A stretch of 46,597 nt of DNA from Pseudomonadota bacterium (GTDB lineage: Bacteria; Bdellovibrionota; FAC87; UBA2466): NCBI GenBank assembly GCA_043718025.1, contig JAYSWN010000211.1:1-46597 (forward strand), read 5' to 3'. This document shows, in pieces, positions 1 to 46,597 of the stretch. The stretch's first letter is position 1. Each line of letters opens with the position of its first letter. A model generated the notes under the pieces. It was not told the DNA's origin, did no database searches, and saw nothing but the letters and a program-made list of their open reading frames with translations. The translations under genes were made by a program, and so were the position numbers.

Positions 1-192
1 GGTTTCATTTAATAAGGCCCCCACTTCGCGACGGCGATCGGGAGTCAGCTCTTTAAGCTGATGAAGATAAGTGGTTAGAATGCCTTTTTTTCCAAGGTAG
101 TGCACACGTAGGCGCTCTAAGTCCTCAGAAGTGGGAGCATCGGAGATCTGTGTTTTGGCCTCGTCACGAAGCCGTTGAATGTTGTCGATCAT
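1..192 (-). CDS. pheS: Phenylalanine--tRNA ligase alpha subunit, N-terminal part (runs off window)
   Basis: Manual translation from ATG at 192: MIDNIQRLRDEAKTQISDAPTSEDLERLRVHYLGKKGILT..., with the typical PheS N-terminal 'YLGKKG' motif. ATGA overlap with the rplT stop; canonical rplT-pheS synteny. Confidence 0.92.
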   Translation of the reverse strand, partial: MIDNIQRLRDEAKTQISDAPTSEDLERLRVHYLGKKGILTTYLHQLKELTPDRRREVGALLNET

Positions 193-545
193 GCAGCCTT
201 AGGCTGTGCAATCTCCACAAGGCGCAAGAAATGATCAGGATTCTTGATGGCAATTTCAGCCAGAATCTTACGATCCAATTCCACATTGGCCTTTTTAAGG
301 CCATGAATAAACCGGGAATAGCTCACGTTGTGTAGCCTGCATGCAGCATTAATTCGTATTTGCCACAGATAACGCATCTCGCGTTTAAGAACTCGGCGGT
401 CACGGAATGCATACCGGTCTGCTCGATTCGTATACTCGCGCGCTATCTTTACTGTTTTACGAGCGCTACCAAAAAAACCTTTAGCGCGGTCTAATAACTT
501 TTTGCGTTTATTTCTCCCCGCCGGGCCACGTTTTACTCTGGGCAT
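189..545 (-). CDS. rplT: 50S ribosomal protein L20
   Basis: MPRVKRG...AKGFFG...RDRR...LWQIRINAA...YSRFIHGLKKANVELDRKILAEIA; synteny. Confidence 0.98.
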   Translation of the reverse strand: MPRVKRGPAGRNKRKKLLDRAKGFFGSARKTVKIAREYTNRADRYAFRDRRVLKREMRYLWQIRINAACRLHNVSYSRFIHGLKKANVELDRKILAEIAIKNPDHFLRLVEIAQPKAA

Positions 546-590
546 CTTATTTACCTACTACTAATTTCCTGCTCTCAGCGTCCACTAAAG

Positions 591-791
591 TCAGTTTCTG
601 CCTTCAAACATTCGTTTTACTTGGCGCAAATTCGACTTGTCTACCATCTGCGTTTTACGGAGACGGCGACCCTGTTTAGCCGATTTGTGCTCTAAAATGT
701 GATTACCAAAGGCCTTGGCACGTTTAATACGGCCGGAACCTCGAACGATAAATCGTTTCTTTGCGCTAGAATTCGTTTTTAACTTAGGCAT
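591..791 (-). CDS. rpmI: 50S ribosomal protein L35
   Basis: MPKLKTNSSAKKRF...HILEHKS; lies between infC and rplT. Confidence 0.97.
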   Translation of the reverse strand: MPKLKTNSSAKKRFIVRGSGRIKRAKAFGNHILEHKSAKQGRRLRKTQMVDKSNLRQVKRMFEGRN

Positions 792-808
792 GCAACCAAA
801 ATCCTTCT

Positions 809-1456
809 TCAGCCTTTTTCACTACTTACGGGAGTTTTTACCCCCGCGGTAGCAGCAGCAGTAGCGGCGACCGGACGAACCGTTTCAGCCGCTTTTGGCT
901 TACTAACTACAGCTTTTTTAGTACCCGCTTTAGCATTGGGAGACACAATCAGAGATAAGATTTTGCCTTCCATTTTAGCGGTTTGCTCTACAATACCCGA
1001 AGCACCTATAGTGTCAATGATTTGACGCAGTAGAGCGTGCCCAAGATCCGCATGACTGGCCTCACGACCGCGAAATCTCACCGAGACTTTTACCTTATTT
1101 CCTTCGCCAAGAAAGCGAAGAATGTGTTTCGTCTTAAAATCAATGTCGTGATCGTCCGTTTGAGGCCTGAACTGCACCTCTTTAAGCAGAATAATGACCT
1201 GGTTTTTCTTGGAGGCCTTGGCTTTTTTCTTAAGCTCGTACTTGTACTTTCCGTAGTCCAAAATCTTACAAACCGGCGGATTTGCGGTGGGCGAGACTTC
1301 GGCCAGGTCTAAACCTGTAGCCGCAGCCAATTCCAGAGCTTTTCTGGTGTCCATTACCCCTAATTGGGCGCCGTCAGCGCCAATTACACGAACTTCGCGC
1401 GCGCGGATGCGGTGGTTAATACGGATGTTGTCGTTTGAAGGTTGTCTCGGATTAAT
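809..1456 (-). CDS. infC: Translation initiation factor IF-3 (ATT start, 215 aa, Ala/Lys-rich C-terminal tail)
   Basis: The frame is open upstream of the track ATG (1354) and encodes RINHRIRAREVRVIGADGAQLG. In-frame ATT at 1456-1454 sits 6 nt after AGGAGAGG, which overlaps the thrS stop. PPVCKILDYGKYKYE and KVKVSVRFRGRE motifs. Confidence 0.96.
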   Translation of the reverse strand: MNPRQPSNDNIRINHRIRAREVRVIGADGAQLGVMDTRKALELAAATGLDLAEVSPTANPPVCKILDYGKYKYELKKKAKASKKNQVIILLKEVQFRPQTDDHDIDFKTKHILRFLGEGNKVKVSVRFRGREASHADLGHALLRQIIDTIGASGIVEQTAKMEGKILSLIVSPNAKAGTKKAVVSKPKAAETVRPVAATAAATAGVKTPVSSEKG

Positions 1457-1468
1457 AGTCGGCCTCTC

Positions 1469-3424
1469 CTATTGGGTTATTGCCTCTTTGAAACCAGGTT
1501 TGAGACGGGGTTCCAAAAACTCTATAAACTTGTCCATCGTCAATTCATTGACGTTTTGGCCCGATGGTAATCGCACAGATATGCCCTTACTGGCCATCTC
1601 TTTAGCACCCAAAACTAACATTAATGGGGCTTTTTCCATCTGGGCGTTGCGGATCTTGGCGCCTAGCTTTTCGTTTCGGACGTCGACCTCAACCCGCAAT
1701 CCGCGGGCCTTTAGCGCATTGCCTACCTCAAGTGCGTACTCATTTTGGTCGGTGCTAACGCTGATAACTTTGGCCTGAACCGGGCTGATCCACAGGGGTA
1801 AGTGGCCGTTATGATGCTCGATTAAAATACCCATGAAGCGCTCAATGCTGCCCAAAATAGCCCGATGAAGCATGATGGGCTGCTCGGCTTGGTTGTTGGC
1901 ATTAACGTACTCAAGCTTGAACCGGGCTGGCAGATTCGGATCGAGTTGAACCGTACCGCATTGCCACTGGCGACCGATGCTGTCTTTAACGTGAAATTCG
2001 ATTTTTGGGCCATAGAAGGCGCCTTCGCCCTTGGCGATCGTAAACTCTTTGCCGGCCGCACGCAGACAGCGGGCAAGCATCTCTTCGGCTTTTCGCCACT
2101 CTTCGGCGGTGCCCATCGATTGCTCGGGCTGGGTGGCCAGTCGGACTTCAATGTCGTTAAAACCAAATTCGTCGTACGTCTGGTACGTCTGCTGAATCAG
2201 CGTCACCACCTCGGACTCGAGTTGGTCGGCCGTACAGAAAATATGGGCGTCGTCTTGGCTAAAAGAGCGGGTGCGCAGCAGGCCGTGGGTGACGCCGGCG
2301 CGCTCGTTTCGGTGTAAGCGCGAAAACTCGGCGATGCGCATCGGTAACTCGCGATAACTGTGCTTTGTCGACGCAAAAAGTGCGCAATGGCCGGGGCAAT
2401 TCATCGGCTTCATCGCCGCGGTTGGCTCCATCTGTTGCTCATCTTTATTGCCCTCGATGAGAAACATATTGTCGCGGTAATTGTCCCAGTGGCCACTCGT
2501 TTTCCACAGATCATTTCCCATCATCTGCGGACAGATGACCTCAACGTAACCCGAGCCAAGAATCTGCTTACGCATGAACTCGATGAGGTTGTTGTAGAGG
2601 GTGGTGCCCTTGGGCAAATAAAATGGCATGGCCGGAGCAACCGGTAGAAAGGTAAACAGACCCAACTCAGGGCCCAGTTTACGGTGGTCGCGTTTTCGCG
2701 CCTCTTCAATACGGAAAATATGGGCGTCGACCTCTTCTTGCGTGGAATAAGCGGTGCCGTAGATGCGTTGAAGCATCTTATTTTTCTCGTCGCCTCGCCA
2801 GTAGGCACCGGCAATCGAGAGCAATTTAAACCTTCCGAGCTTCGCCGTATTGGGCACGTGAGGTCCGCGGCAGAGGTCTTTAAATTCTCCCTGGGTATAC
2901 AGGCTGACCTCCTCTCCCGCAGGCAGATCTTGAATGATCTCTGCCTTGTAATTCTCGCCAATGCCTTTGAAGTATTTAACCGCTTCATCGCGGGCAAGCA
3001 CCGAGCGAGTTACCTCGAGGTTTCGTCCCGCAAGCTCCGTCATCTTTTTTTCAAGCAGAGGAAGATCTTCGGGGGTGAGCTGTTTCGGGCAATCAATATC
3101 GTAAAAAAAGCCGTCTTCGATTACCGGACCAATGGTGATCTGCGCCGCCGGATAGAGATCTTTAATTGCCATCGCGAGTAGATGGGCAGTCGAGTGCCGA
3201 ATCACTTCGAGGCCGGCGGTGTCTTTGGCATTGCTGGTAATCAACTGAAGCTTGCAGTTGGCTGTGATCGGAAAATAAACATCGACCTCTCTATCGTCGA
3301 TCTTCGCGGCAATGGTGACTTTGGCCAGGCGCGGACCAATCGCACTGGCGATTTGAAGTGGGGTGGTTCCCGATTCTACTTCGCGAGTAGAACCATCCGG
3401 CAGAGTGACTATTACGGCACTCAT
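1469..3424 (-). CDS. thrS: Threonine--tRNA ligase
   Basis: TGS N-terminus, HSTAHLLA, DLCRGPH, RDHRKLG, KPMNCP, GAFYGPK, QCGTVQLD, HRAILGSIERF motifs. Confidence 0.99.
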   Translation of the reverse strand: MSAVIVTLPDGSTREVESGTTPLQIASAIGPRLAKVTIAAKIDDREVDVYFPITANCKLQLITSNAKDTAGLEVIRHSTAHLLAMAIKDLYPAAQITIGPVIEDGFFYDIDCPKQLTPEDLPLLEKKMTELAGRNLEVTRSVLARDEAVKYFKGIGENYKAEIIQDLPAGEEVSLYTQGEFKDLCRGPHVPNTAKLGRFKLLSIAGAYWRGDEKNKMLQRIYGTAYSTQEEVDAHIFRIEEARKRDHRKLGPELGLFTFLPVAPAMPFYLPKGTTLYNNLIEFMRKQILGSGYVEVICPQMMGNDLWKTSGHWDNYRDNMFLIEGNKDEQQMEPTAAMKPMNCPGHCALFASTKHSYRELPMRIAEFSRLHRNERAGVTHGLLRTRSFSQDDAHIFCTADQLESEVVTLIQQTYQTYDEFGFNDIEVRLATQPEQSMGTAEEWRKAEEMLARCLRAAGKEFTIAKGEGAFYGPKIEFHVKDSIGRQWQCGTVQLDPNLPARFKLEYVNANNQAEQPIMLHRAILGSIERFMGILIEHHNGHLPLWISPVQAKVISVSTDQNEYALEVGNALKARGLRVEVDVRNEKLGAKIRNAQMEKAPLMLVLGAKEMASKGISVRLPSGQNVNELTMDKFIEFLEPRLKPGFKEAITQ

Positions 3425-3564
3425 GAATTTAATTGGGCAATACGTGATTTCATTAAATGGAGGGGGAAAGAGAATTTGTCATGATCGGCATCAACTATTG
3501 AAATGTAGCCGTTTTAAGAAAGAAATCAAGCCCAACAAAATGCGCCGCGGCGTAGCTCACGCCC

Positions 3565-4488
3565 TCAAACGGCAGTGAGCCAATGAGCAAACTGTGGCTC
3601 TTTGCCCTCGGTTACCTTAAAGAAGAGAGCGGCCAACTTTCGGGTGAGGGGGCCGGGATTGCCTTCGCCCACCAAACGGCCATCAATTTCGCGAATGCCG
3701 GTAACTTCAACGGCGGTGCCCGAAAAGAACAGCTCGTCGGCTAGATACAAATCGTTTCGGGTAAGGCCAGTCTCGGCCACTTGGATATTTAAGTGTTTTG
3801 CGAGTTCAAACACTGAAGATCGAGTAATACCCGGCAGAATGTGCTGCGCATTTGGGGTGAACAGCTTGCCGTTTTTTACCAAAAAGATGTTTTCACCTGA
3901 TCCTTCGGCCACATAGCCTTGAGTGTCTAAAAGGATCGCTTCATCGGCCCCATTGTCATTGGCCTCTTTGCGGGCCAAAACCGAATTTACGTAAGAGCCG
4001 GTGATCTTTGCCGCCGGCAAGGTGCTGCCGATGTCGCCCCGTCGGTAAGACGAGGTTTTAACGCGAATTCCTTTAACCTGAGCGTCGTCGCCTAGGTATT
4101 TGCCCCAATTCCAGGCGGCAATACTGACCAAAAACCTAGGGTTTGCGGGCAGTTTTAGCCCTTTAGTCTGGTCGTCGAGATAGGCAATTGGTCGGATGTA
4201 GCACTCTTCAAACTTGTTGGCTTTGACCACCTGCCGAACCCCTTCAACCAGCTCGTCGACCGAGTGATTGAGAGTGCCCCCGAAAGCCTTAACCGAATCA
4301 ACTAACCGTGAAAGATGCTCTTTAGCGCGGAAAATGGCTGGGCCGGTGGCCGTACGGTAGGCACGAATGCCTTCGAATGCTCCGGTACCATAATGAAGGG
4401 TGTGAGAGAGGAGGGGGACGGCCGCCTTTTCGTAAGGAACCAACTTTCCTTCGTGCCACACCATCTGAGCGTCAATATTTTGACTCAT
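3565..4488 (-). CDS. ilvE: Branched-chain amino acid aminotransferase
   Basis: LHYGTGAFEGIRAY, YIRP, AKITGSY (PLP lysine), EGSGENIF, ILPGITR, GTAVEV. ATG 4488 (MSQNID) follows AGGGGGTGGT and is preferred over 4629. Confidence 0.95.
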   Translation of the reverse strand: MSQNIDAQMVWHEGKLVPYEKAAVPLLSHTLHYGTGAFEGIRAYRTATGPAIFRAKEHLSRLVDSVKAFGGTLNHSVDELVEGVRQVVKANKFEECYIRPIAYLDDQTKGLKLPANPRFLVSIAAWNWGKYLGDDAQVKGIRVKTSSYRRGDIGSTLPAAKITGSYVNSVLARKEANDNGADEAILLDTQGYVAEGSGENIFLVKNGKLFTPNAQHILPGITRSSVFELAKHLNIQVAETGLTRNDLYLADELFFSGTAVEVTGIREIDGRLVGEGNPGPLTRKLAALFFKVTEGKEPQFAHWLTAV

Positions 4489-4804
4489 AAACCACCCCCT
4501 AAGCGACCGAACGTAACTGAAAACTCGGGAAAGACCAACCTGACTTTTTTGCACCCTGTTATGTCCGCCCAGCCGGCATTGGATGGCAAACCTTTTCAGA
4601 AAATTGCAGACACCACCCGGGTTCTCCAATCGTCAGTAACCTTTCGCCGTCAAAAAATTGACTCCCCCCTCACTGTAATTCGACAGCTTGTCACTGGATT
4701 GTGCGCCGTAGTGGATTTATAATAAGAATGAAGTCCATAGCCTGTTTTTTGCGCTCTTCGCCAATTCGTTTCTAACTTTTTCACCAAAAAGAAGACAACC
4801 TTCG

Positions 4805-5512
4805 ATGAAGACACGTAATTTTTTTCTCATCTTGATCATCACATCTTTGGCCAGGTTGGCCGCTGCGGACTCTAACGTCATTGAGAAACAGCTGATCGAT
4901 ATCGGCAGTATTCCCAATAAAGAAGTGATGGTCGTGCAAAAGAAATACACCAAAAAGAACTTCCGCCACGAGATCACCCCGATTCGGTTTGGCGGGCTTC
5001 CGTTCGGCGACATTCGCCGCACCTTTTTCGCGGGGGCGAGTTACACCCTTCATCTGGGTGATGCCTTTGCGCTCGAGCTTTTAGACTTCACTTATACCAA
5101 AGACTTTTTTACGGGGTTCACGGCAGATATCAGCGCCGGGCAAAAGGCGGCGGGAAAAGCAGAGATTAAACCCGACGTGCAGCGGCTTCTTTTCATGTTC
5201 ACCCCTGGCGTACAGTTTTCGCCGACTTACGGCAAAGCATCAACGCTTTCGCATTGGATCGCCTATCTTGAGCCATACGTTTCTTTGAATGCGGGTTTTG
5301 CAAAAACAGAAAGCAATACCTATTTCACGATTGCCCCCGGCCTGGGCCTGCGAGTTTTCTTTAAAGAATGGTTTTCAATGAAGTTAGAATTCCGCGACTA
5401 CATTTATACCGAATCAGTTGTGGATCGCACCACGGGCAATAACAAAAGCCTCACGCGTAATAATTACTCGGTGGCGGCTTCGCTTAGTTTTTGGATCCCC
5501 AAAATGTTGTAA
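4805..5512 (+). CDS. Outer-membrane beta-barrel protein, GltA/GltB/GltH-like
   Basis: Signal peptide; 'VVQKKYTKKNFRHEI' and 'FSPTYGK' motifs typical of myxobacterial/Bdellovibrio Glt-associated barrels; amphipathic strands; first gene of the Glt-like operon. Confidence 0.75.
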   Translation: MKTRNFFLILIITSLARLAAADSNVIEKQLIDIGSIPNKEVMVVQKKYTKKNFRHEITPIRFGGLPFGDIRRTFFAGASYTLHLGDAFALELLDFTYTKDFFTGFTADISAGQKAAGKAEIKPDVQRLLFMFTPGVQFSPTYGKASTLSHWIAYLEPYVSLNAGFAKTESNTYFTIAPGLGLRVFFKEWFSMKLEFRDYIYTESVVDRTTGNNKSLTRNNYSVAASLSFWIPKML

Positions 5513-5575
5513 ACGAGCCACGCTGGTTTTTCGTTGCCGATCTTAAGACCCTAAATGACTTGTACGAGGTTCCCC

Positions 5576-7030
5576 ATGCGTTTGCTCCTCCTGGGATGTT
5601 TGGTTTCGTTAGGCAGTTCTGCGGTAACCAACTCTCGCCTACCCGCTTTCGAGTTGGGAAAGAAAAACTACGAGACCGGCAACTACGTGCGCGCGCTCGA
5701 CCTTTTTTCTCAGGCCATCTCATCGGCGGGCGACGCCAGTTCAAAAAATCGTGCCTATTATTATCAAGGTTTGTCGCTCTTTGAATTGGGGCACTATTAT
5801 TCAAGTTATGTTTCGTTTCGCAACGTACTTTTAACCGCCGACGATAAAAACAAAGAGATCTATGACAAGGCGATTCGTAATGCCGTAACCATTGCCGATA
5901 AGCTAGATATGGTCGAGCGCATCGGAAAGTTGCTCGATAAGTTGCCATCGCAGTTCATTCCCCAGTCGGTTGGGTCTTACTCCGCGTTCGCGATTGGGGT
6001 TTCAAGATTAGACGCCGCCGATCTAAATGGCGCGTCGGCCTCCTTCAAATCGGTTAACCCGGAAAGTCAGTATTATCCGCGAGCCCTTTTCTTCTTGGGT
6101 ACGATTGCCACTAAGCAGAAGAACTACCGGGATGCCGCCGTCTATTTCGAAAAAGTTACCGAAGTGAGCCGCGGACGCAAAGAACTGTTTCCCGTCGCTG
6201 AATTGGCCCGCCTGAATTTAGCTCGTACGGTCTACTCCGCCGGCGACCTTGAGCGGTCGATTGAACTCTACTCGCAGTTCTTAAACGCTTCGCCGCACTG
6301 GCTAACCATTTTGCTCGAGGCCAGCTGGCCCTTGATGAGAGTGAACGACACCACGGTTTCATTGGGAAACTTGCACACCGTTTTGTCGCCATTTTATCGT
6401 GAAGATCTGGTGGGTGAAGGCTACATTCTTCGCGCCACCATCCTCTACTCGCTGTGCAAATACGAAGAGATGCGGCGCACGGTTTCTCAGTTTTTTACCA
6501 TTTATGATCCGGTGCTTCGGGCGATGCAGGCCGAAACAGGTAAATTGTCCGGCGCCGATGGATTCTTTCAGGCATTTCAAACGGAAAAAGGGATCAACCG
6601 CTCATTCTTGAACTACATCAAGCGCGACACCGGCATTAAAAAACAGATGAAGGTTTTAGACGTTCTACGCGAAGAGCGTCGAAGCATCGCCAAATACAAT
6701 CGTAACGAACAGATGACCCGCATGGCTCAATTATTGGACGAAGCGGACCGCACGGTGAGCTTAGAGATTGGTAACGTTATTTCACGCCTTCACAAACGAA
6801 AACTGGCGGAGTTGGTTCAGCAACGTGAGCAAGCCAACTACCTAAAGGTAGAAATCGTGACCGGCGAAAAAGAGTTGATCGAAGGGGCCAAAGGGCTTCC
6901 GGCTAAACGCGTTGTCGACGTGGAAACATCGGTGGCAAGCGGCTATCATTTTTGGCCGTTCAAGGGCGAGTACTGGGACGATGAACTCGGAGCTTACGTC
7001 TACACGACTGAAAGTGCCTGTATCAATTGA
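5576..7030 (+). CDS. gltC: GltC-like TPR protein
   Basis: Signal peptide from ATG 5576 (GAGG SD); TPR repeats; C-terminal 'FWPFKGEYWDDELGAYVYTTESAC' signature of the GltC family. Confidence 0.75.
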   Translation: MRLLLLGCLVSLGSSAVTNSRLPAFELGKKNYETGNYVRALDLFSQAISSAGDASSKNRAYYYQGLSLFELGHYYSSYVSFRNVLLTADDKNKEIYDKAIRNAVTIADKLDMVERIGKLLDKLPSQFIPQSVGSYSAFAIGVSRLDAADLNGASASFKSVNPESQYYPRALFFLGTIATKQKNYRDAAVYFEKVTEVSRGRKELFPVAELARLNLARTVYSAGDLERSIELYSQFLNASPHWLTILLEASWPLMRVNDTTVSLGNLHTVLSPFYREDLVGEGYILRATILYSLCKYEEMRRTVSQFFTIYDPVLRAMQAETGKLSGADGFFQAFQTEKGINRSFLNYIKRDTGIKKQMKVLDVLREERRSIAKYNRNEQMTRMAQLLDEADRTVSLEIGNVISRLHKRKLAELVQQREQANYLKVEIVTGEKELIEGAKGLPAKRVVDVETSVASGYHFWPFKGEYWDDELGAYVYTTESACIN

Positions 7031-7038
7031 GGTTAACG

Positions 7039-10000
7039 ATGAACTTTTCGCCTAATAAAATTAAAGTGCCAGTCTGCCTCGTTTTGGCGCTCGCCACATC
7101 GATGGCCGCTGCTGCGCCAAAAGACTACGAGAACTTTGAATTGCCCAAAACCGGGAGGGCCGCGGTTGAAGCCCCTGGAGTCTCCTACAACTCGCCGCGC
7201 GTCTCGGTAAAGGGTACCAACCTGCGCCTGAAGACCCCCTCGGTCGATGCCCGTGAATACATTTTCGCAAAAGAATCTTTTCTTTCCGAACGGCGGGATC
7301 AGGCCATTAAACTGTTACGCCAAGAGCTCGACGCCGGCATGACGGCCAATCGCGATAATATGCTGCTACGTTTGGGGCAACTGTACGCTGAAAAATACAT
7401 GGAGCTTTCGTTTCGTGAAACCGAACTTTTTAGCTCCGAGCTGGCCGAAATGGAAAAGAAGAAGGCGCTCGATAAGACGGCTAAACTGTTGCCGCCGAAG
7501 ATCGATAACTCGCGTTCTCAAAGTTACCTGCGCGATTCGTTGGGCCTCTTTCACAAACTAGAGAAAGATTACCCTCGTCACCCGAAAATGGACGAAGTTT
7601 TGTTCTTCATCGGTTTCGTGGAGATGGAGTCAGGTAAGGCCGATGGAATTCGCTACCTAGATCGGGTAATTCGCCAATACCCTCGAAGCCGTAAGTTCGA
7701 AGAGGCGGTGATCTATCTGGCCGACTACTACTTCGATAAAACGAAATTCCGCGACGCGCTGGCTAAATACAGCATTCTCACGCACCGGGCCGAATCGCCG
7801 CTGTTTCCCTACGCGCGCTACAAGATTGCGTGGTGTGACCTCAACTTAAATCAGCCGCGTAAGGGATTGGCGGGGATGCAGGCGGTCGTTGAGATGCTAA
7901 ACGGCGCTACCGAAAAGTCTAAATTTAACCTGCGCGAGCAGGCGTTAAAAGACTTGGTGCTGTTCTTTGCCGAAGTGGAAGCGGTGGATGAAGCTACCTC
8001 TTACTTTGCCGACAAAGTGGGCCGCGACCGGATGTTGGAAAATCTGCGTCTGATTGCCGATATTTTGCGATCAAAGGCGCGCGACATTCCAGCTTCGAAG
8101 GCCTACGCCAAGTTACTTGAAGAGTATCCGGACAATCTAGAGTCTCCCAATTTCGCCCTCGGCCTTCACGACTCGCTAAACCGACTGGGTAAGACGGAAC
8201 AAGCGATCTCGGTCATGGAAAATGCCATGCGCGCCTACGGTGAAAAATCTGACTGGGCGAAAAAGTATCTCGAAACCAAACCCACCGAGACCAAAAGCGC
8301 GCTGAATGCCCTGCAAACTGATGGCGAGAAAGCCGCACTCTTTCTTCACCAGTCGGCGCAGAAGAGTAAAAACAAAAACGCCTACAATTACGCCCTTCGC
8401 CTTTACTCGGCACTGCTTTCGGGTTTCCCAAACCACCCGTCACGTAAGAACATTCATTTTTACCGCGCCGAAGTTTTTTATGAGCAGGGCAAATGGATTG
8501 ATGCCGCCAGCTCCTACATGGAGGCGGCAAAAGTTCCGCCTAAAGACAAACGCACCGACGAGGCGGTTTACAGTGCGTTGGAGTCTTTAGATCAGATGAC
8601 GGCGCGCCAAGGAAAGTTGGAGCGCCTTACTCCTGAAAAGGCAAAAACGGTAAATTTGGATCCCGAAGAGATTCCGGACGGAGAAAAACGCTTTATCGAA
8701 GTGGGCAACTTTTACATCACCGAATACCCACAAGGAAGCCGGGTGGTGGATGTGCGTTTTCGAGTGGCGACCATCTACTATCGCCGGCACCACTTGGATG
8801 TAGCACAGGCACAGTTGAAAGAGATTGCGATCAAACATCCTAAGCACCGCAGTTCACAAACCGCGGCGCACCTGGTTTTGGATATTTACAATGCCAAGAA
8901 AAACTACGAAACGTTGGGAAAAACGGCAATTGAGTTTGCTAACGTAAAAGATCTGGGTGACGCGAAGTTCAAAGAAGAGATGCGGCAAATCATTGCGGAG
9001 GTTGGATTTAAATCGATTGAAAAGCTAGAAGCGGCGTCTAAGTGGAGCGAAGCGGGCGACCAGTACCTGGGGGTCTATAACGCTAATCCCAATGGACCAC
9101 TAGCCGAAAAATCGCTCTACAACGCCGTGGTGGCTTTCGAAAAAGCCCAGGAGCCGGTGAAGGCCTCGCAAGCTACGCAGACCTTCGTGACGAAATACCC
9201 TAAATCGCCTTACACAGAAAAATTAACCCTTTCGCAAGCGCGCCTAGCTGAGCTGCAATACGACTTTGAAACGGCGCAGCGGCTATTTGGCGACTTTTAT
9301 AAGAAGTTTCCGAAGCACCCAGAAGCTAAGAAAGCGCTCTATAACGCTGCGGTATTTTCGGAGCTACTTGAGAAGAATGATACGGCCGCCACCCTCTACA
9401 ACCAGTATCTGGCGGGAAATAACGTGGAGAAAGAAAAACGGGCCATTCAGGAGAGCCTGGCCAAAATTTATCGCAAGCAAGGGCAATTCGATAAAATGGG
9501 CGTGGCCCTTCGGCGCCTTTCTCGTGAGTCGCGAAATTCCGAAGACCGGTTACGTTATCTCGCCGATTTGGCCCGACAGTACGATCTTGCCGGCAAGCTA
9601 AACGAAAAGAATGGCGCGCTAAAAGAGCTTCGCCAGCAGTACGAAGCGGCAAAAGGGGTGAAGGTTAGTGGCACCACGGCTTACTACGTTGCCGAGAGCC
9701 TATTTCAAGCCGTGGCGCCTAAACGCGAGAAATTTGCTGAAGTGAAACTGCGATTTCCTCCCGAAGATCTGATCTACCTCATGAAACGAAAAGAGAAACT
9801 GCTGGCAAAGTTGGTGGAGTCTTACGAGCAGATTTTAGAGCTGGGCGTTCCGGACTGGGGAGTGGCCGTGCTTTTCGAACGGGCCAACGCTTTCGGCGAT
9901 TACGCCAATGCCTTTCGCAATGTAACCATTCCGGCCAAGTACGCCGGCGAACTTAAAACTGAGGCAGAAAACAGCTTGAAGGCCATTTACATGGCTCGCA

Positions 10001-10200
10001 TCAAGCCCGTTGAAGAAAAGAAGAACGAGAACTTAAAACTTTGCAACGAGCGCGCTCAAGCGTTTCACGTTGCGAATGATTACGCCAAAAAGTGCTGGGA
10101 GCTGGTTCGTAAGAAGGAAGAGGTGGATCCGTCTGGTCGGTTCCCCGCACCGTCTTACTGGAGCACTCGTCCCCCCTCGGCGGAGGTCGCTAACAAATGA
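7039..10200 (+). CDS. gltD: Large periplasmic TPR protein, GltD/AgmU-like
   Basis: Signal peptide; many TPR/YfiO-like repeats (YPRHPKMDEVLFFIG, YARYKIAWC, LREQALKDLV); ~1050 aa; located before a GltE-like lipoprotein. ATG 7039 with GAGG SD. Confidence 0.72.
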   Translation: MNFSPNKIKVPVCLVLALATSMAAAAPKDYENFELPKTGRAAVEAPGVSYNSPRVSVKGTNLRLKTPSVDAREYIFAKESFLSERRDQAIKLLRQELDAGMTANRDNMLLRLGQLYAEKYMELSFRETELFSSELAEMEKKKALDKTAKLLPPKIDNSRSQSYLRDSLGLFHKLEKDYPRHPKMDEVLFFIGFVEMESGKADGIRYLDRVIRQYPRSRKFEEAVIYLADYYFDKTKFRDALAKYSILTHRAESPLFPYARYKIAWCDLNLNQPRKGLAGMQAVVEMLNGATEKSKFNLREQALKDLVLFFAEVEAVDEATSYFADKVGRDRMLENLRLIADILRSKARDIPASKAYAKLLEEYPDNLESPNFALGLHDSLNRLGKTEQAISVMENAMRAYGEKSDWAKKYLETKPTETKSALNALQTDGEKAALFLHQSAQKSKNKNAYNYALRLYSALLSGFPNHPSRKNIHFYRAEVFYEQGKWIDAASSYMEAAKVPPKDKRTDEAVYSALESLDQMTARQGKLERLTPEKAKTVNLDPEEIPDGEKRFIEVGNFYITEYPQGSRVVDVRFRVATIYYRRHHLDVAQAQLKEIAIKHPKHRSSQTAAHLVLDIYNAKKNYETLGKTAIEFANVKDLGDAKFKEEMRQIIAEVGFKSIEKLEAASKWSEAGDQYLGVYNANPNGPLAEKSLYNAVVAFEKAQEPVKASQATQTFVTKYPKSPYTEKLTLSQARLAELQYDFETAQRLFGDFYKKFPKHPEAKKALYNAAVFSELLEKNDTAATLYNQYLAGNNVEKEKRAIQESLAKIYRKQGQFDKMGVALRRLSRESRNSEDRLRYLADLARQYDLAGKLNEKNGALKELRQQYEAAKGVKVSGTTAYYVAESLFQAVAPKREKFAEVKLRFPPEDLIYLMKRKEKLLAKLVESYEQILELGVPDWGVAVLFERANAFGDYANAFRNVTIPAKYAGELKTEAENSLKAIYMARIKPVEEKKNENLKLCNERAQAFHVANDYAKKCWELVRKKEEVDPSGRFPAPSYWSTRPPSAEVANK

Positions 10201-11063
10201 AGCTCTATCCTCTTTTTCTCAGTTTAGCGCTGGCCAGTTGCGCTTCTAAATACCAAGCCCCGGTAACTGAGGGGCCATTGCCTCCGGTGACTCGACACGT
10301 GGCTTGGCTGGAAGGCGACGCCGAAAATGATTTTGAGCCCAATCGTAAAGTTGCCGAAACCCGCGTCAGCACCTGGGAAGGAAAAATCCCCGAGGTTTCT
10401 GACGGAGAAAAATTTCTCGAGTACGCGGCAACCCTCGGGGCGGCGGGGCAGAGTGTTTTGGCCGAAAAGAAGTTGCACGAATATTTAGCTAAAAATCCCA
10501 AAGATAAGAAGGCCGTATTCGTACTAGCGGGCCAATATTTGCGTAACAACCGCAAAGAACTGGCAACCTATCTCTATCAACAGCTCGAAAAGGATGGCGA
10601 ATTTCCATGGAAGGCGTCGCTGCTCAACAATCTTGGCCTTTTGGCGCTGCGCGAAAAAAATCGCATCTCGGCCTTAGATTATTTGGATAGGGCCACCAAA
10701 GCCTCTCCTGCTTCTGCCGCTCCACTGGTAAACTTAGGTTCCATCTATCTACAGAGTCGCAGCTGGGCCGATGCTGAAAAACTTTTTGCTCGGGCGCGAG
10801 AGTTAGATGCTTCGTTCGAAGACGCGTCGCTCGGCTTGGGCCTGGCGCTAGAGGGACAAGGAAAGTTAGAAGAGGCGCATTCGGTTTACGCCGAGCACCT
10901 GAGTAACAATGCGGAAGCGTCTTCCGTCCTTTTTAATAACGCGGTGCTCTTGGGCAATCGTTTGAATCGCAAAGAAGAGGCCGCCCGGGCTATGCAACGC
11001 TATTTGCAACGGGGCGGAAAAGAAACAGCTAGGGCTCACGAATTTATCCAAAATTGGAGATAA
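10197..11063 (+). CDS. gltE: TPR lipoprotein, GltE/AglT-like
   Basis: Lipobox LASC; TPRs (LLNNLGLLAL, VNLGSIYL, LFNNAVL); ATGA overlap with the upstream gene. Confidence 0.7.
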   Translation: MKLYPLFLSLALASCASKYQAPVTEGPLPPVTRHVAWLEGDAENDFEPNRKVAETRVSTWEGKIPEVSDGEKFLEYAATLGAAGQSVLAEKKLHEYLAKNPKDKKAVFVLAGQYLRNNRKELATYLYQQLEKDGEFPWKASLLNNLGLLALREKNRISALDYLDRATKASPASAAPLVNLGSIYLQSRSWADAEKLFARARELDASFEDASLGLGLALEGQGKLEEAHSVYAEHLSNNAEASSVLFNNAVLLGNRLNRKEEAARAMQRYLQRGGKETARAHEFIQNWR

Positions 11064-11074
11064 TAAGAGGTCAC

Positions 11075-11371
11075 ATGCCCACATTTTTGATTCGCATAGG
11101 TTCGACGATTCTAGTGCTCGTAGGGCTATTAATGCCGTTTTCCGTTTTTGGTGCCGAATCCGATTACGTTACCGAGAAAAAGGGTAACACTACGATTAAA
11201 TATAAAAAGAAAACGACTTACGATTTTGAGGGGGCCAATATTGATGGTCTCTACAATAAACCTTCGGGCTCTTACATCTCTAATATTAAAGACGTGAAGG
11301 GCCGCAGCATTATTCGGATTCGAGAAAATTTTGACGTCGAAGTTTCTGATTCTGTTCGCCAAATGAAATAA
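11075..11371 (+). CDS. gltF: GltF/CglF-like small periplasmic protein
   Basis: Signal peptide then 'YKKKTTYDFEGANIDG..KPSG...IIRIRENF', the GltF/CglF pattern. ATG 11075 with GAGG SD. Confidence 0.75.
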   Translation: MPTFLIRIGSTILVLVGLLMPFSVFGAESDYVTEKKGNTTIKYKKKTTYDFEGANIDGLYNKPSGSYISNIKDVKGRSIIRIRENFDVEVSDSVRQMK

Positions 11372-11401
11372 GTTTTTTTGCCGCGTGTATAAGGAAAAAA
11401 T

Positions 11402-13639
11402 ATGGAAGCAAAAGCCACCATTCAGATCCCCATTCGCCTCGACGTCCTGGATTCCTCAGGCGACACGATGCAAACCATGGAGTTCGTAAAAGAGAAGGTC
11501 GTTCTCGGACGCATTCTCTCGGCCGACCTACGAATCGATGACCCGCGCGTCTCGCGCATTCATGCGTTACTAGAGACAAAGGGTGACCGGCTCGTACTTA
11601 CCGACTTAGCGAGCTCGCACGGAACCTTCGTAAACGGTGAAAAAATTGTTGAACGGGCGGTAAAAGCTGGCGACATCATCCGTTTAGGGCACGTCGAAGT
11701 TCGAGTTGAAAAGGGGTCCGGTAAAGTTACCGCCGCCCAGCCTAGGTTCGAGGGTAGTACCATTACCGACGGCGACGAGACGATGATCGATCTCGATCGT
11801 AGCCTCATCAACCAGATGGATCGCCGCGGCGAGCCGGCCAAAGGAGATCGTCGGCAAAAAGATGCTTTTCCCGATGAACAGCGATTAGACGATCGTCGCG
11901 ACGGTGACCGTCGTATTGATCAGCGTGAAGGGGATCGCCGTACCAAGTCAGGTGCGGCAGGGGCCGGCTCTGCAGGTGGTGCGGGTGCCGAAACCGTAGG
12001 GGAATCGGAGCGCCGTGCTACTAAAGAACGCCGTACGCCGCGCGAAGACGAACGGCGCTTAGGCGATCGTCGCCGCGACGAACGGCGGATTTTCGACATC
12101 ACCTCTTTAGAGCGCCGAATTGAAGATCGCCGTACGCGCAAAGGCGACGACGACATGCTGCCCGAGGAGATGGAAAAGGCATTCGAGCAGCCCGAACACT
12201 CGCGAGAGCTCGAAGTTACCGTGCTCTGGGGCGACCATATTTTAGATGTTTCGAACTATCACGAAGCCGCCGTGCTGACCGTGGGCGAAAGCCCGCGCTG
12301 TGATTACATTATTCCCAGCGAAGGCATACCCGACGAGTTTCCCATCGTGTCGATTGAAGAAGATGGCAATGCGCACTTAGCGTTTACGGCCGACATGAAG
12401 GGCACCATTCGTGCACGCGACAAAATTTACACCGTAGCGCAGCTTAAAGACGAAAAGTTTGTTCGTAAGGACGCTGAGTACTTCGTGCTTCCATTGAAGC
12501 AAGATGACTTTGCGAAGCTAAGCATCGGTAACATTAATTTCTTCGTGCTGTACGTTAAGCCGGCTCCGCGAATTAAAGCGGCCCCGCTGTTAGATCGCGA
12601 CCCGCTACTCATCCGCACCATGGTTGGTTCGGCCCTACTGCTCGCCCTATTGTTCTTGATGGTTGGGCTTAACCCCAAACCACTTCCCGTGACGATTGAA
12701 ATGATTCCCGAACGTTTTGCGAAGATCGTAATTAAAAAGCGACCAGATATTTCCAAAATGGGAATCGTAGCCAAGGGCATGGATGATAAACAGGGCGGCT
12801 CAGTCGCCGGTGAAGGCGGTCCCGCAAAAGGTGAAGAGGGCGATGCCGGCCGAAAGGATTTGCCGAAGCAGGCAGAAAAGCCGCAAACCTTGATGCCGAA
12901 ATCGAAACCTAAAGAAGCTTCTGACTCGCCAAAGACCGCGCAGAAAATGCCGACCCAAAAATTGGTGCGGCCCGACAAGGCAAAAAGTGTTGGCTTGTTG
13001 AAAGCGTTTAGCCAATCGGGCGCCGGGAAAGACATTAAGAACTTACTCGATGCGGGCGATGGGCCAGAGGGCCGCGGCGGATTCGATGACTTTGGAAAAG
13101 CCGTTAAAGGTCACCGTGGTAAAAGCATTGAAGAGGTTGGCGGCGCCGGAGGCCTTGGGCTTAAGGGCGTTGGCGAAGGTGGCGGCGGAAAAACCATTGG
13201 TATCGACGGACCGTCGACCAAAGGGCTAGGCCGCGGCTACGTTGGCGATGGCATCGGCGAGGGCATCGGTGGTCCGGGCCGGTTGGGTCTAAAAGGCGAA
13301 CACGCGATAAGCATCATTTCGGAAAACGTTCAGGTGCTTTCGGGTCTGCCTAAAGACGTGATCAACGCCGTGGTGCAACGGCACCGTGGTGAGATTCGCG
13401 CCTGTTACGACGCCGCCCTTCAGCGCAATCCTGGTCTTCGCGGTAAAATCGTGGTGGCCTTTACCATTCAACCGAATGGTATCGTTTCCTACGCGGGCAC
13501 TAAAGAGAGCAGTCTAGGCGACAGCGCCTTAGAAAATTGCGTAGTGTCACGGGTGCGCACTTGGGTATTCCCCAAACCTGAAGCCCCGGTTGTAACTGAA
13601 GTCAGCGCGTATCCTTTTTATCTCAATCCAGCTAACTAG
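11402..13639 (+). CDS. gltG: GltG/PglI-like protein: FHA domain, [DE]RR-repeat linker, TM helix, Gly-rich periplasmic region, TonB-C-like AgmX/PglI domain
   Basis: FHA (LGR...VSRIHA...DLASSHGTFVNG); single TM (MVGSALLLALLFLMVGL); C-terminal 'IRACYDAALQRNPGLRGKIVVAFTIQPNG...ENCVVSRVRTWVFPKP...YPF'. Confidence 0.85.
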   Translation: MEAKATIQIPIRLDVLDSSGDTMQTMEFVKEKVVLGRILSADLRIDDPRVSRIHALLETKGDRLVLTDLASSHGTFVNGEKIVERAVKAGDIIRLGHVEVRVEKGSGKVTAAQPRFEGSTITDGDETMIDLDRSLINQMDRRGEPAKGDRRQKDAFPDEQRLDDRRDGDRRIDQREGDRRTKSGAAGAGSAGGAGAETVGESERRATKERRTPREDERRLGDRRRDERRIFDITSLERRIEDRRTRKGDDDMLPEEMEKAFEQPEHSRELEVTVLWGDHILDVSNYHEAAVLTVGESPRCDYIIPSEGIPDEFPIVSIEEDGNAHLAFTADMKGTIRARDKIYTVAQLKDEKFVRKDAEYFVLPLKQDDFAKLSIGNINFFVLYVKPAPRIKAAPLLDRDPLLIRTMVGSALLLALLFLMVGLNPKPLPVTIEMIPERFAKIVIKKRPDISKMGIVAKGMDDKQGGSVAGEGGPAKGEEGDAGRKDLPKQAEKPQTLMPKSKPKEASDSPKTAQKMPTQKLVRPDKAKSVGLLKAFSQSGAGKDIKNLLDAGDGPEGRGGFDDFGKAVKGHRGKSIEEVGGAGGLGLKGVGEGGGGKTIGIDGPSTKGLGRGYVGDGIGEGIGGPGRLGLKGEHAISIISENVQVLSGLPKDVINAVVQRHRGEIRACYDAALQRNPGLRGKIVVAFTIQPNGIVSYAGTKESSLGDSALENCVVSRVRTWVFPKPEAPVVTEVSAYPFYLNPAN
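11819..12133 (+). repeat. Protein-level array of 12 [DE]RR motifs within GltG (aa ~140-244)
   Basis: DRRGEPAKGDRRQ...DDRRDGDRRIDQREGDRRT...ERRATKERRTPREDERRLGDRRRDERRIFDITSLERRIEDRR, counted in the translation. Confidence 0.9.
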
Positions 13640-13674
13640 GCCGCACTTGCGGTCTCGGCGGGAACCACAGCGTT

Positions 13675-14538
13675 ATGTACATAAAATTATCTGCAGCCGG
13701 TGTCGCGTTGGTTATTGCCGTGGGTCTGTTTATGGCCCCGTTGGCGTGGGGTGAAGAGATCACCGATATGTGGCGTTTTTCCAGCGAAACAAAAGAGGGC
13801 GAACGGGTTCTTTCGCATAGCCTAACCTTGTTTCGGAAAAACGGCGTGTTCGAGGGCGCCACCGGTAAGCGATGCAGCATTGCCGAAGGGCGCGAAGTAG
13901 AAGTGCCGTTGCAAAGAGTGGAGTTTGACCCCACCACCCGTAAAGTGAGCTTTTTCGGCTATTGGACCAGCGCCGAAAATGAAGACGGAAGCGCTAAGAC
14001 CTTCGACATTAAATTTGAAGGTTCAATCGGCGATAAGAATATCGAGGGAAAGCTGACCTACATCAACTCTGACGATTGCTTGCGCCCCACCGATGGCAGT
14101 GTGACGCTGGCACGCATCGACACCGGAGTTAAGAGTGATCTGGTAAAAGAGGTGATCTCCCCTACGGCCAGTGTGAAGGGGCGCTACGACATCCGGTTAA
14201 CCGGACGCCCCTCTCTCAACGACCTCAATGGTAAAAAAACCTGGGTCGGCGGACGTGGCTTTGCTTTCATCGGCGGTAGTAAAAGCAACTTCAAAGACAT
14301 TAACAACCCTTCGCAGATCGAAATCGAAGTTACCGCGAAGGGGTTTGATGCATTCAAACCGTGCCACCCCGTGGTTAGGGCAGGCGCGTCTGACCCCAAC
14401 AACGTGATTCAGATCATTGGGGATGGAAAAATGGAGATTAAGGCCACCAAGAATCTTAAGAATCCGGTTGGCCTTTTTAATCTCAAAACGGTGAGCCGTT
14501 GCCGAGAGCTTCCCGGCAACAAGCCCGCATTCCGTTAA
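13675..14538 (+). CDS. Secreted hypothetical beta-rich protein (4 Cys)
   Basis: Signal peptide (…APLAWG); 287-aa ORF; no recognised family; stop overlaps the OPT stop (TTAA). Confidence 0.7.
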   Translation: MYIKLSAAGVALVIAVGLFMAPLAWGEEITDMWRFSSETKEGERVLSHSLTLFRKNGVFEGATGKRCSIAEGREVEVPLQRVEFDPTTRKVSFFGYWTSAENEDGSAKTFDIKFEGSIGDKNIEGKLTYINSDDCLRPTDGSVTLARIDTGVKSDLVKEVISPTASVKGRYDIRLTGRPSLNDLNGKKTWVGGRGFAFIGGSKSNFKDINNPSQIEIEVTAKGFDAFKPCHPVVRAGASDPNNVIQIIGDGKMEIKATKNLKNPVGLFNLKTVSRCRELPGNKPAFR

Positions 14539-16733
14539 GCGCGTTTCTTAGCGTCGGTTGATTTCACAGTCGACGTACCCACCTTAAATAGCACGATCAT
14601 CATCGCACCAAAGAGCACGGTGGGAAGCAGCATGTTTTCTAATAGGGCCGGATACTGGGCGCCGAAGTCGAGACTTTTAGCCCAGTCGCTCTTGAGTGAG
14701 AGCATCGCCAAAGCAATGCCGGCAATCGAACCGCCGGCAATCAATCCCGAAGAGAATAAAATGCCTGGCCCCGACTCTTCTTCATCGGCGCTTACTTTTT
14801 TGCCTTTGCGGCTGGTGTAAAGGCCTACCGCCCAACGGACCACTCCGCCTAAAAAGATTGGCATCGATGCCGACATTGGCAGGTACACGCCCACCGCAAA
14901 GGGTAATGCCGAAATTTTGCAAAGCTCAAGCACCAGCGAAATCGCCACGCCTAACAAAACCAAGCCCCAAGGCAATTGCCGGGACAAGATGCCATCGATT
15001 ATCAGGGACATGAGGCGGGCCTTTGGCGCTTCGTATTTCTGTACGGTGGTGCCGTCGTCGCGTTTTTGTAACGCCCCGTTAATGCCCGGGTCTACCAAGT
15101 AACGAACCGTGCCGCCTTCATCCACCAGATATTTTCCAGCCGTAAGTTTAGCCAACGGACCCGATTTCGGGGCGTCAGGTAAGCGAAGCACACGATAGGT
15201 TGCCGTATCAGACTTATAAGCCGGATCGTTTACGGTTTCGGTTTCGCTAAGTTCGCTAACATTGGTAACAACGATTCCCGGAGCCACAGCTTTGGCCGAG
15301 TAGATGGTGGAAGCGTTATTGAGCACGTTCAACGTGTAACCAATCACCAGGGCCGAAGTGAGTACGCCGACGAGTAAGGCAATCTGCTGTAATCGCGGAG
15401 TCGCGCCTACCAAAAATCCGGTTTTCAAATCTTGAGCCGTGGTTCCGCCGTTAGAGGCCGCTACGCACACGATTGCCGCCACGCTAAGCGCGGTCACTTT
15501 ATACATGGGGGAGACCCAGCCTAAAGCTAAGAAGACCAAGCTTGTAATTAATAGAGTGGCCACGGTCATTCCCGAAATGGGGTTAGACGAAGAGCCAATT
15601 TCGCCGGTTAAACGTGAACTCACCGTGACGAACAAAAAGCCGAACGCCACGATTAGGATCGATCCCAGCAAGTTCATGTGCAGTGAAGGGGCAATCCAGA
15701 TCGCTAAGATCATGAGAATGCTACCCACGAAAACCACGCTGAGCGGAAGGTCTTCTTCGGTACGCAGCATCTGTTTGACTTTGCCGCCTGCAGATTTCAG
15801 CCCACCCAAACCGGTTTTGGCGCCGTGGATGATGGTGGGAAGGCTTTGAAACAGACTGATGATACCGCCTGCCGCAACTGCGCCGGCTCCGATGTACAAA
15901 ACGTAGCTTCTCCAAATTTCGTGAAGGCTCATCGCTGAAATCAACTTAGTTCCCGGAAACAGCGGTGCCGTTAGTCCGTCGCCGAAAAGCTTAATCATCG
16001 GAATCAACACCCAGCTCGACAGAATGCCACCGGCCACCATGATCGAAGCAATGCGGGGTCCAATGATGTAACCCACGCCCAACAATTCGGGGGAGACCTC
16101 AGCCGCGACCGACGCGCCTTTAAAAAAGGTAAAAGACTTTTCAGCGACGTCGCTCCACAGGCGCGTGCCCATATTGAAAAACTTATAGAACAGGCCCAAA
16201 AAGAAGCCCGAGAAGACCGTTTTGGCTGAGGTGCCGCCTTTTTCGCCGGCAATCAGCACTTCGGCGCAAGCGGTTCCTTCAGGAAAAGCCAGTTCACCGT
16301 GCCCTTTAACCACCAGCGCGTAGCGTAGCGGAATCATCATCAGTACCCCGAGTAGGCCGCCCAGTACGGCAACCAACATGATGCGGGTAACATTCATTTC
16401 GTAACCCAAGATGAGTAGAGCCGGCATGGTTACGGCAACTCCGAAGGCAATTGATTCGCCGGCGGAGCCGGTGGTTTGCACGATATTGTTTTCGAGGATG
16501 GTGGCTTGGCGCAAACCAAAGACTTTCGCTAGGCCTCGGAAAAGCGTGATCGAGAGAACGGCTACGGGAATGGAAGCGCTTACCGTCATTCCCACCTTCA
16601 GCGCTAAGTACAGCGACGAGGCTCCAAAAACAATTCCCAGAACCACACCCATGACCAGCGGGCCGGGAGTGAGTTCGGGAATAATGGTGGAAGGCGATAT
16701 AAACGGTTTGTGTTCTTTTGGTTCTACTGCCAC
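14535..16733 (-). CDS. OPT family oligopeptide transporter
   Basis: ELT, YLALKVGMTVSASIP, ENNIVQTTGSAGES, FPEGTACAEVL, SNPISGM, QDLKTGFLVGATP, APKARLMS, LPFAVGVYLP motifs; many TM helices. Confidence 0.95.
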   Translation of the reverse strand: MAVEPKEHKPFISPSTIIPELTPGPLVMGVVLGIVFGASSLYLALKVGMTVSASIPVAVLSITLFRGLAKVFGLRQATILENNIVQTTGSAGESIAFGVAVTMPALLILGYEMNVTRIMLVAVLGGLLGVLMMIPLRYALVVKGHGELAFPEGTACAEVLIAGEKGGTSAKTVFSGFFLGLFYKFFNMGTRLWSDVAEKSFTFFKGASVAAEVSPELLGVGYIIGPRIASIMVAGGILSSWVLIPMIKLFGDGLTAPLFPGTKLISAMSLHEIWRSYVLYIGAGAVAAGGIISLFQSLPTIIHGAKTGLGGLKSAGGKVKQMLRTEEDLPLSVVFVGSILMILAIWIAPSLHMNLLGSILIVAFGFLFVTVSSRLTGEIGSSSNPISGMTVATLLITSLVFLALGWVSPMYKVTALSVAAIVCVAASNGGTTAQDLKTGFLVGATPRLQQIALLVGVLTSALVIGYTLNVLNNASTIYSAKAVAPGIVVTNVSELSETETVNDPAYKSDTATYRVLRLPDAPKSGPLAKLTAGKYLVDEGGTVRYLVDPGINGALQKRDDGTTVQKYEAPKARLMSLIIDGILSRQLPWGLVLLGVAISLVLELCKISALPFAVGVYLPMSASMPIFLGGVVRWAVGLYTSRKGKKVSADEEESGPGILFSSGLIAGGSIAGIALAMLSLKSDWAKSLDFGAQYPALLENMLLPTVLFGAMMIVLFKVGTSTVKSTDAKKRA

Positions 16734-16978
16734 GGGCTAACCTCGCTAAGTTTCAGATTGCGGTAACGATACAATAATTGACGCTGCGCACCAATAAAAA
16801 ACGCTATGTCAAACCGGCATTTAGCCATGATGACACCGGATTTGCGAGCAAAACGGCCGATCGAGAAGCCACAATTTAAAAGAAAGCAGTTTTTTGCCAG
16901 TCTTTTAAATGAGTTCGGACGTTGGTTAAGTGATTTGCAGTGAACTGACCCTGGCCTCGGCGGGGCGATCAGAAGGGG

Positions 16979-19531
16979 TTAGAAACCGAAGCTGGCCGCG
17001 GCCATGGGGTTGGTTTTGCCGAACCAGTTTCCGAAACTCGATTTTGGCTTAGGGCCAATGGGCGTATCCTGAGTTTTAAGCGGGATGCTAGGGGGTTTCG
17101 AAATTCCCCGTCCGGTGAGTGCTTCGTGCAATTGCAAACCGATCTCTCTTAATGGCGGTGGACGGTAAGCGCTGGCCCCCCCCTTTTTATCGCTGGAACC
17201 GCTATCTAAATCGCGTACACCATTAAACGCCCGGCTAACGACTTTGGAAATTTCATCTTCAGGCTGAGGGGCTGAGGTTCGAGCTAATCCGCTCGTTTTG
17301 GTTAGATTATTCCAAGGATTGTTTTTTACGGCCTCACTGGGCTCGGTCAAAATTGTTGCGAACGTTGCTTCGCGGGGACTTTCATCGTCTGAGGCGGTCG
17401 TTCTGGCGTTATTGGGAACGGTACGCACTTCGCGCGAGGGCAAATAGGCGGTCTTGGTCGAAGGCATTGGTATCGAAATATCTCTTTCGGCAGCTTTGGC
17501 GGCAGCTTCGGCGGCGGCAATTTGGGCCGAGACGGATGTGTTGTCGGACGGGGCTGCCGGTCCGGGTTCTTGCTTGTTTATTAACATATCGCCAATGGTT
17601 TTAACCCTGGATCCCCGCCCGGGATTACTAGTAATCACCGGTATGTTTCCAGCGGCAACTCTTCCCGCCGTGGCAGCGTTAGAAGCGGTGACTCCGGACG
17701 CGTCGGTTGAGTTATTCGGGAGGCTATTCAAAGCGTTGTCTTTTACTGCGTCCCCGGTCTCGCCCCCGGCGAGCTGCGCCGGTGAGAATAGTTGGTTCAA
17801 AAGTGAAGGTCCGCCGGTGGAAGGGCTAAGGTTGGCACCCGCGGCGCTTTCTACCGATGCGTTGCCTGCGCTTTTGGCGGTTTTGTCCGAAGGGAAAAGG
17901 TTTGCGAAAAAACTGTTGGATAAGCCGGGATTGCCGCTAGTTGGTAGGGAGCCCGAAGGCGCGAGGGCAGCAGGCAAACCTACCGCTCCGCCACTCGCGT
18001 AAGTACCAACCGAATTATCTGAATTGCCGGCTGAAGTGCCGGTGCTATTTTGCGGCGCGCGTCTGTTGCCATCAGCCGAAAGACGGGTTCCGCTGGCTTG
18101 ATTGGGTGCTTTGCTGCTTTCGTCATTGGCAATGGCCGAAGGTACCGATGGTCCCGTAGCTCCGCCACTATGGCCAAAAGTGCCACCGCCGTTAGAACTA
18201 CTTCCTGAATTTCGATCTCCTTCGTTGCCCGCGCCCAAAGCGCCGCCTGATTGCTTTGGCATACTCAGAAAACCGCCAGTATTCCCCGCCGCACCGAATT
18301 TTTGGTCGGGGGTATTGGCGGCAGTTGAGCCGCTCGCGCCGTTACTTAGTGTAGTGCCGTTGTTCGAAGTGGAGGGAATCCCGTTTGAGTCAGGGGTGCT
18401 AGTGCCCGTACTGATTGCGATGCCATTTGGCGGCGCGGTGTTAGGCTGCGTTTCGGTGGTCGCTGAGCTTGAAGCTCCCGAGCTATTGTTTGATGAAGTG
18501 TGAGTAGGAGTTGATTCCGTGGTCGGCTGGACTGCCGGTTTGGGTTCGCTAGCGGTTGTGACCGTAGATTCTGATTTGGCTATTCCGTTTGTTGGGTTAG
18601 AAGCCGGCTTTGCTTCGCCGGGTGGGGTTTCGCCGCCGTTATTATGGGCCACTTCGGTCTTTGGCATCACTCCGCTGAGAAAAGAAGAAGCTTTGTCGAT
18701 GGTCGGTTGTAAAGCGTCGGTAACCACCTTCAATCCGGAATCAAGGGCCGCCCCAGTAACGCCCATTCTAAACGGGCTCAGTGTAGTTTCAAAGAATCCC
18801 GGAGTTTTGGCCGCAGGCTTAGCGGCTCCATCACCCTCCTCAGTTTTGCCCACAATGGGTGGCATGGTCGAAAGTCTTTCAATCGAAGAGGGCTTGCCAT
18901 TGTCCTGCGCTAGATCCTTCGCCCCTTTGGTCGGATCACCGGAGGAGATGTTTTGCCAATCAATACTCATGATCGCCGTGAAGTGCCGATCATTAAACTC
19001 TTTTACCTTTTCTTTATTGGCTGAGGACTTAGGCATTAACGATAAGAGGTAGGACGAGGCCAAGGCATCATCTGGATTCATCTGGGAAACGATAAAGTCT
19101 TGCTCTCCCTCCCCTGCTTTTGATAGGGCGCGAGCGCTTTTGTCCATGGCGCGAGCGCTTTTCAAAAGGCTCGCGATGTAGGCGTCTTTATCTTCTTCTT
19201 TGCCCTTAAATTCTTTTCGCGCCTGCTCGATGGCCTTTTCAAGTGCCCCTTTAATTTCTTCATCTCCATCGGCGATGGCGTCGAGATCTTTTTTTGCTTC
19301 TTCCGCCGCCGTGGGAGGCAATTTTTTAGGGTCCTTTTCTTTGTCTTTGTCTTTGTCCGTCTCGTCGGGGGCTTGGGTGGGGTTAGCGGCCGGTTCGGAA
19401 AATCCCGAATAAGTGCTGTGTGACGCGATCGAAAAGGCCGGGGTAACAAAAATGGCGTGCACTATGGTCACGATAAAAATCACCGTGTGAAATCCAGGCG
19501 CTACAATTTTACGAGTAAACGGCAATTCCAT
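16979..19531 (-). CDS. Secreted or membrane-anchored low-complexity (S/T/G/N/A-rich) hypothetical protein
   Basis: 850-aa ORF; N-terminal hydrophobic segment; charged helical region followed by a long disordered Ser/Gly/Thr-rich region; sigma54 box upstream. Confidence 0.75.
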   Translation of the reverse strand: MELPFTRKIVAPGFHTVIFIVTIVHAIFVTPAFSIASHSTYSGFSEPAANPTQAPDETDKDKDKEKDPKKLPPTAAEEAKKDLDAIADGDEEIKGALEKAIEQARKEFKGKEEDKDAYIASLLKSARAMDKSARALSKAGEGEQDFIVSQMNPDDALASSYLLSLMPKSSANKEKVKEFNDRHFTAIMSIDWQNISSGDPTKGAKDLAQDNGKPSSIERLSTMPPIVGKTEEGDGAAKPAAKTPGFFETTLSPFRMGVTGAALDSGLKVVTDALQPTIDKASSFLSGVMPKTEVAHNNGGETPPGEAKPASNPTNGIAKSESTVTTASEPKPAVQPTTESTPTHTSSNNSSGASSSATTETQPNTAPPNGIAISTGTSTPDSNGIPSTSNNGTTLSNGASGSTAANTPDQKFGAAGNTGGFLSMPKQSGGALGAGNEGDRNSGSSSNGGGTFGHSGGATGPSVPSAIANDESSKAPNQASGTRLSADGNRRAPQNSTGTSAGNSDNSVGTYASGGAVGLPAALAPSGSLPTSGNPGLSNSFFANLFPSDKTAKSAGNASVESAAGANLSPSTGGPSLLNQLFSPAQLAGGETGDAVKDNALNSLPNNSTDASGVTASNAATAGRVAAGNIPVITSNPGRGSRVKTIGDMLINKQEPGPAAPSDNTSVSAQIAAAEAAAKAAERDISIPMPSTKTAYLPSREVRTVPNNARTTASDDESPREATFATILTEPSEAVKNNPWNNLTKTSGLARTSAPQPEDEISKVVSRAFNGVRDLDSGSSDKKGGASAYRPPPLREIGLQLHEALTGRGISKPPSIPLKTQDTPIGPKPKSSFGNWFGKTNPMAAASFGF

Positions 19532-19550
19532 CCCCTTTGCTTAAGAGTAG

Positions 19551-19566
19551 TGCAATGACGGGGCCC
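19551..19566 (-). promoter_or_regulatory. Putative sigma54 -24/-12 promoter for 16979..19531
   Basis: Minus strand GGGCCCCGTCATTGCA = GG-N10-GC with TTGCA, ~20 nt before the ATG. Confidence 0.65.
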
Positions 19567-19852
19567 CCTATCTTTGCGGCGCTGCCACCTAGAGGAATAC
19601 ATGGAGTTTTGAGGGGTTGATTTTGGTAATCAACCGGCGGTTCCATTAAATCAAATCTTCGCCGAGATTTTAGCCGAGCGGTTTCTGACGGCTGTCGCAC
19701 CGGCAAACGCCCACTAGCAGTATGGGTATGCTACCAGTCACCAGCCAAAAACGGCCTGGGCCGAACGGCTAAAAGCGCCTAACTTTTGGGCAGTGTACGC
19801 ATTAAGTATTCGGTTTTGTGCGTATTCTGGTGGTGGCCCGAGCGTATTCTTT

Positions 19853-19868
19853 AGGCCTTCGGTTTGCA
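19853..19868 (+). promoter_or_regulatory. Putative sigma54 -24/-12 promoter for 19909..20280
   Basis: AGGCCTTCGGTTTGCA = GG-N10-GC with TTGCA, 40 nt before the ATG. Confidence 0.6.
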
Positions 19869-19908
19869 TTCTTAATGTGGTCACAAGGGCGAATATGGGG
19901 AGTTACTT

Positions 19909-20280
19909 ATGGTTCGACAGCTTTTCACAATTGTAGCGCTGACCCTGTTCTCAGCATCGGTGTTTGCTAAGCCAGCGGCGAGCAAGCACGAAGCCGTTAC
20001 CCCCAAAAAAACTGGGGCCACTGAAGCGGTCTCTGGGGATAGCACCTTCGAGACCTGCACCAGTCATGGCATGAAAGGTCTGGGATCTTCCAAAACGCGT
20101 TTGACCTGCCAGAACCCGGATCGGTCTATCCATCTGATCTGTGACGCTGAGATTGGGCAGGGTACTTACAAAGGGGCTGAGTTCGCTTCTGGCCAGCTAA
20201 AACTGGGGAGTCTTGGCGCGTCGTTCTCCTGCCAGGATTTAAGCCAAAGCACCGTAACCGCCAGCATGTCCAAGCGCTAA
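19909..20280 (+). CDS. Small secreted protein with 4 Cys
   Basis: Signal peptide (…SASVFA); GGGGAG SD; 4 Cys in the mature part. Confidence 0.75.
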   Translation: MVRQLFTIVALTLFSASVFAKPAASKHEAVTPKKTGATEAVSGDSTFETCTSHGMKGLGSSKTRLTCQNPDRSIHLICDAEIGQGTYKGAEFASGQLKLGSLGASFSCQDLSQSTVTASMSKR

Positions 20281-20295
20281 ACCGCTTTTGAGCGA

Positions 20296-21381
20296 ATGAG
20301 CTCAAAGGTTTACCAAATTCACATTTTAACCGATAAGACCCAAGTGAACTCTTGGATTCCCCTTCAACGAATTGAAACGATTATTCAGGCCGAACTCCTG
20401 TTTTTAGTTTTGGCCCTGGCCTTAAGCTCGTGGCTTTTCTACCGCCTTTTCTTAAAAGGGATCTCCCCCAGCCGCCACCACAACCTGGGCAAGCTCTTTA
20501 AGAATGTTTTAATTCATTCGGCCAATCTTTTGGCCTTCTCAATTTGTTTTTGGATGCTGCGGCTGCTCCCCGATGCGGGCACGGCAATCGGGCGCCTTAT
20601 TCCTTACCTCGGGTTACTCGCGCTTACCTGGGGTTGCATCGTGCTGATCAAAACGATGCGCATCGCCACCTTTGAGTATCTGTTTTTACAGAACATGAAG
20701 TCGGGCGTTCCGGTACTGATCGTAAATATTCTTACGCTAATATTTTCGTTGTTACTCTGCACCTGGGTGCTATCGGGAGTCTTTGACTTCAAGCTGGCGC
20801 CGCTACTGGCCACCTCAGCCATTTTTTCGATCGTTCTCGGTCTGGCGCTGCAAGAAACCTTGGGTAATCTGATGGCCGGCGTCGCCATGCAGTTTGATAA
20901 ACCGTACGAGATTGGCGACTGGATCGAAGTTTCAAACGGCCCACAAAAATGGGTAGGCCAAGTTTACGAAATCTCATGGCGTGCCACCATGCTGGTGGCC
21001 TTGGGTGACGAGTGGATTTCGGTTCCTAACCGCAACATGGCGGCTTCGCAGGTTTTAAATTTTTCGGCTAAGGTTCGCCCCTTTACCCGTAGCCATTTCC
21101 TCCATCTGCCCTTTGGGTCTGATCTTAAAAAGGCCGAAAAAATTATGTTGGATAGCGCCACCACCACTCCCGGCGTGTCACGACACCCGAAACCGCTGGC
21201 CCTGATCACCGACACCACCGGCAGCTACATTATTTATAAGCTTATTTATTACGTTGAAGACTATGGCCGACAGATGTTGATTGCCGATGAACTGCTGCAC
21301 AAAGTGCTGGTAGGGTTGGAAGCCGCCGGACTTTCACTCGCGCCCGAAAAATTTCACGTTGAAACGTCGCCTAAAACTTAA
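20296..21381 (+). CDS. mscS: Small-conductance mechanosensitive channel (MscS family); true start possibly GTG 20344
   Basis: LLATSAIFSIVLGLALQETLGNLMAG, PYEIGDWI, GQVYEISWRAT, VPN motifs. Confidence 0.93.
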   Translation: MSSKVYQIHILTDKTQVNSWIPLQRIETIIQAELLFLVLALALSSWLFYRLFLKGISPSRHHNLGKLFKNVLIHSANLLAFSICFWMLRLLPDAGTAIGRLIPYLGLLALTWGCIVLIKTMRIATFEYLFLQNMKSGVPVLIVNILTLIFSLLLCTWVLSGVFDFKLAPLLATSAIFSIVLGLALQETLGNLMAGVAMQFDKPYEIGDWIEVSNGPQKWVGQVYEISWRATMLVALGDEWISVPNRNMAASQVLNFSAKVRPFTRSHFLHLPFGSDLKKAEKIMLDSATTTPGVSRHPKPLALITDTTGSYIIYKLIYYVEDYGRQMLIADELLHKVLVGLEAAGLSLAPEKFHVETSPKT

Positions 21382-22426
21382 ATTCTATAAAACCGCGAAT
21401 GGTGTGGGCGCTGGGCGTAAGCCAAAAGCTGTAGCCTAAGCCTACCGCGTGCACGAAATCGACCATTCCGGCTAGTGAATAGGCCGCCGCCAGATCGACG
21501 CTGGCGGAAAATCCAACCGCCTGACTCAAAACGTAAACCGAGGGGCCAACTTCTAAGTTTATAGGAAAAGCATCTAGCTCATGGGTGAGGTGCAGCCCAA
21601 TTTTTGGCCCTAAAGCAAAACCTCCCCCCGCGCTGCTAAACGCCGCGAGACCGGCAAAACCTTTTAGTCCCCAAGTTTTGTTGTAGACGTATTTTGGGGT
21701 CAGCGAGGCGCTGAAACTAAAGCTGCTTTCCGCGCCAAAGCGCAGGCCCAAATCTACTTCAACGTGCTGCCACGTCACCTTATCAAGCCATCCCTCTTTC
21801 TTACCGGCGATCAGGCGATTTGGATTTTTTCTATCTTCTCGCCTCTTTTGGGCGGTGAGTTTTTTGAATTCGGTCTGGTTCACCAGTTGAAACTCAATTT
21901 GGGTGTCGGGGATTTTGCCTTCGCCCACTAAAACTAACTGGTGGGGTTCAAGGGCCCGCTTCCCCGGATGCCAAACGATCTTATTTTCGGCCATGGCCAC
22001 TTCACTACCGTCAATTGTAGCGCGGAAAATAGAACCGTCGACGGTGAACCGAAACTGTTCGCCATCGTACTTAGACTCTTTCAATCTTCCGATTTTAAGT
22101 TTGTAAGTGTCGCTAACTCCGTTCCACCCGGTGGCTTCGACGCTGATCGAATCCTGGTCGATTTCAAAAGAAAAGAGGCGGCCACTCTGATCTTGCAACT
22201 TTACGGCGGTTCCGTTCACCTTAATCTCGGTGTAAGAGCGGGGTTGCTCAAACAACAGTCGGTTATCTACAATAAAGCGGAAAGGCGCGAGTTGGCCGGT
22301 GACTTGAAACGGTTTTCTTTTTTTAAAAATGAGCGAAGACGATTTGCCTTCGGCAAGGAGCGCAGGCGCGAACAAACTAAGGGTAAGTAGCAATACCCCA
22401 TTCAGAAATTGGTTTTGGCCGGACAC
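21371..22426 (-). CDS. Secreted hypothetical protein with probable C-terminal outer-membrane beta-barrel
   Basis: Signal peptide; alternating amphipathic strands in the last ~135 aa; ends in ...GFIEFKF (BAM-type terminal Phe). Confidence 0.65.
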   Translation of the reverse strand: MSGQNQFLNGVLLLTLSLFAPALLAEGKSSSLIFKKRKPFQVTGQLAPFRFIVDNRLLFEQPRSYTEIKVNGTAVKLQDQSGRLFSFEIDQDSISVEATGWNGVSDTYKLKIGRLKESKYDGEQFRFTVDGSIFRATIDGSEVAMAENKIVWHPGKRALEPHQLVLVGEGKIPDTQIEFQLVNQTEFKKLTAQKRREDRKNPNRLIAGKKEGWLDKVTWQHVEVDLGLRFGAESSFSFSASLTPKYVYNKTWGLKGFAGLAAFSSAGGGFALGPKIGLHLTHELDAFPINLEVGPSVYVLSQAVGFSASVDLAAAYSLAGMVDFVHAVGLGYSFWLTPSAHTIRGFIEFKF

Positions 22427-22435
22427 CTTTTCATT

Positions 22436-23407
22436 CTACTCTTCCCATTCATTTCGATCGAGGCTTTCACAAAAGTGTTCTTCCTCTAGCCGTTTGATCG
22501 TTTTGGCAAAGTGACGCGACAGAATGCGGCGCTCTTCGACCCCCGTTTCATCGCACACCAGGGCTTTGGCGTACCCCTTGTAGACCCGAGCCCGCCCAAT
22601 CACTCGATTGCTCACGATGGGTAAGGCGCCGTGACCCCTCTTTTTCGCCGCCACGAGGTAGGTGACGGGAAGGGAGCGCAAATCAATTTTTAGGGTGTCG
22701 GAAAACTTTTTCCAGAAGGCGTCGCGAAATATCTCGCCCGGTGGTTTTGCAAAATGGTGGCACCAGTGCGCGGCATTTTTTAGATCCTGAAGTCCGCACG
22801 GGCCCGGGTGGGGACAGGGCGCTACAAAATCGAAATCGGTTCGGAGTGATTCCCTCTCTTTTACCATTAACTCGCTAACCATTTTTGTTCCGGGTTCCAC
22901 CCAAACGAAAGCATTAGCGTTAGCAAGCACCTTCTGAAGTGACTCCCATTCGGGGGCGGGCAACTCGTTTACAACGTGACTCACTAACACCAAACCTTTG
23001 GGCGGAATATCGGCGTTAGTCTTTAGGCAGGTTACCGAAAGCTGCGGATTCACTTCGAGGAGTCTCTTTTTCGCAAACTCCATTGCCGACGAAGAACGGT
23101 CAAAAAGAAAAAAATCTGACGCCGTACCGGGGTGATGGTGTAACCAACGACGAGAAGCGATTCCGCTGCCGCAACCATAATCTACCACAATTGCCGGGGC
23201 GGCAAAGCGGGGGTCTTGCTTAGTAAGCAACTCAGCGACTACGCTATTCCACTTCCAACCGATGCGTTGGGCAAACGTCTGATCGTAGAGGGCGAGCAGT
23301 TGGGGAGTGGTCCAATAGTCTTTTTTTCTTTCGTTTGCTTCGGCCAAAAAGGTTTGGCGAAGGCCCTTAAGCGTTTGCCAGTCATTATGTGAGAATTCTA
23401 GGCTCAT
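22436..23407 (-). CDS. Rsm22/METTL17-like SAM-dependent methyltransferase
   Basis: DYGCGSG SAM motif; SHVVNEL; VEPGT; APCPHPGPCGL...WCH plus a distal LVC, matching Rsm22-family motifs. Confidence 0.82.
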   Translation of the reverse strand: MSLEFSHNDWQTLKGLRQTFLAEANERKKDYWTTPQLLALYDQTFAQRIGWKWNSVVAELLTKQDPRFAAPAIVVDYGCGSGIASRRWLHHHPGTASDFFLFDRSSSAMEFAKKRLLEVNPQLSVTCLKTNADIPPKGLVLVSHVVNELPAPEWESLQKVLANANAFVWVEPGTKMVSELMVKERESLRTDFDFVAPCPHPGPCGLQDLKNAAHWCHHFAKPPGEIFRDAFWKKFSDTLKIDLRSLPVTYLVAAKKRGHGALPIVSNRVIGRARVYKGYAKALVCDETGVEERRILSRHFAKTIKRLEEEHFCESLDRNEWEE

Positions 23408-25398
23408 GTTGCGGGCGTGGGGTCGAGCTTTTCGTAAAGTGATTTGAGTAACGCTAGCCGACCTTCGTCACCCAGCGGTCGCCCGGATTCATGGGTTTCT
23501 AACAAGCCGGAGGGGAGTTCAGTTAGAAAGCGTGAGGGCACTACGTTTATTCGACGGCCGTGGCGCGATCGAGTCTTAGAACGAGTGAGCACCAGCTTTC
23601 TCTTGGCGCGGGTAACCCCCACGTAAAAGAGGCGACGCTCTTCTTGCACATCTCCCCCCAGTGAGCGGTGAGGGAGAAGATCTTCTTCAACGCCGGCCAA
23701 GTAGACTTGAATGAATTCGAGCCCCTTGCAGGCGTGTAGCGTCATCAATGAAACTTTGGGGGCCTTTTCGGAGTCATCGTGATCATCGCGCAGCTCCATG
23801 TTCTCCATGAATTTTTGCAAATTCTTTTCGGTGCGGTCGCGGGTTGAGAAGTGGCGATTTAAGAAACTGCCGAAAATGTCGACGGCACGCCAGCGCTTGT
23901 CTCCCGACGTGGGATCGGTTGAGATCGTGCGCAAATGATCGCGGTAGCCCAGGCGCATCAGCTCGTCGGCGAAAGCCTCGCCCGGTTTGTCTTTGGTCAT
24001 CACCGCCGCCTTAAGCCGTTCTAGGAAGGCAAACAGGTCGCCGATGGCGGTGATGGTTTTTAGATCAAGTTCGGCCTTATCCGCCCGCCGGGCCGCATCC
24101 ACAAAAGACAATTTGTTAAATTCGGCAAACGCCTGAATTTTGTCGTAGGTTTTTTCGCCGATGCCACGCGGCGGCAGATTTAGAATGCGCCGAAACGCCA
24201 CATCGTGTGGACGCAAAGCACAGCGCAAAAAGGCGAGACAGTCGCGCACTTCGCGTCGATCAAAAAAAGCGGTGCCGCCGCTTACCTTATACTCAATCGC
24301 CAAACGGCGAAGCTCGGCTTCGAGCGGAGCGCTCTGCCCGTTTGAACGATAAAGAATGGCAATTTCGTTTTTGGGAATGCCGTCGCGGATCGCGGTTTCA
24401 ATTTCGTGAGCTATCCACTCTGCCTCTTCACCCTCATTTTCAAAAACAAAAAGCTCTGGCTTTTGGTCATCGGGTTTACCCCCGCACGCTTTCAACACCT
24501 TTTCGTGCCGGGTGGTGTTTTTGGAAATTACGGTGTTGGCGAGGTTCAAAATTTGTTCTGAGCAGCGGTAATTTCGCTCAAGGCGCACCACTTTGCAGCC
24601 TTTAAATAATTTAGGAAAACCAAGAATGTTTGAGACGCAGGCCCCACGCCAGCCGTAGATCGCTTGGTCGTCATCGCCTACCACCGCTAAGTTGCGATGG
24701 CCGGCGGTTAACTTCTTCAAAAATTTCATCTGCGTGGGGTTGGTGTCTTGAAATTCATCCACCATCACTTGGGCGAACTGCCCCTGAATCTCCGCGCACA
24801 GCTCGGGAATTTCTAAAAGCTTAATGGGCTCAAGCAGCAAGCCGTCAAAATCTACGACCGCCAAACTTCTTAGGCGGCTTTCGTATTTGGGCAGAAGCCA
24901 TTCGGTGGCCTCTTCGTAGGCGTCAACCGAGCTTGCCGCGCGCTGACCGTTTTCGCGCCATTCTCCCATTCGCTTTAAAAGTAGTTCGGTGTCGAAGCCC
25001 TTTTTCTCGTGATGCTTGAGGTCCGCCATCAGCTCTTTAACGATGCCCTCGGCGTCGTGCTGATCCACAATTGAAAATTTTTTCGGTAGCCCGATATGTT
25101 CGCCGTACTCTTTGAGCAACGACAGCCCAAAAGAGTGAAACGTTCCGGCCCAGATTTTATCGCCGGCTTTCCCCAATTTGGCGCCAACGCGATTTTTAAG
25201 CTCCCGGGCTGCTTTGTTGGTGAACGTGAGAACGCACAACGCATCGGGAGCTACGATTTTTTCGGCAACCAGGCGCCCGGCGCGGGCAACCAAAACCGTA
25301 GTCTTGCCCGAACCGGCACCCGCTAAGATCAGCAGGGGGCCATCATTGTGCAAAGCAGCTTCTTGCTGCTCGGGGTTAAGTCCGGACAAAAAATTCAT
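23404..25398 (-). CDS. SF1 ATP-dependent DNA helicase (Rep/UvrD/PcrA family)
   Basis: AGAGSGKT, TFTNKAAREL, TFHS, DEFQDTN, VGDDDQAIYGWRGA, TLHACKGLEF, EERRLFYVGVTRAK, PSRF. Confidence 0.97.
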   Translation of the reverse strand: MNFLSGLNPEQQEAALHNDGPLLILAGAGSGKTTVLVARAGRLVAEKIVAPDALCVLTFTNKAARELKNRVGAKLGKAGDKIWAGTFHSFGLSLLKEYGEHIGLPKKFSIVDQHDAEGIVKELMADLKHHEKKGFDTELLLKRMGEWRENGQRAASSVDAYEEATEWLLPKYESRLRSLAVVDFDGLLLEPIKLLEIPELCAEIQGQFAQVMVDEFQDTNPTQMKFLKKLTAGHRNLAVVGDDDQAIYGWRGACVSNILGFPKLFKGCKVVRLERNYRCSEQILNLANTVISKNTTRHEKVLKACGGKPDDQKPELFVFENEGEEAEWIAHEIETAIRDGIPKNEIAILYRSNGQSAPLEAELRRLAIEYKVSGGTAFFDRREVRDCLAFLRCALRPHDVAFRRILNLPPRGIGEKTYDKIQAFAEFNKLSFVDAARRADKAELDLKTITAIGDLFAFLERLKAAVMTKDKPGEAFADELMRLGYRDHLRTISTDPTSGDKRWRAVDIFGSFLNRHFSTRDRTEKNLQKFMENMELRDDHDDSEKAPKVSLMTLHACKGLEFIQVYLAGVEEDLLPHRSLGGDVQEERRLFYVGVTRAKRKLVLTRSKTRSRHGRRINVVPSRFLTELPSGLLETHESGRPLGDEGRLALLKSLYEKLDPTPAT

Positions 25399-25405
25399 CG
25401 TTGAG

Positions 25406-26293
25406 TCAGTTCACGTGATTGAGGAAATTTATAATAGGTTCGGCCACTTTTTCAGGGTTGTCCATATGCAGGTGGTGGCCACCCGGAATCGCCACTTCTT
25501 TCAAGCCTTTAACCGCGGCCCTCCGGCCGTTAAGAATGGTCTCGTTGTTAAGCCCGCCCTCGGTGCCCCGTATCAACAGTACGGGACATTTGATTTCACT
25601 TAGATAACCCAGCACGTGCGCCTCGGTAAGGCGAAGAATAGAAGGCAGCTTTAGGCGCGAATCACTTCGCCACGTTACCCCTCCGTCAACGTTGATTAGA
25701 CCGCGCTCGCACAACTTTTGTACCGCCGGACGGGAGATGCCACCTACCGTCATTCGCGCCGCAACCGCGGTAGCGACGTCGGGGTAGAGCGGCTTTCTCT
25801 TTTTATCCATGTCCTGACGCGACTCAATAAACTGGCGAAAGTTTGGCACCAACTCATTAGGCTCAGAGGTAAATGGCCCTAGGGCCTCGATGAAGATGGC
25901 GGCGCGGGTCAACTCAGGAAAAAAGGCGCTCACCACCGATGTGATTCCGCCGCCAAGTGAGTGGCCCAGCAAAATAAACTGCGGATGGCCCAGGCTACGA
26001 AGCGCGTCGCCCACGTCCACGGCGGCGTCCCAAAAATGGTAGCTGGTGCCGGGGGGCCGGTGGTCCGATAGGCCATGGCCGGGTAGATCAATGGCGATGA
26101 TTTCTCCCGGGTAGTTTAAATGCGCCACCAGCAAGTCAAAAGAGTTGGCGTTGTCGAGCCAGCCGTGCAGCAAGACTAACGGTGCGGAAACTGACTCTTC
26201 GGCAGCATCGGTGGCCGACCACTTTTTCGCGGCGAGCCTTCCCCAGCGGATCGGGATGGAAATTTCTTGGTACATTCTTGAAGTGGCTGGCAC
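25406..26293 (-). CDS. Alpha/beta fold hydrolase (start may be ATG 26275)
   Basis: LHGWLDNANSF, DLPGHGLS, GHSLG nucleophile elbow, GGHHLHM. Confidence 0.93.
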   Translation of the reverse strand: MPATSRMYQEISIPIRWGRLAAKKWSATDAAEESVSAPLVLLHGWLDNANSFDLLVAHLNYPGEIIAIDLPGHGLSDHRPPGTSYHFWDAAVDVGDALRSLGHPQFILLGHSLGGGITSVVSAFFPELTRAAIFIEALGPFTSEPNELVPNFRQFIESRQDMDKKRKPLYPDVATAVAARMTVGGISRPAVQKLCERGLINVDGGVTWRSDSRLKLPSILRLTEAHVLGYLSEIKCPVLLIRGTEGGLNNETILNGRRAAVKGLKEVAIPGGHHLHMDNPEKVAEPIINFLNHVN

Positions 26294-26372
26294 CTCCCTG
26301 GTCTACTTGGGCCGGGGACGGATGAAAAGGTTGGTCTTCTTCTTAAGCTGTGGATAGATTACCTTTTCACCC

Positions 26373-27512
26373 ATGAACCACTCACGCGCCAGCACCGACA
26401 CCGAATTAAAGTGGTTTCGCCTCTGCACGCGCCAGCTTCAGTTGGACTACGATCAGATCTGTTATTGGTATCAATTAAAGCTCAGACGGCCTTTGTTTGA
26501 AGTGAAGGAGAGCCTTACCTTCTGGGGACAGTGGGACCCGGTTACAAGAAAAATTGCAATCTCCAAGAGATTTATTGAGCAACAGCCCTGGAACGTGGTT
26601 TTAGAAGTTTTAAAACACGAGATGGCTCACCAGTTTGTTTCTGAAGTGCTCAATAGCGATGAAGCGCACGGCCCCCTATTTCATTCGGCCTGCAATAAAT
26701 TGGGAGTGGCCGAATGGGCGCGAAAAACCGAAGGCGAAATTCAGCCGCCGGCGGCGGACGCGACCGATGAAAAAAATACTGGCCCTAGCGACAATCGGCT
26801 GATGGCTCGCGTGCAAAAACTATTGGCCTTGGCCAATTCCGCCAATGCCAACGAGGCCGCCGCCGCCATGGCGAAAGTGCAAGAACTCTATTTAAAGTAC
26901 AACTTGGACTCATTGGTTGAGAATCGCGATGAACGGTGCACTTTTCGGTTAATTCGTTTCGGCCGTAAACGCTTGGAGCGTTTTCACTACTTAGCTTGCT
27001 CCATTTTGAGTGATTACTATTTTGTGGAAGTGATCTACGGCACTTTGTTCGATAGCAAAGCGCTAAGTTCATACCGAACCGCAGAAATTCTGGGCACTAA
27101 AGAAAATGTTTTACTCGCCGAGTATGTATTCCATTTTCTCTTTCAGCAGGCGGGGCACCTTTGGCAGGTGGAAAAAAAAGGAAAAACGCGTTCGCGCTCG
27201 TCTTTCTATCTAGGGGTGTTGAGCGGATTTAAGGAAAAGCTGCAGACGCAAAAAGAGGCGCTCGAACAAGAGGTGCGGCAAGAGGGTAGCGAGGCCCGTA
27301 AGCAGGCTTTGCTCGTATTGCAGCATGACCCCCGTGTCGAACAGTTTGTTAAGGAACGGTTTCCACGGCTTCATCGTTTTTCGCGGGCCCACACTCTGCG
27401 CGACTCAGGCGCGTTCGAAGCGGGACGACAAAAGGGGCGTAACATTGTGCTGCGCAAGCCCATTACCGACTCCAAAGGCATCTTGGGCCGCTTTCTGCCC
27501 AAAAGACCCTGA
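26373..27512 (+). CDS. SprT-like Zn metalloprotease domain plus DUF2786-like domain protein
   Basis: WGQW...VLKHEMAHQ...HGPLF (SprT-like) followed by 'RVQKLLALANSANANEAAAAMAKVQELYLKYNL' (DUF2786-like). Confidence 0.85.
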   Translation: MNHSRASTDTELKWFRLCTRQLQLDYDQICYWYQLKLRRPLFEVKESLTFWGQWDPVTRKIAISKRFIEQQPWNVVLEVLKHEMAHQFVSEVLNSDEAHGPLFHSACNKLGVAEWARKTEGEIQPPAADATDEKNTGPSDNRLMARVQKLLALANSANANEAAAAMAKVQELYLKYNLDSLVENRDERCTFRLIRFGRKRLERFHYLACSILSDYYFVEVIYGTLFDSKALSSYRTAEILGTKENVLLAEYVFHFLFQQAGHLWQVEKKGKTRSRSSFYLGVLSGFKEKLQTQKEALEQEVRQEGSEARKQALLVLQHDPRVEQFVKERFPRLHRFSRAHTLRDSGAFEAGRQKGRNIVLRKPITDSKGILGRFLPKRP

Positions 27513-27558
27513 CCTCCTTTGCGTTAACTCGGCGCGTTGTCTTGTTGAGCCATTCGCT

Positions 27559-27585
27559 TAGAACTTCTTGATATTTCTCCGATAA
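27559..27585 (+). promoter_or_regulatory. Putative sigma28/FliA promoter immediately before the ATG of the M16 peptidase
   Basis: TAGA-N15-TCCGATAA, then 7 nt to ATG 27593. Confidence 0.55.
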
Positions 27586-27592
27586 GACAAGG

Positions 27593-29581
27593 ATGACCTG
27601 GCACCGCTACCTAATCTATTTCTTTTGTTTCAGTCGGCTGGTGGCGGCGGCCGTTCCCCATTCGGCAATCGAACGTCACACGCTAAACAACGGCCTCACC
27701 GTGGTGTTGGTGTCGGTGCCATTCGCGCGCCAAATTGAATTACAGATCAGAGTAGGTTCGGGCTGGCGAGAAGAAGACGCCGCAAACCGCGGCGTTGCTC
27801 ACCTGTTGGAGCACACGATCCAACGCGATCTGAAGGCAGGGGCCTCCCACACCTATCCGGATCGTTTTCGCGAAGAGGTGGCGGGAGACTTTCAAGGGGT
27901 GACGACGTGGAAGAGCACCTCCTTCTTTGTCACGGTGCCCTCACTAAAAGGTATCTGGGCGCTCAACGAGTTTCATCGCATGTTATTTCGCCGCGAGTTT
28001 AAAACTGAGGACATTGACCGGGCCCGTACCGAAGTGTGGAAAGAGATTGGCGAACCTACTGATCCGTTACTGCACTTTTTGCAAGGGCTGTCTCCGCCGC
28101 AATGGGTATTGCCCGACTTTTTTTCTACTGAATTCGCTATACAGAACACGCCGGGCTTGCCCGAACAGGTGCGTCGCAGTACTCGCCGGCTGAAAGCCGA
28201 AGACTTAAACGCGTTTTATAAAGAGCATTACGTTCCGAATAACATGACGCTCTATTACTCCGGCCCGTTCAAAGAAAAAGAGACTTTGGCGTTCATGCGC
28301 GAGACCTTCGAGCGCGAGCCGTCAAGGGAGTCATTGATCAAAGAAGAGAGTGACCCCTCACCGAGAGATCAGCCTTACGTCCGTTCTAACGTTACAACGG
28401 GCGCGCCCTGGCTATCGTTGGGAACCAAGTTTTGGAACATCGAGCCTCAAGATGAGATGGCGTTACAGCTATTCTTTGAATCGATCACCGATCGGTTTAA
28501 ATTAGAAATGGCCCAACCTAATAATACGATTACCTCGGTGGAAAAGAAGATCTGGGTAGACGATGCCCGGTTTGGATACGCCGTACTCAATTTTGAATTC
28601 TCGGGAATGGACTTTGCCAAAGAACAGAGGCGAATTGTCGATCTGATCACTAAAAAAACCTATTACGGCGAACTTACGGAGAACGAAGTTCAAAGCGCAA
28701 AGAAAAAAATTCGTAAACGAAGCGAGGATTGGGAGGGTAACAGTGAAATTCAACTCAAGGCGGCCCAGGCCTTACTTGATTTTCAACAAACTTACGAGAC
28801 CGAAGCCACTCCGTTGGAGGTCTTGGACAAGTTGAGTACGCATGAGATAAAGGAGCGTCTGACGCGGCTTTTTCGCCCCGAACGTCAGTACTTGGTGAAA
28901 CATGAGCCTCCGCAACTATTTAAAGGCGAGTCTTTGTTTCTTTGGGCCGTGATTGCGCTATTGACGGTAATGGGTTTTCGCTACGGTTTTGCGCGGAACT
29001 TTCCGCACACTCGAGTTCGTTACGTGCGCAAGGTGAGGTATTCGCCCTTTTTCTTTCTTCTTTCTGGCTTCGTTTTTTTGAATTTTATTTGGGTTGTTTG
29101 TCAGGTTTTTCAGCTGCTTGAAGCGCGCCTCTTAAACGTAAATTTCATTCAGAGCTCATTTTGGATTAGTCAGTACCTTTTGCTGGGCTTCTTTGTGTGC
29201 GTGACGACGGCCATTGCCATGACCTTTTTAGGTTCAATCCCAAGAAAAATATTGATCGTCGATAATAAACTGTGGATTAAATCAATCAGTTTCCGTTCTC
29301 GTCGCTTCTCTAAGGGCATGATTAAAACGATTTTTTGTTGCCGACCTTATCAACTGGTGACAATGGGTTTTTTTAAAGAGTGGCCCCGTCTTTTTCATTG
29401 GGCCCTATGGAAACGTGGATTATTTATTGAACTGAAGGATGGCACTTCATACTATTTGGGTTTTTCTGACCCTGACCGCGTATTGAGAGAGCTAAACCAA
29501 ATGTTTCACGAAGCTCTGCACCATGATCCAAAGGAAGCTCCGGTAGTCGAAGACATCACCCCGCTACAAAAATTCTATTGA
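27593..29581 (+). CDS. M16 (insulinase) family peptidase with C-terminal membrane module
   Basis: Signal peptide; TLNNGLTVV; GVAHLLEH (HxxEH); FYKEHYVPNNMTL; three hydrophobic segments and a basic C-terminal domain. Confidence 0.85.
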   Translation: MTWHRYLIYFFCFSRLVAAAVPHSAIERHTLNNGLTVVLVSVPFARQIELQIRVGSGWREEDAANRGVAHLLEHTIQRDLKAGASHTYPDRFREEVAGDFQGVTTWKSTSFFVTVPSLKGIWALNEFHRMLFRREFKTEDIDRARTEVWKEIGEPTDPLLHFLQGLSPPQWVLPDFFSTEFAIQNTPGLPEQVRRSTRRLKAEDLNAFYKEHYVPNNMTLYYSGPFKEKETLAFMRETFEREPSRESLIKEESDPSPRDQPYVRSNVTTGAPWLSLGTKFWNIEPQDEMALQLFFESITDRFKLEMAQPNNTITSVEKKIWVDDARFGYAVLNFEFSGMDFAKEQRRIVDLITKKTYYGELTENEVQSAKKKIRKRSEDWEGNSEIQLKAAQALLDFQQTYETEATPLEVLDKLSTHEIKERLTRLFRPERQYLVKHEPPQLFKGESLFLWAVIALLTVMGFRYGFARNFPHTRVRYVRKVRYSPFFFLLSGFVFLNFIWVVCQVFQLLEARLLNVNFIQSSFWISQYLLLGFFVCVTTAIAMTFLGSIPRKILIVDNKLWIKSISFRSRRFSKGMIKTIFCCRPYQLVTMGFFKEWPRLFHWALWKRGLFIELKDGTSYYLGFSDPDRVLRELNQMFHEALHHDPKEAPVVEDITPLQKFY

Positions 29582-29587
29582 TTCAGC

Positions 29588-30070
29588 TTAACGACAAAGC
29601 ACATCGGGATCGATCTGCGCGCCTTTACGAACGTAACCTACGAAAGTGGCGTACCCTGTGTCGGTATTGTAATTCCACATCGTCGGCGGATGCTGGGCGC
29701 GGGGATTGTAAGCGCCTATGTCTGAGTACGGATTAGCAAACGTGTAGGTATTACGGATTGAATCTTGTCGGCCGGCGTTGCCGTAGGTGTAGGGGTTGCA
29801 AGCGCTATAGCTATTGTTAGTTTCGATCACTAAACCTAGAAAGACATTATAGTCTTGGCCATCCCACCCAAACAGGGCCGGAAAGACGCCGCCGGGTAGA
29901 TCGTCGCCAAAATTATTTTGATCGTAGTATCCGCTATCCCCGTAATTGTAGTTTCCGGATTGGTTGTTACCGCTGCCGGTAAAGGATGTGGTGGGTGGAA
30001 CGGGAGTGGTTCCCGAGCTACAGCCCGTAAGAAAAAAAATGCCAGAAATGCACACCATCAGTATTCGCAT
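29588..30070 (-). CDS. Lipoprotein, hypothetical
   Basis: MRILMVCISGIFFLTGC lipobox; GGGAG SD before ATG 30070; C-terminal 'FLG...NPY.YG...SIRN...NPYS...YNPRAQHPP' pattern reminiscent of a widespread uncharacterised family (recollection, unverified). Confidence 0.75.
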   Translation of the reverse strand: MRILMVCISGIFFLTGCSSGTTPVPPTTSFTGSGNNQSGNYNYGDSGYYDQNNFGDDLPGGVFPALFGWDGQDYNVFLGLVIETNNSYSACNPYTYGNAGRQDSIRNTYTFANPYSDIGAYNPRAQHPPTMWNYNTDTGYATFVGYVRKGAQIDPDVLCR

Positions 30071-30100
30071 ACGATCAACTCCCGAATCGAGCATTTACTC

Positions 30101-30116
30101 AGCAAGGGTAGTGCCA
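30101..30116 (-). promoter_or_regulatory. Putative sigma54 -24/-12 promoter for the lipoprotein
   Basis: Minus strand TGGCACTACCCTTGCT, a perfect TGGCAC-N5-TTGC match. Confidence 0.8.
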
Positions 30117-30251
30117 AACATTAACCTTACGATCTTGGCGAGTCGTGAACTATGTTTTTACAAATTGGCTCAATCCGCAGGTGGCCACAGAAAGGCTACG
30201 GGAAAAAAGAGCCTCATTCTTTAGCTTTAAAAAAACTGAACGGGCTTTAGT

Positions 30252-31541
30252 CTAGTGTTTAACTTCTAGCTCTTTTTCGTACAGCTTTTTGCGGTTGGGG
30301 CCGAAAACCGTGGCGCGGAACTTTAGACTGCCGGCACTGGCCGCCGAATCGACGATGGCGTAATTTAAAACTCCCGCTACCCCAACCAGCTGTCTTTTAT
30401 TTGGAGTTTCTTTCCACGGGTCAAGGTAGGTCTTGGCGTGAATTGGACTTGTGGTGAGCTCGAAGGTTTCAAAGCCAACCTCGCTGGCCGGTATTTTCAT
30501 CAGCTCGGTGAGGTGCCGATCGCCCGAGATGAGGGCCACCGGGGCGATGGATTGGCCCAACGCCTTGGTAAAACGCTCGAACGACTTGGGGTGATTGCGT
30601 TCTAGCGATTCATATTTGTGATAACCCCCAAAAAATTGGTCGCCGCTTATTATCCAGGTGGGAGTTTTTTCCGTTTTTAGCGCTTCGAATAGCCATTTTT
30701 CGGCGGCCTCTCCCCAATGAGTTTCATCTTCGGCCGCGGGCTCAGACCGGTTGCTGCGGTTGTCCATGAAAAAAAAGCGGTGGCCAAAACCGTTAAAGAG
30801 GAGGGAAAGGCCCGGACCTTGCGTGAAGTTCGGAAATAACGGGTGTTGCGCAAAGAAAGCGTGAAAAGTTTTGGTCGAGGCCTCTTTATTTGCAAAAGTG
30901 CGATCGCCATCGCTCATGCCGTAGTCATTATCGTCCCACATGGCGATAACCGGAGTTAGCGTTTTGGCGCGAAATAAAGCTAGAGTTTTTCGGGTTTCAA
31001 CGTAGGTACTCCACAGTCGCGCTGGACTGGTGCCAATCCCTTTAGGAAGCCCCAGATTGGTATAGGCGTTGTCGCCAATTAAAAAGATCAGCTGGGGCTC
31101 TTTTTCTAACAGCCCTTCCCACATTGCCTCTTGTTCCTTAAACGAGCTGTCCATACAGGAGGCAACGGCAAATTTAACCCTTTTCTCGTTTACGGCCGGA
31201 AGTTTGAAATTTCTCTCGTCAAGCGTTTTGCCGGCCAGAGTTTTTACTACCAGTTTGTAAGTCTCGTGCGGGTTCAAGCTCATAAACCGGTAATGAATCA
31301 ATTTGACCTGAGAATCCGGAAAAAGTTTTTGCTCCACCGCAAAGGGAAGTTTACGAATTTTTTGTAAACTTGGTTCGGCATACACTTCGAGGTTTTCGCT
31401 GCCCTCGTACAACACAACAAACTGAGTCGCATTTCCTACCGAGGCGCCCATCATAATGGGTAGTGAGTCGGCTACGGATTGGGATGAAGTGGCCCAAAGA
31501 GCCCATGTCAGCCGTATGAGAGCAAAGTGAACGAGTCTCAT
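30252..31541 (-). CDS. phoD: PhoD-family alkaline phosphatase/phosphodiesterase
   Basis: FAVASC, FLIGDNAY, MWDDND, FFMDNRS, ISGDRH, ELTTSP motifs; N-terminal export signal. Confidence 0.88.
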   Translation of the reverse strand: MRLVHFALIRLTWALWATSSQSVADSLPIMMGASVGNATQFVVLYEGSENLEVYAEPSLQKIRKLPFAVEQKLFPDSQVKLIHYRFMSLNPHETYKLVVKTLAGKTLDERNFKLPAVNEKRVKFAVASCMDSSFKEQEAMWEGLLEKEPQLIFLIGDNAYTNLGLPKGIGTSPARLWSTYVETRKTLALFRAKTLTPVIAMWDDNDYGMSDGDRTFANKEASTKTFHAFFAQHPLFPNFTQGPGLSLLFNGFGHRFFFMDNRSNRSEPAAEDETHWGEAAEKWLFEALKTEKTPTWIISGDQFFGGYHKYESLERNHPKSFERFTKALGQSIAPVALISGDRHLTELMKIPASEVGFETFELTTSPIHAKTYLDPWKETPNKRQLVGVAGVLNYAIVDSAASAGSLKFRATVFGPNRKKLYEKELEVKH

Positions 31542-31840
31542 TTTGCCTTTTCAATCACTTTCGAAAGGTTAACGTAGCACAGACAGCCTTTTTCATCGGG
31601 AAACACGGCCCATCGTTTACGCCCCTCTTTTTTCAGAACGTACACTGATTTTCCACAGGCCCCCGCGTCATCAAGGGTGACTTCATATTTTTTATCGCCC
31701 AATACGGCTTTGGAATAGCTGCCGAAAGTCTGTCCCTTGAGCTTAGTGCAGGTGCCTTTACTTAACTCGCCCATGAAGGCGTCGGCCCACGCGGAAGTGG
31801 CAAATGCGAAACACATCGTTACAATAGAGAGGTTTTTCAT
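31538..31840 (-). CDS. Small secreted Cys-containing protein
   Basis: MKNLSIVTMCFAFATSAWA signal peptide from ATG 31840; 4 Cys in the mature part; ATGA overlap with phoD. Confidence 0.7.
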   Translation of the reverse strand: MKNLSIVTMCFAFATSAWADAFMGELSKGTCTKLKGQTFGSYSKAVLGDKKYEVTLDDAGACGKSVYVLKKEGRKRWAVFPDEKGCLCYVNLSKVIEKAK

Positions 31841-31849
31841 TGGGGCCCC

Positions 31850-32233
31850 ATGCCAGAGATTGCGCAAAAACGTCATAATACCATTCACCTTAAGTACTCG
31901 CATCCGGCGTTTCGTTTGCCGTTGCTACGTCACTACCAGGCAATTTGTGTAGGCCGCACAATTTGGTTTAAAGGGCCGGCGGCGGTAATTTCGCAACGTC
32001 TTTTGCGCCACGAGTTAACCCATCAGCTACAAATAGACCGTTACGGGAGAGTGTTTTTTTATTTGCTCTATTTACGCGATTATCTAAAAAACCTTGTGCG
32101 GCTGGGCAGCCACTCACGGGCCTACTTGCAGATTCCGTTTGAGGTCGAAGCCAGGCGGGGCGAAGACGATGAATTGATAATAAAGTTGATGGCGAAGCGG
32201 CTGCCGAAGCCGCACTCGTATGTTATACGCTAG
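31850..32233 (+). CDS. DUF4157-like HExxH protein
   Basis: AICVGRTIWF...LLRHELTHQLQ..RYG...FY..YL......AY..IPFEVEAR pattern. Confidence 0.75.
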   Translation: MPEIAQKRHNTIHLKYSHPAFRLPLLRHYQAICVGRTIWFKGPAAVISQRLLRHELTHQLQIDRYGRVFFYLLYLRDYLKNLVRLGSHSRAYLQIPFEVEARRGEDDELIIKLMAKRLPKPHSYVIR

Positions 32234-32235
32234 GC

Positions 32236-33141
32236 ATGGCGAGAGCGTTAGTGACGGGCGGTGGTGGCTTTATCGGGTCTAACCTTGCCCTAGAATTAGA
32301 ACGTGAAGGTTGGGAAGTGGTGGTGATGGACCGTGACCCCCTTGGCTTGGCCGAAAACCTACCGGGTTTTTCGGGGCAAAAGCAGCTGGTGGATGTGGCC
32401 CTTGAGCTACCTTGGAGCGGCCCTCTGGATGCAGTTTTTCATCAGGCGGCGATTACCGACCCCCGCTATCCAAACGAAAAAGAGCTGTGGAAGAATAATT
32501 TGGAGTCGTACGCTTTGGTTCGTGACCTGGTTAGGCGCACCGGCGCCAAATTTATATACGCCTCATCCGCCGGGGTTTACGGTCACAGTGAAGAGCCGAT
32601 GAAAGAGGGGCAGGCCGAAGACCCGATTACCGCCTACGGAAGTTCGAAGCTTGAAATAGATCGTCTAGTGGCCAGAGAGTTACCCGACCATTTTTGCGTG
32701 GGGCTTCGTTATTTCAATGTCTATGGCCCGCATGAATCGGGTAAGGGGCGGCCGGCATCCATGATTTGGCATCTGGCGAAACAGATTCGAAGCGGCGAAA
32801 CCCCAAAGCTTTTTAAGTACGGCGAACAAAAGCGCGATTTCGTATACGTAAAAGACATTGTTCGCGCGAACCTACTTGCTTTGAAAAGCTCATCCGGCGT
32901 TTTTAATGTGGGCACGGGCGTGGCCACGAGCTTCAATCAGCTGGTGGAGTTGCTAAACGAAATTTTGGGGCAGCGCCGTAACCCAGAATATTTTGACATG
33001 CCGTACGAACCGCACACCTATCAGCATTTTACTAAAGCGGATCTTACGCTCGCGGCGCAGAAGCTAAAGTATCAGCCGCAATGGGATCTAAAGACTGGCG
33101 TTCTCGATTATTTTTCGGGACTCAATTTTGTTCTGCGTTAG
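32236..33141 (+). CDS. hldD: NAD-dependent epimerase, ADP-L-glycero-D-manno-heptose 6-epimerase-like
   Basis: TGGGGFIG, YASSAGVYG, YGSSK, GLRYFNVYGPHESGKGRPASM, QKRDFVYVKD, YQHFTKAD. Confidence 0.72.
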   Translation: MARALVTGGGGFIGSNLALELEREGWEVVVMDRDPLGLAENLPGFSGQKQLVDVALELPWSGPLDAVFHQAAITDPRYPNEKELWKNNLESYALVRDLVRRTGAKFIYASSAGVYGHSEEPMKEGQAEDPITAYGSSKLEIDRLVARELPDHFCVGLRYFNVYGPHESGKGRPASMIWHLAKQIRSGETPKLFKYGEQKRDFVYVKDIVRANLLALKSSSGVFNVGTGVATSFNQLVELLNEILGQRRNPEYFDMPYEPHTYQHFTKADLTLAAQKLKYQPQWDLKTGVLDYFSGLNFVLR

Positions 33142-33185
33142 CCACCAGTTGGCCAATCCATTAATATCCGTTACTGTAGCGCATT

Positions 33186-33785
33186 ATGGGGCAGTCGTTG
33201 AAATCATCTAGAACCCTTATTTTGGCCAGCACCTCGCCTTACCGAAAAAAACTTTTGGAGCGATTGCAGATTCCGTTTACCACCGCGGCCTCGCATGTGG
33301 ACGAGAGCCTTGTAAAAAAACAGGGCGACAGTCCGCAGCGGCAGGCGGTGATTTTAGCCCGGCAAAAAGCCCAGGCGGTTTTGCAAAAATACCCCCGTGC
33401 GGTAGTGATTGGCAGTGACCAAGTTGCCCTGGTGGGCGACACCGTGCTCGATAAGCCGGGCACCGAAGAAAACGCCCGCACCCAGCTTTCCTTGTTGTCG
33501 GGAAAAACCCACCAGCTGCTTACTGCGGTTTGTGTTTTGTCGTCAGAAAAAATGCAGGAGTGGCTTGAGATCACTGAGCTCACCATGCGCGAGCTGTCGC
33601 CGCAAGAAATTGCGGATTACGTAAAGGCAGAGCCGGCACTCGACTGTGGGGGCAGTTATAAGATCGAAGGGTTGGGCATCAGCCTGTTCACCCAAATTAA
33701 GGGAAGTGATCCCACCGCGATCGAAGGTTTGCCGTTAATTTCGCTAAGTGCGGTGCTTAGGGATTTAAAAATTACATCTCGATGA
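33186..33785 (+). CDS. Maf-family nucleoside triphosphate pyrophosphatase (YceF-like)
   Basis: LILASTSPYR, GSDQV, KPG, LSGKTH, GSYKIEG, GLP; the aromatic/Q/E signature positions are YceF-like. Confidence 0.9.
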   Translation: MGQSLKSSRTLILASTSPYRKKLLERLQIPFTTAASHVDESLVKKQGDSPQRQAVILARQKAQAVLQKYPRAVVIGSDQVALVGDTVLDKPGTEENARTQLSLLSGKTHQLLTAVCVLSSEKMQEWLEITELTMRELSPQEIADYVKAEPALDCGGSYKIEGLGISLFTQIKGSDPTAIEGLPLISLSAVLRDLKITSR

Positions 33786-34089
33786 TATGACTAGTTGGCC
33801 CTTCGGGGTACCCTTCGTCGCCATCATCCATTTCAGAGTCGGGTCCACCGTAGTCTTGCAGGTGAGACTCTATCGCTTCCGTGCGGTGCTCTAATTCCTG
33901 CAACAGCGCATTGGTTCGCTGCACTTTGAAGTACAGACTAAAGCAGGCCAAGCTGATGGCTAAAAAGATCAAAAAGAAGATCGGGGCCGGAATCGGAACC
34001 GACCGCTTTAAAAATTCCGCGCGAATTCTCTTCCAGTTTATTTTCACAAAAGCGCGGGGTTTTCGCTCAACTGTTTTAGGCTCTGCCAC
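33772..34089 (-). CDS. Small single-pass membrane protein with acidic tail
   Basis: Basic N-terminus, one TM helix, short coiled segment, acidic C-terminus; FliA-type box directly upstream. Confidence 0.65.
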   Translation of the reverse strand: MAEPKTVERKPRAFVKINWKRIRAEFLKRSVPIPAPIFFLIFLAISLACFSLYFKVQRTNALLQELEHRTEAIESHLQDYGGPDSEMDDGDEGYPEGPTSHIIEM

Positions 34090-34095
34090 AATGCC

Positions 34096-34123
34096 TTATC
34101 GGTAAATTCAGCTTTGTACTCTA
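34096..34123 (-). promoter_or_regulatory. Putative sigma28/FliA promoter immediately before GTG 34089
   Basis: Minus strand TAGA-N16-ACCGATAA, then 6 nt to GTG. Confidence 0.5.
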
Positions 34124-35307
34124 GGACTTGAAATAAGTTGTGACGCTTTGCGTCTGCGTAGCTCCGATTCGATTAGCTGAAGCTCACGCGAGGACTGTCC
34201 CGCGATCGAAGTGTTTTCTTCGGCGCGCCGTGCCAAATAGGGGAACACCTCGCGCACCGGTCCATAAGGTACGTACTTGGCCACGTTGAAGCCTTGGTCC
34301 GCCAGGGGAAAGCTCAGGTGATCACCCATGCCATAGAGCTGAGCAAAGAATAGCCGGGGATCGGTACGATCTAATTCTAGGTCTGAAATCTTTTGGGCCA
34401 TCGCTTGGGTTGACGCCTGGTTGTGAGTTCCGGCGCACAGCGAGACGTTATCGAGTTGCGTGAATAGATAAGCCAACGCCTCATCGAATGCTTTATCGGT
34501 GTCTTGTTTAGTGGCAAATAGGGGTGAGGGCGTTCCCCGTCGCACGGCCCGCGCCCGCTCTTTTTCCATGTATGCGCCGCGCACCAGCTTTACCCCAAAA
34601 AAGTATTTACCTAACTTGGCGCGGCCAAGGGCCTTTTCTAAAAAGGCCCGTCGATCGGTGCGGTACATCTGTACGGTCGTAAAAATGATAGGTCGCCGTT
34701 TGTTGAACAGCGTCATCATCTCTTCCACCGTGCGATCGATGGTCTCTTGCATCCACGAATCTTCGGCGTCGATAAAAAGCCGAACGTTGTTTTCGTGGGC
34801 GCGGTTGCAGATTTTAAAAATACGTTCGCGGGATCGTTGCCATTCGCCCATTTCGGCAAAGGTCAGAAGTTCGCCGTCTTGAATTTTTTCTAATAACTCA
34901 CCGCGGGCGACGCCGGTGACTTTAAAGACACAAAAAGGAATGTGAGGTTCCATCGTAGCCAGGCCGATGGTTTTTAAAATCTCTTCGGTAGTGGCATCAA
35001 AGGTCTTTTCATCTTTTGCCCCCTCCACCGAGTAATCAAGGATAGAGCCAATGCCAAAGCTGCCCAGCTTGCGGATGGTGTCGCGGCACCCCTCGATAGT
35101 TTCGCCGCCGCAAAATTGCTTAAAGAAAGTGATTTTAAGCAAAGGGCCAACGGGCAAACGCAGTAGCAGGGCCATTCTGGCGACGAAGGTGCCGGCCGCC
35201 ACTACCCAGGGAAATCCGATCAGGCGGAATAGCCAATAAGCGCGAAGCAGGCTCGCCCGGTCGCGGGCTTTAAACGCAATTTCAGTGTTTTCGAAGGCAA
35301 TTGGCAC
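34108..35307 (-). CDS. Monofunctional proline dehydrogenase
   Basis: FCGGET, LDYSVEG, IDAED, GVKLVRGAY, GTHN, FAQLYGM, KYVPYGP, YLARRAEEN. Confidence 0.95.
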   Translation of the reverse strand: MPIAFENTEIAFKARDRASLLRAYWLFRLIGFPWVVAAGTFVARMALLLRLPVGPLLKITFFKQFCGGETIEGCRDTIRKLGSFGIGSILDYSVEGAKDEKTFDATTEEILKTIGLATMEPHIPFCVFKVTGVARGELLEKIQDGELLTFAEMGEWQRSRERIFKICNRAHENNVRLFIDAEDSWMQETIDRTVEEMMTLFNKRRPIIFTTVQMYRTDRRAFLEKALGRAKLGKYFFGVKLVRGAYMEKERARAVRRGTPSPLFATKQDTDKAFDEALAYLFTQLDNVSLCAGTHNQASTQAMAQKISDLELDRTDPRLFFAQLYGMGDHLSFPLADQGFNVAKYVPYGPVREVFPYLARRAEENTSIAGQSSRELQLIESELRRRKASQLISSPRVQS

Positions 35308-35443
35308 ACTTCAAAATCACCGACGGCAAAGGCTGCCGTCAAGCGTAGAGAAATGAGAAAACTGCTACGGCGATCTACCGGCGAAAACACCCACGGAAGG
35401 AACAAATTTTTTGTTCGCCAAAAGCATCCTGGCCAAGGTTGTG

Positions 35444-35473
35444 TGCGTCGGGGCTCGGCTTAGCCCCGACGCA
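35444..35473. terminator. Perfect 12-bp stem-loop downstream of the giant coiled-coil gene (terminator or REP-like)
   Basis: TGCGTCGGGGCT-CGGCTT-AGCCCCGACGCA, 16 nt past the stop at 35490; no U-tract. Confidence 0.5.
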
Positions 35474-35489
35474 ACGCTAGTGTCATTTA

Positions 35490-38400
35490 TCAGTTCGATT
35501 TCACTGGTGCTTGGTAGCTGGTCGAGAAGAGTTTGACCCCTTGGGCCGCTTCGACCGTTACCATCATTGAGTTTTTAGAGTAATCGGCGTGCTGACTTGC
35601 GGTTACCCAAAAATCCACCTTCACCTCCTGATTAGGCGCTGAGGAGGGAAGGGGGATGAACGGCTGATGAATGCTCAGCCGCGCATCGCTCATCTTGAGT
35701 ACCAGCCGGTAGCCTGCCGGAAGCGGGCGGCCGCTCACGTTCTTTAACCAGATGGGGTTAGAGAACAAGCCATTCACCTTGGCGTTTATGGGATTGGGAA
35801 GACGCGACACCGTGAAGAACTGAGACATCTCTTTCTTCACGCTGAAGGTTCCAATCACCTTGGCTTCTTCTAGCACCGTGACCTTAAGGTCTATGCCCGA
35901 CGCGCCGGTGAGAGTGCCCAGAGCCACTTTAAGGTAATTGCCTTCGGTTTCGGCGGCCAACGTTTTTAAGATTGGGTTCTGCTTATCGATCTTGAGCGTT
36001 TTGGCGATGTCTTCAACCTTAACGGTGTAGCGACCGGTGGCGGTCTCTTTGCCCCCGAAGTTGCGTAAGCGCACTCGCAGCTCCACTGCATCCCCGAGTT
36101 GAAACTGCTCTCCGCCATTGACCCGGATAACTTCCGTCGACAGGGCTTTTACCACCGAGCTTGCGGCGTAGAGTTCGGTCATCGCGGCGTAGCCTTGCCG
36201 GTACGCAAGTTCACGAGCCGCCTTGATGCTGCCCTCAAAGCCTTTGTTATCTCCCGCGGCGTAACCCTCTTGGTAAGCAGCTTTGGCGCCGGCCACTTTG
36301 CCGTCGGCTTCGCCTGCCTCGTAGCCCGATTTAAAGCCTTCGTCGTACTTAAGCGGCAGAGCCGCCGCTTCGGCGGCCGCTTTATTTTCGGCGTAAGCGG
36401 TGGCGTAGGCTTTGGGACGGGCCACGGCGTAGGCATTGTCGTAACCGTTTCTATACCCATCGGCATCGCCACGTACGGCTTCGGCATCGTAAACCACGCC
36501 AAAGTTTTTAGCGTAGGCCTCGTTGTAGCTCTTGTCGTAGGTGAGTTGGTAATTGACGGCGTAGACTGCCGGGTAACCGGTGTTGTACTCCGAAGTGTAA
36601 GCGTTGTCGTACGCGCTGCCGTACGCGCTGTCGAAGTCAGGGTGCTCGTAGGTTTTCAGATACTGGCGGTATCTAAAATCCACTTGCGGAATCGACTCAT
36701 CGGCATTCGGGTTGAATGAAGTGAAACTCACCAACGAGTTGGCTTGTAGCGAGCGGCCCAGTCCGGCCGTCATCACTCCCCCCAAGCGTTGGCGAGAGCT
36801 TAGGGCGCGCGGCTTTTCCTCTTCGGCCGCTTTTTTCTCTTCTGAACTATTGTCGATATCTACTTTATTTTTGGGCTCGCTGCTTAAGATGGCTTTTTCA
36901 GCCTCCGCCGTGCCCCGCGGATAGTCTTCGGCCATGGCCAGTTTTCGGGCTCGCTCGGTGCCCGCCACTTCGCCGTCGCTAAACCCGCGATCGTAGGTTT
37001 CCTTAGACTTTCCTTCGGCGTAGCCCTTAGCGTATCCTGCCGCTTTGCCCTCGCTGAGCCCCTTTTGCAAACCCTTTTCAAGACCCACTTCGTGGCCTTT
37101 GGCTTTGCCCTCGTCGGTTCCGGCCTTGGTGCCGTGATCGAAGCCGTCAATGCTGCCTTCAGCGGTGCCGCGTTTTTGGCCAACTAAGTAAGCCGCTTTG
37201 TAGTCGCGGGCTTTGCCGTCGGCTTCGCCCTTGGCGAGTCCCCGGCGATTGCCATCGGCGCTGCCACTAGCCAACGAATCGGCCAAAGCGCGTTCGGTGG
37301 CCTCTTTTGCTCCGGGAGATTTTCCTTCGATACCGGCCGCCAAGGCGTCGGCTCTGCCTTCGGCATCGGCCGCCTTTTTCTCTTTGTTGTACTGGGCGTA
37401 GACCGACTCGAACTTCTGGAAAGCCGCGAGCGATTTGCTCTCTTCGGCTTTGGCTACCTCGTCGGCCGCGTTGAAAACGCCTTGAGCCATCTCTTCGAGG
37501 TTTCGGGCGGTGAGGATGCGGGGGTCGAGCAGCGCAATCTGACCTTCGTTTTGCTGAATTTCGATCGTGAACATTGCAATTGCGCGCTGGTGGCTGGCGA
37601 CGGTGTTGTCGTTGGTGTTTACTTGATCCGCCAGGCGAATGTTTTCATCGTTCAAGGTGGTGACCCGGCGCTCGGCGGTAGTTTTAAATTGCACGAGCGT
37701 TGAGTTTTCGCTTACGGCCGTATTCACATTTCGCTGCGCCACGATCAAGGCGCTTTCGGCGGTAGCCAGCTCTATTCTCGTGGCGCTAATGGCGTCTTCG
37801 AGTTTAGTTTTGTGTTGGCCCTGTTTTGCCAGGCGGTCATCCACCTGAACCAGCGTGGTGCCGGCGGTTTCGCGCTCCGTGCGTTTTAGGGGAAGCGTTT
37901 CAGTTTCAATCTTAGTCTGGGCAACCTCAAGCTGGCGAAGCGTTCGGCGATTTTCGCGCAGGTCGTTAGTGGCCACGGTTATCTGCTCGCCCTTTTTCTC
38001 GAGGCGGCGATCTAGCTCGGCCAGGCGTGCATTCACGTCACGCAGGTCAGCTTGACGATCGGCTAGGCGCTTATCGACCTCGGCCTTTTTCTGAGCCACG
38101 GCTTCGCGTGAGGATGCCAGCTGTTCGCGATTTTTTGCCAACTGAGAAAGCTCTTGATCGTTGGCCGTTTTCTTTTGCTCGGCCTGAGTTTTGTCGGCGT
38201 TGTGTTCGTTTAACTTAGCTTGCACTTCGGCGATGCGCAGTGGCAGCTGAATTTTTTGGTCGCGCAGCGCCTGCAGCGCTTCGTTAGCCCCCTTAAGCTT
38301 GTCGTTGGTGTCCGCAATGTTCTTACGAATCTGAAGTAAACGAGTTTCCACCTCCTGAAGTTTAGCTTGCGTCTCCCCCAGGTTTCCGGTGGTCGTGGCT

Positions 38401-41378
38401 AAGGCCGCGGCTAGCACCGCTTTTTGTTCGTTGGCTTTGGCAAGTTGAGGCTGCAACTCCGCCACGGCTTTCTCAAAACCGGTGATCTGTTGGGCGATGC
38501 CATCGCGCTCGTTGGTCTTTTGCACAATGAGGGCATTGGTCTGTTGAATTTGGCCCGGAATGGCGGCCAGCTGTTGCCGGCTTGCGGCGAGGTTTTCGGT
38601 TAACGTTTTGATTTGGGCCACGAGCTGATTTTTTTCGGTTTCGGCCAGGGCTAGCGCATTTTGCGCTTTTTTAAGCTGAGCCTGCAGGTCATTGTGTTCG
38701 GCGGTGGCCGCGGCCACTTCGCTAGCCAAGGCATTTAGCTTTGCTTGCACATTAACCAATTTCTTATCTGCCTTCTCTAGCTCGGCGGAAAGGGTGCTTT
38801 GCTCGGCGGTTGCGGTAACCAAGGCGGCGTTTGCTTGGGAGATCTGGGTATTGAGCGCGGCCACTTGGCCGGGTATCGCGTTTAGATCGCTTTGCGCTTT
38901 AGCGATCGATTCGTTCAACGCTTTTTTCTGTGGCTCAACCCCGGCAATCTGCTGCTGCACTTGCTGTAGCTTGGCATTCTGCTGGGTAATTTGCCCGTCG
39001 GTGCCGCTGATCTTTTGGTTTACGGCGGCCAATTGCCCTTGCGCGGCGGTTAGCTTGGCTTGTAACTCCGCCACTTCGCTTTGCACGGTTTGAATCTGCG
39101 CGTTGATGGCGGCGATGCGTTGGTTTACGTCGGCCATCTGCTGGTCAACCTTTGCCTTTTCGGCGAGCTTTTGGGTGGCCTGATTGGTGCCTTGTTTAAT
39201 CTCGATTTCGTTCTGCTTAATTTCGCCGTTTAGTTTAGGAATCTGCGCTACCACGCCGACGTGTTCCACGCGTTTGGCGACAATCTGTTTTTCAAGCTCT
39301 TTTGATTGGCCTTCGAGCTCCTGAATCTGCTTCTTCTTTTCGGGAGTCATCGGCGGTTTACGAAGCTCGGCAATCTGGGCCTCGACCTCTTTGTTCTTTT
39401 GTTGAAGTGCGCCCATCTCCGTTTTGAGAGACTCGGCCTTAGCTTGGGCCGTGCTCAGTTGCTGGTGCAGGGTCACGTTTTCATTTTGTGCGGCTTGTGC
39501 TTTGGCGGTGGCGGCGGCGGCCTGTTGGCCGAACGTGTTTGACTGTTTAGAAAGGGTTTCTACCTGTGCCGCCAACGGTGCTTTTTCGGCGTTTAGCGCC
39601 TGAATTTTTTTGGCGGTCGGGGCAATCTGCTGTTGCAAACCACTTACGGTTTGGGTGAGTTGCGCCTGTTCGCCCACCAGCGTTTTTTTCTGGTTGCCGA
39701 GCATCGTCACATTGGCCTGAATGTCGGCGGCCTCTTTTTGCAGTCCGACTACCGATTGATCGAGTTTGGCGATGGCGCCTTGTGCAGTAGCAATGGCGCT
39801 GTTCAATTGCCCTTTGCGGCTTTCTAAATTGGCGATTTGCGTTTGCGCCGCAGTAATCGATTTGTTCAATTCGTTTATCTTGCCGTTAACGTTGGTAAGC
39901 TTAGCGGCAAGGGCCGACTTTTCGGTTTGAATCGTGGTGACCTGGGCTTCGAGCTGAGACTTTTGCCCGGTTAACTGGGCAAGCTTTTGGCCGGCGGCGG
40001 TAGCTTGGGTTTGCAACGTGCCGATCTGTACTTTGAGACTGGCGATGGTCGAATTAGAAGCGTTGAGGGCGGCCTGGCGATCGGCCAGCTGCGTTTCCAT
40101 TTTAGGAATTTGGTTTTCTAATTTACCCTTCTCTTTTTGCAGCGCGCTTTTGCGGTTTTCAGCCTGGGTAATCTCGTTGCCCACCTCTTGCAGCTTGGGC
40201 CTTAGGGTGGTGATCTGCAGATTGTTAGCCGCCATTTCTTTATCAAACTTGGCGATTTCGTTGTTGATGCTGTTTAAGCGATCTTGTTGCTCTTTTTGTT
40301 TGCCGGTGAGGTTGCCGATCTTGGTGGTGAGCTCGCCGCGGTTTTCTTCGGCTTTTGTTTCGTTAGCTTTTTGATTGGCCAACTGCGTGGTGAATTGATT
40401 TTGCTTTTCCACGGCCTGCGCAATTTCACCATCAATTGCGGTTAATTTTGCGTTAAGGTTTTGCAGGCGCTCGCTACTCTCCTGAATTTTGGTGGTGAGA
40501 TTGGCGATGCGTTGTTGCAGCCGTTGGTCTTCTTGTTGGGCGGCGGCAATTTTTACGTCTACCGCGGCAATTTGGCGATCCCACTCTTGCAGCGCTCCGG
40601 CAAACTCGGCCGACTTTTGGTTTAATTCGTCGATGCGTTGGCGAATTTCGGCTTTTTTAGTCTCCTCTTCGCCTCTCTTTTTGGTGAGCTCTTGCAGCTC
40701 GCCTTGCAAAAAGCCCAATTGAGTTTCGAGCACGCCGATTTGCCGGGCCACTTCGATGCGGTCGCGCCGCAGGCGCGCCACTTCGGCCACTAAACCTTGA
40801 ATTTCGTTGTCGAGGGTGGTGATTGAATTCACCAACTGCCCCCGTTGAGCGCTTAGCTGGGCAAGGTCGTTGATGACCCGCGACAACCGATCGCGCTCGT
40901 TGGCAAGGCGCTGCGCCAAACCGTCTCTAACTGTAGAGGCGTTGTCGCGGATTTTGCTTAGTCGGCGAATTTCGGTCTCTTTGTCGGCCACTTTTTGCGT
41001 GAGATCGGCAATTTCGTTTTGCAGCTTAAGAATTTCGGTGTCGTTAACTTGCGATTGAGCCTTTAGCTGATCGCTATTACGGTTGAGATCGCCAATGCGC
41101 CGCTCAAGGCTTGTGATCTCGGCAAGCGAAGAGGCCACTTTGTCTTGAAGGTTAGATTTTTCGCGCTCGAGGTTTGAACGGTCTCTCTGCTTCTGCTGGT
41201 AGTCAGCCTTTTTATTATTGGCGTGGCGTCGGGCTCCGTCAGAAACCCCTTTTTGCGCATTGTAAATTCCGCGGTATTTTTCGTAGTCGACTCGATCGGG
41301 AATTTTTGCAAGTTGCCCAAAGCTTGAAAACGTTTGAAATAAAATGAAACCGATAGCCCCAAAGACGTTGCCCCGCAT
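35490..41378 (-). CDS. Giant secreted coiled-coil protein (1962 aa) with GxxxG/YxxGY repeats and C-terminal Ig-like domains
   Basis: N-terminal signal-like peptide; heptad-rich aa ~31-1335; 4-residue Gly/Tyr periodic segments; C-terminal beta domains (GDAVELRVRLRNFGG). No Walker A/B, so not SMC. GGGGGGA SD. Confidence 0.85.
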   Translation of the reverse strand: MRGNVFGAIGFILFQTFSSFGQLAKIPDRVDYEKYRGIYNAQKGVSDGARRHANNKKADYQQKQRDRSNLEREKSNLQDKVASSLAEITSLERRIGDLNRNSDQLKAQSQVNDTEILKLQNEIADLTQKVADKETEIRRLSKIRDNASTVRDGLAQRLANERDRLSRVINDLAQLSAQRGQLVNSITTLDNEIQGLVAEVARLRRDRIEVARQIGVLETQLGFLQGELQELTKKRGEEETKKAEIRQRIDELNQKSAEFAGALQEWDRQIAAVDVKIAAAQQEDQRLQQRIANLTTKIQESSERLQNLNAKLTAIDGEIAQAVEKQNQFTTQLANQKANETKAEENRGELTTKIGNLTGKQKEQQDRLNSINNEIAKFDKEMAANNLQITTLRPKLQEVGNEITQAENRKSALQKEKGKLENQIPKMETQLADRQAALNASNSTIASLKVQIGTLQTQATAAGQKLAQLTGQKSQLEAQVTTIQTEKSALAAKLTNVNGKINELNKSITAAQTQIANLESRKGQLNSAIATAQGAIAKLDQSVVGLQKEAADIQANVTMLGNQKKTLVGEQAQLTQTVSGLQQQIAPTAKKIQALNAEKAPLAAQVETLSKQSNTFGQQAAAATAKAQAAQNENVTLHQQLSTAQAKAESLKTEMGALQQKNKEVEAQIAELRKPPMTPEKKKQIQELEGQSKELEKQIVAKRVEHVGVVAQIPKLNGEIKQNEIEIKQGTNQATQKLAEKAKVDQQMADVNQRIAAINAQIQTVQSEVAELQAKLTAAQGQLAAVNQKISGTDGQITQQNAKLQQVQQQIAGVEPQKKALNESIAKAQSDLNAIPGQVAALNTQISQANAALVTATAEQSTLSAELEKADKKLVNVQAKLNALASEVAAATAEHNDLQAQLKKAQNALALAETEKNQLVAQIKTLTENLAASRQQLAAIPGQIQQTNALIVQKTNERDGIAQQITGFEKAVAELQPQLAKANEQKAVLAAALATTTGNLGETQAKLQEVETRLLQIRKNIADTNDKLKGANEALQALRDQKIQLPLRIAEVQAKLNEHNADKTQAEQKKTANDQELSQLAKNREQLASSREAVAQKKAEVDKRLADRQADLRDVNARLAELDRRLEKKGEQITVATNDLRENRRTLRQLEVAQTKIETETLPLKRTERETAGTTLVQVDDRLAKQGQHKTKLEDAISATRIELATAESALIVAQRNVNTAVSENSTLVQFKTTAERRVTTLNDENIRLADQVNTNDNTVASHQRAIAMFTIEIQQNEGQIALLDPRILTARNLEEMAQGVFNAADEVAKAEESKSLAAFQKFESVYAQYNKEKKAADAEGRADALAAGIEGKSPGAKEATERALADSLASGSADGNRRGLAKGEADGKARDYKAAYLVGQKRGTAEGSIDGFDHGTKAGTDEGKAKGHEVGLEKGLQKGLSEGKAAGYAKGYAEGKSKETYDRGFSDGEVAGTERARKLAMAEDYPRGTAEAEKAILSSEPKNKVDIDNSSEEKKAAEEEKPRALSSRQRLGGVMTAGLGRSLQANSLVSFTSFNPNADESIPQVDFRYRQYLKTYEHPDFDSAYGSAYDNAYTSEYNTGYPAVYAVNYQLTYDKSYNEAYAKNFGVVYDAEAVRGDADGYRNGYDNAYAVARPKAYATAYAENKAAAEAAALPLKYDEGFKSGYEAGEADGKVAGAKAAYQEGYAAGDNKGFEGSIKAARELAYRQGYAAMTELYAASSVVKALSTEVIRVNGGEQFQLGDAVELRVRLRNFGGKETATGRYTVKVEDIAKTLKIDKQNPILKTLAAETEGNYLKVALGTLTGASGIDLKVTVLEEAKVIGTFSVKKEMSQFFTVSRLPNPINAKVNGLFSNPIWLKNVSGRPLPAGYRLVLKMSDARLSIHQPFIPLPSSAPNQEVKVDFWVTASQHADYSKNSMMVTVEAAQGVKLFSTSYQAPVKSN

Positions 41379-41449
41379 TTAATCCCCCCCAGAAATCATT
41401 TATACAAAGCGTCAAGATGGAGTTACCGAAGTTGCCCAAATAGTGTCAA

Positions 41450-41465
41450 AGCAAGACTGATGCCG
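41450..41465 (-). promoter_or_regulatory. Putative sigma54 -24/-12 promoter for the giant coiled-coil gene
   Basis: Minus strand CGGCATCAGTCTTGCT = GGCA-N6-TTGC with exact GG-N10-GC spacing. Confidence 0.7.
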
Positions 41466-41545
41466 AAGAGCACAAGTGTTAGCGCGGGTGGAATCGACGG
41501 CAAATCGGGTAATTTTTTCTTGGGGCTAGTTTAGATTGGGACCAG

Positions 41546-43015
41546 TTATTTGAAGGCTCTTAGTGTTGTGGGGCGGTTTATACTTGAGGGAATTCGGCGA
41601 CCGTTAAGCGCAGGAAGTTTGGTGGACTGAAAAGTTTGTGGCGTTTGATTTGCCAATTGCAACTCGCTCTTGCGCCGCGCCCTCTGGGCGTTAATTGCAT
41701 TGCCACGCAACCCGTCTAATTTTGTAAGGTTGTTTTCAATCAGTGGTGTGGCTTCGTTGGCTAATCTCTGCAGGCGTGCTGCATTCATGGCGGCAAGCTT
41801 TGCGTCATTTGCCGTTTTTTGAAATTCCATTTGGGTTTTTGTTTTTACTTCAATCTCGTCGAGCGCAATCTTGAGGCGTTTATCCGCGCCGTTCGGGTCG
41901 CTTTCATCTTGAGCGCCCATGCTTTTCTGCTCTTCGGGGGTTAAATTTTTATCACGAACCGCCACGCTCGCAAGATCGAGTTGGCCAAGCTGAGACATGG
42001 ATTTGATCTCTTGAGCCTTCACCTGGTTTTGGCTCGGTTTGTAAGCGCCCGGATTTCCGCCGCCGGGACTTGGACTCTGCGGTCCGCCCCCTTTATTGGA
42101 TTGGTCGCCGCCTTGGCTGGGAGGGGGGTTGGCCTGTGAATCGTCGGTGCCAGTACCCGTTCCCGTGCCGGTTCCCGTACCCGTACCGGTGCCAGTCCCA
42201 GTGCCGGTGGCGGTTGCGAATTGGTTGTTCGGTCCTTGGACTTGTCTAGGGTCCACTTTTTCTATGGGTGGTATTTTTGACTCGTCGGTTTTTCCGTTAA
42301 CGGCGGGGCCGGCACTATCATCGTCTTTCGCGTCCGACTTGCTGGTATCGGGACGTCGAGGGGGGCCGGAGTCATTAATCTGAAGTTCGGCTATGGTTTT
42401 CTCGAATTCACGTTTTAGTTTTTCTTCGAGTTCAGCGCGGGCAAAGGCTAACGCTTTGGCCGCCGCATCTTGTTTGCCCTGAACGTCACCGAGAATGGTT
42501 AAGTCTTGTTCAAGTCTGAGAGGGTTAGCGACGCTACTTTCATCTTTCTTAGTATCAAGATAGTTTGGAACGACGTCCTTTAAAATTTCTGCTAAATCGG
42601 CAGCGGCTGAATTGAGTTTATTTTCTTCGTCTTTTGTGAGGGCTTCGCTAGATGTCGCAACCTTGACCGCTTTGATGGCCTTAACCTGTGCAAAGACTTC
42701 GGTGATGAAGTTATTTTTAGAATCGACACTCTTGAGCCTTGGATTATTTTCGGCCATCAAGAAAATTGAGAGGGGCAGTTGCTCGAGGCCTTGTACTTTT
42801 TTGAGTTCGATGAACCTGTTATTTTGTGCCGTATCCACACGCAATTCCCTTTTGGGGTCACGTGGATGCTCATAACGAAAAGTGCCCGGAGGAGTTCGAT
42901 CTTTCCTGTTAGACACGATAGGATCATGGTCCGCCCCGGTAGGTGGCGCACCAAACACACCACCGCCCACCATCAAGATGAGAAGCAAGGCGACTTGGTA
43001 AGAGGGGCGGTTCAC
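41546..43015 (-). CDS. Secreted hypothetical protein with (Thr-Gly)10 linker
   Basis: GTG 43015 with GGAGA SD gives the signal peptide MNRPSYQVALLLILMVGGGVFG; helical N- and C-terminal regions flank a low-complexity linker. Confidence 0.72.
   Translation of the reverse strand: MNRPSYQVALLLILMVGGGVFGAPPTGADHDPIVSNRKDRTPPGTFRYEHPRDPKRELRVDTAQNNRFIELKKVQGLEQLPLSIFLMAENNPRLKSVDSKNNFITEVFAQVKAIKAVKVATSSEALTKDEENKLNSAAADLAEILKDVVPNYLDTKKDESSVANPLRLEQDLTILGDVQGKQDAAAKALAFARAELEEKLKREFEKTIAELQINDSGPPRRPDTSKSDAKDDDSAGPAVNGKTDESKIPPIEKVDPRQVQGPNNQFATATGTGTGTGTGTGTGTGTGTGTDDSQANPPPSQGGDQSNKGGGPQSPSPGGGNPGAYKPSQNQVKAQEIKSMSQLGQLDLASVAVRDKNLTPEEQKSMGAQDESDPNGADKRLKIALDEIEVKTKTQMEFQKTANDAKLAAMNAARLQRLANEATPLIENNLTKLDGLRGNAINAQRARRKSELQLANQTPQTFQSTKLPALNGRRIPSSINRPTTLRAFK
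42146..42208 (-). repeat. (Thr-Gly)10-Thr coding repeat with diversified codons
   Basis: ACC GGC ACT GGG ACT GGC ACC GGT ACG GGT ACG GGA ACC GGC ACG GGA ACG GGT ACT GGC ACC. Confidence 0.9.
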
Positions 43016-43092
43016 GGCTTGGTTTTCTCCGGTTCCGACAACGGTGAAGCTCAAAAAAGCAAAACTATGCCGGGTTCTTTGCCTTTATATAG

Positions 43093-43108
43093 TGCAGGGG
43101 GCTTGCCA
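43093..43108 (-). promoter_or_regulatory. Putative sigma54 -24/-12 promoter for 41546..43015
   Basis: Minus strand TGGCAAGCCCCCTGCA = GG-N10-GC. Confidence 0.62.
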
Positions 43109-43586
43109 GAATTGCCGCCTAAAGAACCGCGGCCGGTTGTCTACTCACTAGCCGTTGGCCGTAGGGTGAGATCTAACTATCCGTAATTATAATTGAATTA
43201 GTGGTCTTGGGGTAGCCGCCGGGCTGTATTCAGGGGCCGGGTCGCCCTGCCTCTAAATTCATAAATAGTTACGATGGTTTACCATGTTTTCACGGGGTGT
43301 TTAGGCAGAATGCGCTTGAATCCCTAGCCGCTGGCGCCACCGCCCCTTTTAGATTCTTTACGATGGCGAGTGATTCGCTCCGTGGGGAGCGTGGCGCTTT
43401 TCCTTGGCGTTTCAATTAAGGGAAGACTCTAACTTTTCACCTTGGCGCTATTGAATTGTTTTGTATCGTGGAGGCGCCACTTACTTTGCGCCGACCGCTT
43501 TCACTTGGTTCCCCTCACTTGTCTTAAGGTCATCGTCGGAGGTTCTTATTTGCACGGGGCTTCGATTTGTTTTGGCGGTTTCCTAA

Positions 43587-43766
43587 GAGCATGTCTCAAA
43601 AGTCGTTTTTCATAGTCATTTACCGAGCCTGCCTTGGCAGGCGCGGCAACCCGTGGCAGCCTTGGTTTCTCGGTAATCCGTGTTCACTCAACGTGACAAG
43701 TTTGCTTCAGCCGCACTGCGTGCGCCTTCGGCAATGACGGCAAGATGCGACTTTTGAGACATCCTC
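43587..43766. mobile_element. 180-bp MITE-like non-autonomous element (IS5-family-like ends)
   Basis: 19-bp terminal inverted repeats, 18/19 identical (GAGCATGTCTCAAAAGTCG / CGACTTTTGAGACATCCTC), flanked by a TAA direct repeat at 43584-86 and 43767-69; no transposase. Confidence 0.8.
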
Positions 43767-43874
43767 TAAGGAAATTTCCTGGCTTTGAAATTTCCTGATT
43801 TTTTTTTTCTTCTTTTCCCGGAAAGAAAAATTTGAAAAAAATTCCGAAAACGGGTGAAGTTGCGGCTAGGCTCA

Positions 43875-43914
43875 CCGCCCCCGCCCCCGCCCCCGCCCCC
43901 GCCCCGCCCCCCCG
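43875..43914. repeat. (GCCCCC)n C-rich tract
   Basis: ccgcccccgcccccgcccccgcccccgccccgcccccccg read directly; may be a sequencing artefact. Confidence 0.6.
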
Positions 43915-44019
43915 TTCTACTAATCATCATAAAGAATCCCCTTTTAACAAAGTTAAACGTGCCTTTTTCAGCCCTGGCTATAATAAAGAGCCCTCGCGTT
44001 TTTCCCATTAAAGGAACCC

Positions 44020-45153
44020 ATGAAGCCCCGCTACGTAGCCAGCGCCGTAATTGCCATGAGCGTGGCCTCCTATTTAGACAACGTGCGCGGTCCGCTGCTG
44101 CCCCTACTGAGCCAACGCCTTAATCTTCCCTACAGCCAAGCCAGCTGGTTTTTTGGCATGGGAAACTTGGCGTCGGTGGTGGGGCTGTTTTCGTTGATTC
44201 GCCTTTCGGGCCGGATCACCGATCGGGCGCTTTCGTTTTTGCTCGTAATTATGGGCTCAGCGGCGGTGGCGGCGCTTTACTTCGTCACCAGCTTTCCCAA
44301 ATTCATCGCGGTGGCGGGGCTGTGGGGCGTTTCTATTTCTTTACTGGGCGCGCTGGGCAACATGCTGCTGATTCAAGGCACCAGTCACGAAGAGCGCGGG
44401 CGCTACTTTTGCGGCCTGCACATGATGTACGGCCTGGCTTCACTCGTGGCCCCTTTCGTCGTGGCCGAAACCGTGCGCTTTGAATACCGGTTTGAAACTG
44501 CGGCGCTGGTGATGATTCCGTTTCTGCTATTTTTAGCGGTGATCGGCGCGGGCTTAACCAAAAATGCCGACACCCAGAATGCCCCCACGGCCCACCGCTT
44601 AAGCCAAACGCAAATTTGGATTTTAATTCTCTTTGCCAGCTACGTGGCCGGCGAAGTGCTGATTTCAACTTGGATGGTGACCTACCTCGTGGATTTTAAG
44701 CACTACTCGATGGGTTCGGCCGCGGCCGTACTTAGCTGGTTTTTTCTGGCCATGGGGCTGAGCCGAGGGGTCTGTTTTTTTAAACTGCCGCCGCGGTGGG
44801 AAACTTGGCTGATGGGCTTCTCCATTTTGGTGGCCCTGGCCGGATCCCTAATGGGCCGTTACGTTTGGCCGCCGGCCTTGGTTATTGCCGGATTGGTGGG
44901 GCCCCTGTTTCCGCTGATGATGGCCCGGTCGTCGCGGGTTTTTCCCGAGCAATCCAGGTCGCTCACGCTCTGGATATTGGGTTCGATTCAGCTCACGTTA
45001 ATGGCGTCGCAATGGCTGATGGGCCGCGTGGCCGACCGCTTTGGCCTAGAGACGGCGTATTTGCTGCCCAACGGATTTTTGCTGGTTTCGGCGGTGGCGC
45101 TGGTGGTGTACCTGCGGCTAGAAAAGAAACACTTAGGGGCTTTTCGGGCGTGA
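44020..45153 (+). CDS. Major facilitator superfamily transporter
   Basis: About 12 hydrophobic segments; GPLLP, LHMMYGLASLVAP, YVAGE, MGRVADRFGL motifs; AAGGA SD. Confidence 0.9.
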   Translation: MKPRYVASAVIAMSVASYLDNVRGPLLPLLSQRLNLPYSQASWFFGMGNLASVVGLFSLIRLSGRITDRALSFLLVIMGSAAVAALYFVTSFPKFIAVAGLWGVSISLLGALGNMLLIQGTSHEERGRYFCGLHMMYGLASLVAPFVVAETVRFEYRFETAALVMIPFLLFLAVIGAGLTKNADTQNAPTAHRLSQTQIWILILFASYVAGEVLISTWMVTYLVDFKHYSMGSAAAVLSWFFLAMGLSRGVCFFKLPPRWETWLMGFSILVALAGSLMGRYVWPPALVIAGLVGPLFPLMMARSSRVFPEQSRSLTLWILGSIQLTLMASQWLMGRVADRFGLETAYLLPNGFLLVSAVALVVYLRLEKKHLGAFRA

Positions 45154-45206
45154 CGCACTTGTGGGTGGACGGATAAGGTTTCGCGGTCTAAAAAAAGTTC
45201 AAGTTA

Positions 45207-45292
45207 GCCCTCGTGGTGAAATCGGTAGACACAAAGGACTTAAAATCCTTGCCCGTAAGGGAGTGCCAGTTCAAGTCTGGCCGGGGGCACCA
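45207..45292 (+). tRNA. tRNA-Leu(TAA)
   Basis: GCCCTCG acceptor stem pairs with CGGGGGC; D-loop GGTAGAC; anticodon arm AAGGA-CTTAAAA-TCCTT; long variable arm; GTTCAAGT T-loop; encoded ACCA. Confidence 0.96.
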
Positions 45293-45308
45293 CTTAAATC
45301 ATAACTTT

Positions 45309-46460
45309 TTAGCGACCTCTTTTGTCAGCGGATGAGCTCTTCATCTTCTGATACAGCAGATACAAGAAGTGACACCAAATGGTGGTTCGGCAGAGCAGCC
45401 CCACCATATTAAACAGCCTACGCAGCGACCCTTCGGCCCAGCCAAATTCATCAATGAGGCGGTTCATGTCGCCGTTGGTGTCACCGATGCCACCAACTAT
45501 CGAACCGTAAGGGAAGGGTAGTTTCCCTTTTACGATCTCACCCCAGTACTCCGAATTGTGCTCAAGGCAATACAGCGCCACAAAGAGAAAAGCATAGCGC
45601 ATGAAAGACCAGTTCCAGAATTTGGGCAGCGCATAGAAATAAGCCATGCCCAAAACTAGCGGAATTAAAAACTGGCCGAGCACGCCGCCCATCACCACGT
45701 ATTCGGTGGCGCTGGCATTGGATAGGCCGAACGTCATAAAAGCCTGCAGGCCTAAAAGGGCGTAGAAGAAGAACGTAAATCCTTTAAGCTGCTCTTGCCG
45801 CCCTTTATACGACCAAAAAAACAGACTCAACGCCAAAAGGCAGTAGGTAACCGCTTTGGGGATGGCGAATGGAATGGTAACCACCGCGAGGGGAATCGCC
45901 GGCATTCCTGAAAACCATGAAATAAAAGCGTGGCCGAATTCGTGAAACTGCATATCGATGCCCTTTAGCAACAGGGCCGGAAAAACCAAAATGTCGCACA
46001 GCCACGCGCCGATGATGCACAGGGGAAACGCCACTAGGCTTAAAAAACCGCCGTGCGGATCCATCCACTCCGTATAGCCGTCTTTGATTTCAAGCTTGAG
46101 ACGAAAGCGCCGGATGCGGCCGAGGCCTTCATGCGAAATCATAATTCCGCTACAGCGCTGGCAAAAGAAAAGGGGCTCCGGGTAGGCTTGAGAATAGACC
46201 ACCTCCTGCAGCTGAGTGGATGGGCAACACGGGCAGGGTAAAGTAGATTGGCTGGCCGAGCCCCACGGGGCGTCGGGCAAATCTAATGAAGTTAAAGCCA
46301 GATTCGAAAGGTCATTTTTTTGTAGAGAAATGCTTCGGCAGGGTGGGCACCCGAAGCGGCGGCCCAAATCGGCAAACAACGCATCCACCATCGGCTTTTG
46401 ACACATCGGGCACTGCGGCGCCGAGGGGGTATCGATCGGTTGTGCTTGAACGGGTTCCAC
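45309..46460 (-). CDS. Double zinc-ribbon plus M50-like intramembrane metallopeptidase
   Basis: CPMC/CPPC/CPCC/CQRC at the N-terminus; FHEFGH in a hydrophobic region; distal 'NGDMNRL' Asp; several TM helices. Confidence 0.75.
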   Translation of the reverse strand: MEPVQAQPIDTPSAPQCPMCQKPMVDALFADLGRRFGCPPCRSISLQKNDLSNLALTSLDLPDAPWGSASQSTLPCPCCPSTQLQEVVYSQAYPEPLFFCQRCSGIMISHEGLGRIRRFRLKLEIKDGYTEWMDPHGGFLSLVAFPLCIIGAWLCDILVFPALLLKGIDMQFHEFGHAFISWFSGMPAIPLAVVTIPFAIPKAVTYCLLALSLFFWSYKGRQEQLKGFTFFFYALLGLQAFMTFGLSNASATEYVVMGGVLGQFLIPLVLGMAYFYALPKFWNWSFMRYAFLFVALYCLEHNSEYWGEIVKGKLPFPYGSIVGGIGDTNGDMNRLIDEFGWAEGSLRRLFNMVGLLCRTTIWCHFLYLLYQKMKSSSADKRGR

Positions 46461-46466
46461 CCCTTC

Positions 46467-46493
46467 TTATCGGGCTGCGTCGTGCAAGCTTTA
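46467..46493 (-). promoter_or_regulatory. Putative sigma28/FliA promoter immediately before GTG 46460
   Basis: Minus strand TAAA-N15-CCCGATAA (near-consensus), then 6 nt to GTG. Confidence 0.68.
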
Positions 46494-46597
46494 GCTTTGG
46501 TGTGATTTTTGGGCGATATGGTCGCCCTAATTCCCCAGCGATATTGTCGCCCCGTTAGTAATTCATCGGCTTTTTAGGAAGCTTTGCGGAGTACGGG

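Follow-up and report, generated by a model that had tools for sequence, protein, structure and literature searches.

The window, meaning the whole 46,597-nucleotide stretch that was analyzed, carries on its reverse strand a coiled-coil gene whose product, here called P0001, is laid out in Table 1. The preliminary description of this locus had bounded the feature at 37390..41290; the coil does lie there, but those bounds left out aa 1347 to 1962, the best-conserved third of its sequence, where a striped helical segment and two Ig-like domains define the family. The leader of P0001 contains a hydrophobic 9-mer (KD 2.6) and, because it has no cysteine, is not a signal peptide of the lipoprotein type. 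A hydrophobic 9-mer also precedes the conserved start in 89 of the 91 family proteins scored, and the export signal that had been claimed is likely, judging from these family-wide signal-peptide-like leaders. Promoter and terminator scans stayed at chance level. Pfam gave only generic coiled-coil matches on P0001, and none in aa 1290 to 1962.

Table 1. Features of the P0001 gene, in window positions
Feature	Positions	Strand	Basis or description
Whole CDS, P0001	35490..41378	-	1962 aa, likely-exported hairpin-rod protein
Likely signal peptide for Sec export, aa 1 to ~23	41310..41378	-	Leader sequence, alignment
Conserved N-terminal cap, aa 24-31, predicted to pack against C-arm base	41286..41309	-	Alignment, complex-model interface
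Outgoing arm, aa 32-672, ~92 unbroken heptads	39363..41285	-	Periodicity, register, AF2
Hairpin turn, aa 673-678, with Pro 675 and 676; Pro 679 caps the return helix	39345..39362	-	Register, AF2
Return arm, aa 679-1346, one +1 register skip at aa 1161-1163	37341..39344	-	Register, models
Helix with a Gly stripe (GxxxG), aa 1355-1499; hydrophilic, with a FliH/Yae1-like repeat	36882..37316	-	
Linker, aa 1500-1579; aa 1517-1560 low confidence, likely disordered	36642..36881	-	AF2
Helix with a Tyr stripe followed by a Gly stripe, aa 1580-1739, probably the returning strand of a shorter second hairpin	36162..36641	-	
Ig-like beta-sandwich 1, ~aa 1742-1853, CARDB-like in homologs	35820..36155	-	AF2, fold search
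Ig-like beta-sandwich 2, ~aa 1854-1962	35493..35819	-	AF2, fold search

Several other genes in the window are of interest in their own right. Upstream of P0001, positions 41546 to 43054 (-) encode a secreted-looking orphan of 502 aa with a (Gly-Thr)n tract and a low-complexity linker; it had no Pfam or NCBIfam match and no paralogue, and it was not found in the fetched loci. An operon at 4805 to 13639 (+) encodes a beta-barrel-like protein, three TPR proteins, and an FHA/TonB-like protein, an arrangement that we take to resemble the Glt/Agm gliding cluster. At 16979 to 19531 (-) lies a gene for a low-complexity protein of 850 aa, rich in Ser, Gly, and Asn, which may have a leader and had no Pfam match.

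The coil of P0001 is regular throughout. Its heptad period lay between 3.46 and 3.53 in 13/13 windows along the coil, and a position-blind register model followed the heptads unbroken from aa 32 to about aa 673, called a break at about aa 674, and found one further irregularity, a +1 skip at aa 1161. That skip recurs 168 to 172 residues above the base in all five complete close orthologues. The break coincides with PPMTP (aa 675 to 679, nucleotides 39342 to 39356), the sole multi-proline cluster within aa 28 to 1345, and periodicity and blind register thus bear out the earlier picture of a heptad-rich region split once, at its midpoint. Eleven isolated prolines lie in the arms, 8 of them in the return arm after the turn; none occupies a core a or d position and they are not mirrored. 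The aromatic residues noted at the two ends of the coil (Y32, Y35, and Y39; F1320, F1323, Y1327, and Y1330) are present as described, all within the modeled base interface. Of the mirror-symmetric composition that had been proposed, the R/E/D part held (r = 0.78, P = 0.0008; 13 windows, permutation P values), while the A/Q part was weak (r = 0.46, P = 0.057). Mirror correlation of hydrophobicity told us little: its peaks recurred every 3.5 or 7 residues, and the highest did not fall at the turn.

Relatives of P0001 proved numerous. Its C-terminal region was matched in 27/61 related genomes, and a profile built from 27 members retrieved 250 representatives at an E value of ≤1e-30 and 488 at 1e-10, the weaker of these being possibly repeat-only matches. 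Across Bdellovibrionota, a phylum of predatory bacteria, a profile search found the family in 59 of 201 genomes, with a patchy distribution in which two genera, g7 (0/4) and g11 (0/5), gave no member. The named members are hypothetical proteins of Bdellovibrionota, Bacteriovoracaceae, Bacteriovorax, and Halobacteriovorax, cultured Bacteriovorax included; among the cultured members are WP_021268180.1 (1220 aa) and WP_102243370.1, which has a short rod. A relative from a Pseudobdellovibrionaceae MAG shows 41% identity to P0001 across the C-terminal 661 residues. Word-indexed homolog searches had returned 0 and 1 matches, which we regard as a failure of sensitivity because the profile search found hundreds of relatives. 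Literature listings and the starts of abstracts contained no description of the family, and no papers appeared under five identifiers of cultured members; subscription papers and supplements might list these proteins. We conclude that the family is real and undescribed, with a strongly supported hairpin fold and a role that we infer.

There are two paralogues in the genome of P0001, the other being a protein of 1238 aa with a coil half as long (G000:C197:2926-6669 [-], locus L063); it has the same foot, a coil span of 611, and a break at 0.48 of the span. A small secreted-looking open reading frame follows the family gene in three loci (L040, L042, and L063), and in another (L069) two members stand in tandem at 2552 to 6241 and 6424 to 10203, with spans of 613 and 633 and a central break in both.

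For the comparison of arm lengths, 184 sequences were reduced to 113 with both an N-terminal and a C-terminal anchor and then to 107 by a score filter and removal of duplicates. Their coil spans run from 219 to 1291 residues, P0001 being the longest member found, and fall into length classes, with 30 of the 107 at 600 to 700. The register model, which is blind to position, called a break in 89 of the 107 members, and in 87 the break was central (0.45 to 0.55 of the span), against a mean of 14 and a maximum of 26 under a uniform null. Among the 18 members in which no break was called, the minimum of helix propensity was central in 16. The two arms match closely across the family, the C-arm equaling 1.006 times the N-arm plus 10.6 residues (r = 0.999, n = 87, N-arms of 102 to 639), so that the homologs lack the asymmetry that would speak against a hairpin. 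The offset of about 11 residues is the one predicted from pairing Y39 with F1320. Arm lengths change in matched pairs, as had been anticipated: the N-arms of close orthologues are shorter by 43, 104, 113, and 195 residues and their C-arms by 42, 107, 112, and 198. Only at the ends, and in a single colinear orthologue, were diagonals clean enough to place these changes along the arms. Members form 27 clusters at 35% identity and 64 at 40%, and their kinship means that the counts overstate independence, yet more than 20 length classes are covered. Newly fetched loci gave 16 family open reading frames, 9 with both anchors, and the break was central in 8 of these, the miss being 5' truncated. A helix-propensity turn finder placed only 8 of the first 18 homologs at 0.47 to 0.50 and was replaced by the register model because single prolines and tip domains distracted it.

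Structure models agree with the hairpin at both ends of the coil. AF2, run on aa 547 to 807 as a single chain with an 11-row alignment, predicted a helix at 548 to 672, a 6-residue loop, and a helix at 679 to 806 (pLDDT 97.4, pTM 0.73), and the best Foldseek match of this model was the antiparallel Smc coil 5xg2 (TM 0.76, rmsd 3.0). At the base, a complex model of aa 22 to 140 with aa 1225 to 1345 gave an ipSAE of 0.63 against 0.00 for the best control; the mark applied to such models was reached by 116/157 solved pairs and 2/215 mismatched pairs. Separate runs shared at least 98% of contacts, with a partner pLDDT of at least 91. The best contacts were antiparallel with a residue sum of about 1358, the value obtained by adding the single skip to the a-d' sum of 1357 found at the turn; since agreement modulo 7 is automatic, what this shows is that the coil closes to within one heptad. 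Predictors of this kind handle antiparallel coiled coils readily, and both models, covering tip and base fragments of a 1300-residue coil, could pass by likeness to solved coils. The paired fragments that had been proposed for AlphaFold are thus predicted to form an antiparallel hairpin at tip and base, and the parallel-rod outcome was not seen. Coiled coils rise 0.1485 nm per residue, and an arm of 641 residues would by this arithmetic give a rod of about 95 nm, the same figure as in the preliminary description, where it was set at about twice an SMC arm.

Charge provided a further line of evidence. At the register of the base model, e-e' and g-g' positions held 1079 opposite-charged and 543 like-charged pairs in 98 proteins (nine were left out, three of them short and six with three turns), and at none of the other 14 heptad shifts did opposite-charged pairs exceed like-charged ones. 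An in-register parallel homodimer showed no charge signal, with 418/428 and 395/395 opposite/like pairs. Protein by protein, shift 0 was best in 35 of 96, where about 6 would be expected. In P0001 alone the preference is modest, with 28 opposite against 12 like pairs at the hairpin register, 24 against 12 at +35, and 20 against 12 at -28. Core volumes showed no complementarity at the hairpin register (r = +0.03).

The co-variation of the arms, the charge register, and the two-chain complex would fit equally well if the arms paired antiparallel between two chains, as a domain-swapped dimer or open polymer with a rod of about 190 nm and a foot at each end, and the AF2 tip model was built from one chain. 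The center of the span speaks against such a swap. It is a helix-breaking loop with proline enriched 6-fold, modeled by AF2 as 6 residues; across the family it tolerates inserted globular domains, and in three distant members a C-x7-C pair flanks it. We give the swapped arrangement a very small probability. That the chain folds back on itself at its midpoint, as first proposed, is highly probable on the combined evidence of models, arm symmetry, and charge register, and with equal confidence we describe P0001 as one intramolecular antiparallel coiled coil turning at aa 673 to 678.

Beyond the rod lies the foot, which is constant across the family while rod and tip vary. AF2 of aa 1290 to 1962 (79 rows; pLDDT 87.8, pTM 0.47) predicted a helix at 1355 to 1499, disorder at 1517 to 1560, helices at 1580 to 1739, and two beta-sandwiches. 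The first helix has glycine at each fourth position (21 G-G spacings of 4 among 28 glycines), and the second has a tyrosine stripe followed by a glycine stripe; the glycine stripes are hydrophilic. The lengths of the striped helices co-vary (r = 0.91, mostly in two or three classes) among the 145 of 312 sequences that have all four anchors, which suggests from sequence that they form a second, shorter hairpin of about 22 nm that would bring the Ig domains back to the rod base. In fold searches these domains resembled generic sandwiches (about 100 residues, Z up to 10.3, rmsd about 2.8), and CARDB matches 7/27 members and Yae1_N 9/27. A PDB sequence search with the foot profile gave 0 matches. 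The ESM Atlas held none for the foot at ≥0.9, the best being 0.80 and CARDB clusters 0.79; in the fold searches only the Ig domains were matched, and the striped helices were barely covered.

The other end of the rod is changeable. In P0001 the tip is a plain turn of net charge 0, and the idea of a basic tip was rejected on that ground and because tips across the family are inconsistently charged. Eighteen members carry, exactly at the tip, a domain of about 50 aa with four cysteines that is rich in histidine and glutamate, and the same domain also ends another secreted-looking protein of the P0001 genome (G000:C51, a 228-aa frame). This four-Cys domain (for example, P0012 aa 164 to 220) appears mobile and has conserved Glu/His; it is possibly metal or ligand binding, and it had no Pfam match and no usable ESM Atlas match. 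P0057 has a larger insert at the tip. At least four members (P0138, P0142, P0143, and P0146) have the foot and no rod. Five members with spans of about 970 show extra breaks about 150 residues to each side of the center, and P0002 has three repeated turns spaced 111 residues apart; symmetric triple breaks were seen in P0073, P0083, P0095, P0117, P0120, P0002, and L071. Such extra symmetric breaks could represent either hinged arms or a branched, trident tip.

What would such a protein do? Tentatively, and at somewhat less than an even chance, we read P0001 as a surface stalk that stands on its conserved foot and holds its tip out to surfaces or other cells. The modeled hairpin would bring the cap at the N terminus and the last 620 residues together at one end, and this shared end would be the foot, comprising the putative Gly/Tyr-striped second hairpin (about 22 nm) and the two predicted Ig-like domains. 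The protein would be exported by Sec and then pass outward, possibly through one of the secretins of its genome, in which five secretin matches were found. The foot would retain it noncovalently, and the rod would act as a passive spacer of set length, tipped by a plain turn in P0001 and, in some relatives, by an exchangeable globular domain. We prefer the surface stalk because constancy at one end, variation in length, and exchange at the tip are described for surface-recognition fibers of this phylum (PMC10769870), and because antigen I/II stalks share the layout (PMC7732690). A surface role is also favored because a rod of about 95 nm far exceeds the width of the periplasm, about 20 to 30 nm. 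Thin surface fimbriae of 3 to 4 nm, 50 to over 100 nm long, are described for B. bacteriovorus in one report (10.1101/2022.06.13.496000). For the hairpin family these fimbriae are only a lead; they may be the trimeric MAT fibers (PMC10769870).

The same hairpin could instead serve as a periplasmic strut or filament subunit along the envelope, shaping or stiffening the cell, for which a CrvA-like periskeleton offers a comparison. This is the main rival to the surface stalk. It would suit a Sec-type leader that comes without an outer-membrane export signal or partner gene, and most family tips have no domain; short periplasmic filaments have been observed, though rarely, in B. bacteriovorus (10.1101/2022.06.13.496000). 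Display is a better fit than a polymer for the tip inserts, the members without a rod, and the several paralogues of differing length, and the patchy distribution, with the family not found in g7 and g11, also counts against a strut, which we consider unlikely.

How the stalk would be held bears on a different possibility. P0001 has no transmembrane-like 19-mer, only 3/107 members have one, and P0001 has neither cysteine nor LPxTG as an anchor. The lack of an anchor would be expected of a released or prey-delivered "fishing-pole" arm, or a matrix cross-linker, whose Ig foot binds a target while the rod spaces or probes envelope layers. The Ig domains do resemble accessory or adhesive beta-sandwiches (Z 8 to 10, a generic likeness), and colicins use an elongated arm likewise (PMC4964976). 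Pfam, NCBIfam, and fold searches detected no catalytic or toxic domain, no conserved immunity-like partner is adjacent, and the glycine stripes are hydrophilic, so that a released arm has only a small probability.

In 34 loci no neighbors are conserved beyond genus-level synteny, and for that reason the weakest of the suggested roles is service as a molecular ruler, or as a strut, in a single fixed machine, be it a flagellum, a pilus, or a secretion system, to which FliH-like repeats would dock the rod. The GxxxG segments do match FliH, weakly (E 2e-5, far below cut-off), and the lengths do fall into classes, as the 600-to-700 group illustrates. Gene context is not conserved, rods span lengths of zero to 95 nm, searches of the genus of P0001 turned up no flagellin (0/4 genomes, 77 to 94% complete), and flagellin is present in genera in which the family was not found (g7, 5/5; g11, 6/6). 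A flagellar role was rejected on the flagellin distribution, and a fixed-machine ruler is scarcely probable. As a separate observation, flagellin was found in 0/4 genomes of this genus (g1; G000, G001, G002, and G003) versus 30/30 in the rest of the taxonomic family, and the genus is possibly nonflagellated.

Returning to the surface stalk, it is possible, and we put it forward with some reserve, that the family constitutes a new appendage class of single-chain alpha-helical hairpin "bristles," 15 to 95 nm long and planted by a Gly-zipper/Ig foot. If so, the bristles might be packed as a coat in which rod length and tip vary independently, reaching prey through surface layers. The family is also a natural length series of one fold, with nearly uninterrupted arms of about 100 to 640 residues, and as such a test set for how very long hairpins fold without losing register, change both arms in step as they evolve, and get through the envelope. 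Its presence in about three-tenths of the sampled Bdellovibrionota genomes and in cultured Bacteriovorax makes it an accessible candidate for unexplained thin surface fibers, and it is a candidate for prey or surface contact beyond MAT fibers.

Among known systems, the arms of SMC, Rad50, and MukB are closest in predicted fold, being likewise intramolecular antiparallel two-helix coils, with 5xg2 as the best structural match. SMC and Rad50 arms measure 50 nm (PMC5082667), the size of the family's 600-to-700 span class, and the predicted 95-nm rod of P0001 is about twice that. The family differs in being likely exported and in having nearly uninterrupted arms whose length varies sixfold. The earlier claim that P0001 has no ATPase head or hinge is upheld: a Walker A motif near the N terminus was found in 0/107 members, P0001 has no LSGG, and at the turn there is a 6-residue loop with no hinge domain or CxxC zinc hook, the protein having no cysteine. 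One loose Walker A match at aa 1347 of P0001 lies in a loop and is not conserved, and an SMC HMM scored 237 against a cut-off of 567, on the coil only. In a comparison with Crescentin and CrvA, Rod_CreS scored 47 bits on P0001 against a cut-off of 100.

The four-residue glycine periodicity of the foot recalls FliH/YscL and Yae1/Lto1. A match to FliH as a whole protein was not found (24 bits against a cut-off of 180, in the repeat only), and P0001 differs from FliH and Yae1 in having two striped helices in one chain whose lengths co-vary, in being likely exported, and in coming from a genus without detected flagellin. The coils of colicins, PcsB, and EnvC share the hairpin geometry, and 6ewy, RipA, is among the Foldseek matches of the P0001 hairpin model; colicin arms and RipA/PcsB/EnvC coils are, like P0001, antiparallel hairpins with both termini at one end. 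These arms are several times shorter than those of P0001, and they are attached to toxin or hydrolase domains, neither of which was detected in P0001. The long helical arm of colicins is called a "fishing pole" (PMC4964976).

The MAT fibers of Bdellovibrio belong to the same phylum and are described as multicopy and of differing lengths, one end being conserved and the tip diversified (PMC10769870). The hairpin family likewise has a constant end and a variable tip. MAT fibers, however, are beta-rich trimers of a phage-tail-like kind whose tip is C-terminal, whereas the rod of P0001 is predicted to be a monomeric alpha hairpin with its tip in mid-chain. Models of P0001 show an all-helical rod plus Ig domains and no beta-helical or phage-tail-like fiber, and an S74 domain was not found in its genome (92% complete).

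The nearest parallel in layout is antigen I/II. SpaP, like P0001, has a signal peptide, an outgoing segment, a tip, a returning segment, and C-terminal Ig-like domains (two or three in SpaP; two beta-sandwiches in P0001, alike in fold class only), and, as predicted for P0001, the N terminus of antigen I/II locks onto the base. SpaP raises its V domain over 50 nm (PMC7732690). In antigen I/II an alpha helix is packed against a polyproline helix, and the protein is sortase anchored in Gram-positive bacteria, whereas P0001 has two heptad-helix arms, a rod up to about twice as long, an optional tip domain, and a GxxxG segment between rod and Ig domains; neither an alanine-rich helix paired with proline-rich PPII repeats, nor LPxTG, nor any sequence match to antigen I/II was found in P0001. 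By the defining features of each, P0001 is not an SMC/Rad50 protein, an antigen I/II protein, a FliH, or a MAT fiber: its predicted fold is that of an SMC arm, and its way of working is likely that of an antigen I/II stalk.
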